IMG/VR virus record: IMGVR_UViG_3300045988_101293
Coordinates: 1 to 62,254 of that record
Length of the DNA: 62,254 nucleotides
Origin: a virus
Reading direction: 5' to 3' (one strand)
The position numbers and the translations under genes are program-made. Shown here piece by piece: positions 1 through 62,254 of this stretch (the stretch's first letter is position 1; the number at the start of each line of letters is the position of its first letter). A model generated the notes under the pieces. That model was not told the DNA's origin and searched no databases. It saw nothing but the letters and a program-made list of their open reading frames with translations.

Positions 1-125
1 ACAGACAGAAGCATTGTTATAAACCTTAGCATAGTCAAATACATCAGCATTGCCATAGACAGAAGCATTGCCACAGACAGAAGCATAGCCACGGACTTTA
101 GCATCGCCACAGACCACAGCATTGC
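1..125. repeat. Terminal direct repeat (left copy), identical to 62130..62254; assembly overlap of a circular molecule
   Basis: Base-by-base comparison of the two window ends shows 125/125 identity. Confidence 0.95.
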
Positions 126-432
126 CATAGACCTTAGCATCACAATAGACCTCAGCATAGCCACGGACTTTAGCATCGCCACAGACCTCAGCATTGTTAT
201 AGACCTCAGCATCACAATAGACCTCAGCATTGTCATAGACCTTAGCATTACCATAGACTTTAGCATTGCCATATACCCAAGCGTTACCAAGTTGTGAGAG
301 ATTATTCTCGGATTGCACGAACCCTCCTTTATCGCCAGTCTTCACATCGGAAAAATCCATTAAAGCTTCAATTCGATAAAGTGTAAATCCTAAGTGTACA
401 ATCGTTTCATTCGTTAATTTGTACTTTTTCAT
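1..432 (-). CDS. Hexapeptide-repeat (beta-helix-like) protein, N-terminal part; continues across the circular junction into 62129..61776 (about 261 aa in total)
   Basis: ATG at 432..430. Translation starts MKKYKLTNETIVHLGFTLYRIEALMDFSDVKTGDKGGFVQSENNLSQLGNAWVYGNAKVYGNAKVYDNAEV. It is in frame with ORF 61776..62246 through the 125-nt overlap. Confidence 0.7.
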   Translation of the reverse strand, partial: MKKYKLTNETIVHLGFTLYRIEALMDFSDVKTGDKGGFVQSENNLSQLGNAWVYGNAKVYGNAKVYDNAEVYCDAEVYNNAEVCGDAKVRGYAEVYCDAKVYGNAVVCGDAKVRGYASVCGNASVYGNADVFDYAKVYNNASVC

Positions 433-617
433 TTTGATAGATGATTTCTTTTGTAATTATTAATTTGCTGAATGTCGCTCTCTGTGAGTATTGAGCTATC
501 GTAAGCATCAATCTCGTAAAGGTGCGCTGCAACGGTACGCGGAAACATTAGCTTACCGTCACATTTGCGCCTTGTCCATGCACTAACTTTGCTTGATATT
601 GTAGTCATGTTCTGCAA
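429..617 (-). CDS. Small Cys-containing protein, paralog of 57773..57970
   Basis: Shared motif RR[KR]CDG.L.[FY]PRTV.AHL.EI. Confidence 0.5.
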   Translation of the reverse strand: MQNMTTISSKVSAWTRRKCDGKLMFPRTVAAHLYEIDAYDSSILTESDIQQINNYKRNHLSK

Positions 618-912
618 TCATCTTTTCAAGTTGTTCTCTGTTATGCTCGGTAATGGCTTCGTATCTTCGGCCATCGTCATAGCCCTCGGCACGGCCCTTC
701 GCGTAACCTTCACGATAGCCTTCCTTGTGGCCGCGCTCACGTCCCATCGTGTAGCCTTCTTTAAAACGCGATTGGCGAAGGCGCGCCACTTCATCGGCAA
801 TTGCCTCTTCGGCTCGGTAGCGGCCGAGCTTATACGTGAACCGTAGCACGACATATAGGGTTGTGGAGTAAAGAAGGGCGTAAAAAAGAATAGTCAGTAC
901 GTCTTTTAACAT
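583..912 (-). CDS. Membrane-anchored protein with repeated (E/R)GY motifs
   Basis: N-terminal hydrophobic helix (ILFYALLYSTTLYVVL) followed by KEGYTMGRERGHKEGYREGYAKGRAEGYDDG. Confidence 0.45.
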   Translation of the reverse strand: MLKDVLTILFYALLYSTTLYVVLRFTYKLGRYRAEEAIADEVARLRQSRFKEGYTMGRERGHKEGYREGYAKGRAEGYDDGRRYEAITEHNREQLEKMIAEHDYNIKQS

Positions 913-924
913 GGGTATTATCGT

Positions 925-1110
925 TTATTGTTCTTTTTGCAGTTCGTCTAAGAGGTTTTGAGCGCAAGCACGCGCCCACCACGTTTCATTGTTGTTGATT
1001 GCGTCTGCACAAAATGTCTTAATTGTTATCCAGCCGAACCATTCACGGCCTTGCACGAACACGTTCAATATGCCGTCAATAATTTTTTCGTCTATTCTGA
1101 ATGATGTCAT
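925..1110 (-). CDS. Hypothetical early protein
   Basis: ORF tightly packed in the minus-strand operon; ATGA overlap with the upstream gene. Confidence 0.4.
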   Translation of the reverse strand: MTSFRIDEKIIDGILNVFVQGREWFGWITIKTFCADAINNNETWWARACAQNLLDELQKEQ

Positions 1111-1514
1111 AACTTATTGTGTGAAAGTTTCTCGTAAATGTGAATTTCTGATTTCATGCGCTTTAAGAAGTTGCGCACCATTTGTTGCCGTTCGTCCTTG
1201 TCTCCTACGCGGTCAACCATGAGCAGTAAAACATCTGCAAAGAAGTCGCTATCTTCGCAAGCGGTTTCAACATTTGGCACGTTATACATTTGTTGCGAGA
1301 CTTCTTGCCATGCTCTACGCGCTAAACGTGTCTGCTCTACAGCTCGTTTCCACTTCTGCTTTTCTTCGCGTTTAAAGTCCATGCCTAAACTACTGACACG
1401 GCTATAAGCGTCTAACAAAAATGTGTCTGTTACATCAGCCATGAGGAACGCAACATTGGTAAGAATGCGCAACTCATTAGGAATCTGATTAGTGGGTGCT
1501 AATTGCTCTTTCAT
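1107..1514 (-). CDS. Hypothetical early protein
   Basis: 135-aa ORF, co-oriented and tightly packed. Confidence 0.45.
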   Translation of the reverse strand: MKEQLAPTNQIPNELRILTNVAFLMADVTDTFLLDAYSRVSSLGMDFKREEKQKWKRAVEQTRLARRAWQEVSQQMYNVPNVETACEDSDFFADVLLLMVDRVGDKDERQQMVRNFLKRMKSEIHIYEKLSHNKL

Positions 1515-1539
1515 AGTTTGTAAATAACTTTCGTGTATC

Positions 1540-2115
1540 TCATCTAAAGGGGTGAAATGTGAAACCTACCTTGCGTGCCTTGTTTTCGACTTCAAGATTT
1601 CTTCTCGTGTCATCTGTGTAATAGAACACAAGAGAAATTTTTGCAGTTTCGGGTATATAATGCCTTCGCTTCATTGCTGTACGATACCATTTTCGTTTTT
1701 CGCTATAAGGCTCACGGAATCGAATCCTTGTTCTTTGGCTATCACCATTTAACAATCTTATGTATTCCATTCGTCTTGTTCTTCTAACCTTTTCTTGTAT
1801 AGTCTGCATCATTTCCTGCCACTTTTTCGTTTTATGGAAATTTCTGCCTCCAGCAAGGAATTTTTCAAAATCACTTTGTGATACGCATTTTGCAGCATGT
1901 CGGCAACATTGACTGATATATGCAGCATCTTTCTTTAATCCCAATGTTTGTGCAAATTTTACTACCGCTCTCTTTGAGCAACCTAAATTCTGAGCTATTG
2001 TATCGTTATCTGTTATTGGGAAATACTTCCTGAAATACGCTTCGCCCTGTTGGGTTAAGACAAATCTTTTGTAGGGGTTGTCATCCGTTATGTAGAGTTT
2101 GTTGAATTTATTCAT
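1540..2115 (-). CDS. HTH DNA-binding protein (paralog A of the 2108..2593 gene)
   Basis: Segment FPITDNDTIAQNLGCSKRAVVKFAQTLGLKKD looks like a helix-turn-helix. The C-terminal YYTDDTRR..KARKVGFTF matches paralog B. Confidence 0.5.
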   Translation of the reverse strand: MNKFNKLYITDDNPYKRFVLTQQGEAYFRKYFPITDNDTIAQNLGCSKRAVVKFAQTLGLKKDAAYISQCCRHAAKCVSQSDFEKFLAGGRNFHKTKKWQEMMQTIQEKVRRTRRMEYIRLLNGDSQRTRIRFREPYSEKRKWYRTAMKRRHYIPETAKISLVFYYTDDTRRNLEVENKARKVGFTFHPFR

Positions 2116-2593
2116 TTTTCTGCTTAAAAATGTACCCTAACTTCGTATAGGTTTTTTCTGTTTTTGTCGAACGTTTTGTTTCGTTGTTGTAGTAGATTAT
2201 ATTGCTATTACAATCAGTTTCGTACCCTTTAAGGCGCAAATAATAAAGCCTACGCGCTTTTTGCCTACATTCGCGAGGAGACATCAATGTGAGAATTTTT
2301 CTCGTTTTACGTGGCAAGTTATACTTGATTCTCAATTTTTCTAATCTCACCATATTGCGAATGCTTTGCTTCATGCGTTCCTTTGCCGTTTCTGTATGCA
2401 AGTGTTTCGCATTTCGCTTACCTTGTTGGCTCTTGATATGCATAAGTAAATCTTCGTTTTTTTTTAATTTTAGTTTTGCCGCTTTATTGCGTATCGCGTG
2501 AGCTGGCATATCAAGCAAAATGACAAGTTATTCCATTGTACATTCTGGATAGCATCTTATCAATGCTTGTTCTTGTTCTTTTGTACAATTCAT
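2108..2593 (-). pseudogene. HTH protein paralog B interrupted by an in-frame TAA (2530..2528); pseudogene or readthrough
   Basis: The ATG at 2593 gives MNCTKEQEQALIRCYPECTME, then TAA, then LVILLDMPAHAIRNKAAKLKLKK in the same frame. The alignment to paralog A continues across the stop. Confidence 0.6.
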
Positions 2594-2684
2594 TTTTTTG
2601 CGTTTTAGGCGTTCATTTTTGTTTAACCTTATAACTTATGCGTATGCAACATGAAATTGCGTTAGGCTTAAAATAAAGGCAGTT

Positions 2685-3362
2685 TTACGCGTTGTTTTGC
2701 ATTTGTTTCCATTCTTGAATTGACAAGCCTTGTTCGAAATAAGGTTTATATCGTTTCCATTCTTCGATATTCATCGTTTCGGCACTTTCGCGTTCTTTTG
2801 CTTCTGCTTGTCTTTTTCGTTCTTGCTCTTCTGTTTCGTGTTGTTCGATTATTTTCGCTCTATCGCGCAGAAACATTCTGAGTGAAGATGTTATTACAAG
2901 TGGGTCAACCGCGCCATAAAAACGCTCGTACCGTCCTCCTTTCATGAAAGCGAAGAAAAGCAACACTTCAGACATTTTCAGATAGAAGAAATCCGAAAGA
3001 ATAACTCTTGCAGTATCTTCAATTTGAAATGTAGTGAGTTTCTTTTTTACCCCCGTATATTCAGAAAAATCCTTGATTTGGATTGCAAGCCACAATTCAG
3101 CTTTGTTATCTCCAAATATGCGTTTAAAATCAACAAGCGTTGGACTATTACCTGTAACACAACGTTCTTTTTGTTTTGCGCATGTTGCTTGCATACTGGG
3201 GTTATAAACCGTCATAAGTTGTTCAGACGTCTTGTACTGCGAAAGGAAATTCATCTGTTTGGTCGTCAGAGAGCATTTTTTTTCTTGCGTATTCGGCAAA
3301 TTCTGCATCGCGCTTTTGCCGTTCAAGTTCATCTTGACTAAGTCGGTTGTAATTGCTTGCAT
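2685..3362 (-). CDS. Hypothetical replication-module protein (true start probably at an internal Met)
   Basis: 225-aa ORF. Its 5' 140 nt overlap the upstream gene, so a later Met (MNFLSQ...) is likely. Confidence 0.5.
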   Translation of the reverse strand: MQAITTDLVKMNLNGKSAMQNLPNTQEKKCSLTTKQMNFLSQYKTSEQLMTVYNPSMQATCAKQKERCVTGNSPTLVDFKRIFGDNKAELWLAIQIKDFSEYTGVKKKLTTFQIEDTARVILSDFFYLKMSEVLLFFAFMKGGRYERFYGAVDPLVITSSLRMFLRDRAKIIEQHETEEQERKRQAEAKERESAETMNIEEWKRYKPYFEQGLSIQEWKQMQNNA

Positions 3363-4089
3363 GATTATTTTGTCTTAGGTTAATTCTCAACCAATTGCAA
3401 AAGTGAGTTTTAACATCGGCAGTGCCGTTATGGTTCTTTTGCCCATTCATTATGCAATTCGTTTCGAAATCGTTTGTTTTCTGGATTACGTCCATTTTCG
3501 TTAAATGGAATTGAATCGCAACTATTTTTAACCACGAGTTATCGTGCCGTAATTCTTCAACTTCATTTCTTAAAAACGAAAATTCATCTTCTTTCGATGT
3601 CGGTGATGACGATGACGATGCCATAGATGATGATTCATCATCATCGTCATTTTTATTCTTGTTTTTATTCTTGTTTTTATTTTTATTTTTATTATTGTAT
3701 TCGCTCGTATCAGTCTGTATACATTCGCATTCATTCGTATTCGGTTGTATACGGCCGTATACATTCGTATTGTTTTTTTTACTTTCGCATTCACTCGTAT
3801 CAGTCTGTATACATTCGCATTCATTCGTATTTTTTTTCTTTTTCCAACGTGAAGCAATTGCTTTCCTTCTCTGTTCAAGATATGCTTCTTGCCTAAGCAT
3901 ATCGTTGTCAATAGATGTTCTTATGTTATCCATTAACGATTCAAGATAGTAAGCCATTTCGTCTGTTTCAAGTCCAAAAGCATACTTGCAAATCGCTTCA
4001 TACATTTGCAATTTTTCTTCGGGTGGTAAACGCTGTAATTGCGTATACCAGCGTTCGTAAAACACGAAACATTGTTCTTTATTCTTCAT
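3223..4089 (-). CDS. Replication-initiator-like protein whose coding sequence contains iterons and an AT-rich tract
   Basis: 288-aa ORF. The central low-complexity part (NECECIQTDTSE twice, NKNKNKNKNKNK, DDDDESSS) is encoded by DNA repeats. The arrangement resembles the ori inside lambda gene O. Confidence 0.5.
   Translation of the reverse strand: MKNKEQCFVFYERWYTQLQRLPPEEKLQMYEAICKYAFGLETDEMAYYLESLMDNIRTSIDNDMLRQEAYLEQRRKAIASRWKKKKNTNECECIQTDTSECESKKNNTNVYGRIQPNTNECECIQTDTSEYNNKNKNKNKNKNKNKNDDDDESSSMASSSSSPTSKEDEFSFLRNEVEELRHDNSWLKIVAIQFHLTKMDVIQKTNDFETNCIMNGQKNHNGTADVKTHFCNWLRINLRQNNHASNYNRLSQDELERQKRDAEFAEYARKKMLSDDQTDEFPFAVQDV
3626..3830. promoter_or_regulatory. Candidate replication origin: 8-bp inverted repeat, AT-rich tandem repeats, and a 37-bp direct repeat pair containing GTATACATTCG iterons
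   Basis: Inverted repeat gatgatga-t-tcatcatc at 3626..3642. Two copies of tttttattcttg followed by three ttttat-type short units (one tttttat, two ttttat) at 3650..3697. ctcgtatcagtctgtatacattcgcattcattcgtat occurs at 3704..3740 and again at 3794..3830. A third gtatacattcg lies near 3753. Confidence 0.5.
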
Positions 4090-4101
4090 TGTTTTGTTTT
4101 T

Positions 4102-4190
4102 AAAAAGGCAGCAACACGGAACTTAAAGCGAAAGGAGGAAAGAATGATACATCGTCATGTATCGACAGAAATACCATGCTGCTACCTTTT
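4102..4190. other. About 90-nt intergenic structured element (outer 11-bp stem with a bulge, inner perfect hairpin)
   Basis: aaaagg+cagca (4103..4113) pairs with tgctg+(ta)+cctttt (4177..4190). Inner hairpin gatacat-cgtc-atgtatc at 4146..4163. Confidence 0.35.
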
Positions 4191-4301
4191 GTTGTTAGTT
4201 ATTAAGTAGACTGTTCACTACTGTTTCGATATACGCTTCTGCCGCAATTATATTGCGCTTTCTGCGCTTCTCGAACGCGTGTGTTATATTTTCTATATAC
4301 A

Positions 4302-4556
4302 TCATAATTCACGCTGTTTTAACAAGTTCTCAATTTGTGAGCGCATGACCAGTACATTGCGCCCAATCTGAGAACACTGAATGTTGAATTTCTTGCGGTA
4401 GCTTACCCATGTGTTCGGAGTTATGCCGAGCATTTTGCAAGCCTCCTTTGTCCCTATCCACTCGTCTTGTGGTTTAAGACGTTCTTCAACTCGTTCAAGT
4501 ATTGATACAACACGCTGCCAGTCTTCCAGCGGTATTGATACGAATGTCTGTGTCAT
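4302..4556 (-). CDS. Small HTH DNA-binding protein (excisionase / MerR-like HTH type)
   Basis: EWIGTKEACKMLGITPNTWVSYRKKFNIQCSQIGRNVLVMRSQIENLL fits the excisionase-type HTH pattern. Confidence 0.5.
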   Translation of the reverse strand: MTQTFVSIPLEDWQRVVSILERVEERLKPQDEWIGTKEACKMLGITPNTWVSYRKKFNIQCSQIGRNVLVMRSQIENLLKQREL

Positions 4557-4569
4557 GGCTCATTGATTA

Positions 4570-5361
4570 TTAGTTTGCATTCATTATTTTATCAACAAGG
4601 CTGCAAACGTATTTGTCCGCTTTTATTACCTTGTCATTCAGCTCTCGTATAACGTCCTCGTCACGCATAATCTCGAGCGAATACAATGGCTTTCGCATGA
4701 ATGGGTTGTACACTACGAAGTACGTTTTAGTTGCTCCTGTGACAGCCATGTGAGCGAAGCACTGCCAATAGTAGTTCGCTTCTGCTTTCTTCAGTCCAGC
4801 AAGTTTTTCCTCGTAAGTGTCTTGTGTGAATACATTCTTGACGAACTTGATGAAATTTTGCGCTAACGGGCATTTAATCTCAATCGCGTAGAAGGCTTTT
4901 GCTTCGTTGTCGTAGTACATTCTGTCAGGCGAGCTTGAGAAGTTCGGCAGACTATCGCTCTTGACTGATGGTGGCTCGTCTAACTCAATCGGTGTGTTAG
5001 AACCATTGCCATACTTCTTGTTGTAGGTCTTAGCGAATAGATGTGCTGCTTCACCTTCCATTGTGTGTCCCCAATCAAGTATTTTGCTATGTACTTCTGT
5101 GATTGATAAGTACTCACTGAAAAGGTCATCGTTTTGCACAACGATAGGATTTAATGTGCGCTCAAATGCAATTACATTCAGGTAAGACTGAGCAGTTGTT
5201 GTCCATTCTTCTGATTTACTTCGCGGTGTACCCATAATGTTGCCAACCGCACTACCTGTTATATAGCCCAATCGCGAGCGATACCATTCTATGTTATTCT
5301 GATTGTTGTTGTCGTACATCGTTATTCGTTTTAAAGTCATGTATTGCAATTCTGTTACCAC
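4570..5361 (-). CDS. YqaJ-like (lambda-Exo-type PD-(D/E)XK) recombination exonuclease
   Basis: Motifs RLGYITGSAVGNIMG, WGHTMEGEAAHLF and SPDRMYYD...AIEIKCP. Lies directly downstream of the RecT-like gene. The true start is probably an internal Met near 5319. Confidence 0.75.
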   Translation of the reverse strand: MVTELQYMTLKRITMYDNNNQNNIEWYRSRLGYITGSAVGNIMGTPRSKSEEWTTTAQSYLNVIAFERTLNPIVVQNDDLFSEYLSITEVHSKILDWGHTMEGEAAHLFAKTYNKKYGNGSNTPIELDEPPSVKSDSLPNFSSSPDRMYYDNEAKAFYAIEIKCPLAQNFIKFVKNVFTQDTYEEKLAGLKKAEANYYWQCFAHMAVTGATKTYFVVYNPFMRKPLYSLEIMRDEDVIRELNDKVIKADKYVCSLVDKIMNAN

Positions 5362-6358
5362 TTCGTATTATAAGTGGTAAAGCAGTCTGTAAATATGATT
5401 TTGGAATACTAACTGCTTTTGTAAAACCTTTATCACTTGCATGGGTTCCGATGTTGTCCAGCACTTGTGCAATGGTTTCGGCATCTTGTTCGTATGCCTC
5501 ATAATAAGCGCCATAGTTAACAAGTAATATTACTTCGTTATGTTCCTTTTTTAGCATTTGCCATTCTTCTATTCCGAATGGCTTTTGCTCTTTTTGTTCT
5601 TGCTGTGCCTTTTGCGCTTGTTCAGCAACCGCTGTCAATGAAGGCCGTCCAATTTCGTCTGTCGGTACATCAACAACTTGCTTGGGTTCTTCGCGTACCT
5701 CAACAACTTGTGCATATTGGTCGTTGATTTCTTCTGTTGTCATCAGTCCCATGCTGATTTCGGGACAATACACGCGTTGCCAAAATGCAGCAGCTCTGTA
5801 TCGTAACATTTGACTTGGCATTGTTAGCCACTTGCTACCTGTCTTTGTGGTCCAGCCTTCTGCCTTTGCCATTTTCATGGTAATCCAATCACCGCAAAGT
5901 GGTTCTTTGTGTTTCGTGTCTGCTGCTTCATAAGCAATTGCACGACAACCATATTCATCTGTGCCTTCTTCGCCTTTAAATTCGTAACGCAATGGCGAAA
6001 AACGTTTGCTCGCGTTGATACACGCAATCAAGAACTTGCTACTGAATGAGGGTTGCCCATGTACGATATACAAGTTCTGCATCACCATGAGTGGATTAGC
6101 TTGCATACGTGTTGCCATCTCAAGTGCAATCGTGCAGTTAGCGATTACTGATTGTGCATCAAGTGGCTGCTTGTTTTTAAACTTGTAAGAGTCGGGGATA
6201 AAAGAAGAAACAGCATACATACGTGCAATTCGCATGGTAGCTTCGAATTGCTTAACTTGCTGCCCGATAGGAGTTAAATCAAAATCGGCCTCTCTTTTAA
6301 TTTGCAAGAGCTTTATTTCTTGCTCTTGCTGTGTTGTTTGTACTACAGGATTGTCCAT
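5294..6358 (-). CDS. recT: RecT-family single-strand annealing protein with a C-terminal MutS-domain-I-like extension
   Basis: Start MDNPVVQTTQQ at 6358. The core (MATRMQANPLMVMQNLYIVHGQPSFSSKFLIACINASKRF) is RecT-like. The C-terminal 83 aa (5333..5581) align by eye to the MutS mismatch-binding domain. Confidence 0.7.
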   Translation of the reverse strand: MDNPVVQTTQQEQEIKLLQIKREADFDLTPIGQQVKQFEATMRIARMYAVSSFIPDSYKFKNKQPLDAQSVIANCTIALEMATRMQANPLMVMQNLYIVHGQPSFSSKFLIACINASKRFSPLRYEFKGEEGTDEYGCRAIAYEAADTKHKEPLCGDWITMKMAKAEGWTTKTGSKWLTMPSQMLRYRAAAFWQRVYCPEISMGLMTTEEINDQYAQVVEVREEPKQVVDVPTDEIGRPSLTAVAEQAQKAQQEQKEQKPFGIEEWQMLKKEHNEVILLVNYGAYYEAYEQDAETIAQVLDNIGTHASDKGFTKAVSIPKSYLQTALPLIIRSGNRIAIHDFKTNNDVRQQQSE

Positions 6359-6392
6359 TTTGTTTTGTTTTTTTGAGTGGTTAATACATTTG

Positions 6393-6487
6393 TGCCAACC
6401 GAAGGAATCGAACCCTCGAACGCTATAAATAAGCAACATTACTAACTTTAAACTCAATCATGGATTTTGCGTTGAACCTTCGTTGAC
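6393..6487 (-). ncRNA. tRNA-like element 1: canonical T-arm (GAGGG-TTCGATT-CCTTC) but no foldable cloverleaf
   Basis: The minus strand reads ...GCGTTCGAGGGTTCGATTCCTTCGGTTGGCACA. The only 5' partner for the acceptor side (GTCAACG, 6/7 pairs) gives a 94-nt molecule. The middle forms a long imperfect hairpin, not D or anticodon arms. Confidence 0.3.
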
Positions 6488-6511
6488 TTTTGCCCCTTTT
6501 GGAGCAATGGA

Positions 6512-6694
6512 TTACAACTTTATTTCAATTTCGATGCATTCTCCAATTTTGAGAAGATTGTTATCAAACATTCTTGTTAATTCGTAATTTGTGTAAGCCG
6601 TTTTAGGATAAAATTCATTCGTTTTTTTATCCCAAATGGGTTTACTATCAAACAAGAACATGCCGCCAGTATCTTTTGCTAAGAATAGTTTCAT
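6512..6694 (-). CDS. Hypothetical small protein
   Basis: 60-aa ORF overlapping the upstream gene stop. Confidence 0.4.
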   Translation of the reverse strand: MKLFLAKDTGGMFLFDSKPIWDKKTNEFYPKTAYTNYELTRMFDNNLLKIGECIEIEIKL

Positions 6695-6918
6695 ATTTCC
6701 ATTGTTTGTTGTTTGCTTTTAGTTTTGTAAATGCCATGTCTTGTTAAGATCTGGCGCACTCCTTGACCTGTTATGCCTTGTTTGTCGGCAACGTACACCA
6801 TGCATCGCCATGCCGATACTTCTGGGTGTTCCTTCTTAACAGAAAGATATTCATTGATAACCTTTTTATGCATGGCTTCTGTCTTCAGTTGATTATCCGT
6901 TTTTAATCTTGCACTCAT
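6691..6918 (-). CDS. Small protein, possibly HTH DNA-binding
   Basis: ADKQGITGQGVRQILTRHGIY resembles an HTH recognition helix. Confidence 0.4.
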   Translation of the reverse strand: MSARLKTDNQLKTEAMHKKVINEYLSVKKEHPEVSAWRCMVYVADKQGITGQGVRQILTRHGIYKTKSKQQTMEI

Positions 6919-6920
6919 AA

Positions 6921-7193
6921 TTAATCTTCTTTTAAAATGTTTTTAATAAAATCCTGAATTACATCGGGCAATAACTTCTCGTTATACATCGCAATACCAA
7001 TCGCATAAGAAGCTATATAAACAGGTATTGAAAGTGTACATATAATTTTGTTTATTGATTGATATTCGTTACATACGTTGCCTATGTAGAGCATTGTTGT
7101 TGCTGTTGCAAATAGCAACAAAACAACTGTCATGTTAACCCATTTCATAATTGGTTGTAAAAGATTTTTATCTGTACTTTGATTAATATTCAA
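6921..7193 (-). CDS. Small integral membrane protein
   Basis: Two or three hydrophobic helices (MTVVLLLFATATTMLYIG; LSIPVYIASYAIGIAMY). Confidence 0.45.
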   Translation of the reverse strand: MNINQSTDKNLLQPIMKWVNMTVVLLLFATATTMLYIGNVCNEYQSINKIICTLSIPVYIASYAIGIAMYNEKLLPDVIQDFIKNILKED

Positions 7194-7422
7194 TTACGTA
7201 AAATTTAGTAGCGTCATCATCAAGCAACCACATAGCTATGTCATCGCAAGTGTCTTTAGTAAGATATTCTTGTGGGATACCATAGCTGCAACGTTGAAGC
7301 TCGTCAAGTATAACACCTACGATTTCGTCTTGCCCAATGTTGCTAATGTTTTCTTCTTCTTCGGACGAAATAGCGAAGGTTTTAACTTCGTCATCGTTTC
7401 TTTGTAATGTTAAGTTTGCCAT
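7183..7422 (-). CDS. Small acidic protein
   Basis: 79-aa Asp/Glu-rich ORF in the early operon. Confidence 0.4.
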   Translation of the reverse strand: MANLTLQRNDDEVKTFAISSEEEENISNIGQDEIVGVILDELQRCSYGIPQEYLTKDTCDDIAMWLLDDDATKFYVIEY

Positions 7423-7444
7423 TTTCTTTGAGTTTTATTATTTG

Positions 7445-7547
7445 TGATTGCGAGCGGAATCGAACCGCTTAATGTCCTAATATTCAACTTGTCGGCTAAC
7501 TACAAAGCTATATCTATGGCCTATCCATTTAACCACCTATCGCAATC
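7445..7547 (-). ncRNA. tRNA-like element 2: perfect 7-bp acceptor stem and canonical T-arm, 102 nt, expanded non-canonical core
   Basis: Minus strand: GATTGCG...AGCGG-TTCGATT-CCGCT-CGCAATC-A. D-like arm TGGT/GCCA with an 11-nt GG-containing loop. A 5-bp stem closes a 9-nt loop AGTTAGCCG. The linkers are 5, 10 and 18 nt, so it is not a standard cloverleaf. Confidence 0.45.
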
Positions 7548-7635
7548 TTTTGTGTAGCTATTCTCCCGAACCGCGTACACATAACACATTTAGTATGAAA
7601 TATGAAATAGAGTTTATTTTAATCGTTACTTCTTG

Positions 7636-7875
7636 TTAGAAAATAATTTTGTTAAAGTAATTGTAATCACCTTTTGCAAAAAAGGTAGCAACTTTCTTCG
7701 CTGCGGTTTTTGTTAGAAATATGGGGTTGAGACCATTTCTCACGTATTCAACGTCTTGTGAAATGTACTCCATTGCGGTTGCGTTATCCATTGCTTGCAA
7801 CTTTGCAGCTTTATTGTTAGCAATGATTACGTTCATATTTAAGTTGAAGTACTTACTAATTAATGTAGCTTTCAT
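7636..7875 (-). CDS. First gene of the leftward early operon (Cro-position protein, function unknown)
   Basis: Divergent from the repressor gene across a 240-bp AT-rich control region. Confidence 0.45.
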   Translation of the reverse strand: MKATLISKYFNLNMNVIIANNKAAKLQAMDNATAMEYISQDVEYVRNGLNPIFLTKTAAKKVATFFAKGDYNYFNKIIF

Positions 7876-7908
7876 TTTGATTAAGTTTTTAATTTGTTGT
7901 TAGTAATG

Positions 7909-7939
7909 TTTGCTTACATAAGTTTAATGCTTATATTTG
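7909..7939 (+). promoter_or_regulatory. Bacteroidota-type promoter (TTTG-N19-TAtaTTTG) reading toward the repressor gene
   Basis: TTTG at 7909..7912 and TATATTTG at 7932..7939. Confidence 0.45.
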
Positions 7940-7952
7940 CAATATGTTTTGT

Positions 7953-7972
7953 AACAAGTTTAGTAACTTGTT
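7953..7972. promoter_or_regulatory. Candidate operator: perfect inverted repeat AACAAGTT-tagt-AACTTGTT
   Basis: 8-bp arms and a 4-nt spacer, located in the divergent control region. Confidence 0.45.
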
Positions 7973-8021
7973 TTAAAACACATTGCAAAAATACAAAGTG
8001 AATTGATATAATACAACATAA

Positions 8022-8040
8022 ATCCAAAGAAAATTTGGAT
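8022..8040. promoter_or_regulatory. Candidate operator: perfect inverted repeat ATCCAAA-gaaaa-TTTGGAT
   Basis: 7-bp arms, located in the divergent control region. Confidence 0.4.
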
Positions 8041-8116
8041 ATGATTGTATTTTTAATATCTATTAATACGGAATGTAAACTATAAGATTGCAAAGTAATA
8101 TGTAATAAATAAAGAC

Positions 8117-8914
8117 TTGATAACTAATATGGGAAATAACGGAAAAGTTGAACGTATTGAAAAGGCTTTTAAGTATTTGCAATACAAGGGCCTGGTTCAA
8201 GATAAAAAGAACCTTGCTATAAAAATGAATAGAAACACTTCTTCAATAAGTAGAGTTTTTAGTGGTGATGAAAAATATCTCACGGATAAATTCTTTATTA
8301 AATTCTGTCATACATTTAATGATATTATTAATAAAGATTGGCTCATCACAGGTGAGGGCGAGATGCTCAGCGACCAATCTACAACCAACATAGCGAGCAA
8401 CAAAACCTATGGAGATAACGCAAGCGGAAACAACAATATAACTATTACGAACGCGCGCACGCGCACGCGAGAGGAAGATGAAGGCGATAAGTACAAAGAA
8501 ATCGTATTCCGACCAGTCGTAACAAAACAGCTCGCCACTCAATCTGATACAGACGTGTATTCTGTGATTAAGGAGGATAAAACGCTTAAACTGCAATACA
8601 TTCCTGCAATACCGCCTTACACATCTATTGACTTTTATTATACGATTCGGCAAGACGCGATGCTGCCCGAATATAAACTCGGAGAAGTCCTCGCACTTGA
8701 ACACATGAAGAGTAATTCGGACATTGTGCAAGGTGCTGCAATGGTCGTAGATACAAGTGATTTTGGTTTTTTGTTCAGAAGGATATACGACCGAGGAGAT
8801 TACTACGAGTGCAGGAGGATTAACGAGAACAGCGTTTTTGAAAATCAGAATGTTCCTAAATCTAAGGTCATAAGGCTGTACAGAGTGATTTATTCGATGA
8901 AGTTCGGAGATTGA
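8117..8914 (+). CDS. CI-like repressor: N-terminal HTH plus C-terminal S24-peptidase-like domain lacking the catalytic Ser/Lys
   Basis: N-terminal NLAIKMNRNTSSISRVFSG (HTH). C-terminal IRQDAMLPEYKLGEVLAL...FLFRRIY aligns to the GDSMxP...KR(L) pattern with Ser->Ala and Lys->Arg. The ATG at 8129 is the likely start. Confidence 0.65.
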   Translation: MITNMGNNGKVERIEKAFKYLQYKGLVQDKKNLAIKMNRNTSSISRVFSGDEKYLTDKFFIKFCHTFNDIINKDWLITGEGEMLSDQSTTNIASNKTYGDNASGNNNITITNARTRTREEDEGDKYKEIVFRPVVTKQLATQSDTDVYSVIKEDKTLKLQYIPAIPPYTSIDFYYTIRQDAMLPEYKLGEVLALEHMKSNSDIVQGAAMVVDTSDFGFLFRRIYDRGDYYECRRINENSVFENQNVPKSKVIRLYRVIYSMKFGD

Positions 8915-8992
8915 GAATTGCAATAGATTTTTCATTTGTAGCCCTACTGAAATCGGTAGGGTTACAAGAACACGAGCATAAATAGTAATGTT

Positions 8993-10207
8993 ATGAAATA
9001 CGTATACACCTTTGCAGTTGATGCGCGCGGTTCTCTGCGCGTGTTTATCACATATAATAAGCGTAAGTTTTCCTATTCGCTCGGGTTTCATGTTGACAAG
9101 AGTAAATGGGACATGGCTATGCAGCGGTGCAAGCGTAACACCACTCACGGAAAGAGCTTTACGCCTGCAATCAAGATAAATGCAGAGATACAGAAGTATG
9201 AGGAGACAATACAATCTGTTGCCAACTCATTCAAGGATTCTCCTGCAATAGAAGACTTCAAGGCTGCGCTTGACAAGGAGTTTAAGCGTGAAAATAAAAC
9301 TGCACAAAAGGAAGGCTTCTTCGACCTCTATGAGAGGTATATACGCGAGCAGGACAGCATCTGTAATTGGAGCGACAGCGTATATCGGAAGCATCAACGG
9401 ATATTGCAAGAATGGAAGATGTTCGATGCCGAGATGAGCATCGACAAAATAAATCCTGATACGCTTGACAAATTTGCGGTCTTCCAGTCTAACCTCGGCC
9501 ACCAGAACGAAACAACCAAGAAGAAAATCTCAATGTCCAAGTGGTTCTTCCGCTGGCTTGTTGCCAAGGGTCTATTAACAGACATTTCCTTTACGGCCCA
9601 CAAGACACACCTCAAACGTTCTAACCGCAATGTAGTGTTCTTAACGTGGGAGGAATTGATAACAGTATATAATCACACGTTCGAGCAAACTTATCTGTCA
9701 CGCACACGCGATATATTTTGCTTTTGCTGTTTCACGTCCCTACGCTATTCCGATGCCGCTGCATTAAAAAAGACAGACATATACGATGACGCAATACACA
9801 TAACAACACAAAAAACAAATGATAAGATTACAATAGAACTTAACAACTACTCTCGCACAATCTTGCAGCGGTATGCTGATAGCGAAACTGACAAGGCTCT
9901 CCCTGTCATCTCCAACCAAAAAATGAACGTATATATCAAGGAAGTGTGCCGTCAATGCGGCATCAACGAAAAATTGACTGATATATATTATATAGGTGGG
10001 AAGAAAATAGAAGAAACAAAAGAAAAATGGCAAATGGTCGGCACGCACAGCGGAAGGCGTACATTTATCTGTAATGCGCTTATGCTTGGAATTGCGCCCA
10101 ATGTTGTGATGAAGTGGACGGGACACTCCGATTATAAGAGTATGCAGCCTTATATAGACATAGCGGACGAAGCAAAAAAAACGGCTATGGACTTGTTCAA
10201 CAAATAG
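8993..10207 (+). CDS. int: Tyrosine recombinase / phage integrase (Bacteroidota type)
   Basis: C-terminal catalytic region SLRYSDAAAL...HSGRRTFICNALMLGIAPNVVMKWTGHSDYKSMQPYIDI shows the R...HxxR...Y signature. Confidence 0.85.
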   Translation: MKYVYTFAVDARGSLRVFITYNKRKFSYSLGFHVDKSKWDMAMQRCKRNTTHGKSFTPAIKINAEIQKYEETIQSVANSFKDSPAIEDFKAALDKEFKRENKTAQKEGFFDLYERYIREQDSICNWSDSVYRKHQRILQEWKMFDAEMSIDKINPDTLDKFAVFQSNLGHQNETTKKKISMSKWFFRWLVAKGLLTDISFTAHKTHLKRSNRNVVFLTWEELITVYNHTFEQTYLSRTRDIFCFCCFTSLRYSDAAALKKTDIYDDAIHITTQKTNDKITIELNNYSRTILQRYADSETDKALPVISNQKMNVYIKEVCRQCGINEKLTDIYYIGGKKIEETKEKWQMVGTHSGRRTFICNALMLGIAPNVVMKWTGHSDYKSMQPYIDIADEAKKTAMDLFNK

Positions 10208-10434
10208 CCATAACCGCTTATTTCGCACGCATTTCAGCACGTATGATTTGTAACTTGCTGATAATCAACGTGGTTTGTGCGCCTGATAGGACTCACGGAT
10301 TGTTTTTAGTTGTGTTGATATAACGCAATAGAGTATTGATTATCAAACATTTATAATTTTGCATTGCGCAATATATCGCAACAAACCACAACAAATAGCA
10401 CGCAATTTCGCACGCATTTCTTTTAGGTGCGTGC
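10199..10434. other. Candidate attP region with duplicated arm-type sites
   Basis: AACAAATAGC plus ATTTCGCACGCATTTC occurs at 10199..10235 and again at 10390..10420. Inverted repeat GCACGCA-N11-TGCGTGC at 10411..10435. Non-coding, immediately 3' of int. Confidence 0.45.
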
Positions 10435-10921
10435 GATCTTAAATAAAAAACAATACGACTACCGCAGAGAATCAGCGGCCGCCCGCAATCTCAACAACGA
10501 AGAAATTGCTGTTGAACATGGCATGAGCGAAGAGCAAGCAGAACTCATTTCTAAGTTATGCTCAATTCGCCACAATTTTCACTGCAATATAGATAGTCTT
10601 GCGAAGAATAGCGACAATTCAATCTTTGATGAGATTGAGAACATAGAAGACGCAATCAACGAGAGCGGACTTCCGCAACTGAATGTTGCAAGCATGCTGC
10701 TTGATGCTGACGATATGAATGGACTTATCTACGAATATGGCGATGACGTACCCGAAGACCATGATAGCAAAGAGTTCCAAGATTGGTATGACGATAATTA
10801 TACTCGCATTTACAGAGAACTTGAAGGAATAAACAAAAACATCGAAAAATACTTATCAAGCATTGATGCGAAGTACGGAACACATTGGTGTCCTGCTGGG
10901 TATTTAAGATTTATGATATAA
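10427..10921 (+). CDS. Highly acidic protein (moron next to attP); true start probably at an internal Met (MSEEQAEL)
   Basis: Asp/Glu-rich throughout (DADDMNGLIYEYGDDVPEDHDSKEFQDWYDDNY). Confidence 0.5.
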   Translation: MRAILNKKQYDYRRESAAARNLNNEEIAVEHGMSEEQAELISKLCSIRHNFHCNIDSLAKNSDNSIFDEIENIEDAINESGLPQLNVASMLLDADDMNGLIYEYGDDVPEDHDSKEFQDWYDDNYTRIYRELEGINKNIEKYLSSIDAKYGTHWCPAGYLRFMI

Positions 10922-10937
10922 AAAAAATGAATAATCT

Positions 10938-11108
10938 ATGAATAAAAACAACTGGGGCGGCAAACGCACAAACGCAGGTCGCAAAAAAGTCGGTGATGCA
11001 GTCTTATACTGCCGAATGCCGCAAAAGGCAGTAGACAAAATAAAAACCTCTGCAAAAGAGCAAAACCTTGCAGTAGGTGACTACCTAATCAAGCGACTCG
11101 GATTATAG
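10938..11108 (+). CDS. Small basic protein with a GGKRxNAGRK motif (ribbon-helix-helix-like?)
   Basis: Hand translation: MNKNNWGGKRTNAGRKKVGDAVLYCRMPQKAVDKIKTSAKEQNLAVGDYLIKRLGL. Below the 60-aa cutoff of the ORF track. Confidence 0.45.
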   Translation: MNKNNWGGKRTNAGRKKVGDAVLYCRMPQKAVDKIKTSAKEQNLAVGDYLIKRLGL

Positions 11109-11113
11109 CAAAA

Positions 11114-11141
11114 AGCGTGACGATGTGTCACGCTTTTTTTA
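11114..11141. terminator. Bidirectional intrinsic terminator between convergent genes
   Basis: AGCGTGAC-gatgt-GTCACGCT followed by T7 and preceded by A4. Confidence 0.7.
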
Positions 11142-11495
11142 TTCAAAACTCTTCATATACCGCCATATCTTGTTGCAAGGCGCGTCTTCGTCCTCAAAGA
11201 AAAATGCATGACCTGTTTCTATAATCAAGTCTGTAGTCAACGTTTTGCACAAGTCGGCATAAGCAGCGTTAAACGCTACATACTTGTCGTAATCCGTCAC
11301 ACAAGGCTTGAACTGCAATCCCTTCGTTGCTTCAAGGACCTGCTCCATGCTCCAATGCGGCCCGTGATGCTCTGTACCGTCCTTAGTCGTGTAGTATATG
11401 CGGCTTACCGCCTCTTCTGCACTTTCCTTGTCGAAGTGCTTGCACTTGCCACCACCCTTGCAAAACACAATATACAATCTTCCCATAATCATCAT
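11139..11495 (-). CDS. Hypothetical protein
   Basis: 118-aa ORF, last gene of the minus-strand late unit. Confidence 0.45.
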   Translation of the reverse strand: MMIMGRLYIVFCKGGGKCKHFDKESAEEAVSRIYYTTKDGTEHHGPHWSMEQVLEATKGLQFKPCVTDYDKYVAFNAAYADLCKTLTTDLIIETGHAFFFEDEDAPCNKIWRYMKSFE

Positions 11496-11974
11496 TTTTT
11501 AAATTCGTTGATAAAATCACGAAGGACAGCGCCAAGGCTCTTCACCTCGTTCTCAATTCCTTCAATCCGCTTATCTTGCGCTCGTTTTTCGGCAAAAGCA
11601 GGATTAAGATCCTCCAACAACTGGTTACAATTTATCACCGTTTGCTTGTGTATCTCAACCTGTGACAATGCCTCCTCGCTTGCAGCTTTAAGTGCTTCCA
11701 CTTCTCTTAGTATTCCGTCCTTGTCAGTTGACAACACAAGATGCCCAGCATACGTTATTGATGCAGTTTCGGGAATTGTGTATGTCTTGGTTGCACCATC
11801 TGCCTCAATGGTTATATCCACAACAAGACCAGTAGGCTGCGCACCGAAAGCCTTGGCTTGGTTATTGTCGTAACGCGGAACTGCAACACTCACGGCTTTG
11901 CCTTGATAGTACCTTGTTTTCTCCTTGTCAAGGAAGTAAATCGGGTAGCCAGTCTTTATGTCTTTGAATAGCAT
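11492..11974 (-). CDS. Hypothetical protein with a C-terminal coiled coil
   Basis: 160-aa ORF; ATGA overlap with the next gene. Confidence 0.45.
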   Translation of the reverse strand: MLFKDIKTGYPIYFLDKEKTRYYQGKAVSVAVPRYDNNQAKAFGAQPTGLVVDITIEADGATKTYTIPETASITYAGHLVLSTDKDGILREVEALKAASEEALSQVEIHKQTVINCNQLLEDLNPAFAEKRAQDKRIEGIENEVKSLGAVLRDFINEFKK

Positions 11975-11991
11975 GATTTTAACTTATTAGT

Positions 11992-12066
11992 AGCACGTGG
12001 GGCAATCACCTCCCCACGTGCTTGTTATTACTTCTATTTCGACCTTTTTCGCGACCTCGCGAAAAA
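11992..12066 (-). terminator. Two consecutive strong hairpins (11-bp and 10-bp stems) in a 120-nt non-coding gap
   Basis: AGCACGTGGGG-N9-CCCCACGTGCT at 11992..12022. TTTTTCGCGA-cc-TCGCGAAAAA at 12045..12066. Confidence 0.4.
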
Positions 12067-12141
12067 GCTATTGTTGTCAACCTTTTCGTTGGCGTCAATA
12101 GAATGGTTATCAGTGGTTATTTCCTTTCTGGAAACACCTCC

Positions 12142-12975
12142 TCATGTCGTTGCAGTCGTAGTTTTGCCCAAAGCAGCAATCAGTGCGGCAGTTTGGTTCT
12201 GCTGAGATAATTCAAGGCGAGCATCTTGATACTTGCGGTCAATATCGGCATACCAATGGTTGTTAAGGGCGTCAATTATGCGCTGAGTGTTGTCCTGTCC
12301 AGCACGAATCACATCGCACTTGTCCTGCGACATCTGATAGCCTACAGAGCTAAATCCACGCTCCACCGATGAGTTTACGAAATTCAAGTTTTGCTGCAAG
12401 GCGTTGGTTTGCCCCTGAATAGCAATCTGATTTTCATAACCCATTTTCAAGATTCCTTGTTGCGTATTGCAGCAACAATTCTGAATTGCTTGAATTACGG
12501 CCGCGTTACCTTTGTCGGCTGCGTTAATAACGCGCTCTGCTGAGAAGCCTACTTGCCCTGCTACTTGGTCAATTGCTGAACGTACCGCGCACACTCCTTG
12601 CTGCAACTGATTAAAGTCGCAATTAAGGTTTGCACCCAGTGTTGTAAGAGCATCGTTATTACCCTTGATAGCCTGCATCAGCAAGTCGGAGTTGTGGTTG
12701 TCGGCCATCTGTGAGCGCAAAGATTGTATTTGGCCCTGTATCTCCGCATCTTGCAGACCATTGCGGTTGCCGAACCCGAAGCCATTGCCACCGAACATAG
12801 CAAGGAAGATAAGGTACAAGAATGGATTGTTAAGCCATTGGTTCGCGCCACCCAAACCACCATTCATCATAGCTGCCATTGCAAGTGGGTCATTGTTTTT
12901 GTTCGCCATTGCTGCATAGGCAAGGGCATCGTTGTTCCCTCTGTCGCAACAGATTACTTTCTCTACATTGTCCAT
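12142..12975 (-). CDS. Cys/Gly-rich membrane-associated protein with a Q/N-rich coiled region
   Basis: Likely start MDNVEKVICCDRG at 12975. Hydrophobic FLYLIFLAMFGGNGFGFG. Confidence 0.5.
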   Translation of the reverse strand: MDNVEKVICCDRGNNDALAYAAMANKNNDPLAMAAMMNGGLGGANQWLNNPFLYLIFLAMFGGNGFGFGNRNGLQDAEIQGQIQSLRSQMADNHNSDLLMQAIKGNNDALTTLGANLNCDFNQLQQGVCAVRSAIDQVAGQVGFSAERVINAADKGNAAVIQAIQNCCCNTQQGILKMGYENQIAIQGQTNALQQNLNFVNSSVERGFSSVGYQMSQDKCDVIRAGQDNTQRIIDALNNHWYADIDRKYQDARLELSQQNQTAALIAALGKTTTATT

Positions 12976-13117
12976 AATTATAAATGTATTAAGTCGGTCG
13001 GGGAATATCCCCCGATACCGCAAAGATTGTGACAAGTTGCTTGTGATTTGCTTGTTAGTTTTGTTTGTTGTTTGTGAGTTGTTTGTACTCAACTCTGCAC
13101 CAATAATTGTTAATTTA

Positions 13118-13149
13118 TTTGGAAGTTGTAGATTGCAGTTGTATCTTTG
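13118..13149 (+). promoter_or_regulatory. Bacteroidota-type promoter (TTTG-N20-TAtcTTTG) of the HEPN-like cassette
   Basis: TTTG at 13118..13121 and TATCTTTG at 13142..13149, 26 nt upstream of the ATG at 13175. Confidence 0.55.
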
Positions 13150-13174
13150 CACTCAAATAAGAGTGTGTTATTGT

Positions 13175-13570
13175 ATGAAAAATAAATCTCAACAATCATT
13201 GGAAGCTGCGCAAAAACTAATAAATTTGCGCAAGCCACTTGGTTATAATTCATCAATACATTGCTCTTATTATGCGGTATTGCAATATATGAAATATATG
13301 CTTGCTAACACACGGAATACTCCGTTATCTTATGAACAGCAAGATATTTCAAGCCAAAGTTCTCATGAGTACCTTTTGACTGAAATTACCAACAGATTTG
13401 ATAGTTACAACGAAAGACGAAACTTCACTCATCTATTTAGACTTCTAAAGAAAAATAGGGTCGAGGCCGATTACACCACAAAAGATTTCTCGGAATTTGA
13501 GAGTTTGAAATGCAAAGAAAATGCAGAAGCCGCGATTAAAAAAATAAAACGTAATTTGGGTGACCTATGA
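13175..13570 (+). CDS. HEPN-like four-helix protein (putative toxin/effector of a three-gene cassette)
   Basis: SIHCSYYAVLQYMKYMLA...SSHEYLLTEI...LKKNRVEADY fits the HEPN helix pattern. The R-x4-Y replaces the usual R-x4-6-H. Confidence 0.5.
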   Translation: MKNKSQQSLEAAQKLINLRKPLGYNSSIHCSYYAVLQYMKYMLANTRNTPLSYEQQDISSQSSHEYLLTEITNRFDSYNERRNFTHLFRLLKKNRVEADYTTKDFSEFESLKCKENAEAAIKKIKRNLGDL

Positions 13571-13998
13571 AAAAGGAAATAATCAAAGAACAACTTAATA
13601 CATGGTTTGGCCAAATGCTGCAAAAGTATACTTGGCTTAGTATAAAGTTTGAGTATAACGATTTGGAAAAATGCTTCATGGTTTCCTTTTCGCCTAAATT
13701 CATCATATCTCAAGATGAAGGATTTTGTAAAGAGGCTCTGACTTTTGAGAACGAAATGAATGAGGCGTATGGAGATTACGCCCCTTTGTTCTGCGATGAT
13801 GAAGATCTTTTTACTTTGTCTTCTGGAGCTGAGTTTTTGTCAAATCAGACATCAAACTCATTCTATACAGATGAAACGATTGATTTCGCGGAAGTGAACA
13901 TTTGCGATGTTTCAGCGTATATATCCTCTGAAGAAATTGAGCAAAATACTGATATTGAGGTAGTGCAATATAACAATAAATACAGAATAGCGGCATGA
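13567..13998 (+). CDS. Acidic protein of unknown fold (putative antitoxin / partner)
   Basis: ATGA overlaps with both neighbours. The Asp/Glu-rich C-terminal half has no recognisable motif. Confidence 0.45.
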   Translation: MKKEIIKEQLNTWFGQMLQKYTWLSIKFEYNDLEKCFMVSFSPKFIISQDEGFCKEALTFENEMNEAYGDYAPLFCDDEDLFTLSSGAEFLSNQTSNSFYTDETIDFAEVNICDVSAYISSEEIEQNTDIEVVQYNNKYRIAA

Positions 13999-14414
13999 AA
14001 CCAATAGAATACCAAATTGCATCAATGCGAGTGCTGCATTCCAATATTATTCCTGAAAATTACGATGCAGAAGGACGTATTCAGTTAGGCAATACATTCT
14101 CTTTTGGAGTTAATGTGGACAACAAATTAATCCTATGCAATCACAAGTTTGTTTTGAAAAAGCAAACTGAAACCTTTGTTGATATAGAATTAGAAACAAT
14201 CTATACAATCTCGTCTGAATCTTTTAATGAAATGATAGACAATGGACGAATTGTAATTCCTACTGGGTTCTTAGTCCAATGCGGATCTATAAGTTATGGG
14301 TCTTTACGTGGTATAGTTTTATTGAAGACGAAAGAAAAAGGCTTAGATAATGTCATTATTCCGCCAATGTATATCGACCAAATTATCAATGAACCTGTTA
14401 TCATGAATTTGTAA
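13995..14414 (+). CDS. SecB-like chaperone-fold protein (candidate)
   Basis: N-terminal YQIASMRVLHSNIIPEN compares with SecB FQIQRIYTKDISFEAPN. C-terminal CGSISYGSLRGIVLLKTKEKGLDNVIIPPMYID compares with SecB [33 protein letters not shown]. Confidence 0.45.
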   Translation: MKPIEYQIASMRVLHSNIIPENYDAEGRIQLGNTFSFGVNVDNKLILCNHKFVLKKQTETFVDIELETIYTISSESFNEMIDNGRIVIPTGFLVQCGSISYGSLRGIVLLKTKEKGLDNVIIPPMYIDQIINEPVIMNL

Positions 14415-14462
14415 ACACAACATTAACTTCTCGAATCCTAACTTGTAAGATTCCATATAAAT

Positions 14463-14488
14463 AAAGACCACCCATTTAGGTGGTCTTT
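14463..14488. terminator. Bidirectional intrinsic terminator after the three-gene cassette
   Basis: AAAGACCACC-cattta-GGTGGTCTTT, followed by a T-rich tract. Confidence 0.7.
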
Positions 14489-14584
14489 ATTCATTCTTTT
14501 TAGTCAGTCCTTTATCTCGGATTATTTTCGGAAAAATGCACAGAAAACACGCATTTCTGCCAGATTATCACCGATTATTTTCCA

Positions 14585-14875
14585 CTATTGCGTAACCAGA
14601 CGCTTCTTCACCTCCTCCCTCATCACCCGTGCAGCAAGCCCCTTAAGCCTGTACCTCGCACTATTCTTCAGTGAGTTTACTCGCTGCTGACTCATTCCGC
14701 TAACGGCTGCAATATCAAACTCCGTAAAGCCAATCTCAATAAGCGTGTTAATCATTACCACACGCGCAATAACACTTCTTTCTGTGCGTGAGGTCGCGAG
14801 TTGTTCAAATGTTAATCCAATCGCTTCTAAGGTGGCTTCAACCACTCTGTTGTATATATCTTCAAGTTGTTTCAT
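14585..14875 (-). CDS. Small HTH protein (DnaA-domain-IV-like / sigma-region-4-like)
   Basis: Likely start MKQLEDIY. RTERSVIARVVMINTLIEIGFTEFDIAAVSGMSQQRVNSL. Confidence 0.45.
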   Translation of the reverse strand: MKQLEDIYNRVVEATLEAIGLTFEQLATSRTERSVIARVVMINTLIEIGFTEFDIAAVSGMSQQRVNSLKNSARYRLKGLAARVMREEVKKRLVTQ

Positions 14876-14968
14876 TATTTCGGATTTTATTGTTGATTGA
14901 ATAAAAGACAAAGGCAAGCAGAGGAACACCGCGCACGGCTCCTCGCTTGCCAACTCAACACAATAAAA

Positions 14969-15451
14969 TCACTTACGTTTTTTGTATATAAAGTAGTAGA
15001 TGATTGCAACAATCGCAACTAATAAAATAGAGTAAAAAGCAAATTTCTTCGCTTCGTACAATGCAGATGTTTCAGCAACTTTCTTTTGTTTTGTACTTAT
15101 CGTTGTTTGCTTTCCTTTGCTATTGCTTACACGCTGAACGTTGCTCGCATGGCTATTCGCGCTCAGCGCGTCCTTATTATGATACACTTTCCTGTCTCGG
15201 TACACATATTTTGTCAGCACTCGACCTGTGGTGTCTACCACAACGTATGTAACCATGTTGTCTGTTACGCTGTCGGTTGTTTTATGAGTGGAAATAACCT
15301 TGATGGTGTCATACACTTGTAGCGTGTCGCTATGGTGGATGATGAGTGTATCACTCGTTCGCTCCATGCTCTGCACCACCTTGCGCGCGCAACTGCTGTG
15401 CAAGACAACTGCACAGAAAATGACAAGAAGAAAACTACAAATTCTATTCAT
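14969..15451 (-). CDS. Lipoprotein-signal plus C-terminal TM protein (unimolecular-spanin-like topology)
   Basis: N-terminal MNRICSFLLVIFCAVVLHSSC (signal plus Cys). C-terminal FAFYSILLVAIVAIIYYFIYKKRK. Confidence 0.45.
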   Translation of the reverse strand: MNRICSFLLVIFCAVVLHSSCARKVVQSMERTSDTLIIHHSDTLQVYDTIKVISTHKTTDSVTDNMVTYVVVDTTGRVLTKYVYRDRKVYHNKDALSANSHASNVQRVSNSKGKQTTISTKQKKVAETSALYEAKKFAFYSILLVAIVAIIYYFIYKKRK

Positions 15452-15467
15452 TTTTTACAGAATACAT

Positions 15468-15498
15468 TTTGTTATTTGGAACATTATCGTTACCTTTG
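15468..15498 (+). promoter_or_regulatory. Bacteroidota-type promoter (TTTG-N19-TAccTTTG) of hicAB
   Basis: TTTG at 15468..15471 and TACCTTTG at 15491..15498. Confidence 0.55.
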
Positions 15499-15522
15499 CA
15501 TTGTTCTAATAATAAATCAGCG

Positions 15523-15720
15523 ATGGTAAAATTTTCAGAGTTGTATAGGTTGTTAGAATCCAATGGTTGGGAAATCAAAAAAGGTTCGCGACATTTCAAA
15601 TATGTTCATTCCGATTTTGATTTTTTCATACCCGTTGGCCGTCATAAATCAGCAGAAGTGCCTACTGGCACACTAAATTCTATTTTGAGGGCGGCTGGGT
15701 TGAAACAACCTAAGAAGTAA
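15523..15720 (+). CDS. hicA: HicA-family mRNA-interferase toxin
   Basis: MVKFSELYRLLESNGWEIKKGSRHFKYVH...VPTGTLNSILRAAGL matches the HicA pattern. Confidence 0.8.
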   Translation: MVKFSELYRLLESNGWEIKKGSRHFKYVHSDFDFFIPVGRHKSAEVPTGTLNSILRAAGLKQPKK

Positions 15721-15768
15721 AAGAACCATGGTTCTCCGCTCCATATTAAGTGGAGCGGTTCTTTCTAT

Positions 15769-16191
15769 TTGAATAACCCCAAAATGCCAAGTAATATGAA
15801 ACTTAATGCTGTTATTGAACGCGGACAAGATGGCGGATTTGCCATCTGTGTTCGGGAAATGCCCTGGCTGCTTGGCTATGGCAAAACCGAATCAGAAGCA
15901 AGGGAAGATTTTAACGATGTTTTCAAAGAGCAAGTTGATTACTTCTTTGAGAAACACGGGAAATATCCAGATTGGAAAAATGCAGAAATATCGTTTACAT
16001 ACGATTTGACAGCATTCTTTCTTGCATTTCCCTTTATCAACGCCTCTGAATTTGCTCGTTTTGTTGGGCTTAACCCCTCTTTAATGCGCAAATACAAGCA
16101 AGGACTTGCATCAGCATCAGACAAGCAGTTGTACATTATCCAGCAAGGATTAAACAAGTTCGTTGACCATCTGAAATCTGTACAATTCTGA
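15769..16191 (+). CDS. hicB: HicB-family antitoxin with a C-terminal HTH
   Basis: LNAVIERGQDGGFAICVREMPWLLGYGKTESEAREDF (HicB fold) plus ASEFARFVGLNPSLMRKYKQG (HTH). Confidence 0.75.
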   Translation: MNNPKMPSNMKLNAVIERGQDGGFAICVREMPWLLGYGKTESEAREDFNDVFKEQVDYFFEKHGKYPDWKNAEISFTYDLTAFFLAFPFINASEFARFVGLNPSLMRKYKQGLASASDKQLYIIQQGLNKFVDHLKSVQF

Positions 16192-16242
16192 TAGGCTGCA
16201 AACATTAAGCCACCATAAGCAAAGATTTATTAGAACACCTTA

Positions 16243-16278
16243 CTGCCGCACGAGTTTGCCGTGTGGCAGTTTTTTTTT
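16243..16278 (+). terminator. Intrinsic terminator of hicAB
   Basis: CTGCCGCACG-agtttgc-CGTGTGGCAG followed by T9. Confidence 0.75.
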
Positions 16279-16279
16279 A

Positions 16280-16795
16280 TCAAACAAACTTTCCATACGC
16301 AAAGTGGTTCACCCGATTTAGCCAACCGTTTAAGTTCACTTTTTGGCTCGGATTTTTTGCCACAATAGCCCGATAAAACGCTATCCTGTCTTGCTTCAAC
16401 GCTCCAAACAACGGCAGCGGACTACGCGTGTTTACCGCCTGCAAGGTCTGCTTGCCCATGATGCCATCGGCAGTAGTCTTAACTATCCGCTGCAAGTGCG
16501 TCACGGCCGTCTTGACTCCGCTATTATAGGCCCAGTCCACAAGAATAAAAGCCACACTCTTGTCCTGTATGTAGTCAGCCCTGCACTTGTCCCAATAGTA
16601 TCTCTTGAATATGTGCTCCCACTCTGCATCACTGATGCGCTTCAAGTCCTCAACCGTCTTGTGCTGCCCAAACACACTGCGGTAAGTCGCCAATGTCACA
16701 CCCTTGTTAGTAGGGCCTCCCTTGTCAGCCTTTCTGTTGCAATAGCCGCCCTCGCGCTCCAGCACAAATGCCGCTAATTCTTTCCAATTTTCCAT
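16280..16795 (-). CDS. Endolysin, glycoside-hydrolase-108-type N-acetylmuramidase with a peptidoglycan-binding tail
   Basis: LEREGGYCNRKADKGGPTNKGVTLATY...YYWDKC...DWAYNSG...ADGIMGKQTL...GWLNRV. Confidence 0.8.
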   Translation of the reverse strand: MENWKELAAFVLEREGGYCNRKADKGGPTNKGVTLATYRSVFGQHKTVEDLKRISDAEWEHIFKRYYWDKCRADYIQDKSVAFILVDWAYNSGVKTAVTHLQRIVKTTADGIMGKQTLQAVNTRSPLPLFGALKQDRIAFYRAIVAKNPSQKVNLNGWLNRVNHFAYGKFV

Positions 16796-16811
16796 CTATA
16801 TTATTATTGTA

Positions 16812-17429
16812 TTATATCCATTTGAGTGTTGTTGTGCCATACGAACCAACCTCCCACTCGTACCAAGCATAAGCAACGGCACTACCTATTTTCCGCATAC
16901 GTTCAAATTTTCCATTCTTAGCACATACAATGCGTCCGCTGAATTGGTAAATTCGCTTAGGAGGATATTTGTCAAAAAGAATTTCTTTGCGTTTCTTACC
17001 CTACAAAAAAGTTGTTTTCAAAAACATAAACACCTTGTCATTGGGCTTAATCAACTTTAAGGCATGAAGAATAAATTCATTGGCAAATTTGTAAGGAGGG
17101 TTGGTGAGAATGCACATCGGTTCACTGCCTTTAAAAGGTACTTCTTCGGTCTTTAAAAAGTCAATACCAGACAAACCATAACCTCTGTCTATCAAGTCGG
17201 TGCTACAAACGTTATAGCCATTCTCAACAAGTCGCTTGCTTAAATGCCCCTCGCCACATGAACATTCCCAAATGTTGTGTGGCAATAAACCATTTTCAAG
17301 TAAATAGTTTAATACAATAGGGTCGGTTGCATAATAATCGTGTTGCTCTCTTCGCCCGTTTGAATGCCCCACGGCTCCAAGGCATTTAAACACGGAATTA
17401 TATCCACCCGTCCAATCATTATTTTTCAT
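16812..17429 (-). pseudogene. N6-adenine DNA methyltransferase (NPPY) interrupted by an in-frame TAG at 17003..17001; pseudogene or amber readthrough
   Basis: CSCGEGHLSKRL (SAM motif) and ILTNPPYKF. The ORF ends ...LKTTFL-TAG and continues in frame as GKKRKEILFDKYPPKRIYQFSGRIVCAKNGKFERMRKIGSAVAYAWYEWEVGSYGTTTLKWI to the TAA at 16814..16812. Confidence 0.7.
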
Positions 17430-17691
17430 CGTTCTTTAGTTCTTTCTTTTCGCCATAAACTTTGGTGATGCCTGCCGTTACAAACAAACTTGCCACACTA
17501 CCCACAAAGGCACTTAGGCCCATAAGGTCGGTACGTATAGTTCCGTTAGTAACCACCTCCCACACCATTACAAATGCCACACAAAACAACAACAAGCAAC
17601 CTATCAAGGTGACGGCCACCAAAAAGAATGCCTTGCTGCTATGGCCACTATTTACGCGAATGAGTTCTGTTAAATACTTTGTCCATTTCAT
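17419..17691 (-). CDS. Holin-like protein with two TM helices
   Basis: Start MKWTKY (ATGA overlap). TM1 AFFLVAVTLIGCLLLFCVAFVMVW, TM2 LMGLSAFVGSVASLFVTAGI, charged C-terminus. Confidence 0.5.
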   Translation of the reverse strand: MKWTKYLTELIRVNSGHSSKAFFLVAVTLIGCLLLFCVAFVMVWEVVTNGTIRTDLMGLSAFVGSVASLFVTAGITKVYGEKKELKNDEK

Positions 17692-18077
17692 TGCTCTGGG
17701 TGATTGCTTGAAGCACAAATCAGTTGCGGTGGCTGTCGGTTTGGGCAACCATACACCGTACATTTTTGGCTCTCGGCATATTTGAATTTAACCGTCAAGT
17801 CAGCCATCTCCTTTTTTAGTTGTGTAAGTTCATCACGCTGTTGGCCTAACTGCACATAAAGTCCGTCAATCTTTTCGTTTAAATCCTCTTCGTGCTTTAC
17901 TTTTTCTTCATAGAGTTCTCGCCATTGCGCTGCATATTGTGTAATGTTTTCGGCTTCGGCCTTGCTCGCCTTTGCTGCTGCTTCCCTCTTTTTTGCGTCA
18001 TAAAAAAGGAATACGCCAAGTAAGGGTAAGGCTACTCCCGTTACAATGGCTGATATGGTTTGTATAATTTCTGTCAT
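17688..18077 (-). CDS. N-terminal TM plus coiled-coil protein (i-spanin-like or lysis regulator)
   Basis: IIQTISAIVTGVALPLLGVFLFY followed by a long heptad-rich segment. Confidence 0.4.
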   Translation of the reverse strand: MTEIIQTISAIVTGVALPLLGVFLFYDAKKREAAAKASKAEAENITQYAAQWRELYEEKVKHEEDLNEKIDGLYVQLGQQRDELTQLKKEMADLTVKFKYAESQKCTVYGCPNRQPPQLICASSNHPEQ

Positions 18078-18188
18078 TTTTTCGCGATTTTATTTGCATG
18101 GGTATTTTATTGTTTGTAATTTTGCATTGAAAGGTTGTAAGATCTCAATAGAGATGAGTGTGAAACACTATACTTTATTACGTGAATC

Positions 18189-19682
18189 TTACATCCTTTT
18201 TTTTATTACTCCGTTTTCAATAATTATTTTTAATTTAGGGCCATAATTTTTGTAATTACTGAAACAATTACTCCATCTTTTTCTTTTATTGACAATAGTT
18301 TTTGATACATAAAAGACTCCGTGCTTTGTCTTAAGAACTTTTTTGTCTTTTATTTTACATATTCTTTTACCATAATACTTTTTCCCTTTATCCATTATAA
18401 AATCGATTTTTCCTTCTTCATTAAAAACACCAAACGTTTTCCTCTTTTCTTTGAAAAACTGGAGATAAGGAACGTTATTTATAGTATCGCCAACTCTTAC
18501 AGATGGCAAAGGAATATCAAATACGACTTTATTTGCTTCAACTTTTCTATAAAGAGAATATGTATCAAAACAAAGTTGTTCTGAAAGATTTGAAACTCTA
18601 ATAGTGTTCGCTTCAAGACTAAAGCCTTCTTTCTTTATTGTAACTAAGGCAGGCATACTTGTCTTGCAACACAAAACTTGACTTACAGAAACATCTCTAT
18701 TGAATACTTGGAAATATGTGTCGTAATTGTCATTATTTATAATAGTACCATTAGGAATTATATTTTGGCTTCCTTGTGTCGTATTAGGAATCGTATAATA
18801 CGTCTTTCCATCATTAGGCACAGTTATCGTATAACCTTCATCAACAATATACTTACGAGGTATAGAGAACCGAATATCATTATCAAAGAAATACTTCATG
18901 CCTTTTCTTGGGTGCAAAGGAATAGCCTTACGAACAACAACTTTAAAGTCGGGATTAGACAACTTCTTCAACTTCGCTTTTGTGTTAGTTGGCACATTGT
19001 CTAACTTTTGTTTGTCGGCAGCAGACATTAAGCCATCTTTTTCACTTGTTGCAGCATCGTGCAAATCACTATACGAAGGAATAACACATTCTCGCGACAA
19101 TATATATTCTTTAGATGTACCTATACTCAACCCACTACTGCCTTTAAAGGGGGTATATACTTTCCCATCATTCAGACGGAATGCTACTGGAGTTCCATAC
19201 TTGTAAAACTCTTCCTCGGTTTGCCCTATAACTTGTTGACAACTATATCGCTCTATGTTGGTCGCACTTTTGCGCAATCCGAACCATATCATATACTTTT
19301 CGCTGTGTACACCTGACATTATGCCTTGCGTGCAAAATACTTCAAAAGGACTTCCCTTTTTGTATTCTGTTGGAGTTGAGCTGTCATATATACCTTTACC
19401 AATAGTACCACCTAACGTGTTGTTATTTGTATTTAAAATATTATTTGGACCAAATAGTTTTTTGTCTCCTGCGGCCGCGTGTAAGGCTATTGCAGCGCGT
19501 GCACCCTCGGCAGAAATATCAGGTTTCCCTCTTCCTACAACCTCGCCATTCATTACAATGCTTTGTTCTGTCGTAACGTGTAGTATAGCAGGGTTGGTGG
19601 CTGATAAGGCCTCCTTTTGTGTTGACCCAACATCAAGTCGCCAAGGTTTGCCTTCAAGTGATTTCCAATCTTTTGTTGCCAT
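18189..19682 (-). CDS. Tail fibre / receptor-binding protein (shares its N-terminal module with 21573..22103)
   Basis: N-terminal MATKDWKSLEGKPWRLDVGSTQKEALSATNPAILHVTTEQSIVMNGE compares with MKKPWKDIEGSEVRVDVGSTREQALGDKMPAEVLCFTTDNRIVMNGE. Confidence 0.5.
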   Translation of the reverse strand: MATKDWKSLEGKPWRLDVGSTQKEALSATNPAILHVTTEQSIVMNGEVVGRGKPDISAEGARAAIALHAAAGDKKLFGPNNILNTNNNTLGGTIGKGIYDSSTPTEYKKGSPFEVFCTQGIMSGVHSEKYMIWFGLRKSATNIERYSCQQVIGQTEEEFYKYGTPVAFRLNDGKVYTPFKGSSGLSIGTSKEYILSRECVIPSYSDLHDAATSEKDGLMSAADKQKLDNVPTNTKAKLKKLSNPDFKVVVRKAIPLHPRKGMKYFFDNDIRFSIPRKYIVDEGYTITVPNDGKTYYTIPNTTQGSQNIIPNGTIINNDNYDTYFQVFNRDVSVSQVLCCKTSMPALVTIKKEGFSLEANTIRVSNLSEQLCFDTYSLYRKVEANKVVFDIPLPSVRVGDTINNVPYLQFFKEKRKTFGVFNEEGKIDFIMDKGKKYYGKRICKIKDKKVLKTKHGVFYVSKTIVNKRKRWSNCFSNYKNYGPKLKIIIENGVIKKRM

Positions 19683-19766
19683 ATCGTTTTATGTGTTAAA
19701 TCAGAAAAAGATGGAAACTTTCTTTTCTAAACCTCCATCTTTCTCTAACAAAGTTATTTATGCTAA

Positions 19767-20693
19767 TTATGCAAGCGTAAGCAATTTTTCAAGAGCTGTG
19801 ATTCTATTTCTTTCTCTTTGAAGGTCTGAAGGACCTATTGTAGATGATAAAGTGCCATCTGATGCTTTTGTAATTAACACACCAATAGAACCTATTTCAA
19901 GTTCTATATTTTTGCTACTTGTATATTTTGATGTGTCTGAACTATTATATTCCTTGCAATCATAGGCGTATGCTTTTGAACAATTCATTACTCCGCTATT
20001 ATCAAGCACACCAAAGGAGTTTTCTCTAAACTTACGCGACACCGTAACACCTGCTTGAATAGCACTAAACAATGCGTCAAACGTTGGGGCATTCGTCCCA
20101 TTAAAATATCCAGCTATTGTTTCAGAAGTTGCGTCTTTTGTAGTAAAAGGGTCATAAGTTTCAAATCCTACCTTTTTGCTTTCAAGAACAATGCCTTTTT
20201 TGGCTGTATTCGCTTCTAAAGTTGCCTTATCGGTTGCGTAGGTGGTTTGGTCAACTTTCGTGGCAAGTTTGGTGTTAACTTCGGTCTTTGTGTAATACTG
20301 ACTAAGGTCTGTGATACCACCAAGTGGGTCAAGATTTGCTTCAGTTCCTACACCTGCTCTAAAACCTGTTTTTACGGCCACATTAGTACCTGCTTTGTAG
20401 GTCTTACCTTCAAAAGTAAAATCATTAGTAACATTGAATACATCACCTACAGAACAAGTCAATGCGTAAATTTCCGAAAGACTCGCAACCGATTTTTTAT
20501 ACTTATATACGCCAGCAACAGCAGTATTAATCTGAGAACCAACTGCGTTTACTTTTGAATATAATTCTGCATTTATAGCTTGCTGATTCTTATTTAGAGA
20601 GACATCCTGCACTTGTTGTGCTTCAGCTAAGATTCCTTCTTGGGCTGTAGACTTTAATCGTCCTGTAAATTTAATATATACTGGATTCGCCAT
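19767..20693 (-). CDS. Tail fibre-like protein
   Basis: Thr/Ala/Gly-rich. C-terminal RNRITALEKLLTLA resembles the C-terminus of 21573..22103. Confidence 0.45.
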   Translation of the reverse strand: MANPVYIKFTGRLKSTAQEGILAEAQQVQDVSLNKNQQAINAELYSKVNAVGSQINTAVAGVYKYKKSVASLSEIYALTCSVGDVFNVTNDFTFEGKTYKAGTNVAVKTGFRAGVGTEANLDPLGGITDLSQYYTKTEVNTKLATKVDQTTYATDKATLEANTAKKGIVLESKKVGFETYDPFTTKDATSETIAGYFNGTNAPTFDALFSAIQAGVTVSRKFRENSFGVLDNSGVMNCSKAYAYDCKEYNSSDTSKYTSSKNIELEIGSIGVLITKASDGTLSSTIGPSDLQRERNRITALEKLLTLA

Positions 20694-20713
20694 TTGTTTT
20701 TCCTCCTCTCTTT

Positions 20714-21544
20714 TTAAATTGTGATATCATGTGAACTTACGCTTTGTGCTGATGCGAGTCTAAACACTTCATAAGTAGCACTATTATAAGTTACATTAGT
20801 TGACTGCTTAATAAACGGAACATCACTAACACCTTCGCTGGCATGGTAAACACCTTCCTTGTCGGCAGTTGCAAACTTGCCTTTGCCCACACCCGTAGGA
20901 ATAAGGATATAAGCATACTGTCCCTCAGCAAAGGTGAAAGCATAAGTTCCTGCTGCCGATGCGGTAGCAGTCTTTTTGGTCAATCCCGTAACTGCCGAAA
21001 TTGTTTCTGCTGAATTAACACCATAGTAAACGGGATAGTAGGCTCTGATTTGTGCTGAATACACTACCTTTTTCACCCCATTGTGTGTAACTGTGGCCAT
21101 GTATCGTTCATCGGCCTTAAGTGTGGCAGTAGTGGCTTGTGCGCCTGTTTTTGATAAATCGGCCACAAGCGTTTGGGCAGTGGCAGCACTATTAGTTAAA
21201 GTAATAGAGTCGGCTGCAACATAAGATCCGTCCCACTTAGCTGCAACAACCACCTTAACACTCGTGCCATCTTGCTTATCAACATAAGGTGCTGAGGTGG
21301 CAGTGCCATTAACATAAGTGATTACCTCAACTTGCAGTCGGGCATTGTTCTCCTCAGTTATCTTTTTTGCCAAATAAGTACTCTCTGCATCTGTAATGCC
21401 CAATCGCTCACCATTAAGGTACAGCTCTTTGGTCATGCAAATGTCAACACGATTGGTGGTAGTGTCATTCTTCGCTGCTGCAACCGTCTTGTTTGCGGTA
21501 AAACCAATCATAGTTCCACTCGCAATTTTGTTTAAGTTTGCCAT
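20714..21544 (-). CDS. Tail fibre / Ig-like surface protein
   Basis: Ala/Thr-rich beta-type composition, located in the fibre cluster. Confidence 0.4.
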   Translation of the reverse strand: MANLNKIASGTMIGFTANKTVAAAKNDTTTNRVDICMTKELYLNGERLGITDAESTYLAKKITEENNARLQVEVITYVNGTATSAPYVDKQDGTSVKVVVAAKWDGSYVAADSITLTNSAATAQTLVADLSKTGAQATTATLKADERYMATVTHNGVKKVVYSAQIRAYYPVYYGVNSAETISAVTGLTKKTATASAAGTYAFTFAEGQYAYILIPTGVGKGKFATADKEGVYHASEGVSDVPFIKQSTNVTYNSATYEVFRLASAQSVSSHDITI

Positions 21545-21572
21545 TGTTTAAAAATGATTATATAATGATTAA

Positions 21573-22103
21573 TTAAACCAGTGTAAGCAACTGCTTAAGT
21601 TGTTCCACTGTTTTTTCTAAAGCTTCAATCCGTCTAACTTGTGAAGGCTTAATGTCGTATAACGATACTTGTTCGTCACGTGCTTGCTTGTAAAAGCCAA
21701 TACGTGTAGTAGGCGATTCAAGGTAAAGAGTTGTTTCGCTTAGGCTTTTGTGAACATACACCTCAACCGACCCCGTGTCAGTGTAAAAACCTCTGCCACT
21801 TGCAATGCCACTTAGTATTTTGTTAAATAGTGAGAGTGGCATTACTTCGTTTACCCTTTCGGCCGTATCATCAGCCTTTAGCGCAAACACCTCGCCCTCA
21901 ATGTAAAGTGCAAAAGAGTCCTTACGAACTTCATCGACAATTTTGCTTGTGTCGGGAAACTCCTCACCATTCATCACAATGCGATTGTCGGTGGTAAAGC
22001 ACAACACCTCGGCAGGCATTTTGTCGCCCAAGGCTTGTTCACGTGTTGAGCCTACATCAACACGCACCTCACTGCCTTCTATGTCTTTCCATGGTTTTTT
22101 CAT
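21573..22103 (-). CDS. Short tail fibre-like protein
   Basis: Shares its N-terminal module with 18189..19682 and its C-terminal IEALEK..LLTLV with 19767..20693. Confidence 0.45.
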   Translation of the reverse strand: MKKPWKDIEGSEVRVDVGSTREQALGDKMPAEVLCFTTDNRIVMNGEEFPDTSKIVDEVRKDSFALYIEGEVFALKADDTAERVNEVMPLSLFNKILSGIASGRGFYTDTGSVEVYVHKSLSETTLYLESPTTRIGFYKQARDEQVSLYDIKPSQVRRIEALEKTVEQLKQLLTLV

Positions 22104-22843
22104 GGCTCTTCACTTTGTTGAGGTTGATACTGCTGAACTTGCTGAGGTTGTTGCTGAATAGTGTCAGTAATATCGGCCAACTGCTTAGCAGTAGTCAGTA
22201 ATACGGCTGCTTGTCCTTCAGCATTAAATGCTATTGTTGCTAAATAAGCAATAGCATACACAATGGGCCTATAAAGTCTTTCGGGCAATGAAATCTCGCC
22301 ACTTTTATTTATTTGGGGATTTGACAAATAGGTATAACTACACGCTGATTTACCAGCACATGAATAGGCTTCAAAGCAATAATCGTTATCGCCACTTTCA
22401 ATGTTCGGAACAAAAGCTAACACAGGCCTTTCGGGGCAACCCCTTACTCCTTCAACTCTACTACGCTGCAAGGTATATTCGGCATCAGTAGGAGTTATGA
22501 CCTCCTCTTCGGTAACAGGCATCAGCCAATCAGCCATACGGAACGAAACAAGTCGAAAGTAATCATTGGGTACTGCAACTTGTGCATAATAGCGTTTGTC
22601 ATTATCGAACACCTTATTGTATTCCACATTGGGTTTTTCTATCGTTGTTATGCCCTTACCTATCATGTGAATAGGTGCAGCACCAATAATGAGTTTCGCA
22701 CCATCTACTATTTTTGACTGAATAATCTCGTCAAGTGCCAGCGTATCATAGTCTCCAAAATCAGACAACATAGTTCCGTCCATATTTTGGTCAATGGCAA
22801 TGCGTACCTCTTTTACTATTTCATTTACTTTATAATTGGTCAT
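22100..22843 (-). CDS. Neck / head-tail adaptor candidate
   Basis: Immediately downstream of portal with an ATGA overlap. Q/P-rich tail. Confidence 0.35.
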   Translation of the reverse strand: MTNYKVNEIVKEVRIAIDQNMDGTMLSDFGDYDTLALDEIIQSKIVDGAKLIIGAAPIHMIGKGITTIEKPNVEYNKVFDNDKRYYAQVAVPNDYFRLVSFRMADWLMPVTEEEVITPTDAEYTLQRSRVEGVRGCPERPVLAFVPNIESGDNDYCFEAYSCAGKSACSYTYLSNPQINKSGEISLPERLYRPIVYAIAYLATIAFNAEGQAAVLLTTAKQLADITDTIQQQPQQVQQYQPQQSEEP

Positions 22844-24831
22844 TGTAGTTGTCCTCCATACGTTGGTTCTTCATCACCTCTCACGGCACCATAGAGTTGA
22901 TTTACTGCGTTCATATTAGCACCTTGTTGCGCTTGTTGCATAAGTTCGGGCGAAACTCCTTCGGGCATCTGCCCTTGCTGCATTTCTTGTTGCTGGCTCT
23001 GAATACTTTGTAACAATTGGTCGGCAAACGTAAAGTCGCCCACTTCAAGCAACTGCTGCAAACTGATTTGCCCCGACTGCCAAAACTGAATAAGATAATC
23101 GTTGGCTATTTGTCGGTAAACAGGTGTTGCGGTTGACTCTACAATAGATAGGTCAAACTCCGTGTCGCGTATCTTATCAGGGTCGTATTCAATTTGCGTG
23201 GCCGAGCGACCTGCAATGTTGTAAGTTCGCTTTTGGTCGTAAAACTGCTGAATGTTTTTTACGTCCTTATAAGCTGCGTCAATTACAAATTGCGAAAAAG
23301 AGTCTAACAAATCCAACAAACTTGTTGTAGCGTTCTGTGCCTGTTGAGCATATAGCGTACCACTCGTACTACTAACTCCTTGTCGGCCTTGCAAAGCACC
23401 ATGCACACCACTAATGTCCTCAAAAAACTTTAGTTGCAAATTCAGCAATTCACTGATACCAATGTTTGTTGAATTGTTCGCCACTTGTGTAGGAGCAGGA
23501 ACACCAGGCTTAGCATGATACACCACCACACCATTAAATCTTGTCCAAGCATCAGCAAAATCTTCAGGACTTTGGTCGCCCAAACAATCATCTGGCACGA
23601 GCAACACACCTTTTGCCGAAGCACGCATTATCCAATCATACAAGGTGATAAGACGATTTGAATAACGCTGCTGGTCTATCACATCTGAAACGAAAGAATG
23701 TATTTCGCCATCAATGAACGGATATGCCTTGAACACATAAGGGTGGCTTTTGTGCGCATAAGGTGTTTCGCACTCCGCTAAAATGTCGCCAAATGGGGTT
23801 AGATAATAGTAATACCAATAACTATCAACAAACCATTCTGTTTCAATTAAGGGAATATCATCTACCTCCATTCCTGCTTCACGGCCTTGTTCAATGCGCT
23901 GCGCATTTACATCGTCAACAAGTTCTTTCTTGTCTTGAACATCTATTTTGAAAATGTCACCATTATTGTAGTCATGACATCGAATGCGAGGTTTTTGCTC
24001 TTTGCGCCACACCTCAATTACACGACAAAGCGACTCATCTGTGTTCAGCAAAAAGTCAAGGTCGTTGCGTTTTGTCGAAACACCAAAACGTTCACGTGTG
24101 CTAACAAAAGTTTTTAAATCGTTAGCAGCACGATAAATGTTCGCTAACCTTTCATAATCATCTGGCGATTGTGCAAATTGGGCTACAAGGTCGCCAAATG
24201 TGATGTCGTGTATCTCGCCAAGACAAGTAACATCCCAACCACGAAAATCACGCATATTGGTGTCAACAAAAAAACGATTGGGATTAACATAATCCGTCCA
24301 ACAATCTAACTTGTCGTTGCGCCAACCATACCACTTTCTGTGAACTACAAATGCGCCTACCATATACTCTTCCATGGTTCTTGCATAAAGTTCATTCATG
24401 CGGTTGAGTTGCATATTATACTGCAACACGGTTGACATCGTTTCTCCTAGCTTTTGTTCATCGCGGTCGCGTGCGTTGCAAACGGGTTCTTTGCTTTGGC
24501 TACGATACACACCTATCACATTGCGAATAAGGCGACGAATAAGATTGTTCTTTAGTGGAATATTACCTTGGCTGCGTATGTAGGCTTCTTCGGTCATTCT
24601 ACGTTTGCAGCCATTCTCTTCCACTTCAATCATATCGTCCCATTGGTCTCCGTAAGCATAGCGTTTATTGCGCTCACGTTCCTTACGGAAATCGTCCATA
24701 TTATTCCAGAAAGTTTGTGCCATTGCAAGCACCTCATAAGCTCTTGAAGGGTTATGCTTCTTTTCTGCTGCAACGGAATCCATTCCGCCAACGTTATCTG
24801 GTTTTACTTTGGATAGTGAGTGCAATTCCAT
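22840..24831 (-). CDS. Portal protein
   Basis: 663 aa, typical size, positioned next to the capsid and scaffold genes, acidic/Q-rich C-terminus. Confidence 0.6.
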   Translation of the reverse strand: MELHSLSKVKPDNVGGMDSVAAEKKHNPSRAYEVLAMAQTFWNNMDDFRKERERNKRYAYGDQWDDMIEVEENGCKRRMTEEAYIRSQGNIPLKNNLIRRLIRNVIGVYRSQSKEPVCNARDRDEQKLGETMSTVLQYNMQLNRMNELYARTMEEYMVGAFVVHRKWYGWRNDKLDCWTDYVNPNRFFVDTNMRDFRGWDVTCLGEIHDITFGDLVAQFAQSPDDYERLANIYRAANDLKTFVSTRERFGVSTKRNDLDFLLNTDESLCRVIEVWRKEQKPRIRCHDYNNGDIFKIDVQDKKELVDDVNAQRIEQGREAGMEVDDIPLIETEWFVDSYWYYYYLTPFGDILAECETPYAHKSHPYVFKAYPFIDGEIHSFVSDVIDQQRYSNRLITLYDWIMRASAKGVLLVPDDCLGDQSPEDFADAWTRFNGVVVYHAKPGVPAPTQVANNSTNIGISELLNLQLKFFEDISGVHGALQGRQGVSSTSGTLYAQQAQNATTSLLDLLDSFSQFVIDAAYKDVKNIQQFYDQKRTYNIAGRSATQIEYDPDKIRDTEFDLSIVESTATPVYRQIANDYLIQFWQSGQISLQQLLEVGDFTFADQLLQSIQSQQQEMQQGQMPEGVSPELMQQAQQGANMNAVNQLYGAVRGDEEPTYGGQLQ

Positions 24832-24840
24832 TGTTCTCTG

Positions 24841-25266
24841 TTAATCTGTAATTTTTACATCAATGCCATTCGCTTTGCCAACTTCAATGATAGTTTCACG
24901 TGTGCGAAGTTTGCTCTTAGGTGTGCCAAAGTTTTCGTTTAAATAAGTTGAAGCATCTCCTAACGAATTAAATAGCATTTCTTTTAAAGCTTGCTCTTCC
25001 TCATTTTCTTGTACTTCGTTATCACCTTCATGATTATCTGAACCATGTTCATATAACAACTTGATATAATCCGATTTGAAATAGTGACTACTTTCAATAA
25101 TGTGTTGGCACACAGGGTTTGATGTTGTATATTTAGCTGGTGTCTCTCCATAGGCTGTTACTCCGCCACCACTAAATAAAGGTTGGAATTTAGCCTTGCC
25201 AACATGCAATAGCGGTTGCCAATCCATTAAACCATAAACACCATAGGTTTTCAATTTTTTATTCAT
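24841..25266 (-). CDS. Hypothetical head-associated protein
   Basis: 141-aa ORF between the capsid and portal genes. Confidence 0.4.
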   Translation of the reverse strand: MNKKLKTYGVYGLMDWQPLLHVGKAKFQPLFSGGGVTAYGETPAKYTTSNPVCQHIIESSHYFKSDYIKLLYEHGSDNHEGDNEVQENEEEQALKEMLFNSLGDASTYLNENFGTPKSKLRTRETIIEVGKANGIDVKITD

Positions 25267-25328
25267 TCTTCTGATATTAAGAGAGCAATGTCAGACGCAA
25301 GTGTGGTAGCGTCTGACATCGCGAATGG

Positions 25329-26843
25329 TTAACCGTAAATTTCGCCTGTGTACTCTACCCACTTGGTGTCTTTGTACTGCCACATAGTGCCAGCTTTTGC
25401 CGACTTGTTGATAGCAACACAATCATTGATGAGGTAGTAAACAATGCCTTCAGTCGTTTCAGGAGCAGTATCTTTCTCCCACATGGCAAAGGTAATTGCA
25501 CCTTCATTGGTGTCATCACCTTCACCATTGATGAAGATATGACAACCGCCTTTCAGCGCAAGACAATCCCACACAATCAAACCCTTGCGAGTTGCTTCTT
25601 CGCCCTCTACGCGGTCTGAAAATTCGTGGTCACTTGTGCGTTTATAATGAACCAATCGGTCTTCGCCCAACAAAGCACCCGAATTGCTCCAACCTAATTT
25701 ATCAAGTGTCGGTTCACGTTTAATTTCAATATCGCCAAACACGGTATGGAAGTTGGTTACAATCCAACCTACTGGATTAGTTTTGGTAGAAATTTGAATT
25801 TCGGGGTGTTGTGTATAGTCAATGCACTGAATTTGTTCAAGCAAATTCTTACCAGCCAAAAGAATAGCAGTCTTAGGCACATCTTCACCTGTAAAGAACA
25901 TCTTTGCCAATGCAATAATCTTCTCTATGGTCCACTTGCCAGTATGCTGCAACTCACGCATAAACTGCCAACGAATACCCTCGGCACAATAAACAGTCTG
26001 TGCGCCCAACTTGGGTACATTTACCGTAAACTTACCTTTGCGACCTGCCCACAATGTGCGGTTGCAACGTGTCTTAAAGTTGGTAATGGCTTGTTCTGCA
26101 ATGAGTGCTTGTGAAAATGGAATGTGCTTTTTCTGACTTTCAAAATAGTCTGATACAATTTGGTTCATACCTCGCTTCTGCAAGTACACCTCGCGAGGTT
26201 GCGGAACAATAAGGTCGGGAGCAACCTCTTTTTGTGTTTCATACAATGCGTTTGAAAGAATGCAGATTTCTGTGTTTTCGGGAATAGCTGGCACGGAACA
26301 GAATGTTGAACCTGTCATGCGCTTACCATTCACGGCACGACAAACGGGGTTGCCATCTGAATCTCGACCAGTTACAAACAACATCAAGTCTTTGCCTGGT
26401 GTTTTATTCTTACCTTGCTCGTCATAACCAGCAACACCCTTTACGAGTAAAGTACCAAACTCTTGTGGAATGTTTTGTTCTGTGCCATCAAGAGGAAGTG
26501 AGAATGAACTTGAATTAGCACTTTCGGTTACTGCATTAATTGTGGTTACTGACGATTTCGGCTCGTCAATCATGTAGTGTTCCACTTCGGGCGAGTCAAC
26601 AGGTACCTTTTTAGCCTTAAGCATAAGTTGCATAAGAGGAGTGTCATCACCTTTAAAGGCAAAAAGGTCTGCATCAATGTCTTGTTCAACAAAATTGCCA
26701 GCACCAACACCACCTGTTGCATTGGCTGCATTCGACACGGTTGTTGCTTGACCCGAAACTTGGGTTGACAAACCTGCTGAACCCTTACTGGGGGTGATTG
26801 CAGCGTCTGACTTCATCTGAACGTTTTCTGTGATTTCTGCCAT
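25329..26843 (-). CDS. Major capsid protein
   Basis: 504 aa, directly downstream of the scaffold-like gene, in a tight late operon. Confidence 0.6.
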   Translation of the reverse strand: MAEITENVQMKSDAAITPSKGSAGLSTQVSGQATTVSNAANATGGVGAGNFVEQDIDADLFAFKGDDTPLMQLMLKAKKVPVDSPEVEHYMIDEPKSSVTTINAVTESANSSSFSLPLDGTEQNIPQEFGTLLVKGVAGYDEQGKNKTPGKDLMLFVTGRDSDGNPVCRAVNGKRMTGSTFCSVPAIPENTEICILSNALYETQKEVAPDLIVPQPREVYLQKRGMNQIVSDYFESQKKHIPFSQALIAEQAITNFKTRCNRTLWAGRKGKFTVNVPKLGAQTVYCAEGIRWQFMRELQHTGKWTIEKIIALAKMFFTGEDVPKTAILLAGKNLLEQIQCIDYTQHPEIQISTKTNPVGWIVTNFHTVFGDIEIKREPTLDKLGWSNSGALLGEDRLVHYKRTSDHEFSDRVEGEEATRKGLIVWDCLALKGGCHIFINGEGDDTNEGAITFAMWEKDTAPETTEGIVYYLINDCVAINKSAKAGTMWQYKDTKWVEYTGEIYG

Positions 26844-26864
26844 AGTTTTATAAAATTGTTCTGT

Positions 26865-27038
26865 TTATTTGTTATTGTTCTGTTTAATGAAGAGTGAACC
26901 ACCCTTCATTCCTCCAGTAGCCATAGCTAAAGCTGATACGGTTGTCGCCACTCCTGGTAATTGGCTCCTTAGTCCTGTGCTTCCCTTACCAGCACTGACT
27001 TTGACTTCATTCGGGAATTGAATTGTTTCAAAATTCAT
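26865..27038 (-). CDS. 57-aa mini-protein paralogous to the N-terminus of the major capsid protein
   Basis: AGKGSTGLRSQLPGVATTVSALAMATGGMKGGSLF compares with capsid PSKGSAGLSTQVSGQATTVSNAANATGGVGAGNFV (about half identical). Confidence 0.55.
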   Translation of the reverse strand: MNFETIQFPNEVKVSAGKGSTGLRSQLPGVATTVSALAMATGGMKGGSLFIKQNNNK

Positions 27039-27057
27039 CTCTATATAAGTCTGTGAT

Positions 27058-27843
27058 TTATGCTTGTGATGCAAGGGCAAATATGCTTTGTTGAGTTGGT
27101 GAACGCTGTACTTTCCCGTTCTTGCCATTGAGCTGCGGTGTTCCGTCTCCCGATTTGGCTTTGCGCAATTTTTCCTCAATTTTAGCATTGCGTCCCTTTA
27201 CTTCACCCTCTTGTTGTGCAGTAGCAATGTCTTGATTATAGTTCTGTGCGTTCATCACTAACTGCAAGGTTTCTGGACTAAATTTGCCCATCACTGCATC
27301 ATCAACAATTTGAAAGAGTTGTTGAAACGCATTATCAATTTGCTCATCACTCCAACCATTTTGTTTTTGAGCATCAGCGAGAGTTTGTAACGACTCTTGT
27401 AAATTCGTTTCATACTCATTGTCAAGTTCCTTGCTCTTGTTGACTCTTTCAATGTACTCTCTGTTGGCTTTAGCTATTTCCTCCTGCCGTGCTGGGTCAT
27501 CAGCAGCATCTACAATGTCTTTACCAAAAGTGCGTACAAGAGCCACAACGGGGTCGCTCCCATCTTTCCACTCCATCAAAAACGAGGTGGCACGAGGGTC
27601 AGTGGCAAACATATCGCCAATAGCTTGTTCGTTCTTCTGATAGTCCGCTAATCGTTTGTCGTAATCATCATAGTCATCACTAACTTGCCCAGCAAAAGCT
27701 TCATCATCGTCAAAGTTTTTGTCGGGATATTTTTTTGAAAGTCGCTCGCGTAGCATATCGCGTTTCGACTTTTTAGAAGGTGTTTCGCTTTGTGTTTCTG
27801 GTTGCGTAACTTCCTGTCCTTTTATTTCATCTTCCATAAGCAT
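27058..27843 (-). CDS. Scaffolding protein candidate
   Basis: Acidic, helical, low-complexity, immediately upstream of the capsid gene. Likely start MLMEDEIKG. Confidence 0.5.
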   Translation of the reverse strand: MLMEDEIKGQEVTQPETQSETPSKKSKRDMLRERLSKKYPDKNFDDDEAFAGQVSDDYDDYDKRLADYQKNEQAIGDMFATDPRATSFLMEWKDGSDPVVALVRTFGKDIVDAADDPARQEEIAKANREYIERVNKSKELDNEYETNLQESLQTLADAQKQNGWSDEQIDNAFQQLFQIVDDAVMGKFSPETLQLVMNAQNYNQDIATAQQEGEVKGRNAKIEEKLRKAKSGDGTPQLNGKNGKVQRSPTQQSIFALASQA

Positions 27844-28027
27844 TCGTTTTATTCTTTGTAGCAAATTTAGTGGGTAAGTGAAATATAACTTCTTTATTTC
27901 CAACCTCGTTAAATGATTTTTTTTAATTTTGCGCTTGTACAACACAATAACTTTTCATCTCATAATTATATGCGAGTGCTGCAAACGTAAAATTTGCATC
28001 ACTCGCCTTTTACTTTTTCATTTGCTT

Positions 28028-28438
28028 ATGAAACACACTGGCTCATCATTCCCTTACAAAATGCAGCGCGAGAGGGAACTCGTTAAAGCATTTAAACAAG
28101 AGTTAGCTCAATGCAAGCATATTAGCATGAACAAGGTGTTTGAACGTGTGGTTAAACACCCTTGCTCACGTTTTTGGGTGAGCGAAGAGCGTGCTGCCAT
28201 TGCCGTTTCGTCCATGTTGCGAGGGTGTGATGTGGTGTTTGCTAACGGAATGAAAAGGCAAATGTATCGTGAACTCTTTCGCCGTTACAACGAGATGCGA
28301 GCCCAAAACAAAGGGTTGCCCTTGTCGCGCATTATTTTTAGGATTGTCAATAGTCCTGCTCCACACTTTTACCTTTCAGCATCACAAGCTAAAATCATTA
28401 TTAATGCAGCACGCAAACGGCATGTTGTGAAATGGTGA
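28028..28438 (+). CDS. Basic protein encoded antisense inside the morphogenesis operon (regulator?)
   Basis: MKHTGSSFPYKMQRERELVKAF...SPAPHFYLSASQAKIIINAARKRH. The only plus-strand gene between 16.2 and 35.7 kb. Confidence 0.45.
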   Translation: MKHTGSSFPYKMQRERELVKAFKQELAQCKHISMNKVFERVVKHPCSRFWVSEERAAIAVSSMLRGCDVVFANGMKRQMYRELFRRYNEMRAQNKGLPLSRIIFRIVNSPAPHFYLSASQAKIIINAARKRHVVKW

Positions 28439-28447
28439 ATGGAAAAG

Positions 28448-30580
28448 CTATATCACCGCTTCGGTTATTTTGTTCACTTTGTGCTTGGGTTTCATGCTAA
28501 CTTTTCGCTCAACTACAATGGGCAGTGGCATTACCTTAAAGTTGTAGGCTATGTGCAGACCAATGGCACGTGTCATAAGCAAATCGTCATGTTTGCCAGC
28601 TATGGCACCATATGCGCCATTAGGCTTTTGCTCGTAAGTAAGGTATTCGTCAAGGCAGCGCGTGTCGCGTTCAACATACAAATGCTCACGCACCACTTTC
28701 ACAAGGTTTGAAATTACCATGGGTTTGGTGGCTGCATTGGTGTGAAAACCATACTTGCGTGGCGCGCCCTCACGAATTTCGTCTTCGCTCTGTTCGCGTG
28801 CATAAAGGTTGTCGTACACCTCTTTAATTTCGTAAAGAATGAATTGCGATTGGTCGCCATCAACCATGCGGTATTTGTCTTTCGTTTCGAGCGTATTGCT
28901 TTCAATCACAAGCAAAGCATCGTCATACCACTTTGCTATTTGCGCTGCCTTCCATGCCAACAAGTCAATGTCGATGTGGCCATACCATTGTGCCACCACT
29001 TCGGGGCGTTCACCGCTCATAAGATATAGTCGGTCAATCACACAAATTACCGACCAGTCGGCCTTGGCAGACCGACCACCAATGTCTACTACAACAAGGT
29101 AGCGGTTTTTAATTTTTTCAAGTGGGTCAACTTCGGGTTTGTCCCAAACGCATAGCAATCCTGTTTTGTCGGGTGCAAACCTTACGTGTTGCAAAGCCTC
29201 TTTACCTTCATCGCCATCGGCATATACATCGCCCACATAACGCGGTGGTCGGCATGCAGGGCGGAATTGCTCAACAAGCAATTTGTCAAACACCTTGCAG
29301 CCTGAATAAACAAAGGCTTCGTTATCGTCAGTGGGGTACTCACTCGCCATGTCGCCATGGTCGGTATATTTTTTCCTTTCGTCAATGTACCACGCTATGG
29401 CTTCAAGGGTTGCGCCACATTGCCACAAGTACCACAAGTATTTTCCTGGTTCAGCACGATTGGTAGGGGAGTACACTTGGTCTTTTTGCGCTTCAAGGCT
29501 TTGTGCAAAATCACGTTTTGCCTTTTCGGTTTTAAACTCCTTTCGGTCCAATTCGATTTGATACCACGCTATAAAGAGTGAATGAAATTGTGAGGTGCTT
29601 TCTTCACCTCTTCGTAGGTGTTCGTCACTCTCTTTTGCAGCATTGTATTCGCGTTCAAAAAAATTGCCTGTGCCATTTGCCGTGCTTTCGTACACTATCA
29701 TTGTCAGTGGCTTTAGGGTTATGCCCGAACAGGCTGAACGTACTACCTTTTCGGGCGAGTGATTGTCAGTAGGAGACCAAAGGCCCACCTCGGTGCAATG
29801 CACAAGACTATAAGCACCACCACGTGCCGACTCTGGCTTTTCATACGACCCAATTTTTATTTTGAAATTCCGCTGTGGTATGCGTTTAATGTTGCCACTA
29901 TTACCCACAGCACTTTGTTTGGGTTCGTTAGGGTCAAACTCCTCACCAACGTTGTGCAGCATAGCGAGTGGGTACTCATTTATCATTTTGTCAAACATAT
30001 CACGCACCTCGTATGAAGCATCTTTTACATGACCCACAATCAGCGAGTTCAATCCCTCCTCTTGCACCAACTGCAACCATGCCATATAAATTTGTGTGGC
30101 TGTTGAACCGCCCCATTGTCGAGCTTTGAGCAGTATTAAACGTATGGGTTGGTTGGCCAATCGCATTTGCTCAAATCGCGTAATGAGTATGCGTTGTGGG
30201 TAATTCAAACTAAAGTGAATGTCGTCGCCACCTAATTTGTTGCTGATTAACACATATATCACGGCCCAAAACGCAAAGTCATACTTGCACCTTATGCGCG
30301 TAAACGTTTGTATGATGTAGTCGGCTTCATTATTGCTGAACACGGCATCTTCGTTCAGTGTGTCGTAAAACTTGCGTATGCTGCCACATTCAGCTAATTG
30401 TTTCACAAACGGCTCTTTCATCATCTCTTTGGGTAACCATTGCTTTTTAATCGGGAAGTCCGTTATCGTAACAAGCACACGTTCAAGTATGCTACCCTCA
30501 CCCGTAACGGGGTTGAAGGTTGCAAATAGTTGAGCATTTCGCTGCGCGTTTTCGTGCAATATGTCGTTCATGCTTGGCAT
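28448..30580 (-). CDS. terL: Terminase large subunit
   Basis: ATPase motif LLKARQWGGSTATQ and nuclease-domain motif YLVVVDIGGRSAKADWSVICVIDR; 710 aa. Confidence 0.8.
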   Translation of the reverse strand: MPSMNDILHENAQRNAQLFATFNPVTGEGSILERVLVTITDFPIKKQWLPKEMMKEPFVKQLAECGSIRKFYDTLNEDAVFSNNEADYIIQTFTRIRCKYDFAFWAVIYVLISNKLGGDDIHFSLNYPQRILITRFEQMRLANQPIRLILLKARQWGGSTATQIYMAWLQLVQEEGLNSLIVGHVKDASYEVRDMFDKMINEYPLAMLHNVGEEFDPNEPKQSAVGNSGNIKRIPQRNFKIKIGSYEKPESARGGAYSLVHCTEVGLWSPTDNHSPEKVVRSACSGITLKPLTMIVYESTANGTGNFFEREYNAAKESDEHLRRGEESTSQFHSLFIAWYQIELDRKEFKTEKAKRDFAQSLEAQKDQVYSPTNRAEPGKYLWYLWQCGATLEAIAWYIDERKKYTDHGDMASEYPTDDNEAFVYSGCKVFDKLLVEQFRPACRPPRYVGDVYADGDEGKEALQHVRFAPDKTGLLCVWDKPEVDPLEKIKNRYLVVVDIGGRSAKADWSVICVIDRLYLMSGERPEVVAQWYGHIDIDLLAWKAAQIAKWYDDALLVIESNTLETKDKYRMVDGDQSQFILYEIKEVYDNLYAREQSEDEIREGAPRKYGFHTNAATKPMVISNLVKVVREHLYVERDTRCLDEYLTYEQKPNGAYGAIAGKHDDLLMTRAIGLHIAYNFKVMPLPIVVERKVSMKPKHKVNKITEAVI

Positions 30581-30612
30581 CTTAATTTAATTTTATCCGT
30601 CAGTGTTTAGGC

Positions 30613-33612
30613 TCATCGTTGCATGTCGGTCATTCGTGGGGCAAAAGTAATGGTTGTTCCTTGCAAGGTTTCGTTCTGTTTAAATTCGGGAAGGAACAAC
30701 ATCAGTCGGTAGTATTTGTAGCCAGTCCCCCTAAACCCTCTAAGATAAATGTTTGAACTTGACCACACAGGCACCCAGTTGTAAAGGTCGTTACTGCCAT
30801 AAAGTGCTTGCTTTACATCGTCCTTACTGCAAAAAACTCCTCTCTGAATAAGGCTATGCAGTGTTTTATGCACATCGGGATAGCCTAATTTAAATGGTCG
30901 CGTAATGAGGTAGGCTTTTTGCGCTTCAACCACTTTGTCTGACGAGTAGTTGTACACCTTATATTGCGTATGATCTTTGGCTGTACTCACCTCTTTCACC
31001 ATTAAACACTCTTCGTACACATTCAAGTTACTATGAAAACCTTGTGTCATGATGCTCCACATGCCCGAAGCAGCTTCCATCACATACGAATAGTTATGCT
31101 TTTGGTTGTACACTATCAGTCGCCCATGAGGGTAGTCGTATGCAATTCGCGCTCCAGTTGTGAGGTAGGTATAAAGGTCAACCATTTGGGGGACTGCATC
31201 AAGGTGCAATACATTTGTGAAAGCCTTTTGTATAAATGTTGCTTGATGATTGCCTTTGCACGTGTCGTAATCATAAGTGGCAGTAGGGTCGGCAGGCAAT
31301 AAGAGTTGACGCCCCTCACCGCCTAACGAAATTATGCCTTGTTTAGTTACAAACACAACGCTACTCTCCATGTTTGACACGCTATTGGCATCAGATAGAA
31401 TGTCGTATGAAAAAGGTGAGCAATTTTGCAGCGTTCCGTCTGTCCCTACCCCAATAGCATACACACCATCTGTGCAGAAAGCATACAAAGGGTATTGGCC
31501 AAATTGGCCTTGGCTTACTGCACGCGAGTTGCTTGCAAGGGATAAAACAGTTCCTTCACCACATTGTGCGCTATTACCATCTTTAAAAACAAATGGGTTA
31601 TTAACTTCTGAGATTTTTACTAAGTTTCTATTTTCTTCATAATCACGGTTAGGTAATGAATACAAATCATATCCTGGTTGTGTCTGTGTAGTATTAATGA
31701 TGGCATTTTTTATTTCATTTTTCTCATTGAAACAATATGATACATTTAGAAAGTCACTCTGGTTAAGTTGTAGAACCAAAGCTTTAGCATTTACTACATT
31801 TGTAACTTCGGTATCACTACTAAGATTTGGTACAATTGATAACCTATCTGCCTTCGACTCTGGAATTGTTATAAATAAAGGAATGCGCAATGAAGAATTA
31901 TTAAAGTCCTTTGATGTCGCACGAATTTTGCACTTAGAATATGAAGATGAGCGATATTCATTTACTTCAATGTTACCAATTTGCTTTTTATAGTTTCGCG
32001 TATCAAATAAGACTTCGCAAAAAGCACTACTAACATTTCCTGTGTTGATATCAATATACTTCTTATTTATGACGTCTGCATGTGAAGGTGTTGCCTCTGT
32101 AGATGTATTCTTTTCGGAATCTTCTACAAGTGGTGCTTCAATGCTTATGTCAAGGCCGCTCATGTGCATTTTCCTTATATTTGCAGCAACTAATCGTGAG
32201 TTGAAACTATATAACCTTGATGCTTGTATGTTTTGGCTTGAGAAAGAATTATCTGTTAATTGCGTTCCTTCTGTATAGTTTACAAGAGTCTGTTTGTCTT
32301 TTTCAATTATATTATTCCAATCCTTACAACCATCCAGATATTCGCGTATGGGGAAAGAACGAACCAAATAGAAATTTTGAATATCCTTAGCTTCTTTGTA
32401 GCCAAGTTTCTTCTTGAAAACTAATTTAAAATCACTATCATTTGCCCCGTCTAATTTGAGAGTTCTTTCAATATCTAATTCATCCGTATCTATTGTATAC
32501 AAAGGCTTAGATACAAATATATCTATTGAAGCAATTAAGTCCTGCCATTTTCTTAGGTTGTTTAAATTGTTTGATATTTCTGTCGTAGTATCACCATCAT
32601 TCTTACATTCTATTTGATATGCTTCAAATCCAACATAAGCTTCTTTAATGACATATTTTATAAACTTTGTTTTTTCGGTATCTGATGAACTTTCTTCTAC
32701 TGCACCCTCATTCTTAACGATAAGAGTAGGGCTATCATTGGAAGGGAATACTAAAATCGGTGGTGATATATTGATATAATTACCATCATACATTTTCATT
32801 GCATATCTCAATACAACAGGGTACATAAAAAGACCTTTTTTATCAAGTTCTTTCTTTGTCGAATTTACAGCTGATAGTATAAAGTTTTCTGCTATTTCAA
32901 AATTACCTTTTGTTCCTGCAGTAGATTTATTATTGTTGCCCAAACTGGATCTTGATAATCCAATAGACATTTCTTTGCTTGAATAACGAACAAAGTAAAT
33001 GGAAATGCCATCCTTATATATAGTGTCAGAAATAGCCAAAACTGTATTGCAACCTGCATCCGTCCACCCTCTAAATCCGTGATTATATAAGGCTGTCTTG
33101 TAATCTGTATTACCTCCTGCCCATTCTTTACTTCTTAGATTTTGTCTTACTGCTTTAAAATGAATGTTTATGAAGTCTGGTAATCCTACAAGGTACAAAT
33201 AACACGCTCCTTGAGACTGGTATACCAAATGGCATAATTTCCCTTCATTTACAAACGAAATGATTTTACCAGTTGCACATATATCATCAAACTTTTGCTC
33301 TGTCGCTATATCATCTTTTATTAAATTTTCGTCTCCTAATGTGTTGACATTCAATTCATAAGCAGATAATTTGTAAGTTGGGTTTATAGCACCATCACTT
33401 TCAAAACCTATAATGATAGTCTTATCCTCCACTTTATGCACGAACATTGGTTCGAATCCGTCCTTATGATACATAACATCTTTAGGTATTCTCACAGCAT
33501 GATACCCACCATCCCTATACTCCGCATTTACAGCCAACTTCATCTCACCATCTTCGCTCTGGTAATCAGAAGGCTTGGATGTCATACCCTTGTATTCTAT
33601 TCTCTGTTCCAT
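30613..33612 (-). CDS. Large (999 aa) virion structural protein, function unknown
   Basis: Long beta-rich ORF between the small basic protein and terL. Confidence 0.4.
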   Translation of the reverse strand: MEQRIEYKGMTSKPSDYQSEDGEMKLAVNAEYRDGGYHAVRIPKDVMYHKDGFEPMFVHKVEDKTIIIGFESDGAINPTYKLSAYELNVNTLGDENLIKDDIATEQKFDDICATGKIISFVNEGKLCHLVYQSQGACYLYLVGLPDFINIHFKAVRQNLRSKEWAGGNTDYKTALYNHGFRGWTDAGCNTVLAISDTIYKDGISIYFVRYSSKEMSIGLSRSSLGNNNKSTAGTKGNFEIAENFILSAVNSTKKELDKKGLFMYPVVLRYAMKMYDGNYINISPPILVFPSNDSPTLIVKNEGAVEESSSDTEKTKFIKYVIKEAYVGFEAYQIECKNDGDTTTEISNNLNNLRKWQDLIASIDIFVSKPLYTIDTDELDIERTLKLDGANDSDFKLVFKKKLGYKEAKDIQNFYLVRSFPIREYLDGCKDWNNIIEKDKQTLVNYTEGTQLTDNSFSSQNIQASRLYSFNSRLVAANIRKMHMSGLDISIEAPLVEDSEKNTSTEATPSHADVINKKYIDINTGNVSSAFCEVLFDTRNYKKQIGNIEVNEYRSSSYSKCKIRATSKDFNNSSLRIPLFITIPESKADRLSIVPNLSSDTEVTNVVNAKALVLQLNQSDFLNVSYCFNEKNEIKNAIINTTQTQPGYDLYSLPNRDYEENRNLVKISEVNNPFVFKDGNSAQCGEGTVLSLASNSRAVSQGQFGQYPLYAFCTDGVYAIGVGTDGTLQNCSPFSYDILSDANSVSNMESSVVFVTKQGIISLGGEGRQLLLPADPTATYDYDTCKGNHQATFIQKAFTNVLHLDAVPQMVDLYTYLTTGARIAYDYPHGRLIVYNQKHNYSYVMEAASGMWSIMTQGFHSNLNVYEECLMVKEVSTAKDHTQYKVYNYSSDKVVEAQKAYLITRPFKLGYPDVHKTLHSLIQRGVFCSKDDVKQALYGSNDLYNWVPVWSSSNIYLRGFRGTGYKYYRLMLFLPEFKQNETLQGTTITFAPRMTDMQR

Positions 33613-33614
33613 GT

Positions 33615-33926
33615 CTATTCTTTTTTGTTGCTGCTATATTGCAATGCCATGCTCTTAAGTTTATCAGAGAGTGAAGCGGACACACTTGCAGTTGCTGCCA
33701 CATCAACCTTTTGACTCTGTTGCTTTGGCACAACATATTGTGATAATTTCTCCATCACTGTTATGCGGTCCTTTGGTTCAAGTTGCTCAACATCTTGTGC
33801 AAAAAGTCCTTTTTCAAAATAGTCGCTCACACCGCTCGAAATACACTCGTATATAATTTGCTTGTAGGGTTTAGGCTTGTTGGGCGTACCTTTCACCCTA
33901 CCTCCTGTTTTATATCCTCTTGCCAT
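33615..33926 (-). CDS. Small basic protein with a GGRVKGTPNK motif (terminase small subunit candidate)
   Basis: MARGYKTGGRVKGTPNKPKP at the N-terminus. Confidence 0.3.
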   Translation of the reverse strand: MARGYKTGGRVKGTPNKPKPYKQIIYECISSGVSDYFEKGLFAQDVEQLEPKDRITVMEKLSQYVVPKQQSQKVDVAATASVSASLSDKLKSMALQYSSNKKE

Positions 33927-33938
33927 ATCATTCTTTTT

Positions 33939-34544
33939 TTAAAAAGGTCGCAAAGGTCGTGTAAGCACACCTGTGCGCATGTTCACTTTTCGTTTTGCTT
34001 CGTCAAGCAATGTTTGTGCTTTAATTGCCCACTTTTCAGCAGCGTCCTTGTTGGTTATTGATAGCCAGTCGGCCAAAGCTGATGCCACAAAGTATTCATG
34101 AATAAGTTGCTCTAACAACTTGGCAGTAGTGTTTGAAAACTTTTGCGAAACATTCAATTCAATAACGTAAGTGTCGGATTCTTTAAACAAATCGTCTAAC
34201 TGCATGTCATCTTCACACGGCTCTTTTGTGAAACGATACAATTCTTCAACGCAAATGGCATGCGCAAGGTCAAGCACACGTGTCACGCGGTCAACATTGC
34301 CGTCTTCAGTAATGTCAAAAACTTGGTGCTTTGTGTGCGCATCATCGGTCGGCATTACATCACCTTCAACATAACTCACATTTGCTATGTCGTAAAGTAG
34401 GGCTTCGCGGTCAAACAACAAAGTTACTTTGTGCTTAGCGTCAGAACTATTTGCGCTGCACTGGCAATTTGCAAGTTTTTCAATGCAGTCGGCAGGGCCT
34501 ATAACATAGCCATAAGGCCCATAAATCATCTTTGTTTTATTCAT
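33939..34544 (-). CDS. Head/neck protein, member 3 of a tandem paralog trio
   Basis: C-terminal SALADWLSITNKDAAEKWAIKAQTLLDEAKRKVNMR...RPLRPF. Confidence 0.4.
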   Translation of the reverse strand: MNKTKMIYGPYGYVIGPADCIEKLANCQCSANSSDAKHKVTLLFDREALLYDIANVSYVEGDVMPTDDAHTKHQVFDITEDGNVDRVTRVLDLAHAICVEELYRFTKEPCEDDMQLDDLFKESDTYVIELNVSQKFSNTTAKLLEQLIHEYFVASALADWLSITNKDAAEKWAIKAQTLLDEAKRKVNMRTGVLTRPLRPF

Positions 34545-35145
34545 ATCGCAATTCGTTTTGTTGGGGTGGGGTTTGTTCGGGTGCATGAACACGTGTGGGC
34601 CGTATGCGTTTGTTCATGGCAGTGTGTAGTTCTAACAATGCTGCCTGTGCTGATTTAATGTAGGTTTCAGCTTCGGCTTTTGCAGGTGTTAGCAATAGCC
34701 ACGTTGCAACTGCTCGGTCAGTCATGTAATTGTGCATGGCATGAGCAATGTCGCCACGAACTGAAAGGTTAAAGTTCATTGGCACGCGAAGCATCAAAAA
34801 TAAGGTGTTATCTTCTTTCTCCTCACTTTGCGCTGCTGGCTTACCTTGATAGCCAAACACGAGTGCATGCTTGATTTTGTTTCGCTCTTCTTGCTGCAAA
34901 ATGTTGTCAGCATATCTGTTCGTCTCAACAAGATATTCGCTTAACTCATTTCGTAAACAAGCATACGACTCAGCGAATGAGCGCAAAATAGCGTCTTTGC
35001 GTTCATCGGTCAAGTCCTGCACCTTTGCTGCTTGTTCTGACGTTTCGTCTGTGCGCATTGCATCGCCTATGAGGTGCGCTTTTTGCTGCACATCGTACAC
35101 AAGTTCGCTCATGTACAATTTTATCTCAATCGTTTGTTTTGCCAT
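34537..35145 (-). CDS. Head/neck protein, member 2 of a tandem paralog trio
   Basis: C-terminal RAVATWLLLTPAKAEAETYIKSAQAALLELHTAMNKRIRPTR. Confidence 0.4.
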   Translation of the reverse strand: MAKQTIEIKLYMSELVYDVQQKAHLIGDAMRTDETSEQAAKVQDLTDERKDAILRSFAESYACLRNELSEYLVETNRYADNILQQEERNKIKHALVFGYQGKPAAQSEEKEDNTLFLMLRVPMNFNLSVRGDIAHAMHNYMTDRAVATWLLLTPAKAEAETYIKSAQAALLELHTAMNKRIRPTRVHAPEQTPPQQNELRYE

Positions 35146-35150
35146 CTTGC

Positions 35151-35633
35151 TTATTCGTAATTAGTTTTTTTATACTTCACCTCGGTGGGTTGCTTGCGCA
35201 TTGGGGCTGCACGCATGGTGCAAAGTTTTCGCATTGACAATAAATTTTTTGTTGCCGTTTGAATTTGTAATTCAGCGTCTTGCTTGTTAATGATTGAGAA
35301 CCATTTGAAGAGCGCATAAGAATAAAAATACATCGTGGCTATATCTGTCAATCCAGCTATTTGTGACGTGTCAAAATTGCTCGGCAGTGTGAGCTTTATG
35401 CTTATTCCTGTATCGCTATTCGTTACATAAGGCTGATACGTGGCAAGCATAGATGAAAGGTCGGCTATGGCTTCGTTAATGCAACTTTTCAAAAACGTTT
35501 CATCAACTTCGGTTGTAGCTATTCGCTTGTAGGCTGTTTCGTCTTGCACGATGAGTTTTGCTCCCTCGTAAGCAGTAAATTCATGCAGTTTGTTCAGCAC
35601 ATATTGTAATTGTATGGTAATTTCTTGTTGCAT
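35151..35633 (-). CDS. Head/neck protein, member 1 of a tandem paralog trio
   Basis: C-terminal YALFKWFSIINKQDAELQIQTATKNLLSMRKLCTMRAAPMRKQP. Confidence 0.4.
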   Translation of the reverse strand: MQQEITIQLQYVLNKLHEFTAYEGAKLIVQDETAYKRIATTEVDETFLKSCINEAIADLSSMLATYQPYVTNSDTGISIKLTLPSNFDTSQIAGLTDIATMYFYSYALFKWFSIINKQDAELQIQTATKNLLSMRKLCTMRAAPMRKQPTEVKYKKTNYE

Positions 35634-35725
35634 ATTGTTTTGTGTTTTTATGCAAATATAAAGCACCTTGCGTTGATAGACTTTTTATTTCCGACTTTAT
35701 ATACTTCATTTTTTTAGAATATAAT

Positions 35726-35756
35726 TTTGTTTTACAAAAAAATATAAATACATTTG
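35726..35756 (+). promoter_or_regulatory. Bacteroidota-type promoter (TTTG-N19-TAcaTTTG) of higBA
   Basis: TTTG at 35726..35729 and TACATTTG at 35749..35756. Confidence 0.55.
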
Positions 35757-35774
35757 CAATATAAAATATGTTAT

Positions 35775-36068
35775 ATGAGGATTATTGCAAGAAATAAAAT
35801 TGTTGAATACTACACAAAGTTCAATGATTCTGAAACGGCCCTTGAAGAATGGTATCATAAAACAAAAAGGGCTGAATGGGATTGTTTTGCTGACGTAAAA
35901 GATACCTTTAATAGTGTTGACAATGTTGGAAATCAGCATTATGTGTTCAACATCAAAGGTAATAATTATCGTTTAATAGCTGTTATAAAATTCACCATCA
36001 AAACCATATTCATACGATTTATTGGAACACATCGTGAATATGATAAAATAAACGCTACAATCATCTGA
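35775..36068 (+). CDS. higB: HigB-family toxin (RelE-superfamily mRNA interferase)
   Basis: MRIIARNKIVEYY...ALEEWYHKTKRAEW...YVFNIKGNNYRLIAVIKF...IRFIGTHREYDKI. Confidence 0.85.
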   Translation: MRIIARNKIVEYYTKFNDSETALEEWYHKTKRAEWDCFADVKDTFNSVDNVGNQHYVFNIKGNNYRLIAVIKFTIKTIFIRFIGTHREYDKINATII

Positions 36069-36072
36069 TAAC

Positions 36073-36438
36073 ATGACTATGATTAAGAATAAAGTGGCTT
36101 ACGAAGCTGCTATGAAAAGAATAGAAGAACTCTTACCATTGGTGAACGATGATACTCCAAAGACGGATAAAAATTTAATAGAATTAGATTTGCTATCAAA
36201 CCTTGTTTCGGAGTATGAGGAAGAACACTATCCCATCAAACAGCCATCGCTTGTTGATGTCTTAAAATTGAGAATATATGAAATGGGATTAAACCAAAAG
36301 AAACTTTCAGAGTTGTTAGGTGTTAGCCCCTCGCGCATCAGTGATTATTTGTCAGGGCGTTGTGAACCCACACTTAACATTGCACGCAAGATGAGCCAAC
36401 AACTAAACATTGATGCCAATATCATTCTTGGTGTGTAA
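36073..36438 (+). CDS. higA: HigA-family antitoxin (Xre-type HTH)
   Basis: LNQKKLSELLGVSPSRISDYLSGRCEPTLNIARKMSQQL, located directly after higB. Confidence 0.8.
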   Translation: MTMIKNKVAYEAAMKRIEELLPLVNDDTPKTDKNLIELDLLSNLVSEYEEEHYPIKQPSLVDVLKLRIYEMGLNQKKLSELLGVSPSRISDYLSGRCEPTLNIARKMSQQLNIDANIILGV

Positions 36439-36451
36439 AAAGTTTAAATTG

Positions 36452-36494
36452 AAGTCGGCAGCACGGCTCCTATGTTGGAGGGTGTTGCCGACTT
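36452..36494. terminator. Hairpin between convergent higA and the giant ORF
   Basis: AAGTCGGCA-N25-TGCCGACTT followed by TTC. Confidence 0.45.
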
Positions 36495-36508
36495 TTCATG
36501 TGTTTAAG

Positions 36509-39500
36509 CTATTTTTTTTGAGGTTTGTTTTGCTTTGCAATATCTATGATACGTTTGACTATATCTTTGCGCATCTCAATGGTCTTGTTGCTTCTTTCTT
36601 CAGCTTTTTTGGGGTCATTTGAATAGTCTTGCATCCAAAGGTTGTAAAGTTCTTTCATTTCTTTATCTTCTGAATTAACAACTCCCTTTGTCGCTTCTAT
36701 CACTTTTACGGCTTGCTTTTGAATGTCAACTTGTTGCTGCTGCAACTCTTTGTATTTGTCGCTATTAGGGTCAGTTACAGACATTGCCTTTCGCACAGCA
36801 CTTAGTTGTTTATTATATGAGTCCATCATAGTTGCGCTAAAGCCTTCGGGCGAATACATTAAATCATAAAACTTTGACTTGTACTCTGGGGCCTGCAATT
36901 CCTTTTTGTAAAGCGAAAGCAGTTCTTTCGTCTTTTGATATTCATCGTTGTATTTATAAAACTTGCTGGTGATGGCTCTGTCTTTGGTTCTTTCGTCAGA
37001 TGTTTTATAGAAAGAATTAATGATTGGCACATTTTTCAGTTCACGATTATCTTCATTAAAAGGCATTGAAGCTACCTTCATCGTTTGGAACACGAACTTA
37101 CCTAATCCGCCAAAATAGCCTTCAAACAAGTGCTGAATTTTAGCAGGGTTCACGTCCATCACTCCAACATTTGCTTTCTTTACATCGTCACCTCCACCCA
37201 ACTCATTCAGCAAGCGACTTGCCCACACAAGAGCTTGATTAGTACCCTTGTAGGCTTTCGTCCATTCGGGTCGGTTTTTGTTGTATTCAGCGTCTTTGTA
37301 AATGGGTGTGCCTGTGTAATCCTTATTTGTAACGTATGCTTCAACTATGGGCTTTGCGTAACTTGGCACAAATGAGGTTAAGCTGCCACCGCCCTCCATA
37401 AAGTCAACGGGGAATAATTGTGACACTTGTTCAAGCATTTTGGTAGCGATGTCAGTGGCAGTGTATTCCTCATTGCCCGAAAGCACACTTTGCGCCAACT
37501 CTCCTAAGCCATAAAAAGCACGCAACTCAATTGGCAATGGAATTGTTACCCACCCCTTGCCAGTGTAGAAGCACAGATTGTTTCTGCGTACCCAATCGGG
37601 CAAGTCGTAATAGTTTGTATCGTCATCGCCACTGCCTTGTGAAAGAGCTGCCATCAGCATAGGAAGTGCTGTTCCTATGGCAAAGTACAAACCTGCAACT
37701 GCAAGTGTTTTGCCTTTACTCTTTCCAAAAGTTCGGCTTACGTTTGACAAACCTTGAACTCCTGCATTCCAGAATACGTACAACTCTTTTGCACTTTGCG
37801 ACATGTAGGCTTGCATAACGTTTAGTCGGTTTCCGTCCTCCCATTTGCCTGCTGCCTTTGCGCCAGCACCTTTTTTGTTGAAATTAACTGAAATCTCCTT
37901 AGCGTCCCAAATTGATTTTTCAATGCTGCGTCCCATTTCACGGCTTGTTCTGTAAGCTGCAAATCGGCTTGTGTTTTCGGCCCATGTTCCAAGGTAATTG
38001 ATTAAATTGTCAAGGAACTTCAACCACGACTTCGGATTCCAACCACTGCGTCTACTTTCTTTCAGTGCCTTTGCAATCATGTTTTTATAATCGTCAACAC
38101 TGTGCAAGAAGGTATAACCTGTTTCACCACCATTTTCAATAAACTCTTGATACATTCGGTCAACTTTGTCGTTCATGTTAAGTGTTCCCTTGCGTTGCCT
38201 TGTTATCAAACCGAACAAGGTGTAAAGACTTTTGCCCCAATTTTTATTGAACTTCCACGCATACGCTGGCGACTCCTTGGCCCAAACCATGCTGTTTGCA
38301 TAAAAGCTATCGCGTGACAAATTGCTAAGAATGAAAGCTGGGTTCTTTTGCGTGAACATAGCTGCCATGAAATGATTTGTTGATTGGAAGAATTTAATGA
38401 ACGGATTATCCGTGCTGTCAGGATTGGTCTGCCCATTCAATGCTTGCGCTGCTTCGTGGTTGCCGTTTATTGTTAGCACATAATCTTTACCTTGCATTTT
38501 TACATGCACTTGGTGTTCGTTGATGTTCTTACCTACCACCTTGTATTGAATGTCATGAGCTTCGCTCGCCTTTTTGTACTCATCTGGCTTTTGTTGGCAT
38601 AAGGTTTCCATTCGTTGATTGAATGCTTCGACCTTTTGCGCAACAGCATTCGCATCGTCATGCTCATCAAACTCGGCAAAAACAGGTTTCCACTCTTGCG
38701 TTGCAGCATCATAGTGCAAGTAAAGTTGGTCAACGCTCACTGCATCACTTGGGTGGTTCAACACCATTTTTAAAAAGTGTTGCTTCATCTGGTTGCGATT
38801 GCCTTGCATAATGGCAGACTCGGCCATGTTGCCAATCGTTGCTATGGGGTCGTCAGCCTTACTCTTACGACCTTTTGCGCTACGTATGCCACCGCCAAAT
38901 TGGCCTTTTGCATTGCCAAAGTAGTTGTACACCTCGTCACTTGTTACATCGTCAAAACCACGCAAAGGAATGTAGTTTTTAAACATATCAAGTGTGTGGT
39001 GATACACCTCGTCTGTCAAAAGTCCACTTTCATATTGCTTTGTGAGCGAAGCCTTTGTGGCAGCATTCGTTCTGTTCCACAATTCAGATGTGTCGTATTT
39101 TTTCTCAAAGTTTGATGAGGAGTTTTCAGCTATACGTTCTGCTTCGTTCACCATCTCTTTATTTAGTTTCGCAATTTTTATTCTGATACTTTTTTTCGTT
39201 GCATCATCTCGTTCATTGTTTAACTGCTCTTTGAGTGTAGCTATTTGGTCTTGATAGCTCTTTATGCTTGGGTCGTCTGTCGTAAGTTCGGTAAGGCCCG
39301 AATAATCTTTGCTCCTGTACTTTTTGTAACTGGGTGCGTACTTCTCTCTTATGGCCGTGTCGTTTGCCTTATAATCGTCCCAACTGATTTTGCCACTTTC
39401 AAAGTCTGTTTTGTTCTGTTGTGCAGTTGCATCGTTTTTATAAGCCTTCCATGCTGCTGACATCTTTTGCTTATCGTTGGCAAAATCATGTTTCAAGGCA

Positions 39501-42500
39501 TCTCTAAATGCAAGCACTTCATTTCGCTCCAATCCGTGTTTTGCCATCATGTAGTTAGTCACTTGCTCGTGAATAGTACCTTTGTCAAGCAACTCTTGTT
39601 CGGCATCAAGCAGGTCTTTATAGAACGACTTTTTGTACGTTTCCATCTCGGCAAGGTTGGTCGAACTCATTCGGTTCTCGGCCATGTAGGCATTCTCCCA
39701 ATCTTTCAAATCTTTTTCGTTGGGTACAATCGCGTCTTGCAACAATTTTAGTCCCGACATGCTATCCACCCATGCAAGGTTCATTTTATGCTTTGCCGTG
39801 TTTACGCTTCGTTCATATTCATCGCGTGCGCTTTTGCGTTCTCTCTCTTCGCGGTAGTATAAGTTCTGCTCACGTGTTTTTGCGTCAACCGCTTTAGGTT
39901 CGGCAAAGTCGCCTACCTTTAAGTGTTGTTGTCGCCACGTGTCTTCGGCCACTTGATAGATGTTGCGTGCAGGGCCTTCAGCCAAGTTTTTCCAACTGCG
40001 CCACAAAAGGTAACGTAAGTCATTATCGCTAAGTGTTGTTCCGCTAAAGCCAGCAAAGCCTAACTTATGAAGCATTTTAAGGAATGCAAGTTTTAGTTGA
40101 TGCCACCATCGTTTGTTCACATTTTTGAAAGTTCTGTCCTCGGCCATACTTGCCATATATTCCTCTGTGGCTTTTCGCATATCCCAACCATATTTGGCTG
40201 AATTATGGGCTATTTGGCTGCGTGTGGCTTTGTCAGCATTTTTGAAAACGAAGTCAAGGAACTCATTCATTTTCTCTTTACCGACAAGTTCTCTTAAGCC
40301 ATAATGCCCTACGGCTTCATGTAGCATGGTGTTAACAACATCGGCTCGGCCATTATGGTTAGGCAGCACAATGGTGATGCGCCCTGTTTGAGGGTCGTAC
40401 CACCCTTTTGCATTCTTTTTGCGTCCCGTCAGTCCGTCTGTCGAAGTCAACACATCTACATTGCCACCTAAGTGCATTTCGTTTGCTACGGCCTTAGCTG
40501 CTTGGTGCATAGATTTTTCTTGGAGAGAAAGTTGCGATGTATCGGGATTATTCTCTACCTTTGCAGTAGGTGTTGAATTGTTTCGGGACAAAGTTCCGTC
40601 GGTATTCCGTTCTTGCGGTAGTAACAATTCAGCACCATTTTTTATTTTGTTACGTAAGTTGCCATCTCGTTTTATGTGTACAGAACTTACATAATCTTCA
40701 ACCTCTCCATGTTTATTAACTGCTACTATATTATACGTATTACCGCTATTATCGCTCTTAAATCGTTTTATGTATAATGTACTACCATCTTTGTCACGTA
40801 TGGCAAAATCAGCATTTTCAATAGTTGAAAGTACTGCACCTGATATATTTGAACGTTTCTCGCGTATAATTTTATTGAAAACCTCGTCCTTTACTTTTAC
40901 GAGTTCCCCTAAAAATGTTCGTATAGGGTGCTTGAATACTTCTTTAAAACTCTCTAAAGTTGAAATGGATTTTGGCAGACTTTCACTTGTCGGTTCACTG
41001 AAAATATTATCAAGTGCAGCAAGTGCTTCTTCACCTTTCAAGGTTTTAGGCTCGGTTTCTCTGAACCTCACATCTTCCACATTCTCGTCAAAACGCTTCG
41101 AAGGAGGAATAATCTCACCATTATCATCACGCGTAACAAGGTCATTCAATTTGCGGTTATTCTCCACATTCTTGTACTTGTAACCTCTGCCATCGTCAAA
41201 GCCCCACTCACGACTATCGTTTCCGTCCCACCACAACTCACTCACGGGAACCTCATCCTCAATAATGCGGTACTTGCCCTCTAAGCGGTTGTTGCCATGC
41301 ATCTCAGCATAACCCTTTGATGGAGTCACCCAGTCACCATTGCGCAATTTTCCTTCTTTCACAGATGTAGGCACAGCACGATACACTTTCACCTTTACAT
41401 TCTTCTCGCCACGTCTGACTGCGGCTATTGCCTCTCTTATCGCGTTTACCGACTCCACAGCAGTAGCGTCAGTCTGCATGTACTTGCGTGGCTCCTGCCA
41501 ATATTTTTCGTCAACCAACGAATAGCCTAAAGCTATATCTTCAATATTTACATCGGGAGCATTCTCCTCCACATCTTCTCTGCGCGCTGCATCACTCTCA
41601 TAACCAGGGTTAGAGGGTGCGCTCCATGCCCCCACACCTTGATAGTCGCTTTCAGTGTCATCATACCCCTTACGGCGTGCAGCCTCGTCAAGCATCTCAC
41701 GTGCAGCGACCTCGTCACCATTCTCAATCGCATCAAAATAACGCTTGTCAAGTTCCTCGGTTGACAATAACGACATATCTTCTAAGTGAGCCTTGCGTTT
41801 CGCCTCCTCTTCCTCGGCACGTTTGCGAGCTGCCTCCATAACGCCTTGTTCACGCATAACAGCATCAATGTGTTCCTTCCGCAACGTTTCTATGTCGCCA
41901 TAACGTTCAGCCAGTTCCTTTTGTACAGGACGGAACAATTTGCTAAACTCCGAAAGTTTCATACCTCGGTTCGCCACGCGCATTGTGCGACGTATTTCTG
42001 CCAATGCAATATTAGCCTTTTGCAAGTTGCCTGTCTTCATGCCAGACGCATAATCCTTCACCATATCTGCATCCACGCCATGCTCTTTAGCAAACTCTGA
42101 ATAATCATCATCCGTTTCCCTCTCTTGGGGCATTTCACTATTCGCATTTCCACCATCACCACTCATCAAGAAAATTTGATCCTCACGGCTCACATCCTCT
42201 GTTTCGGCTGCAAGGCTCGCTATACGCTCCTCTGGTGTCATATTCATACGATGCTCTACGTTGCGTGATTCTACTTCACCACCAAGTTTTGTGTACTCTA
42301 CATAAGGACTAAATTCAGAACGCGTACTTTCGTTTAAACGGAAATTCTTTATGTCTGCATCAAGACTTCTGTCTGCATACCCCCTTGCAAAGTAATTAAA
42401 ACCCTTCATGCGAGTTTCCTTATCGGGCATCCATTCATCATTATCCATGCCCATTTCCTTGTACTCATCAATTAGGGCTTTTTCCACTGCAGCTTGATTG

Positions 42501-45500
42501 TAATGCTCGCCCATTTCATCTGCCTTGTAACGCAATTCATCAGCCCAAGCACGCGCACGCCACTCCTTTTTAGCAGCATCAAATCGTTCTTGCATAGATT
42601 CTGGATTACCGCCCCTTGCAAAACCCTCAATCTTCTGAATAGCATGCTGCACCTCATGAGCCAATACGGAAGCTATGTCGCCCACATAATTCGTATTGAC
42701 TACAATCGTATGCTCACGCTCATTGTAACTGCCACACACATTTACAGGCAGCTGGTCAGTAAACACCATTTTCACACGCTTCAAGTCGGGATAAGCCTTA
42801 AACAACTCATCGTTCTCCACCCAGTCAGCAAGGTGCGGTTTTTCTCTATTCAGATAGTCTTTCTTGAATTTCTCTTCCTTTTGTGCAAGTTCATCAAAAC
42901 GTTGGTATTCTGATTCCGATAGTTCTTCACCATCAAATATCCTATCAGACAAACCATCAAGTTCCTTGCTCCAAGGTTGCTTTTCACGTGCTTTTTTATA
43001 ACCAGCATCACCCTTACTAAAATACTTCAAGTCGGTGATCTCATAACGCCACTTGCCATCTGAGCCACGTTCCCAACCCGTAGCCATCTTGATAGCCTTG
43101 GCATCCTTCTTGTCGTTCTCCATCTCACGTGCCACACTCAAGTTGTCAAGTCGTGTTGTCACCTCTTCGGCATGGTCTGCACGTTCCGCGCCTTGCTCAC
43201 CAATGAATTGTTCACGAATTTTGTTGTAATCTTCAAAAAACTTACCGCCACCGTAGGATTTCTCAACACCATTCAGTAAATTTGCAGCAGTTATAGATTT
43301 ATCGGAATAGCGGGGGAAGGTCGATGTCAGTCCTGACACGTTCCCATGTTGACCAGCCGATACCTCTGACTTAGAGTTGCTTGGTTCAAGGTTATGACTG
43401 CCTTCAGTTTGACTGAAAGAACCTTCAAGCAACTCTATTTTTGTTGCCTCATAACTATACGCTTTAGGTGTCTCCTTTGTTCTTGTATTCTCCTTCAGCG
43501 TAACCTTAACCCTATACAGCTTTCCGTCCATACGTACTGCGCCATACAATCTGTGTATGGTTACATTGGGATTGATGCCATTCTCTGCCGAACGCACACC
43601 ATCTTCGCCTTTCTTAAAGTCTTCGTGTTGTTCTGCATCCACACTTTCACGGATAACATCTGGCAACACCTTCAGCACTGACAAATGAACGTCCTTGCTA
43701 TCACTCTTATCAACAGCACTTTGCGACAAATACTTGTCAACGGCCGCATTGCTAATACGAATATCCCCCTTTCCACCTGTCTCTTTACTGCTATAAGTGC
43801 GTGCTATATGCTCCTTCGCCCAAGCCTTAGCTTCGGCATAATTCTTAAAGCCATGCTCGGCCTTAGCTGCCACTATATTGATACGCGTTTCAGGACGAAG
43901 GCTCTTGCCACCGTCCATCATACTACGAGGATCCACCCCGTCAAGCAAATCCTTCATCACTTGGTCGGCAACTTGTTCTGCACTGGTGTAGTGAATGTGA
44001 AGGAAATCGGCCACTGCCTTCCAAAACTTTTCAATGGCTTGTTTTACACGATGCATGGCATTCATGGCTGTGGCTTTGTCAAACACATTGCCATTGCTTT
44101 TAGCTATATCATCCATCTCCTTACGCAAGCGCTCTGCACCTCTGCGACCTGAATAAGTGGCTAACACTTCATCGGCTATCTCATCATCTGACTTTAGTTC
44201 TGGATAGAGTTTCTTCACTTCTTCCCAAACTGATGTGCCTTTCATTAAGCCTACCACATTCTGCCATTCCTTTGCGTTATTTGCCTTCAATGCACTCGCC
44301 CATAGGTGCGCATATTCATGCACTGGAGTTTCACTCGTTGCCACCTTGGGATCTATATAGATTTTTCCACCTATTGTAAAACCATAAGCCTCGCCATTCT
44401 TTGTTTTGAAGAACCTCACGTGATCTGTTATCTTCGCGTCATTCTCGTTGAAGATAACATAATTCTTGGCGCCATCCTCACGGCCACCACGCATATTGTC
44501 TGCAGGGTATTTGATGCCAATATAGCCTAACTCGGCCAATGTTTGTGATGCTTTCTTGTCACTGCCAAGAGCCTCCTGCAATTCCGCATACAAATCAGCT
44601 CCTGTCGCATTTGGGTTCAAAACAACGGTGCTTTTTCCTTTCTCATATCTGGCAGGGCTATCCTGCACCCTCTCAAAACCATTACTCTCCAAAAAAGAGC
44701 CTACGTCTTTCAGTAAAGATTCAGCAGGGTGACCATTCCAATCCAGATAATTCTTACCTTTGTCGTCGGGAATTTCTATGGTGTAGAGGTGACTTTTAGG
44801 CTTTCTGATACGAATGCCTTTTAATGAGAGTAAGGTTCGTGCTGCCTTAATTTTCCCCTCCGCATAGTTTCTTGTATCGCCTAGGCTTTGATAAAACAGG
44901 TTTTTATATCGAGCCAAATCGCCTTTCTTCAATATGTCTTTGGCTCTTGTTACACCATATCGTTCAAGATTGTACATGAAGTCATTAAGCATATTCTCGT
45001 TCCAGTCTCCTATCTCGCCCAGTACATAATCATGAAATTCATCGGAAGACATTTCTTTACCACCATATAAATATGTTGGCTTTTTGCTGGTGCTTTCGGC
45101 ATACGTTCTACCAATGCCCTCTACCTCTGTCACATAAGTACCCCAGCCATACGCCTGAGCACCTTCTCCCTCGCCCATATGGGAATGGTCGAAGTGGTCA
45201 AAATCGGCACCGCTGCCGTGGTAAACGCGTTGCTCACGAATCATGTCTTCGTTTACCTCTTCACGTTCTGCAAGCCCCGTTGTATCTTTAAAATCTCCAC
45301 TATAAAGAGATTGCTGAATAGAACGTACAATTTCAGCTAAAGGTTTCCCCTCTGCCCTTCTTAACTTTATAGAATCGTAATAATACTCAATAATATGAGC
45401 ATTACCATCGTTCTTTATCTTTTCATTAGGCTTTGGAGATATAACTATGCTAATACCATTATCACGGCCATTATAGTCAAAGCCCGACACATGTGCATTA

Positions 45501-53235: not shown

Positions 53236-54270
53236 TCAGTGTCCGTTAAATCCCTTTACTACTTTTTTCTTTTTATGTTCAGTAGGCTTAGGCTGCGGTT
53301 TGGGTTGTTGCCTTACTTGTCGCCCTGCTGAATAAACGCGTGTGTTTTTTACTCGCTTCACTTGGCCCGTTGTACCATCTACAACAGTACCAGACGTTTC
53401 AGTTTTTGGATAAGTTCCGCCAATGCGTTCTGTTTCTGAAACCGCTTCGTCACGTGTGTAAACGTGGTTTACCACATCACCATCTTTATTAAACACAGGG
53501 TATTTGGGGGTTGAACCCTTGCCACCGCCTTTGCCACCACTACCTTTTCCGCTACCAGCCTTATTGGCTCTTATTACGGATGCTGCTGCGGTGGTAGTTG
53601 CAGCATTGCCACGTTTTTGGTTCAATTCAATTTGCGACTTTTGCACGGCTGGCTTACCCTCCTCCGTCACCTTGCGAGCTTCATTCAATCCTTGCTGAGT
53701 TTCTTGCGTCTTAACATAAGCATTAGCCTTAGTTCTGTCGTTCTCGTTCTGTGCATTGCGTCGGTTAATGAGCGATTGAAGGTTGCGGTCTTTCTGTGCC
53801 AAATCAATCAATGCCTTGCGTGCCGTATAATCACGATTGTTGAGGTTGAGCATGGCCTTGTCATAGACATCTTTTGCCTTTGCTCTGCGTGCCAAATAAT
53901 CGTCATATCGCTTTGTGTAAGCATCGCTTAAAGGTGTGGCCGTTTTAACGTTTGGGGTGGGGGCATAACCCTTAGCTGCCCCAATTCGTGCAAGGGCCGA
54001 AATGCCATCACCTATCGAAGCAATGAGGTTGTTGCGATACTGCCGTTTGCGCTCCTTTCGTTCCTCCTCTTCATTGTACGATGCGTTCAGCCTATCGCGC
54101 TCCTTTTGCAGCGTGTCAAGGTAGTCAAGCAACCCACCTGCATACTGCTGCGTGGTGGCAGGAGTGGGCGCGTTTGTGTCGGTGCGTAAACTATCAGTCG
54201 TTGGTTGAACAATGGGTTCGCTCGCTGATTGCTCCACCTTGTTTTTATCTTTTTCGTCAGTGTCGGTCAT
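53236..54270 (-). CDS. Lys/Gln/Gly-rich low-complexity internal-virion-like protein
   Basis: 344 aa with coiled and GSGKGSGGKGGGKGS tracts. Its stop abuts the start of the giant ORF (2-nt gap) and its start overlaps the stop of 54267..54908 by 4 nt. Confidence 0.4.
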   Translation of the reverse strand: MTDTDEKDKNKVEQSASEPIVQPTTDSLRTDTNAPTPATTQQYAGGLLDYLDTLQKERDRLNASYNEEEERKERKRQYRNNLIASIGDGISALARIGAAKGYAPTPNVKTATPLSDAYTKRYDDYLARRAKAKDVYDKAMLNLNNRDYTARKALIDLAQKDRNLQSLINRRNAQNENDRTKANAYVKTQETQQGLNEARKVTEEGKPAVQKSQIELNQKRGNAATTTAAASVIRANKAGSGKGSGGKGGGKGSTPKYPVFNKDGDVVNHVYTRDEAVSETERIGGTYPKTETSGTVVDGTTGQVKRVKNTRVYSAGRQVRQQPKPQPKPTEHKKKKVVKGFNGH

Positions 54271-54908
54271 AATGTAGTTCCGTTAATTCGCTTCAAGTAT
54301 TCATTTGATTGCTGATTGGCAAGTACTTCTGATAAATCTTTCGTCCTTTGCCACGTCTGCATTTCTGCTGGTGTAATTGATGGATCATTCACCTTTGCTT
54401 GCTTTTGTGGCTTACTATCGATCGCATTTGCCATTGTGCCTATGGCCGAAATGGCTTGTGCGCCAGTGTCGGCAATGTTCTGTGCGCGTTCCGACTCCAT
54501 CTCTCCAAGTTCCTTGTTGATAGTCCTGTCCTGATTACGATAACTCTCTTCCACTTGTTCCTTGCGAGCTTCGCCTTGCGCTGCAATGGCACTGGCAGTG
54601 TCGCTCATGGCCTTAGCATTAGCCTCTTTGGTGGCAGCAACACTCTCTTCAGTTCCACCCACCACGGCTTGCGTTCCTGCTGCTTCGCGGTTGCGATTGC
54701 GAATGGCTTCTTGCGTTTGCTGTAACAAACGTTGTGCATCAGCGCGTTGCGTTGCGTCCTCATTGTAACGTCTGCTGTACCATGCTTCGTTTTCAGCCTT
54801 TTCACGTGCCAACTGCTTTTTCTTTTTACGTGCAGCTTGTGCCGATTTTATGCCACTAAAAATAGAACTGCCTATTGCAGTAGCAGCACCAATAATTGCT
54901 CCAATCAT
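54267..54908 (-). CDS. Internal-virion-like protein with an N-terminal glycine-zipper TM helix
   Basis: MIGAIIGAATAIGSSIFSGI followed by a charged coiled region. Confidence 0.4.
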   Translation of the reverse strand: MIGAIIGAATAIGSSIFSGIKSAQAARKKKKQLAREKAENEAWYSRRYNEDATQRADAQRLLQQTQEAIRNRNREAAGTQAVVGGTEESVAATKEANAKAMSDTASAIAAQGEARKEQVEESYRNQDRTINKELGEMESERAQNIADTGAQAISAIGTMANAIDSKPQKQAKVNDPSITPAEMQTWQRTKDLSEVLANQQSNEYLKRINGTTL

Positions 54909-55039
54909 AAATTCTGTATTTTAAGTTAAATTTTGAGTAAATGTACAATGCGCGTTTCATAGCTGTTTTTTATTTCCAACTTTATCTACTAAAATCTATT
55001 AGTAGACAACTTAAAACGCTGCCGATAACAAAGAAAAAT

Positions 55040-55073
55040 GCTAACGATAACAAAAAAAATTGTTGCCGTTAGC
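55040..55073 (-). terminator. Intrinsic terminator downstream of the PI-PLC-like gene
   Basis: GCTAACG..AACAA-A6-TTGTT..CGTTAGC. On the minus strand it is followed by ATTTTTC. Confidence 0.5.
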
Positions 55074-55090
55074 GTTTTCATTTGCTCCTA

Positions 55091-55654
55091 TTACAAAAAA
55101 TCAACAAGCGTGTATTGCTCTTCGTTAAACTCTGGGTGGTTGTGGTAAATCTTTTTCCATAACCATGGAATCGGGATATACGTATGCCAAGAGTGTCCGT
55201 CTAATGGGAGAAATCCTTGTCTACATGGAATCTCATTATACACGTGATATATAGTCCATTTGGGGTGCTTGTGGGCAATGTAAGTGGGAATTAGCAGATT
55301 AGTATAGCGAACTTCAAACCATGTTCTAAAAAGTCTGCATAATACAGGGTCTCCTCTCTCCAATGTGAATGAAACATATATCGGTTGTCTAAAGTTACGT
55401 GATGCAAAATATATATCGTCTAATATATTTTCAAGCGTTTTTTGGCTCGTCCATAGGCCGTGTGCAGCTCTCCATATACCAAGCTTATCAATAGCGAATC
55501 TTATGTCAAAATATCTACATCCCATATTGATTTGGGATGCGATATCGCGGTCTTGGCATTTCGAAAATGGTGTTACTAACAACGATATGAATCCTTTGCC
55601 TTTTTCGCCTGTAGCACTATTGTGCGTACCAATTTTAGGTAGTATGCAATCCAT
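55091..55654 (-). CDS. PI-PLC X-domain-like phosphodiesterase (short, 187 aa)
   Basis: IGTHNS, SQINMGCRYFDIRF and AAHGLW mirror the bacterial PI-PLC motifs PGTHD(T/S), GIRYIDIR and YHG. Confidence 0.6.
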   Translation of the reverse strand: MDCILPKIGTHNSATGEKGKGFISLLVTPFSKCQDRDIASQINMGCRYFDIRFAIDKLGIWRAAHGLWTSQKTLENILDDIYFASRNFRQPIYVSFTLERGDPVLCRLFRTWFEVRYTNLLIPTYIAHKHPKWTIYHVYNEIPCRQGFLPLDGHSWHTYIPIPWLWKKIYHNHPEFNEEQYTLVDFL

Positions 55655-55799
55655 GTTTTTGCTTTAATTTACTTAATTGTCTAATCGCTTCATCAAGAGC
55701 TTCGCCATATTCTTTAGCGGTCACTTGAGGCTTATCAATTGCTCCTCTTCGCCATTTTTGGTGTAGTCGCAAAATGTGTATTACTTGTTCTATCGTCAT
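55635..55799 (-). CDS. 54-aa protein with an HQKWRRG motif
   Basis: Hand translation: MTIEQVIHILRLHQKWRRGAIDKPQVTAKEYGEALDEAIRQLSKLKQKHGLHTT. Overlaps the PI-PLC start. Confidence 0.4.
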   Translation of the reverse strand: MTIEQVIHILRLHQKWRRGAIDKPQVTAKEYGEALDEAIRQLSKLKQKHGLHTT

Positions 55800-55929
55800 G
55801 ATAAGAAACATCCACCATCGGTCACGAACCGAATGTCACCCGACATGCTGAAAAAAAACAAACAACAACTCTGTTATAATTAAGGATTAATAATATGCGT
55901 GTTGATGAGGTGGATGCTATTGCTTAATA

Positions 55930-56335
55930 TTAATTTTTTGATGAACTGTTTTCTAATCGCGCAATGCGAGTACCTAACACTTTGATGTATTCGTTCATGA
56001 GTAAGCGTTGGAAAAGCAAAAGGCTTAATTGTATTGGTTCCATTTGTTCTACTCCGTCATCAAGTGATTTATCAAGTTTTTGTATTCTAACACTTAATTC
56101 GTGACGTTCGATATACAATCGGTCAACAATGGTAGTTGCACATTTGTATGAACGTTCAAATACATCTTTTGGCGACCATGAATCGTATGTACTTCCGTCA
56201 GGGTTAGTGTACTGAACGTGATACCCCTTTCGCCATTCATGGTTGTCCTCATTCTTGCGAGCATAGCCTTTCTTAACAGCTATATCTTCGTTTGTAATCG
56301 TCTAAATGAGTTTCTTTAATTTTTTTCTCTTCCAT
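55930..56335 (-). pseudogene. Gene with a displaced start: a 124-codon open frame with no ATG/GTG/TTG in its first 61 codons, preceded by an in-frame TAG; the ATG lies in another frame
   Basis: The open frame 56301..55930 begins TITNEDIAVKKGYARKNEDNHEWRKGYHVQYTNPDGSTYDSWSPKDVFERSY. TAG at 56304..56302. The ATG at 56335 opens a 20-codon ORF in the -1 register and carries an A7 run (56320..56326). Confidence 0.5.
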
Positions 56336-56463
56336 GTCTTTATTATTTTTGAGTGTTACTTTCTTTCTTAGGTGCGAACGAATCGCATTCACGTGATGGC
56401 GAAATGCCAAAATCGAAAAGATATTATAACAAAAAAGGGTAGGAAACAATCCTAACTTTTTTA

Positions 56464-57290
56464 TTATCGCTTAATATTCCAAATTGGTTCAGAACCACCA
56501 CCTACCATGACATCAATGTTGGCACCGTTCTTGTTCGATACGGTCTCAATCCATTTAAGATTGATGAATTGAGATGCGGTTAAGTTCATTTCTTGCATAT
56601 AAGCCTTGTCGGCCTTAGCCTTTTGTCTTTCAGCTTTTTCACGTGCAACTTGAACTTCGTATTCTCGTTCTTGTGTTTGTTTTGCTTGAACAACCTTTGC
56701 AGTTCTGTTCATTTCGCCAAGTTGTTCCTTGTTAGGGGTAGCCTTACCTATGATTACCTCTTTAATAACAACTGGCATTTCTTTCTGTTTTGAAAGTTGC
56801 TTGACGTATTCTCGCATTTGCGTAAGAATTTTATTGTCTATTTCGTTCAACACGGAACGATTCGACATTAAATCAAACGGAGAATGTTGCGATATGTGGT
56901 CGCGGACAAGGTTACAGAAGTAGTTATACAAGTTTACGTTAAACCAATCAACTCCAAGTTCTTTACAAGGATTGGAGACTTTCCTTTCTCTATTTGTGTG
57001 ATGATAACGGAGTGAAAGTCCAATGGTGTGTTATCATCTGAAAACAAATCGTCTAATGTTATCTCATGGCGAACAGGTACGATTTTGATAGGTATAGCAT
57101 CTGTCGTTAGTGCGCACCATGTTAGTCCAGAAGACACAGGTATATCGTCAACTCCACCATGCCCAAAGAACCAAGGGTGCTTAATAAGCACGGCTTCTTC
57201 ATCAGCTTCTGGGCGAACTCCACTGCATGAAGTATTCATTAGCGATCCTAATACGATTGCTGCTAAAACAGAAAGTTTAATCTTTTTCAT
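56464..57290 (-). pseudogene. SPFH/Band-7-like lipoprotein split by a 1-nt frameshift near 56952..56957
   Basis: The N-terminal ORF (lipoprotein signal MKKIKLSVLAAIVLGSLMNTSC) ends ...SPILVKNLELIGLT*. The -1 frame reads ...KELGVDWFNVNLYNYFCNLVRD and continues as the second ORF, which has the SPFH-type C-terminal region. Confidence 0.55.
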
Positions 57291-57807
57291 TTTCTTTATA
57301 TTGTTTTTTAGTACCTACCAATTTAACGGTCTCTTCATTCAAGGGAAGACATTGTTTAAAAACTCTTTGTGTGAAAGTACCAAGTTTTTCATTTAAATCA
57401 CAATAAAAAACATTTGCTCCCGTGAATAAAATATTACCTGTGTGAACTGCAATGCGCCAAACTTCGTTACTATTGCGTACTACACATGATTGAAATTTGG
57501 TTGGCAAAAATGTATATTCAGCACTGCCAAATATCTTAATGAGGACATCATTCTCATTTTCTCCATTTCCCTCGTCAAACAATCCATGTTCGTCTGTTTG
57601 AAAGTAATAGATAACCCCGTTATACTTATCGGCAAAAAGTTGATTGCCATAAACCTCGTTCCATGTCTGAGGTGTAAGAATGTTTTCTGATAGCCATGAA
57701 ACGTTTTTGCCGTTTCGCTTTAAAAAGCCACCTTTGACGTATCCAGACTTAATACGTCTTGCCAAGTTTAAATCAAATGGCACGATTTTTGAATTTTCTT
57801 TTGTCAT
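57277..57807 (-). CDS. Member 4 of a tandem paralog family (function unknown)
   Basis: N-terminal KIVPFDLNLARRI and C-terminal CLPLNEETVKLVGTKKQY match the other members. Confidence 0.5.
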   Translation of the reverse strand: MTKENSKIVPFDLNLARRIKSGYVKGGFLKRNGKNVSWLSENILTPQTWNEVYGNQLFADKYNGVIYYFQTDEHGLFDEGNGENENDVLIKIFGSAEYTFLPTKFQSCVVRNSNEVWRIAVHTGNILFTGANVFYCDLNEKLGTFTQRVFKQCLPLNEETVKLVGTKKQYKENEKD

Positions 57808-57970
57808 ATCTTGTTTTTATGTAATTAATAAAAGTGTAATCTTTCTCTGTTAAGAAGTCGGGAGCAAATTTTTTTATCTCCTCTAAGTGTGCGTATACGG
57901 TACGCGGATAGGCTAATGAACCATCACATCGTCTACGCATATAACTTCTAAGTATCTTCTCTCTGTCCAT
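57773..57970 (-). CDS. Small Cys-containing protein, paralog of 429..617
   Basis: RRRCDGSLAYPRTVYAHLEEI. Confidence 0.5.
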   Translation of the reverse strand: MDREKILRSYMRRRCDGSLAYPRTVYAHLEEIKKFAPDFLTEKDYTFINYIKTRYDKRKFKNRAI

Positions 57971-58112
57971 TACGATAAAAGTTTATTTCTTCGTCTGTTA
58001 ATGTATCGTTTAAACTCTTTTACGCTGTCAAATCGCCCTAAAACGTTGTTTACAACCTTGTTTTTGTGTTTTGTGCGGCCTTGCTTCGTCCTTGGTTCGC
58101 TGCTCATATAGC

Positions 58113-58310
58113 TCATTTTACACCCATACTACCTATCCCGTTAGCATTTCTCTCGCTGCCTGATAGCTTCTTCGCCTCCACATATCCACGAATAAAACCA
58201 TTAAGGCAGGCCTTTGCCATCAGTGGCGTGCAAGTGCGCTGCTCGCCACACTCGTCACAGCGTATTCGGTCTGCAGCCTCACGCGCCCTTTGTTGCGGTG
58301 TTCTTTGCAT
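58113..58310 (-). CDS. Small Cys-rich protein
   Basis: RIRCDECGEQRTCTPLMAKAC. Confidence 0.4.
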   Translation of the reverse strand: MQRTPQQRAREAADRIRCDECGEQRTCTPLMAKACLNGFIRGYVEAKKLSGSERNANGIGSMGVK

Positions 58311-58406
58311 CAGCTAAATTCTTATAATGTTCGATAATGTGCCCAAATTCTCTGTAAGCCATGTACGCACCATAAACGAACCCAACAGCAGTAGAAATTA
58401 TTGTTA

Positions 58407-58718
58407 TCATGCCTTGCCCTCCTCTTCTTTGTCCTTAGCAAAAAGCTTGTATGCGCGCTTCATCTCAGCGTCAAGGTAGGCTTCCTCCTCCTCCTTGTTC
58501 ATAAGACCTCGAACATACTTCATATCTCTGTCGTACATCTTCATGGTGTCAGGAATATAGGTCACACTCCTGTATTTTTTCGTATAGAGCATGGCGTGTA
58601 AGCACAACTCATCAAGTGCCCAATAGCAATGTTCAAAATCCGTATGGTCAGAGTTCTGTATGGCATTGTCAAGCACTGCATACAGTTCTTTCAGATATTC
58701 TACTAAAAGTCTCGTCAT
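58407..58718 (-). CDS. Hypothetical protein
   Basis: 103-aa ORF. Confidence 0.4.
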   Translation of the reverse strand: MTRLLVEYLKELYAVLDNAIQNSDHTDFEHCYWALDELCLHAMLYTKKYRSVTYIPDTMKMYDRDMKYVRGLMNKEEEEAYLDAEMKRAYKLFAKDKEEEGKA

Positions 58719-58916
58719 GATTTATTCGTTTGAACTGGTTATAACTAATTTTACATCTGTCATATCGTTTTATGTTTAATCATTATCGGGCAGTCGCGCC
58801 CGTTCGGCCTTGCGAAATAGCAACCCTTGTGAATGTTGCTTTTATCATGTTCTGTATGCGACAGTGCAAAGCGCAAACAAGCCTTGCGCTCCTTGCAGCC
58901 TTGCCCGTCACATGAT

Positions 58917-59438
58917 TTAATCTTGCCCATTTCCGTCAAGCTCTTGCATCAATTGCTCGTAGCTCTTGGTGGTGCCTACCAATCGTTCGGTCACCTTTGA
59001 TAGTGGAAGGACGTCTCCCCAAGTGTATTTTTGGCGTCCTGGACCATAAAATAGCACATCACCATCAGTATTCTTTCCAGCACAGGCCAAAACATTCCAA
59101 GGTTCATCATCGCAATCTCTCACCAAACAAGGTTGCCACTTTTGCGGCACAAAGTTGGAGTAGTCCTTGTAGTAGGTGGGGACTTCGAGGTGGATGGCGA
59201 ACTTTTCTCTATTGTCTATTTCTTTACCTTCGTTATTATAAGATAAGGCGATTTCATTGTCACCTAAATCAATAAGAGCTACAAGGCGATTTTTGCCTCC
59301 AAAATGTCTATAATCATAACAAATAATTCGTACTTCGTGTCCGTCATCCGTTACAATTCGTCCTTTTGCTTCCTTGTTAGTAATCTTCTTCGCCAATTCA
59401 AGGTCGAAGGGGATTTTCTTAAATCTTGTTTGTGTCAT
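58917..59438 (-). CDS. Member 3 of the tandem paralog family
   Basis: FKKIPFDLELAKKITN...FVPQKWQPCLVRD...LPLSKVTERLVGTTKSYEQLMQELD. Confidence 0.5.
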   Translation of the reverse strand: MTQTRFKKIPFDLELAKKITNKEAKGRIVTDDGHEVRIICYDYRHFGGKNRLVALIDLGDNEIALSYNNEGKEIDNREKFAIHLEVPTYYKDYSNFVPQKWQPCLVRDCDDEPWNVLACAGKNTDGDVLFYGPGRQKYTWGDVLPLSKVTERLVGTTKSYEQLMQELDGNGQD

Positions 59439-59998
59439 TGTTGTTCGTTTTTAGCTGTTGCAGTTGATTCTGCATCAAGTTCTTGTATCAGTTGCTCGTA
59501 GCTTTTGGTAGTGCCTATCAAGCGTTCGGTAATTTTGGAGAGTGGTAGTTTGAAGTCCCACAGAATGTCTCCACTACAACAATTACTACTATCATAGAAT
59601 GTTACTTGTTGCTTGTTATCAGCACAAACTCTTACTTTCCAATGGTCATAAATTGATTCTCTCACCAAACAAGGTTGCCACTTTTGTGGGATAAAGTTTG
59701 AATAGTCGCGGTTGTAAGTAGGGACTTCGATTAGGAGGTCATAGTCTGTTTCTTCATTAAGAAGAATCATACCATCATCTCTAACCGCGAACACACCTTC
59801 ACTTCCGTCTTTATTCGTCACAAGCGCAACTATGTTTTTGGGCGGGTCAAAAATATCTTCATTTTCCTTTCTGTCAAAACAAATAATTCTTGCTTGGCGT
59901 CCGTCTCGCGTAACGATGTGCCCTTTAATCTCCACGTTCGTTATTTTCTTTGCAAGTTCAAGGTTGAAGGGTACTCTCTTAAATGTTGTTCGTGTCAT
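59435..59998 (-). CDS. Member 2 of the tandem paralog family
   Basis: FKRVPFNLELAKKITN...FIPQKWQPCLVRE...LPLSKITERLIGTTKSYEQLIQELD. Confidence 0.5.
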   Translation of the reverse strand: MTRTTFKRVPFNLELAKKITNVEIKGHIVTRDGRQARIICFDRKENEDIFDPPKNIVALVTNKDGSEGVFAVRDDGMILLNEETDYDLLIEVPTYNRDYSNFIPQKWQPCLVRESIYDHWKVRVCADNKQQVTFYDSSNCCSGDILWDFKLPLSKITERLIGTTKSYEQLIQELDAESTATAKNEQQ

Positions 59999-60456
59999 TC
60001 TTCTGGTTTTTTTGTTGTTCCAAGTAAGTGTTCGTTACCCTCATAGGGAATACACTGCCTCCACCATGAGCTAATGCAAACAAAAACGCCCTCCTTATCA
60101 CCTAAGTGACAAAAAAAGTCACACCCCCATTTTCTATCATCTCTATCTCGCACAAGAACTTTATCGAACGGCTTGAACTGATGTTTCGGTTGTGTGTCAG
60201 TTACTTGGTTAGTCACTCCAAACTTGCTCCAATCGCGTTGTGTCTTGGATGGGAAAAGTGTAAGCTCAGCATCTGTTATATTACTTTTACCATCTTTTGT
60301 AAAACTAACTACTTTTCCACTACTTATGACATAACAATATATAGGATATGTAGAAGGCGTTGTAATCGGAGTACCCGCTAAGCTTAATTCACCATGTATT
60401 GGACTATATAGTTTTGTTCCATTTGGGCAATTTTTCAATATTTCTGCAATATTCAT
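59995..60456 (-). CDS. Member 1 (divergent) of the tandem paralog family
   Basis: C-terminal FKPFDKVLVRDRDDRKW...CIPYEGNEHLLGTTKKP. Confidence 0.45.
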   Translation of the reverse strand: MNIAEILKNCPNGTKLYSPIHGELSLAGTPITTPSTYPIYCYVISSGKVVSFTKDGKSNITDAELTLFPSKTQRDWSKFGVTNQVTDTQPKHQFKPFDKVLVRDRDDRKWGCDFFCHLGDKEGVFVCISSWWRQCIPYEGNEHLLGTTKKPEE

Positions 60457-60483
60457 TGTTTCTTGTTTTTATTGTAAGACCAT

Positions 60484-61062
60484 TCATTCATTTGCTTCAA
60501 TCCAGTCCATTAGCCAAAGCTTTTGCTTTTGGGTGGCATGGAAGCAATTTTGTATATAATCGTAATAGTCTGCGTATGGGGCACGCTGAATTTCACCACC
60601 ATAGTCCTTGTGTGCATGAGCAATGTAATGCATCTTGCCAGCATCGTCAATGTGATGTATTTTTATGAGCGTTCCATCGCAATTACGCACAATATCACCT
60701 TTACTTACCATATTGGGTTCAAGATGAACGCAGAATTGACATCGCAAAAAAGAACTTTGCTTAATAAACGCGTCAAATTCATCGATGGTGTGCTCACCCT
60801 CCCAAAATAGGGATGTGAAAGCCCCATATCTTCGTTTATCGTCTACAGACCAAGGTCTGCCATACACAGTCCACTCTCTGTCCAAAAAGCGTGCTTGTGC
60901 AATAATTCCATTGGTCATTATCCAATCGTACATGTGATTTTTTAAATTATCCCATGTGTCGCAGTAGTCAGGAAGAGGCAACGTATTTCCCCTTACAAGC
61001 AAGGGGGAATATTTACAATCGCCATGTGTCCCGAAATAAAACATTCGTTGTTTCTTTTCCAT
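60484..61062 (-). CDS. Hypothetical protein (His/Cys/Trp-rich)
   Basis: 192-aa ORF. Confidence 0.4.
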   Translation of the reverse strand: MEKKQRMFYFGTHGDCKYSPLLVRGNTLPLPDYCDTWDNLKNHMYDWIMTNGIIAQARFLDREWTVYGRPWSVDDKRRYGAFTSLFWEGEHTIDEFDAFIKQSSFLRCQFCVHLEPNMVSKGDIVRNCDGTLIKIHHIDDAGKMHYIAHAHKDYGGEIQRAPYADYYDYIQNCFHATQKQKLWLMDWIEANE

Positions 61063-61074
61063 ATTGTTTTGAGG

Positions 61075-61758
61075 TTATTCTTTTACTTTAATTCCGTAGT
61101 ATTGAAAGAACAAATCTTCAAATTGTTTTGCTGCATATAGTGCTGATTCTTCGCTGTTAAAGCACAAGGGGAAACCATAATTCGTAACCGTATACGCACC
61201 ACGAATAAGCGCATGCGCACAGCGGACAACCGCACTCCCCGTATAAAGCGCAAGAGCACAGGAGAGGAGCTGCTTAATACCCTTTCTCTGCTTCTCCTCC
61301 TCACTCATGCGCTCAATTTCTTCCTTGAAGTAGATCACCCAGTAAGGGTAATAGCTCCAGCCATCCTTATCACGCCAAACGCCATTGTTCATAGCCTTTT
61401 GGATAATCAACAATTTGTAGAGTGCTTGTGCTTGTCCTTGCGCTTCTCTATCTCCACCCATACTGCCAGTAAGTAGGTGTTCTTTCATGCCCAACTTCTC
61501 ACAAGCATCTGCAAAGGTTTTGATTTCGTGAAAGTCAAATACTTTGTTATCCATTGTTGTTCGTTTTTTATTTATCGTAAAACCTCTTTTTTCTAATTCT
61601 TCTATGAGGTAAGAATCATCAAGATTGCTGATAAATCTCTGTTGTTGCTCTTCAGTGCATTCTTCAAATATATTTTCAAGCACTTTTGATTGTTGGTATT
61701 CTGAAACAGACTGAAGAATGTCGGTATCTTCAATATATGATGTGATTTCTACTTCCAT
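61075..61758 (-). CDS. Hypothetical protein
   Basis: 227-aa ORF. Confidence 0.4.
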   Translation of the reverse strand: MEVEITSYIEDTDILQSVSEYQQSKVLENIFEECTEEQQQRFISNLDDSYLIEELEKRGFTINKKRTTMDNKVFDFHEIKTFADACEKLGMKEHLLTGSMGGDREAQGQAQALYKLLIIQKAMNNGVWRDKDGWSYYPYWVIYFKEEIERMSEEEKQRKGIKQLLSCALALYTGSAVVRCAHALIRGAYTVTNYGFPLCFNSEESALYAAKQFEDLFFQYYGIKVKE

Positions 61759-61775
61759 TTTGTTAGTTTATTTGT

Positions 61776-62254: not shown

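Follow-up and report, generated by a model that had tools for sequence, protein, structure and literature searches.

What is the function of three short, overlapping genes that are read from the plus strand in the midst of minus-strand genes of a temperate Bacteroides-type phage? The genes lie in the IMG/VR virus record IMGVR_UViG_3300045988_101293, and its whole stretch of 62,254 nucleotides is the window to which all positions given here refer. An earlier note on this DNA had proposed that the trio is a candidate toxin-antitoxin-chaperone (TAC) system. Such systems are emerging as a class of immunity that senses phages. The note had listed as arguments against its own proposal a non-SecB fold of gene 3, a gene 1 that is non-toxic and not HEPN-like, and genes that do not co-occur elsewhere. 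In silico, none of these was found, and the computational analysis supports the proposal. We consider it likely that the cassette is a tripartite TAC module that is carried as accessory cargo of the phage. By analogy with characterized systems, it is probably used for phage exclusion. With a predicted HEPN toxin and a new kind of antitoxin, this TAC variant is previously undescribed.

Layout of the cassette and its place in the phage genome

The operon anatomy can be read directly from the sequence (Table 1). The three plus-strand reading frames were recovered with the coordinates reported before, and both junctions, gene 1/gene 2 and gene 2/gene 3, are indeed ATGA overlaps. The start of gene 1, ATG 13175, agrees with the N-termini of all its homologues. 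The trio was said to have its own promoter, and TTTG-N20-TATCTTTG is present, its 3' end lying 26 nt away from the gene 1 ATG. Within the window the motif TTTG-N19-21-TAnnTTTG has 7 matches versus 1.6 expected, a number that 0 of 100 shuffles reach, and a second copy is located directly upstream of the neighbouring hicA gene. The strong terminator claimed downstream of the trio also holds, as a hairpin of 13 pairs with a T-run and a folding z-score of -5.3; it separates the trio from the convergently oriented minus-strand gene 14585-14953. The description as a plus-strand island is correct, since the four neighbouring reading frames (11492-11974 and 12142-12960 on one side, 14585-14953 and 14969-15451 on the other) are all on the minus strand.

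Table 1. Coordinates of the cassette and its parts within the window
Feature	Position	Strand	Description
Whole inserted cassette	13088-14555	+	1468 bp; bounds given by the indel that appears on alignment to sister phages L034 and L036, whose slot is empty
Bacteroides-type promoter	13118-13149	+	TTTG at 13118-13121, 20 nt, TATCTTTG at 13142-13149
Gene 1	13175-13570	+	131 aa, basic HEPN-domain protein, predicted RNase toxin
Gene 2	13567-13998	+	143 aa, predicted antitoxin
Gene 2, residues 1-95	13567-13851	+	folded alpha-beta-beta-alpha-beta-beta domain, predicted toxin-binding antitoxin domain
Gene 2, residues 96-143	13852-13995	+	acidic, aromatic-rich tail, predicted to be disordered, ChAD-like
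Gene 2, last three residues I-A-A	13987-13995	+	predicted ssrA-like degron
Gene 3	13995-14414	+	139 aa, predicted SecB-fold chaperone, PDC-M64C family
Intrinsic terminator hairpin	14460-14491	+	13 bp stem followed by a T-run

Compared to sister phages, the cassette is a clean 1468-bp indel, and its GC content is 34% versus 44-48% in the flanks. In sister phages of nearly identical flanking sequence, the slot is empty or holds other cargo of the toxin-antitoxin type. Most of them are devoid of the cassette despite having the same structural and lysis genes, so that phage growth does not depend on it. The genes that flank the cassette adjoin the lysis region with a GH108 endolysin (16280-16795). 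An integrase gene (8993-10207) is found about 3 kb from the cassette, and a gene for a HicA toxin, which has a putative HicB partner, is located 1 kb away. A target-site duplication or att-like repeats at the boundaries were considered and rejected, because the best local alignment of the boundaries was no better than that of shuffled sequences (matched by 334 of 500). Megablast of the window from 11 to 17 kb against GenBank phages returned nothing.

Predicted functions of the three proteins

The product of gene 1 is basic (pI 9.3) and, judged from its sequence, most likely a HEPN-domain toxin, with RNase activity as the prediction. Its HEPN-like nature had been deduced from a helix pattern and is now borne out by a match to Pfam HEPN PF05168 above the gathering threshold (24.5 versus 22 bits, residues 3-124 covered). 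Many homologues have precomputed PF05168 matches as well, and the family profile found no solved structure among PDB sequences. The R-x4-Y motif had been read correctly, as R95-V-E-A-D99-Y100. In the family alignment of 34 homologues R95, D99, Y100 and H64 are invariant, which fits the expectation for an active site. The histidine of the canonical HEPN motif R-x4-6-H is absent from gene 1 in this alignment, and RNase activity is not assured because it is missing. A HEPN-T/AbiV variant has been described in which the motif histidine is absent and replaced by aspartate in several HEPN-T proteins, while a second conserved histidine lies N-terminal to the motif (PMC3710099). By its sequence, the R-x4-Y motif of gene 1 together with His64 is this documented variant with an alternative conserved histidine: like HEPN-T (PF05168) and AbiV, gene 1 belongs to the Pfam family, has kept the motif arginine, has no motif histidine and has a second histidine on the N-terminal side. 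Some HEPN domains are documented as non-catalytic, and the classical partner of a HEPN toxin of the PF05168/DUF86 kind is an MNT antitoxin (PMC3710099). Toxins of the HEPN-T/AbiV type act solo, are MNT-paired or are components of AbiV systems, unlike the arrangement seen here, and we found none in the searched literature that is coupled to a SecB-like chaperone.

Gene 2 encodes an acidic protein, as noted before (pI 4.1). Its model is confident for residues 1 to about 90, with mean pLDDT values of 83-95 per 10-residue block, and DSSP places the structured elements of the model at residues 2-92. Gene 2 has no significant match in Pfam, NCBIfam, PADLOC or PHROGs, nor does its model have one in a Foldseek search against the PDB. 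The best Foldseek matches, all non-significant, are a KH/Jag-like RNA-binding protein (E = 0.36) and MntA (6m6w_A; E = 1.9, probability 0.10). Tblastn of gene 2 against annotated records of phages and of plasmids found nothing. The modelled N-terminal domain is thus predicted to be a new family without known relative. A Dyadobacter HEPN gene is followed by a gene for a 106-aa protein, without a chaperone gene. This partner resembles gene 2 by eye and reaches an hhalign probability of 0.4%; because of this value we do not claim the Dyadobacter pair as a two-gene ancestor.

Residues 96-137 of gene 2 have pLDDT values below 50, and we infer disorder of the tail from this low pLDDT in a model built on a shallow alignment of 11 sequences. 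Among homologues the tail differs in length and sequence and is aromatic-rich. AA is the C-terminus of all homologues that have a tail, mostly as [ILM]AA, and in the window only 2 of 115 reading frames end in AA. The tmRNA of Barnesiella (Bacteroidales) encodes the tag GENNYALAA, and the C-termini in the gene 2 family read ENNYALAA in one homologue (P0040), SNNYALAA in Prevotella and YNNKYRIAA in the window. At the sequence level, the xAA end of gene 2 resembles the Bacteroidales ssrA tag. In the tail encoded in the window, the segment TIDFAEVNI and the YNNKYRIAA end are candidate binding sites for gene 3. The antitoxin CmdA, like other TAC antitoxins, has LAA at its C-terminus, which is a signal for ClpXP, and the chaperone protects these proteins (PMC11618068). 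That the I-A-A end is read by the ClpXP of Bacteroidales is an assumption taken over from work in E. coli and mycobacteria. Chaperone-addiction (ChAD) elements lie at the C-terminus, are disordered and contain key aromatic residues.

The AlphaFold2 model of gene 3 (pLDDT 93.7) has a SecB fold, in which an antiparallel sheet of four strands precedes a long helix. Its top PDB matches in Foldseek are the SecB proteins of H. influenzae and E. coli and the complex of Rv1957 with a ChAD peptide (5mtw, within the top five), with probability 1.0, TM scores of 0.55-0.66 and sequence identities of 11-16%. The claim that gene 3 is SecB-like holds for the fold, but membership in the Pfam SecB family by sequence does not: gene 3 has no match to PF02556 at E <= 1, nor does any of 139 members of its family match at E <= 0.01. 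Neither the narrow nor the broad profile of gene 3 found anything meaningful among PDB sequences. A profile-profile comparison of the broad family with CmdC-type chaperones gives a weak hint of a relation (hhalign probability 39%, E = 3e-4). Because Pfam SecB was missed and hhalign gave this value, we claim similarity in the modelled fold, and homology with SecB is not proven. The alignment by eye of the C-terminal half with E. coli SecB in the earlier note nevertheless has the correct register, as deduced by transitivity through a Prevotella homologue. In PADLOC, gene 3 matches the model PDLC04763 (PDC-M64C) with E = 7e-8. Three relatives with 27-32% identity to gene 3 match this model with E = 1.5e-7 to 2.6e-10, and one closer relative with E = 2.7e-6. 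The gene 3 family comprises 612 clusters at 50% identity, and tblastn of gene 3 against annotated phage records found nothing. Housekeeping SecB has been described as a chaperone of Pseudomonadota.

The cassette thus has the gene order toxin-antitoxin-chaperone under one promoter and one terminator and a third gene with SecB fold. By prediction, a disordered and variable antitoxin extension and an LAA-like C-terminal degron are added to these properties of TAC systems. The TAC reading is strengthened because gene 2 has this predicted disordered C-terminal extension and the invariant xAA end. A SecB-fold gene beside a gene whose product has a predicted disordered tail with an invariant xAA degron bears the signature of TAC systems.

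Relation to known systems and occurrence of the trio

A close parallel is offered by CmdTAC (PD-T4-9) of E. coli ECOR22, which is carried by a P2-like prophage in its hypervariable region; its toxin CmdT is reported to be only weakly toxic by itself. Like CmdTAC, the cassette is a tricistronic toxin-antitoxin-SecB-like chaperone operon and prophage hotspot cargo, and its antitoxin has a long C-terminus, here predicted to be unstructured, with a ClpXP-type xAA signal. In contrast, the toxin is a HEPN domain, whereas CmdT is an ADP-ribosyltransferase, the folded domain of the antitoxin is an unrelated alpha/beta domain, and the host phylum is Bacteroidota. The PD-T4-9 models of PADLOC, including CmdT and CmdC, match none of the three proteins of the window. 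The earlier note had pointed to the gene order of HigB1-HigA1-Rv1957 from M. tuberculosis, the original TAC, and this order is indeed the same, also in E. coli HigBAC. Shared with these two systems are a SecB-fold chaperone and, as predicted for the window, a C-terminal chaperone-addiction extension of the antitoxin with ClpXP-dependent instability. Toxin and antitoxin differ: HigB is a ribosome-dependent RNase of the RelE/HigB fold and its antitoxin an HTH (XRE) protein, whereas here the toxin is of the HEPN type and the antitoxin domain is non-HTH. With the PADLOC candidate PDC-M64, the gene 3 family has the chaperone model PDLC04763 in common; genes 1 and 2 of the window match no PDC-M64 model. 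In two PDC-M64-type loci (L029, L032) the chaperone gene comes after those of its partners, a protein of about 180 aa and an HTH_3 protein of about 145 aa. The larger partner is labelled PDC-M64A/B by PADLOC and has, in our reading, weak similarity of the RelE/HigB type. A literature search found no publication describing PDC-M64.

Conservation of the trio was judged by comparison of genomes. At least six different genomic contexts harbour all three genes together, as the TAC reading had led to expect, and the order toxin-antitoxin-chaperone is kept in 27 of 27 trio-bearing loci scanned. The contexts include the Bacteroides-type temperate phage, a crAss-like phage, a contig with an adjoining AbiEi, a defence island with genes for Panacea and a KAP NTPase, and a chromosomal site between housekeeping genes. 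Trios were also found in chromosomes of Prevotella and Porphyromonas. A pattern scan of genome contigs for the antitoxin found at least two species, Porphyromonas circumdentaria and a Porphyromonadaceae MAG, and undercounts the distribution because the patterns are stringent. In the orthologous trios of Prevotella, Porphyromonas and another metagenomic contig the chaperone matches Pfam SecB. Those of Prevotella and Porphyromonas, the two that were scanned against PADLOC, match the CmdC model (PD-T4-9_C) with E = 2e-26, a feature that these HEPN trios have in common with CmdTAC. Thus, as judged by sequence, one HEPN toxin-antitoxin pair occurs with two chaperone families, the PDC-M64C type and the CmdC type. 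The antitoxin domain of gene 2 also occurs on its own and without a tail in other phages, for example as a 97-aa protein encoded at 4001-4294 of locus L019; tblastn of such an orphan antitoxin against annotated phage records found nothing.

These contexts also bear on what the module might be used for. The same TAC machine could serve addiction, stabilizing the prophage or punishing its loss by post-segregational killing, instead of phage defence. A labile antitoxin and a stable toxin are the classic design for this purpose, the integrase and the hicA gene with its putative partner are close by in a temperate phage, and in the chromosome of Porphyromonas circumdentaria the trio stands alone between housekeeping genes with no phage genes nearby. 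However, the characterized E. coli TACs of such design act in phage defence, the trio is found in defence-island-like contexts and on a crAss-like phage contig with no integrase within the 10 kb examined, and tail-less antitoxin copies in other phages are more easily explained as counter-defence. We therefore regard addiction as an unlikely main role. Less probable still, and in our view improbable, is that the genes do not form a toxin-antitoxin system and that the HEPN protein is a non-catalytic nucleotide- or RNA-binding regulator, with the SecB-like protein as a chaperone that helps proteins of phage or host to fold or assemble. The missing canonical histidine, the documented existence of non-catalytic HEPN domains (PMC3710099) and a gene 2 domain without known antitoxin relatives would be in line with such a function, but it is at odds with the invariance of the active-site-like residues of gene 1, with the predicted TAC signature of gene 2 and gene 3, with trios in chromosomes devoid of nearby phage genes, and with a cassette that most sister phages dispense with. 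We hold it to be very improbable that the cassette is a HEPN/MNT (type VII) system in which gene 2 is a highly diverged nucleotidyltransferase that AMPylates the HEPN toxin and gene 3 is accessory: the classical MNT pairing of such HEPN toxins and the weak resemblance to MntA suggest it, but gene 2 as MNT was rejected on the non-significance of this very Foldseek match, gene 2 matches no nucleotidyltransferase family, the G-S...D-x-D motif is absent when its sequence is read by eye, and tail and degron are left unexplained. The gene order also speaks against it, as the MNT antitoxin gene is usually first in HEPN/MNT operons, while here the HEPN gene is first.

A proposed mechanism and its meaning for Bacteroidales and their phages

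For the TAC module, the following mechanism is plausible. What we infer in it is that gene 1 is toxic, that the partners bind directly, that a protease is required, what the trigger is and that the lysogen benefits, namely by exclusion of competing phages. Gene 1 would be a HEPN toxin and RNase whose active site is formed from R95, D99, Y100 and the alternative His64. The acidic N-terminal domain of gene 2 would bind and neutralize it in type II fashion, and the disordered tail with its ssrA-like xAA degron would make gene 2 a substrate of a ClpXP-type protease unless it is held by gene 3. As long as free chaperone sits on the gene 2 tail, the toxin would remain silent; once the chaperone is titrated away, the antitoxin would be degraded and the toxin would shut down the cell. 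In published models, a T4 capsid protein triggers CmdTAC and a lambda tail protein triggers HigBAC. Because of this analogy, we propose that the likely titrant is a structural protein freshly synthesized during superinfection by another phage.

Taken together, the cassette may be a prophage-borne anti-phage sensor-effector of a new TAC subtype. In it a chaperone of the PDC-M64C type, a SecB-fold branch outside Pfam SecB, would sense competing Bacteroides phages by their structural proteins. The antitoxin would be finely poised by carrying a copy of the ssrA tag of the host itself, a HEPN RNase with alternative active site would be the effector, and the tail-less, degron-less antitoxin copies would be counter-defence. 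In this full form the reading is tentative, and we hold it to be rather less likely than not. If it is true, the orphan antitoxin copies of competing phages would neutralize the toxin independently of chaperone and protease, and two chaperone families on one toxin-antitoxin pair would be a natural case of sensor swapping.

The modules so far described in TAC systems are HigBA, MqsRA, HicAB and CmdTA, and it was in E. coli that their defence against phages was studied by experiment. The cassette would add HEPN as a fifth type of TAC toxin and a new antitoxin fold. The large SecB-fold family of gene 3, none of whose 139 tested members is covered by Pfam SecB, may consist of TAC chaperones, and the two outside loci examined fit such a role. 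The occurrence of one toxin-antitoxin pair with two chaperone families bears on the idea of the chaperone as an exchangeable phage sensor, and the orphan tail-less antitoxin copies could be candidate counter-defence. The new toxin type and antitoxin fold would belong to the Bacteroidales, the dominant lineage of the human gut, and their phages, where defence biology is poorly explored, and for these organisms the variable slot of this phage family is a ready catalogue of candidate Bacteroides defence cargo.

Anatomy and gene products of the cassette

The cassette consists of three plus-strand ORFs flanked on either side by minus-strand gene blocks, and its anatomy is supported directly. All elements of the three-gene island described in an earlier note are present in the sequence: its own promoter of the Bacteroides two-box type, a terminator hairpin (folding z-score -5.3), and ATGA stop/start overlaps at both the gene 1/gene 2 and the gene 2/gene 3 junctions. 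The promoter motif occurs seven times in the window against 1.6 copies expected, with 0 of 100 shuffles reaching seven, and another copy lies directly 5' of the adjacent hicA gene. Judged from the alignment, gene 1 starts at the ATG at 13175 rather than with the mechanical ORF at a TTG further 5': this ATG is where all 33 aligned homologues begin, and the promoter is located closely 5' of it. The GC content of the unit is 34%, compared to 44-48% in the flanks.

Features of the phage genome and stand-alone homologues of the antitoxin domain (window coordinates unless another contig is named)
Feature	Coordinates	Strand	Remark
387-aa ORF with MutS domain I	5294-6457	-	further left of cassette than integrase
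Tyrosine integrase, Bacteroidetes-type arm-binding domain	8993-10207	+	~3 kb left of cassette
Cargo slot	12961-14584		between 272-aa and 122-aa genes; compared with relatives L034-L110
Promoter, Bacteroides two-box type	TTTG 13118-13121, 20 nt, TATCTTTG 13142-13149	+
Gene 1	13175-13570	+	131 aa ORF
Gene 2	13567-13998	+	143 aa ORF
Gene 3	13995-14414	+	139 aa ORF
Terminator hairpin	14460-14491		13-bp stem, then T-run; closes unit
Bacteroides-type promoter of hicA module	15468-15498	+
HicA toxin gene	15517-15720	+	Pfam HicA_toxin, E = 2e-13
140-aa ORF in HicB position	15769-16191	+	3' of hicA; without Pfam match
GH108 endolysin	16280-16795
P22-like portal	22840-24831
Polyvalent protein	36509-53233	-	single 5574-aa ORF
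Antitoxin-domain homologues	L019 4001-4294; L024 3974-4267		also in L020-L023, L025, L026

Gene 1 passes the gathering threshold of Pfam HEPN PF05168 (24.5 bits, threshold 22, residues 3-124), which bears out its earlier description as HEPN-like. Its family comprises 59 clusters, many with precomputed PF05168 matches and some named HEPN or UPF0332 by the source databases. Residues S27, S31-Y32-Y33-A34, Q37, H64, R95, A98, D99 and Y100 are invariant across 34 aligned members. Hence, the R-x4-Y previously read in gene 1 is present, more exactly as a family-wide R-x3-D-Y. This is the variant described for HEPN-T (PF05168) in a survey of the HEPN superfamily, where the motif His becomes Asp in several cases (PMC3710099). 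We infer that this basic protein (pI 9.3) is an RNase toxin. The most distant homologue (35% identity) is encoded in the Dyadobacter sandarakinus chromosome (locus L231, 3001-3722), followed by a 106-aa ORF and without a chaperone gene. This ORF resembles the antitoxin N-domain by eye, but an hhalign probability of 0.4% gives no support; the pair may be a two-gene relative.

In the confident model of gene 3 (pLDDT 93.7, pTM 0.84), a long helix comes after four long antiparallel strands. In a Foldseek search of the PDB only SecB-type proteins scored above noise, namely SecB from E. coli (1qyn, 5jtl) and H. influenzae (1fx3, 1ozb) and M. tuberculosis Rv1957 with the bound chaperone-addiction (ChAD) peptide of HigA1 (5mtw), with probability 1.0 and TM 0.55-0.66; thioesterase hot-dog folds came next, at a wide distance. 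Its sequence places gene 3 in the PADLOC candidate family PDC-M64C (E = 7e-8); no description of PDC-M64 was found in the literature searched. An exhaustive profile search assigned 612 clusters at 50% identity to its family. Two outside members are preceded by a ~180-aa protein (PADLOC label PDC-M64A/B; weak RelE/HigB-type similarity by our own reading) and a ~145-aa HTH_3 protein, a layout similar to toxin-antitoxin-chaperone (TAC) systems. Pfam SecB matches neither gene 3 nor any of the 139 family members tested. On the predicted model, gene 3 is SecB-like in fold and context and yet not a SecB family member by sequence, since SecB fold matches and a TAC-like layout stand against the missing Pfam match. 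The SecB-like label of the earlier note thus applies to the predicted fold. A profile-profile comparison with CmdC-type chaperones (probability 39%) is only suggestive of a relation.

The antitoxin candidate and its tail

Gene 2 encodes an acidic protein (pI 4.1) without a match in any family library searched. Its AlphaFold model shows structured elements at residues 2-92 in the order alpha-beta-beta-alpha-beta-beta, where block-mean pLDDT is 83-95 (as far as residue ~90), against values below 50 for residues 96-137; the tail is predicted to be disordered, a call from a shallow alignment. In the PDB, nothing matches the folded domain significantly. This domain is conserved across homologues (Prevotella copy versus gene 2: hhalign probability 100%, 41% identity), while the tails, variable in length and sequence, all have Ala-Ala as their last two residues, mostly after I, L or M. 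Among the 115 ORFs of 100 aa or more in the window, only two have such an AA end. At their C-terminus, antitoxins of TAC systems have an intrinsically disordered chaperone-addiction element, in whose recognition aromatic residues serve (Mets et al. preprint), and they end in LAA, a ClpXP signal (PMC11618068). The 48-residue tail of gene 2, with its six aromatic residues, predicted disorder and AA end, matches this description.

tmRNA genes in metagenomes encode the tags GENNYALAA or GETNYALAA, and one such contig is Barnesiella intestinihominis (Bacteroidales) by exact protein matches. Family C-termini read ...ENNYALAA (family protein P0040), ...SNNYALAA (Prevotella melaninogenica) and ...YNNKYRIAA (window). 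Tags and C-termini are alike: the tail ends in a near copy of the tag with which the host marks its own proteins for degradation, and in the window this copy is diverged. A human-gut metagenome contig (L175, 11950-12952, minus strand) carries two tandem tmRNA genes, separated by ~200 bp, whose tags differ (GNENYALAA and GETNYALAA).

The folded domain also exists on its own. A 97-aa protein encoded by eight IMG/VR contigs (L019-L026) shares 43% identity with gene 2 residues 1-92 and ends straight after the folded domain, lacking both tail and xAA end; within 4 kb of it there is neither a HEPN nor a chaperone ORF. As an independent finding, the only significant match of the gene 2 model in BFVD is the 90-aa A0A8S5SJ98 of 'Myoviridae sp. 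ct04y17' (TM 0.94, 44% identity). Since removal of ChAD experimentally turns M. tuberculosis HigA1 into a stable, chaperone-independent antitoxin (Mets et al. preprint), the tail-less orphans are candidate anti-TAC counter-defence proteins.

Genomic setting and mobility of the trio

The window comes from a temperate phage of the Bacteroides type, and the trio forms a discrete insertion in it. The portal protein shares 65% identity with its counterparts in BKO1-TP3 and BS-TP4, two temperate Bacteroides phages; no tRNA gene was found in the window. The polyvalent protein contains InPase, ddrB-ParB, LPD3, LPD23 and LPD38 domains and a weak, below-threshold ART-PolyVal match. Alignment with two sister phages (L034, L036), whose flanking genes are 98-100% identical and whose slot measures only ~170 bp, places the insertion at 13088-14555 (1468 bp), with no detectable flanking direct repeat. 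Relatives of the flanking 272-aa gene are present in 77 IMG/VR contigs, only three of which carry the trio. Both flanks were found in 64 relatives: 18 of them have an empty slot (~50-350 bp between the flanks), and the rest have 0.6-4.2 kb of other cargo there. This cargo includes an HTH plus Peptidase_M78 protein, SocA/Panacea antitoxin together with a partner of 135 aa, one protein that matches a HigB-like toxin weakly and below threshold, with a small HTH protein separate from it, another protein whose HATPase_c_2 match is likewise weak and below threshold, with a partner of 98 aa, and several proteins of unknown kind. Therefore, as judged by gene content, the slot is a hotspot in this phage family, hypervariable and occupied by cargo of the toxin-antitoxin or defence type. 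The window has another accessory module on the plus strand, hicA with its neighbour (15468-16191), 1 kb downstream of the trio. It is present in only 10 of the 77 related phages and in none of the three trio-bearing IMG/VR relatives, so the window combines two cargo modules.

Co-occurrence of the three genes as a unit, a check called for in the earlier note, was found in multiple contexts with conserved order. HMMs of the three families, run over all loci fetched by that stage for the order HEPN, antitoxin, chaperone, recovered the trio in relatives of the window (L015-L017), in a crAss-like phage (L003/L004, 4192-5429) between genes matching crAss_CARG1 and crAss_CARGO2 and on the same strand as its neighbours, in a 115-kb contig adjoining AbiEi_2 (L001), in several short contigs (L005-L009) and in a divergent viral contig (L018). 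Bacterial copies adjoin a HipA module in Prevotella melaninogenica-type contigs (L010-L012), lie between housekeeping genes in the Porphyromonas circumdentaria chromosome (L013, L027) and occur in a Porphyromonadaceae MAG (L028); a separate look-up added L232 and L233, with defence-island-like surroundings of Panacea and KAP NTPase genes. Because the genome scan relied on stringent peptide patterns, the taxonomic spread is under-sampled. The presence in a crAss-like phage implies that the cassette has moved between unrelated phage lineages.

The third gene of the bacterial trios is a different SecB-fold protein, matching Pfam SecB in all of them and only ~14% identical to gene 3. Two of these chaperones, scanned directly, reach 32-36 bits (cut-off 26) and match the PADLOC CmdC model PD-T4-9_C with E = 2e-26. 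Thus, one toxin-antitoxin pair is served by two chaperone families, indicating interchangeable chaperones. In the alignments the proximal tail is TIDFAEVNI-like with PDC-M64C-type and [FY]x[FY]F[SD]-like with CmdC-type chaperones; in this small sample, a motif that differs with chaperone class is only suggestive.

Proposed mode of action and relation to known TAC systems

Predicted folds, the degron-like end, co-inheritance and cassette behaviour are supported by analysis, and all functional assignments of the trio are predictions. We infer toxicity, binding, protease dependence, trigger and ecological role as follows. The N-domain of gene 2 would keep the HEPN protein, probably an RNase, inactive, and its tail would make it a ClpXP substrate unless shielded by the gene 3 chaperone. 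Titration of the chaperone, possibly by nascent structural proteins of an infecting phage, would lead to loss of the antitoxin, release of the toxin and abortive infection. In published models T4 Gp23 triggers CmdTAC and lambda gpV triggers HigBAC (PMC11618068; Mets et al. preprint).

Families coupled to SecB-like chaperones were listed by the Genevaux group as HigBA, HicAB and MqsRA (PMC5105189), joined later by CmdTA with its ADP-ribosyltransferase toxin (PMC11618068; Mets et al. preprint). A full-text search found no paper linking HEPN with SecB, TAC or chaperone addiction, GenBank phage records held no match to the trio proteins and plasmid records none to gene 2. The trio shares architecture and logic with the known TAC systems; because the literature lists other toxin families and these searches returned neither a paper nor a matching record, the predicted variant appears to be new in its toxin class (HEPN), its antitoxin domain, a chaperone branch unrecognised by Pfam SecB and its Bacteroidales-phage setting.

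What the first reader, a model, noticed from the sequence alone, without database searches (positions are those of the whole stretch)
36509..53233. Single 16.7-kb ORF (5,574 aa, about 27% of the genome) with a polyvalent multi-effector architecture
This is one uninterrupted minus-strand ORF. Read by eye it is a mosaic of modules. (1) An N-terminal duplicated motif (NLYEALKGDFDLGTAEQFEKSM / NLWNAIHEDYDVGTFEQFEKDM) followed by a Q/P-rich linker. (2) Several small beta-barrel-like repeats. (3) A ParB-like block. (4) An acidic pyrophosphatase-fold-like block. (5) An HGS...GWGTY ADP-ribosyltransferase-like signature. (6) Three independent HExxH zincin motifs. (7) A C-terminal region of about 1,300 aa with a hydrophobic helix. 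Strings of unrelated enzymatic domains in one packaged protein define the 'polyvalent proteins' of phages and conjugative elements, the class that includes P1 Dar-type anti-restriction cargo. This example is extreme in size for a 62-kb phage. The gene lies between internal-virion-like proteins and the head genes, so it is probably packaged and ejected to disarm host defences. The combination and order of modules may be undescribed.
Basis: partly seen in the sequence, partly recalled or inferred. Interest (0 to 1): 0.85.

Follow-up and report, generated by a model that had tools for sequence, protein, structure and literature searches.

The report
Giant multi-enzyme phage ejection protein
One gene filling 27% of this temperate gut-phage genome encodes a 5,574-residue "polyvalent" protein, most likely packed in the virus particle and injected with the DNA; this kind of protein is already described and turns out to be common in gut metagenomes.

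Summary
The ORF is real: 36509-53233 (-), 5,574 aa, uninterrupted, 26.9% of a complete 62,129-bp genome. It is under purifying selection (dN/dS 0.2) and intact in more than 60 independent assemblies.

Pfam places it among the phage-type polyvalent proteins of Iyer et al. 2017, with ddrB-ParB, InPase, LPD3, LPD23 and LPD38. ART-PolyVal is sub-threshold here but matches 45 of 53 homologues. There are two HExxH motifs and one HExxxH, not three HExxH. The beta-barrel repeats could not be confirmed.

The protein has a near-invariant N-terminal part (1-1516), a central cassette array (1517-4237) and a C-terminal helical module (4238-5574).
- The C-terminal module occurs in about 7,000 protein clusters, at the C-terminus in all of the best 150 matches listed.
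- It matches VT2-Sakai orf71 and Burkholderia JC1 gp69. Hardies et al. class VT2-Sakai orf71 and BcepMigl gp69 as T7 gp16-type internal virion proteins. JC1 gp69 was found in virions by mass spectrometry.

Most likely this is the gp16-analogous ejection protein carrying passenger effectors that its own zincins release.

Size and architecture are not unique. Bacteroides phages BKO1-TP3 and BS-TP4 carry 5,553- and 5,391-aa counterparts, and the window's architecture is the commonest of about 29 population variants.

Verdict: a new member of a known kind. Two modest extras are cassette slots and a conserved N-terminal tandem motif that may be a capsid-targeting signal.

The parts
36509..53233 (-). 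Whole ORF, 5,574 aa plus stop codon: polyvalent virion/ejection protein
   Evidence: dN/dS 0.205 against an orthologue. Intact in 63 other complete close homologues.
53039..53203 (-). aa 11-65: tandem N-terminal motif (2 x ~25 aa, NLYxAhxxDYDhG[TS]xEQFEK); candidate capsid-targeting or docking signal
   Evidence: 13 of 22 residues identical between the copies. phrog_24532, E 1.7e-7. Found in the first ~60 aa of 20 of 133 diverse family giants and nowhere else in 617,795 aa.
52784..53038 (-). aa 66-150: Q/P-rich low-complexity linker
   Evidence: Read directly from the sequence.
49664..52783 (-). aa 151-1190: lineage-specific N-terminal region with Gly/Ala-rich amphipathic stretches (about aa 600-780); function unknown
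   Evidence: No Pfam or PHROG hit. 96-100% conserved among close homologues. Only about 20% identity to BKO1-TP3 gp55.
48686..49663 (-). aa 1191-1516: beta-strand-rich region; at most 1-2 recognisable ~50-aa units
   Evidence: The repeat claim is not confirmed.
46904..48685 (-). aa 1517-2110: coiled coil plus DdrB-like module (Pfam ddrB-ParB at aa 1708-1831 = nt 47741-48112)
   Evidence: Pfam 31.3-35.6 bits, above the 27.6 cut-off. tblastn to P1 DdrB, E 9e-10 to 1e-8 over aa 1779-2092.
46265..46681 (-). aa 2185-2323: InPase (type I inorganic pyrophosphatase-like, polyvalent-protein clade)
   Evidence: Pfam E 3.6e-53, full model length. Similar to the C-terminus of the Pa193 portal gp19, PDB 9b41, E 5.7e-25.
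45251..45964 (-). aa 2424-2661: constant linker peptide (ILRDAVIDHMKESGLDVLGT...) plus an unassigned alpha/beta module with an R-L-A-N-H-N-A motif (variable slot J3)
   Evidence: No family hit. AF2 gives alpha/beta with pLDDT about 70-89. Replaced by PBECR3 or absent in variants.
44354..45241 (-). aa 2665-2960: ART-PolyVal-type ADP-ribosyltransferase with an ~100-aa helical insert
   Evidence: Pfam 23-28 bits, below the 31.2 cut-off. 45 of 53 homologues match, best E 2.8e-30. H2672, Y2700 and E2930/D2932 conserved.
43904..44353 (-). aa 2961-3110: zincin 1 (HEYAHLW at 2972-2978 plus E3022)
   Evidence: Motif and downstream Glu are at least 90% conserved in 53 homologues. AF2 shows strands followed by two helices that carry them. 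No Pfam family hit.
43484..43837 (-). aa 3133-3250: LPD3
   Evidence: Pfam E 1.9e-14.
43031..43162 (-). aa 3358-3401: LPD23
   Evidence: Pfam E 2.5e-11.
42374..42853 (-). aa 3461-3620: zincin 2 (HEVQH at 3526)
   Evidence: Pfam DUF6782 putative metallopeptidase, E 2.1e-5, 24.3 bits against a cut-off of 27. SprT-like is weak. NCBIfam XopG is weak.
41054..41665 (-). aa 3857-4060: unassigned 'YRxVP...GDWxTPS...WWDGND' module, ending in the conserved IIPPSKRF linker
   Evidence: phrog_2579, E 7.1e-19. A second copy sits after InPase in some variants. No Pfam hit.
40523..41053 (-). aa 4061-4237: small unassigned module in variable slot J5
   Evidence: Replaced by MuF_C, a methyltransferase or an LPD3-like module in variants.
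40034..40522 (-). aa 4238-4400: zincin 3 (HExxxH, HEAVGH at 4304), the start of the conserved C-terminal module
   Evidence: LHExVxHxGLR is in the consensus of 59 homologues. AF2 shows three strands followed by helices. The HExxxH variant is described by Iyer 2017.
36512..40033 (-). aa 4401-5574: helical delivery module. Conserved core aa 4691-5440 includes a TM-like helix at 5175-5200 (nt 37634-37711) and LPD38 at 5206-5405 (nt 37019-37618).
   Evidence: phrog_14770, E 1e-283. LPD38, E 4.5e-44. 6,974 clusters match at E<=1e-3, at the C-terminus in all of the best 150 listed. AF2 pLDDT 79.5, nearly all alpha. 88 BFVD fold matches.
53236..54270 (-). 344-aa gene directly upstream (stop 2 nt before the giant's ATG), syntenic partner
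   Evidence: Weak similarity to BKO1-TP3 gp56 and BS-TP4 gp2 in the same position. 94% identical in L006.
54267..54908 (-). 213-aa gene two upstream; possible gp14-like (outer-membrane) ejection protein
   Evidence: Syntenic with BKO1-TP3 gp57 and BF1-TP2 gp70. Pfam T7_gp14 E 0.0067, and 9.9e-5 for one homologue, both below the cut-off. hhalign against T7 gp14 is negative.

Best explanation
The ORF encodes a phage-type polyvalent protein that doubles as the large internal-virion (ejection) protein of a temperate Bacteroidales phage, possibly a short-tailed one.

Proposed sequence of events:
1. A few copies are made late and loaded into the procapsid. The positionally fixed N-terminal tandem motif may serve as the targeting signal.
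2. On infection the protein is expelled through the portal and tail ahead of, or with, the DNA.
3. The conserved helical C-terminal module (HExxxH zincin, one membrane-spanning helix, LPD38) acts like T7 gp16 or the N4 vRNAP. It forms the inner-membrane end of the ejection conduit together with the two small proteins encoded just upstream.
4. The central part (aa 1517-4237) is a string of passenger effectors delivered to the cytoplasm. These are a DdrB-like ParB nuclease/NTPase module, a pyrophosphatase (InPase), an ART-PolyVal ADP-ribosyltransferase, LPD3, LPD23 and three unassigned modules.
5. The three zincin modules probably cut the chain into working units, or attack host proteins.
6. The net effect is to blunt restriction and other early host defences and to condition the cell before any phage gene is expressed.

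Shown here: the ORF, its domain families, its conservation and selection, the cassette variation, the gene context, and homology to proteins that are virion components.

Inferred: packaging in this phage, ejection, channel formation, self-cleavage, and every biochemical target.
For: - Domain families. InPase, ddrB-ParB, LPD3, LPD23 and LPD38 are above the Pfam cut-offs. ART-PolyVal is supported through homologues and conserved H/Y/D-E positions. [quoted passage not shown]
- Gene context. The gene lies in the late block with TerL (28448-30580), an SU10_MCP-like capsid protein (25329-26843) and the portal (22840-24831). In BKO1-TP3 and BS-TP4 the counterpart is directly next to the portal gene.
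- C-terminal module. It matches VT2-Sakai orf71 (E 5e-26) and Burkholderia JC1 gp69 (E 1e-29). Hardies 2016 lists VT2-Sakai orf71 and BcepMigl gp69 as IVP-D (T7 gp16) homologues carrying passenger domains. JC1 gp69 was found in CsCl-purified virions with 51 unique peptides.
- Family pattern. The module lies at the extreme C-terminus of 3,000-6,900-aa proteins in nearly all of the best 150 matches listed, out of 6,974 matching clusters. BFVD fold matches include relatives fused to a lytic transglycosylase, as in T7 gp16.
- Fold. The AF2 model is almost entirely helical, as IVP-D proteins are.
- Upstream gene. The 213-aa gene gives weak T7_gp14 hits.
- Precedents. The N4 giant vRNAP is the third ejection protein. 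P1 DdrB and DarB are head components, and DarB has a 30-aa N-terminal capsid-targeting signal. InPase is fused to the internal C-terminus of the Pa193 portal.
- Authenticity. dN/dS is 0.2 and more than 60 intact orthologues exist, so this is a real protein.
Against: - No direct similarity to T7 gp16 (hhalign probability 0.4%) or to any solved structure, by sequence profile or by Foldseek. The IVP-D link therefore rests on a published assignment for homologues, and I could not see which part of those proteins was assigned.
- The T7_gp14 hit of the upstream gene is below Pfam's cut-off, and hhalign is negative.
- The morphology of this phage and of its Bacteroides relatives is unknown. A 999-aa gene of unknown function could be a tape measure.
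- The ART and zincin folds were not confirmed by Foldseek. No Pfam zincin family reaches its cut-off.
- There are no virion proteomics for this phage or for its close relatives.
Confidence: 0.62

Rival explanations
1. Pure head-internal cargo of the P1 Dar type. The protein is packaged and injected as an anti-restriction/anti-defence payload but plays no structural part in the ejection conduit. The conserved C-terminal module would then serve only for incorporation into the capsid or for passage.
For: - Homology to P1 DdrB, which is a head protein needed for Dar assembly.
- Relatives are annotated 'DarB-like antirestriction'.
- No detectable similarity to T7 gp16.
- Iyer 2017 treats LPD38 simply as a phage-specific polyvalent domain.
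Against: - The C-terminal module is the most conserved and the most position-constrained part across about 7,000 clusters. This fits a machine part better than a payload.
- Relatives carry a periplasm-acting lytic transglycosylase.
- Homologues are listed as IVP-D by Hardies 2016.
- A membrane-type helix is conserved.
- No other large helical candidate for a gp16 analogue was seen in the genome.
Confidence: 0.25
2. An unpackaged cytoplasmic multi-enzyme. It would be made late or from the prophage, and would act inside the producing cell, for example in superinfection exclusion, host takeover or lysogenic conversion.
For: - The phage is temperate: integrase at 8993-10207.
- Some homologues of single cassettes lie on contigs of more than 300 kb, which are probably bacterial chromosomes.
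Against: - Same strand and tight spacing with structural genes.
- The homologue JC1 gp69 is in virions.
- A 16.7-kb gene in a 62-kb headful is a heavy cost for a non-essential function.
Confidence: 0.06
3. An artefact: a chimeric assembly, or several genes fused by sequencing errors.
For: - Metagenomic origin.
- At least one nearby gene (Band_7, 56464-57290) carries a 1-nt frameshift relative to relatives.
Against: - 63 other complete, uninterrupted close homologues come from independent ENA, JGI and Logan assemblies.
- Isolated phages have counterparts of 5,391-5,553 aa.
- dN/dS is 0.205 over 5,548 codons.
Confidence: 0.01

Closest known systems
Phage-type polyvalent proteins (Iyer, Burroughs, Anand, de Souza & Aravind, J Bacteriol 2017; PMC5512222)
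   Same: - Many unrelated effector domains in one polypeptide, encoded among late genes of a portal-terminase phage.
- Carries InPase, DdrB-ParB, LPD3, LPD23, LPD38, ART-PolyVal and zincin peptidases, including the HExxxH variant.
- Orthologues differ in domain architecture, as described for H. pylori jhp1044.
   Different: - This lineage's N-terminal ~1,500 aa and three central modules (aa 2424-2661, 3857-4060, 4061-4237) match no Pfam family.
- No MuF, ArdC, helicase or methylase domain.
- The paper does not assign a role to the LPD38-containing C-terminal module.
Bacteroides temperate phages BKO1-TP3 gp55 (5,553 aa), BS-TP4 gp3 (5,391 aa) and BF1-TP2 gp68 (3,633 aa) (Gut Microbes 2025, PMC12694917; GenBank PQ571269, PQ571277, PQ571263)
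   Same: - The closest isolated relatives: genomes of similar size, with the giant gene taking about 25%.
- Same conserved upstream genes.
- InPase is 53-68% identical and the C-terminal ~1,300 aa are 31-44% identical.
   Different: - The central 1,900 aa are unrelated and the N-terminal part is barely alignable (about 20% identity).
- In those phages the giant gene abuts the portal gene. Here three small paralogues, a 999-aa gene, TerL and the capsid gene lie in between.
- The paper does not discuss these proteins.
Giant 'DarB-like' virion proteins of Lessievirus and Ralstonia podophages (Bcep22 gp75, JC1 gp69, 4,515 aa; PMC9144972) and Stx-phage orf71 (VT2-Sakai, 2,806 aa)
   Same: - Share the C-terminal LPD38-type module (tblastn E 1e-29 and 5e-26).
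- The giant gene lies at the end of the structural block and is preceded by a mid-sized virion protein gene.
- JC1 gp69 takes 22% of its genome and was shown to be virion-associated.
   Different: - Only 20-25% identity, and only in the C-terminal ~800 aa.
- Different cargo and different host phyla.
T7 gp16 / IVP-D family of podovirus ejection proteins with passenger domains, including the N4 vRNAP gp50 (Hardies et al. 2016, PMC4819975; Nat Commun 2026, PMC13434306)
   Same: - Works like them in the proposed model: a large, helical, virion-internal protein that follows two smaller ejection-protein genes and delivers enzymatic passengers to the cytoplasm.
- Homologues of the C-terminal module are listed as IVP-D.
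   Different: - No direct sequence or fold similarity to T7 gp16 was found here.
- Far more passengers than any characterised member.
- Membership is inferred, not shown.
P1 Dar system (DdrB, DarB; PMC9024508)
   Same: - The DdrB-like ParB module (aa 1700-2100) is homologous to P1 DdrB.
[quoted passage not shown]
   Different: - No DarB helicase or methyltransferase domains.
- P1 uses several separate proteins, whereas here everything is one chain.
- P1 is a myovirus.

Membership tests
Phage-type polyvalent protein (Iyer 2017) | Two to fifteen unrelated effector or enzymatic domains in one polypeptide | tested here: met
   Five Pfam families are above their cut-offs (ddrB-ParB, InPase, LPD3, LPD23, LPD38). 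ART-PolyVal and the zincin motifs come in addition.
Phage-type polyvalent protein (Iyer 2017) | Encoded by a phage or prophage with a portal-terminase system, among late/virion genes | tested here: met
   TerL, portal and an SU10_MCP-like capsid gene are on the same strand within 12-14 kb. An integrase is also present.
Phage-type polyvalent protein (Iyer 2017) | Domains restricted to the phage type (InPase, DdrB-ParB, LPD38) | tested here: met
   All three are present. The restriction to the phage type is stated in the paper.
Phage-type polyvalent protein (Iyer 2017) | Zincin-like MPTase: HExxH (or HExxxH) helix plus a Glu on the following helix, after a small beta sheet | tested here: inconclusive
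   - The motifs are conserved: HEYxHLW plus E3022 and LHExVxHxGLR.
- The AF2 secondary structure fits.
- No Pfam zincin family reaches its cut-off (best is DUF6782, 24.3 bits against 27).
- Foldseek gave no zincin hit.
Phage-type polyvalent protein (Iyer 2017) | Transferred into the host together with the DNA | not testable with these tools
   Needs virion proteomics and infection assays. The only evidence available is that the homologue JC1 gp69 is virion-associated.
ART-PolyVal (PF18760, Tox-ART-HYD2 clade) | Pfam gathering score | tested here: not met
   The window copy scores 23.2-27.6 bits against 31.2 and aligns only to model positions 8-58 of 140. A ~100-aa insert splits the domain. 45 of 53 homologues of the segment match at E<=0.001, and allelic variants reach 32.6-37.4 bits.
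ART-PolyVal (PF18760, Tox-ART-HYD2 clade) | Active site with His in strand 1, Tyr in strand 2 and Asp in strand 5 | tested here: met
   H2672 (VYHGSG), Y2700 (GWGTY) and D2932, with E2930, after the strand NYVIF are each at least 90% conserved in 53 homologues. AF2 predicts strands at these positions.
ART-PolyVal (PF18760, Tox-ART-HYD2 clade) | ART fold | tested here: inconclusive
   AF2 pLDDT is 60-95 across the domain. Foldseek against PDB with the 687-aa multidomain model gave no hit at E<=0.001.
DdrB-like ParB (PF18763) | Pfam gathering score, and similarity to P1 DdrB | tested here: met
   31.3-35.6 bits against 27.6. tblastn to P1 ddrB, E 9e-10 to 1e-8. The SGNGR motif supplies the conserved Arg (read from the sequence).
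InPase (PF18823) | Full-length match to the polyvalent-type pyrophosphatase model | tested here: met
   E 3.6e-53, model positions 1-135 of 135.
T7 gp16 / IVP-D ejection proteins | Profile or fold similarity to T7 gp16 | tested here: not met
   hhalign of the 59-sequence C-terminal profile against T7 gp16 gives probability 0.4%. There was no PDB hit by profile or by Foldseek. Hardies 2016 notes that such links need HMM-HMM chaining within a podovirus-only library.
T7 gp16 / IVP-D ejection proteins | Homology to proteins already assigned to the extended IVP-D family | tested here: met
   The C-terminal module matches VT2-Sakai orf71 (NP_050570) and the Lessievirus giant JC1 gp69. VT2-Sakai orf71 and BcepMigl gp69 are in Table 2 of Hardies 2016. 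Which region those authors matched is not known to me.
T7 gp16 / IVP-D ejection proteins | Extensively alpha-helical, virion-internal, and encoded after gp14- and gp15-like genes | tested here: inconclusive
   Helical: yes. The upstream 213-aa gene gives only sub-threshold T7_gp14 hits. Virion location was not tested.
P1 DarB | SNF2-type helicase plus N6-adenine methyltransferase domains | tested here: not met
   No such Pfam hit in the window protein. More distant relatives (P0099-P0120) do carry them. The 'DarB-like' PHROG match (phrog_10089) covers only aa 1528-2493, which is the ParB plus InPase region.
MuF-type head effector fusions | Phage_Mu_F or MuF_C domain | tested here: not met
   Absent from the window protein. 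MuF_C fills slot J5 in some close variants.

The most novel reading that the evidence does not exclude
The giant gene works as a population-level cassette system on a fixed delivery chassis.
- The N-terminal 1,516 aa and the C-terminal 1,330 aa stay 96-100% identical.
- At least five defined slots swap, gain or lose effector modules between phages that are otherwise almost the same. The modules seen are PBECR1 a/b, a second YRxVP module, PBECR3, ART insert types, a PBECR5 block, MuF_C, a methyltransferase and an LPD3-like module.
- Conserved linker peptides (ILRDxVIDHMKESGLDVLGTEEGQQVLDMAN; IIPPSKRFxxNxxDxRY) would act as recombination anchors.
- A so far undescribed tandem N-terminal ~25-aa motif, fixed in the first 60 residues of many unrelated family members, would be the capsid-targeting signal. 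If so, it could be reused to load foreign proteins into Bacteroidales phage particles.
Probability: 0.3. Interest if true: 0.55.

Novelty: new member of a known kind. Interest (0 to 1): 0.38.

Why it matters
- Such proteins are probably the first phage molecules to act in the infected cell, so they help decide which gut Bacteroidales strains a temperate phage can establish in.
- This lineage is abundant in public gut metagenomes. It offers a natural series of near-isogenic effector-cassette variants, which could be used to map which module counters which host defence.
- The conserved C-terminal module (about 7,000 clusters) and the N-terminal tandem motif are uncharacterised handles on how multi-thousand-residue proteins are loaded into and expelled from capsids. 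They might also be exploited for protein delivery.
- None of this changes the classification. The class, most of its domains and its mosaicism were described in 2017, and similar giants are already deposited for isolated Bacteroides phages.

Tried and rejected
- Megablast of the gene against 50,697 phage records found no match. Relatives are detectable only at protein level.
- phmmer and profile searches against PDB sequences returned only the InPase/portal match. The weak dihydrofolate reductase hits at aa 4793-4878 (E 0.011; NCBIfam E 0.002) lie inside the conserved helical core, align to part of the model only, and I treat them as chance.
- Foldseek against PDB gave nothing significant for either AF2 model. 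The low-probability transporter and coiled-coil hits were ignored. Multidomain queries probably cost sensitivity.
- hhalign of the C-terminal profile against T7 gp16, and of the 213-aa family against T7 gp14, was negative.
- NCBIfam gave nothing above its cut-offs.
- BLAST self-comparison found no internal duplications. A repeat HMM did not confirm multiple beta-barrel units.
- A cluster look-up gave no organism names.
- Piya et al. 2017 is not held in the library.
- Possibilities considered and dropped:
  - A tape-measure or tail-fibre role: there are enzymatic domains, and no fibre-like repeats were seen.
  - A DarB orthologue: there is no helicase or methylase.
  - A MuF fusion: there is no MuF domain.


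Full report
**Observation**

The window holds one uninterrupted minus-strand ORF at 36509-53233 (ATG start, 5,574 codons plus stop), exactly as reported. The first 125 nt of the window repeat its last 125 nt, and a related contig (L006) reads straight across the junction. The window is therefore a complete circular or terminally redundant genome of 62,129 bp, of which the ORF is 26.9%.

The ORF is a real gene.
- Against an orthologue at about 97% nucleotide identity, dN/dS is 0.205 over 5,548 codons.
- Sixty-three other complete, uninterrupted close homologues (5,461-6,089 aa) come from independent public assemblies.

**What kind of element**

The genome is a temperate phage. It has an integrase (8993-10207), a RecE/RecT-like pair and an endolysin. 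It also has TerL (28448-30580), the portal (22840-24831) and an SU10_MCP-like capsid protein (25329-26843).

There is no nucleotide-level match to any of 50,697 phage records. At protein level the nearest isolates are the Bacteroides temperate phages BKO1-TP3, BS-TP4 and BF1-TP2. A 99% identical fragment sits in a Prevotella sp. MAG, and many homologues come from Bacteroidales MAGs. The host is therefore a Bacteroidales bacterium. Virion morphology is not known for this phage or for its nearest relatives.

**Anatomy of the protein**

Pfam gives hits above the cut-off for five families:
- ddrB-ParB, aa 1708-1831
- InPase, aa 2185-2323, E 3.6e-53
- LPD3, aa 3133-3250
- LPD23, aa 3358-3401
- LPD38, aa 5206-5405, E 4.5e-44

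The DdrB-like similarity extends to aa 2092 in tblastn against P1 ddrB.

The HGS...GWGTY block matches ART-PolyVal only partly and below the cut-off (23-28 bits against 31.2), because a ~100-aa helical insert splits the domain. Even so, 45 of 53 homologues of this segment match the family (best E 2.8e-30) and allelic variants exceed the cut-off. The H/Y/D triad that defines the family corresponds to H2672, Y2700 and D2932 (with E2930), each at least 90% conserved.

There are two HExxH motifs (2972, 3526) against 0.14 expected by chance, and one HExxxH motif (4304). Iyer et al. describe the HExxxH form for polyvalent-protein peptidases.
- Zincin 1 keeps HEYxHLW and a downstream Glu (E3022) in 53 homologues.
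- Zincin 2 gives sub-threshold hits to DUF6782 and SprT-like.
- Zincin 3 is part of the family consensus LHExVxHxGLR.

No Pfam zincin model reaches its cut-off. Foldseek on the two AlphaFold models returned no significant PDB match. The ART and zincin assignments therefore rest on sequence families and motifs, not on a confirmed fold.

The claimed beta-barrel repeats could not be confirmed. Regions with no family assignment are aa 151-1516, 2424-2661, 3857-4060 (phrog_2579 only) and 4061-4237.

**A chassis with cassette slots**

Comparison with 74 close homologues shows that aa 1-1516 and about 4245-5574 are 96-100% identical throughout. The centre breaks at recurrent positions.
- Slot J1 (about aa 1517) is empty here. 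Elsewhere it holds one of two PBECR1 alleles or a deletion remnant.
- Slot J2 (about aa 2350-2424) holds a helical segment here, or a second copy of the YRxVP module.
- Slot J3 (aa 2424-2661) holds the unassigned 'HNA' module here, or PBECR3, or nothing.
- The ART insert occurs in four types.
- Slot J4 (about aa 3107-4242) can be replaced as a block by a PBECR5/PBECR3 segment.
- Slot J5 (aa 4061-4237) can hold MuF_C, a methyltransferase or an LPD3-like module.

Marker peptides distinguish about 29 architectures among 64 complete proteins. The window's architecture is the commonest, at 12 of 64.

Synonymous divergence from one orthologue swings between 0 and 0.26 along the gene, which points to a recombinant history. 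The same constant peptides flank the slots.

Mosaicism of orthologous polyvalent proteins has already been described for H. pylori jhp1044. This is therefore a clean new example rather than a new principle.

**The C-terminal module is the key to mechanism**

Residues 4238-5574 match phrog_14770 (E 1e-283). A search of 1.84 billion representative proteins with aa 4238-5437 finds 6,974 clusters at E<=1e-3 and 1,858 at E<=1e-30. The best 150 are almost all proteins of 3,000-6,900 aa with the module at their extreme C-terminus.

In phage records the module occurs in Stx phages (VT2-Sakai orf71, 2,806 aa), in Lessievirus and Ralstonia phages (JC1 gp69, 4,515 aa), and in Vibrio, Ruegeria and Pelagibacter phages.

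Two published facts bear on it.
- JC1 gp69 is a virion protein by mass spectrometry, with 51 unique peptides, and occupies 22.1% of that genome.
- Hardies et al. list VT2-Sakai orf71 and BcepMigl gp69 as homologues of T7 internal virion protein D (gp16) in the F116 structural group. They argue that such proteins carry 'passenger domains for intracellular function', as the N4 virion RNA polymerase does.

In N4 and its relatives the giant polymerase is the third ejection protein, following a gp14-like and a gp15-like protein.

The AlphaFold model of aa 4238-5437 is confident (pLDDT 79.5, pTM 0.70). It is almost entirely helical, with a small zincin-like sheet at its start. It has no PDB counterpart but has 88 BFVD matches. 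All are C-terminal pieces of large viral proteins, and some of those proteins carry a lytic transglycosylase, RelA/SpoT or a methylase. One strongly hydrophobic helix (aa 5175-5200) lies just before LPD38.

Upstream, the 213-aa and 344-aa genes are syntenic in the Bacteroides phages. The 213-aa family gives weak T7_gp14 hits, E 0.0067 to 9.9e-5, below the cut-off.

Direct hhalign tests against T7 gp16 and gp14 were negative. Membership in the gp16 family is therefore inferred through published assignments, not shown here.

**Most likely mechanism**

The protein is loaded into the procapsid, expelled on infection, and anchored at the inner membrane by its C-terminal module as the gp16 analogue. 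The central passengers reach the cytoplasm and are probably released by the three zincins.

The passengers plausibly do three things.
- The DdrB-like ParB module interferes with restriction, by analogy with the P1 Dar system, in which DdrB is a head protein.
- InPase removes pyrophosphate or nucleotide signals, as Iyer et al. propose. In Pa193 this domain is fused to the capsid-internal end of the portal.
- The ART module ADP-ribosylates host targets, by analogy with T4 Alt.

Packaging, ejection, cleavage and all targets are inferences.

I put 0.62 on this combined model. I put 0.25 on a Dar-like pure-cargo reading without a channel role, and little on an unpackaged enzyme or an artefact.

**An extra observation**

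The duplicated N-terminal motif is not a curiosity of this protein. A small HMM built from it finds the motif within the first ~60 residues of 20 of 133 diverse family representatives, as two copies in 10 of them. It finds none in the remaining 617,795 residues. BKO1-TP3 gp55 and BF1-TP2 gp68 show a looser version by eye.

Because the first 30 residues of P1 DarB suffice for capsid targeting, this motif is a reasonable candidate for the loading signal. This is untested.

**Comparison and novelty**

The protein works like, and is a member of, the phage-type polyvalent proteins. It is not a DarB orthologue, since it has no helicase or methylase, and it is not a MuF fusion.

Its size is matched by BKO1-TP3 gp55 (5,553 aa, 25.7% of the genome) and BS-TP4 gp3 (5,391 aa). 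Metagenomic relatives of up to 7,571 aa exceed it. The paper on the Bacteroides isolates does not discuss these genes.

This is a new member of a known kind. It has three unassigned modules, a well-resolved cassette population and a candidate targeting motif as modest additions.

Noticed in passing
window 1-125 and 62130-62254: The first 125 nt are identical to the last 125 nt, and a related contig (L006) reads through the junction. The window is therefore a complete circular or terminally redundant genome of 62,129 bp.
   Followed up: yes
window 61986-62254 and 1-277: A tandem array with an 18-nt period (about 25 units) crosses the window ends. After circularisation it lies inside a 269-aa minus-strand ORF encoding hexapeptide repeats of the type V-Y/C-G-N/D-A-x. 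Its function is unknown, and it is cut by the window boundary.
   Followed up: partly
window 56464-57290 (-): A Band_7/SPFH-type lipoprotein gene that is intact (275 aa) in relatives L006 and L007 is split here by a 1-nt frameshift into ORFs of 118 and 155 aa. This is either a pseudogene or a sequencing error.
   Followed up: partly
window 33939-35666 (-): Three tandem paralogous genes (171, 202 and 217 aa; phrog_19255 and phrog_35482, function unknown) lie directly downstream of the giant gene. They diverge much faster between relatives (47-72% aa identity) than the giant does (96%).
   Followed up: partly
window 28448-33612 (-) compared with L006: Strong mosaicism around the giant gene. The giant is about 97% identical at nucleotide level to L006, whereas the adjacent 999-aa gene (phrog_32516) is only 43% identical at protein level and TerL is 87%.
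   Followed up: partly
window 3649-3837: Clusters of short direct repeats (periods 6/12 and 30/60 nt) lie inside a gene with a weak replisome-organiser match (3223-4089). They look like iterons and may mark a replication origin.
   Followed up: no
window 4570-6457 (-) and 8993-10207 (+): A RecE-like exonuclease and a RecT-like annealase pair, plus a tyrosine integrase, indicate a temperate lifestyle with the phage's own recombination system. That system could drive the cassette exchange seen in the giant gene.
   Followed up: no
protein P0069 (contig 25.9 kb), aa 4462 to the end: One close relative keeps the N-terminal and central parts but has an unrelated ~1,200-aa C-terminus in place of the LPD38 module. 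This suggests that alternative delivery modules can be swapped in.
   Followed up: no
giant aa 1-65, and N-termini of P0268, P0291, P0299, P0309, P0324, P0335 and others: The tandem N-terminal motif is conserved and fixed in position across otherwise divergent giants of this family: 20 of 133 representatives, with no hits elsewhere in those proteins.
   Followed up: partly
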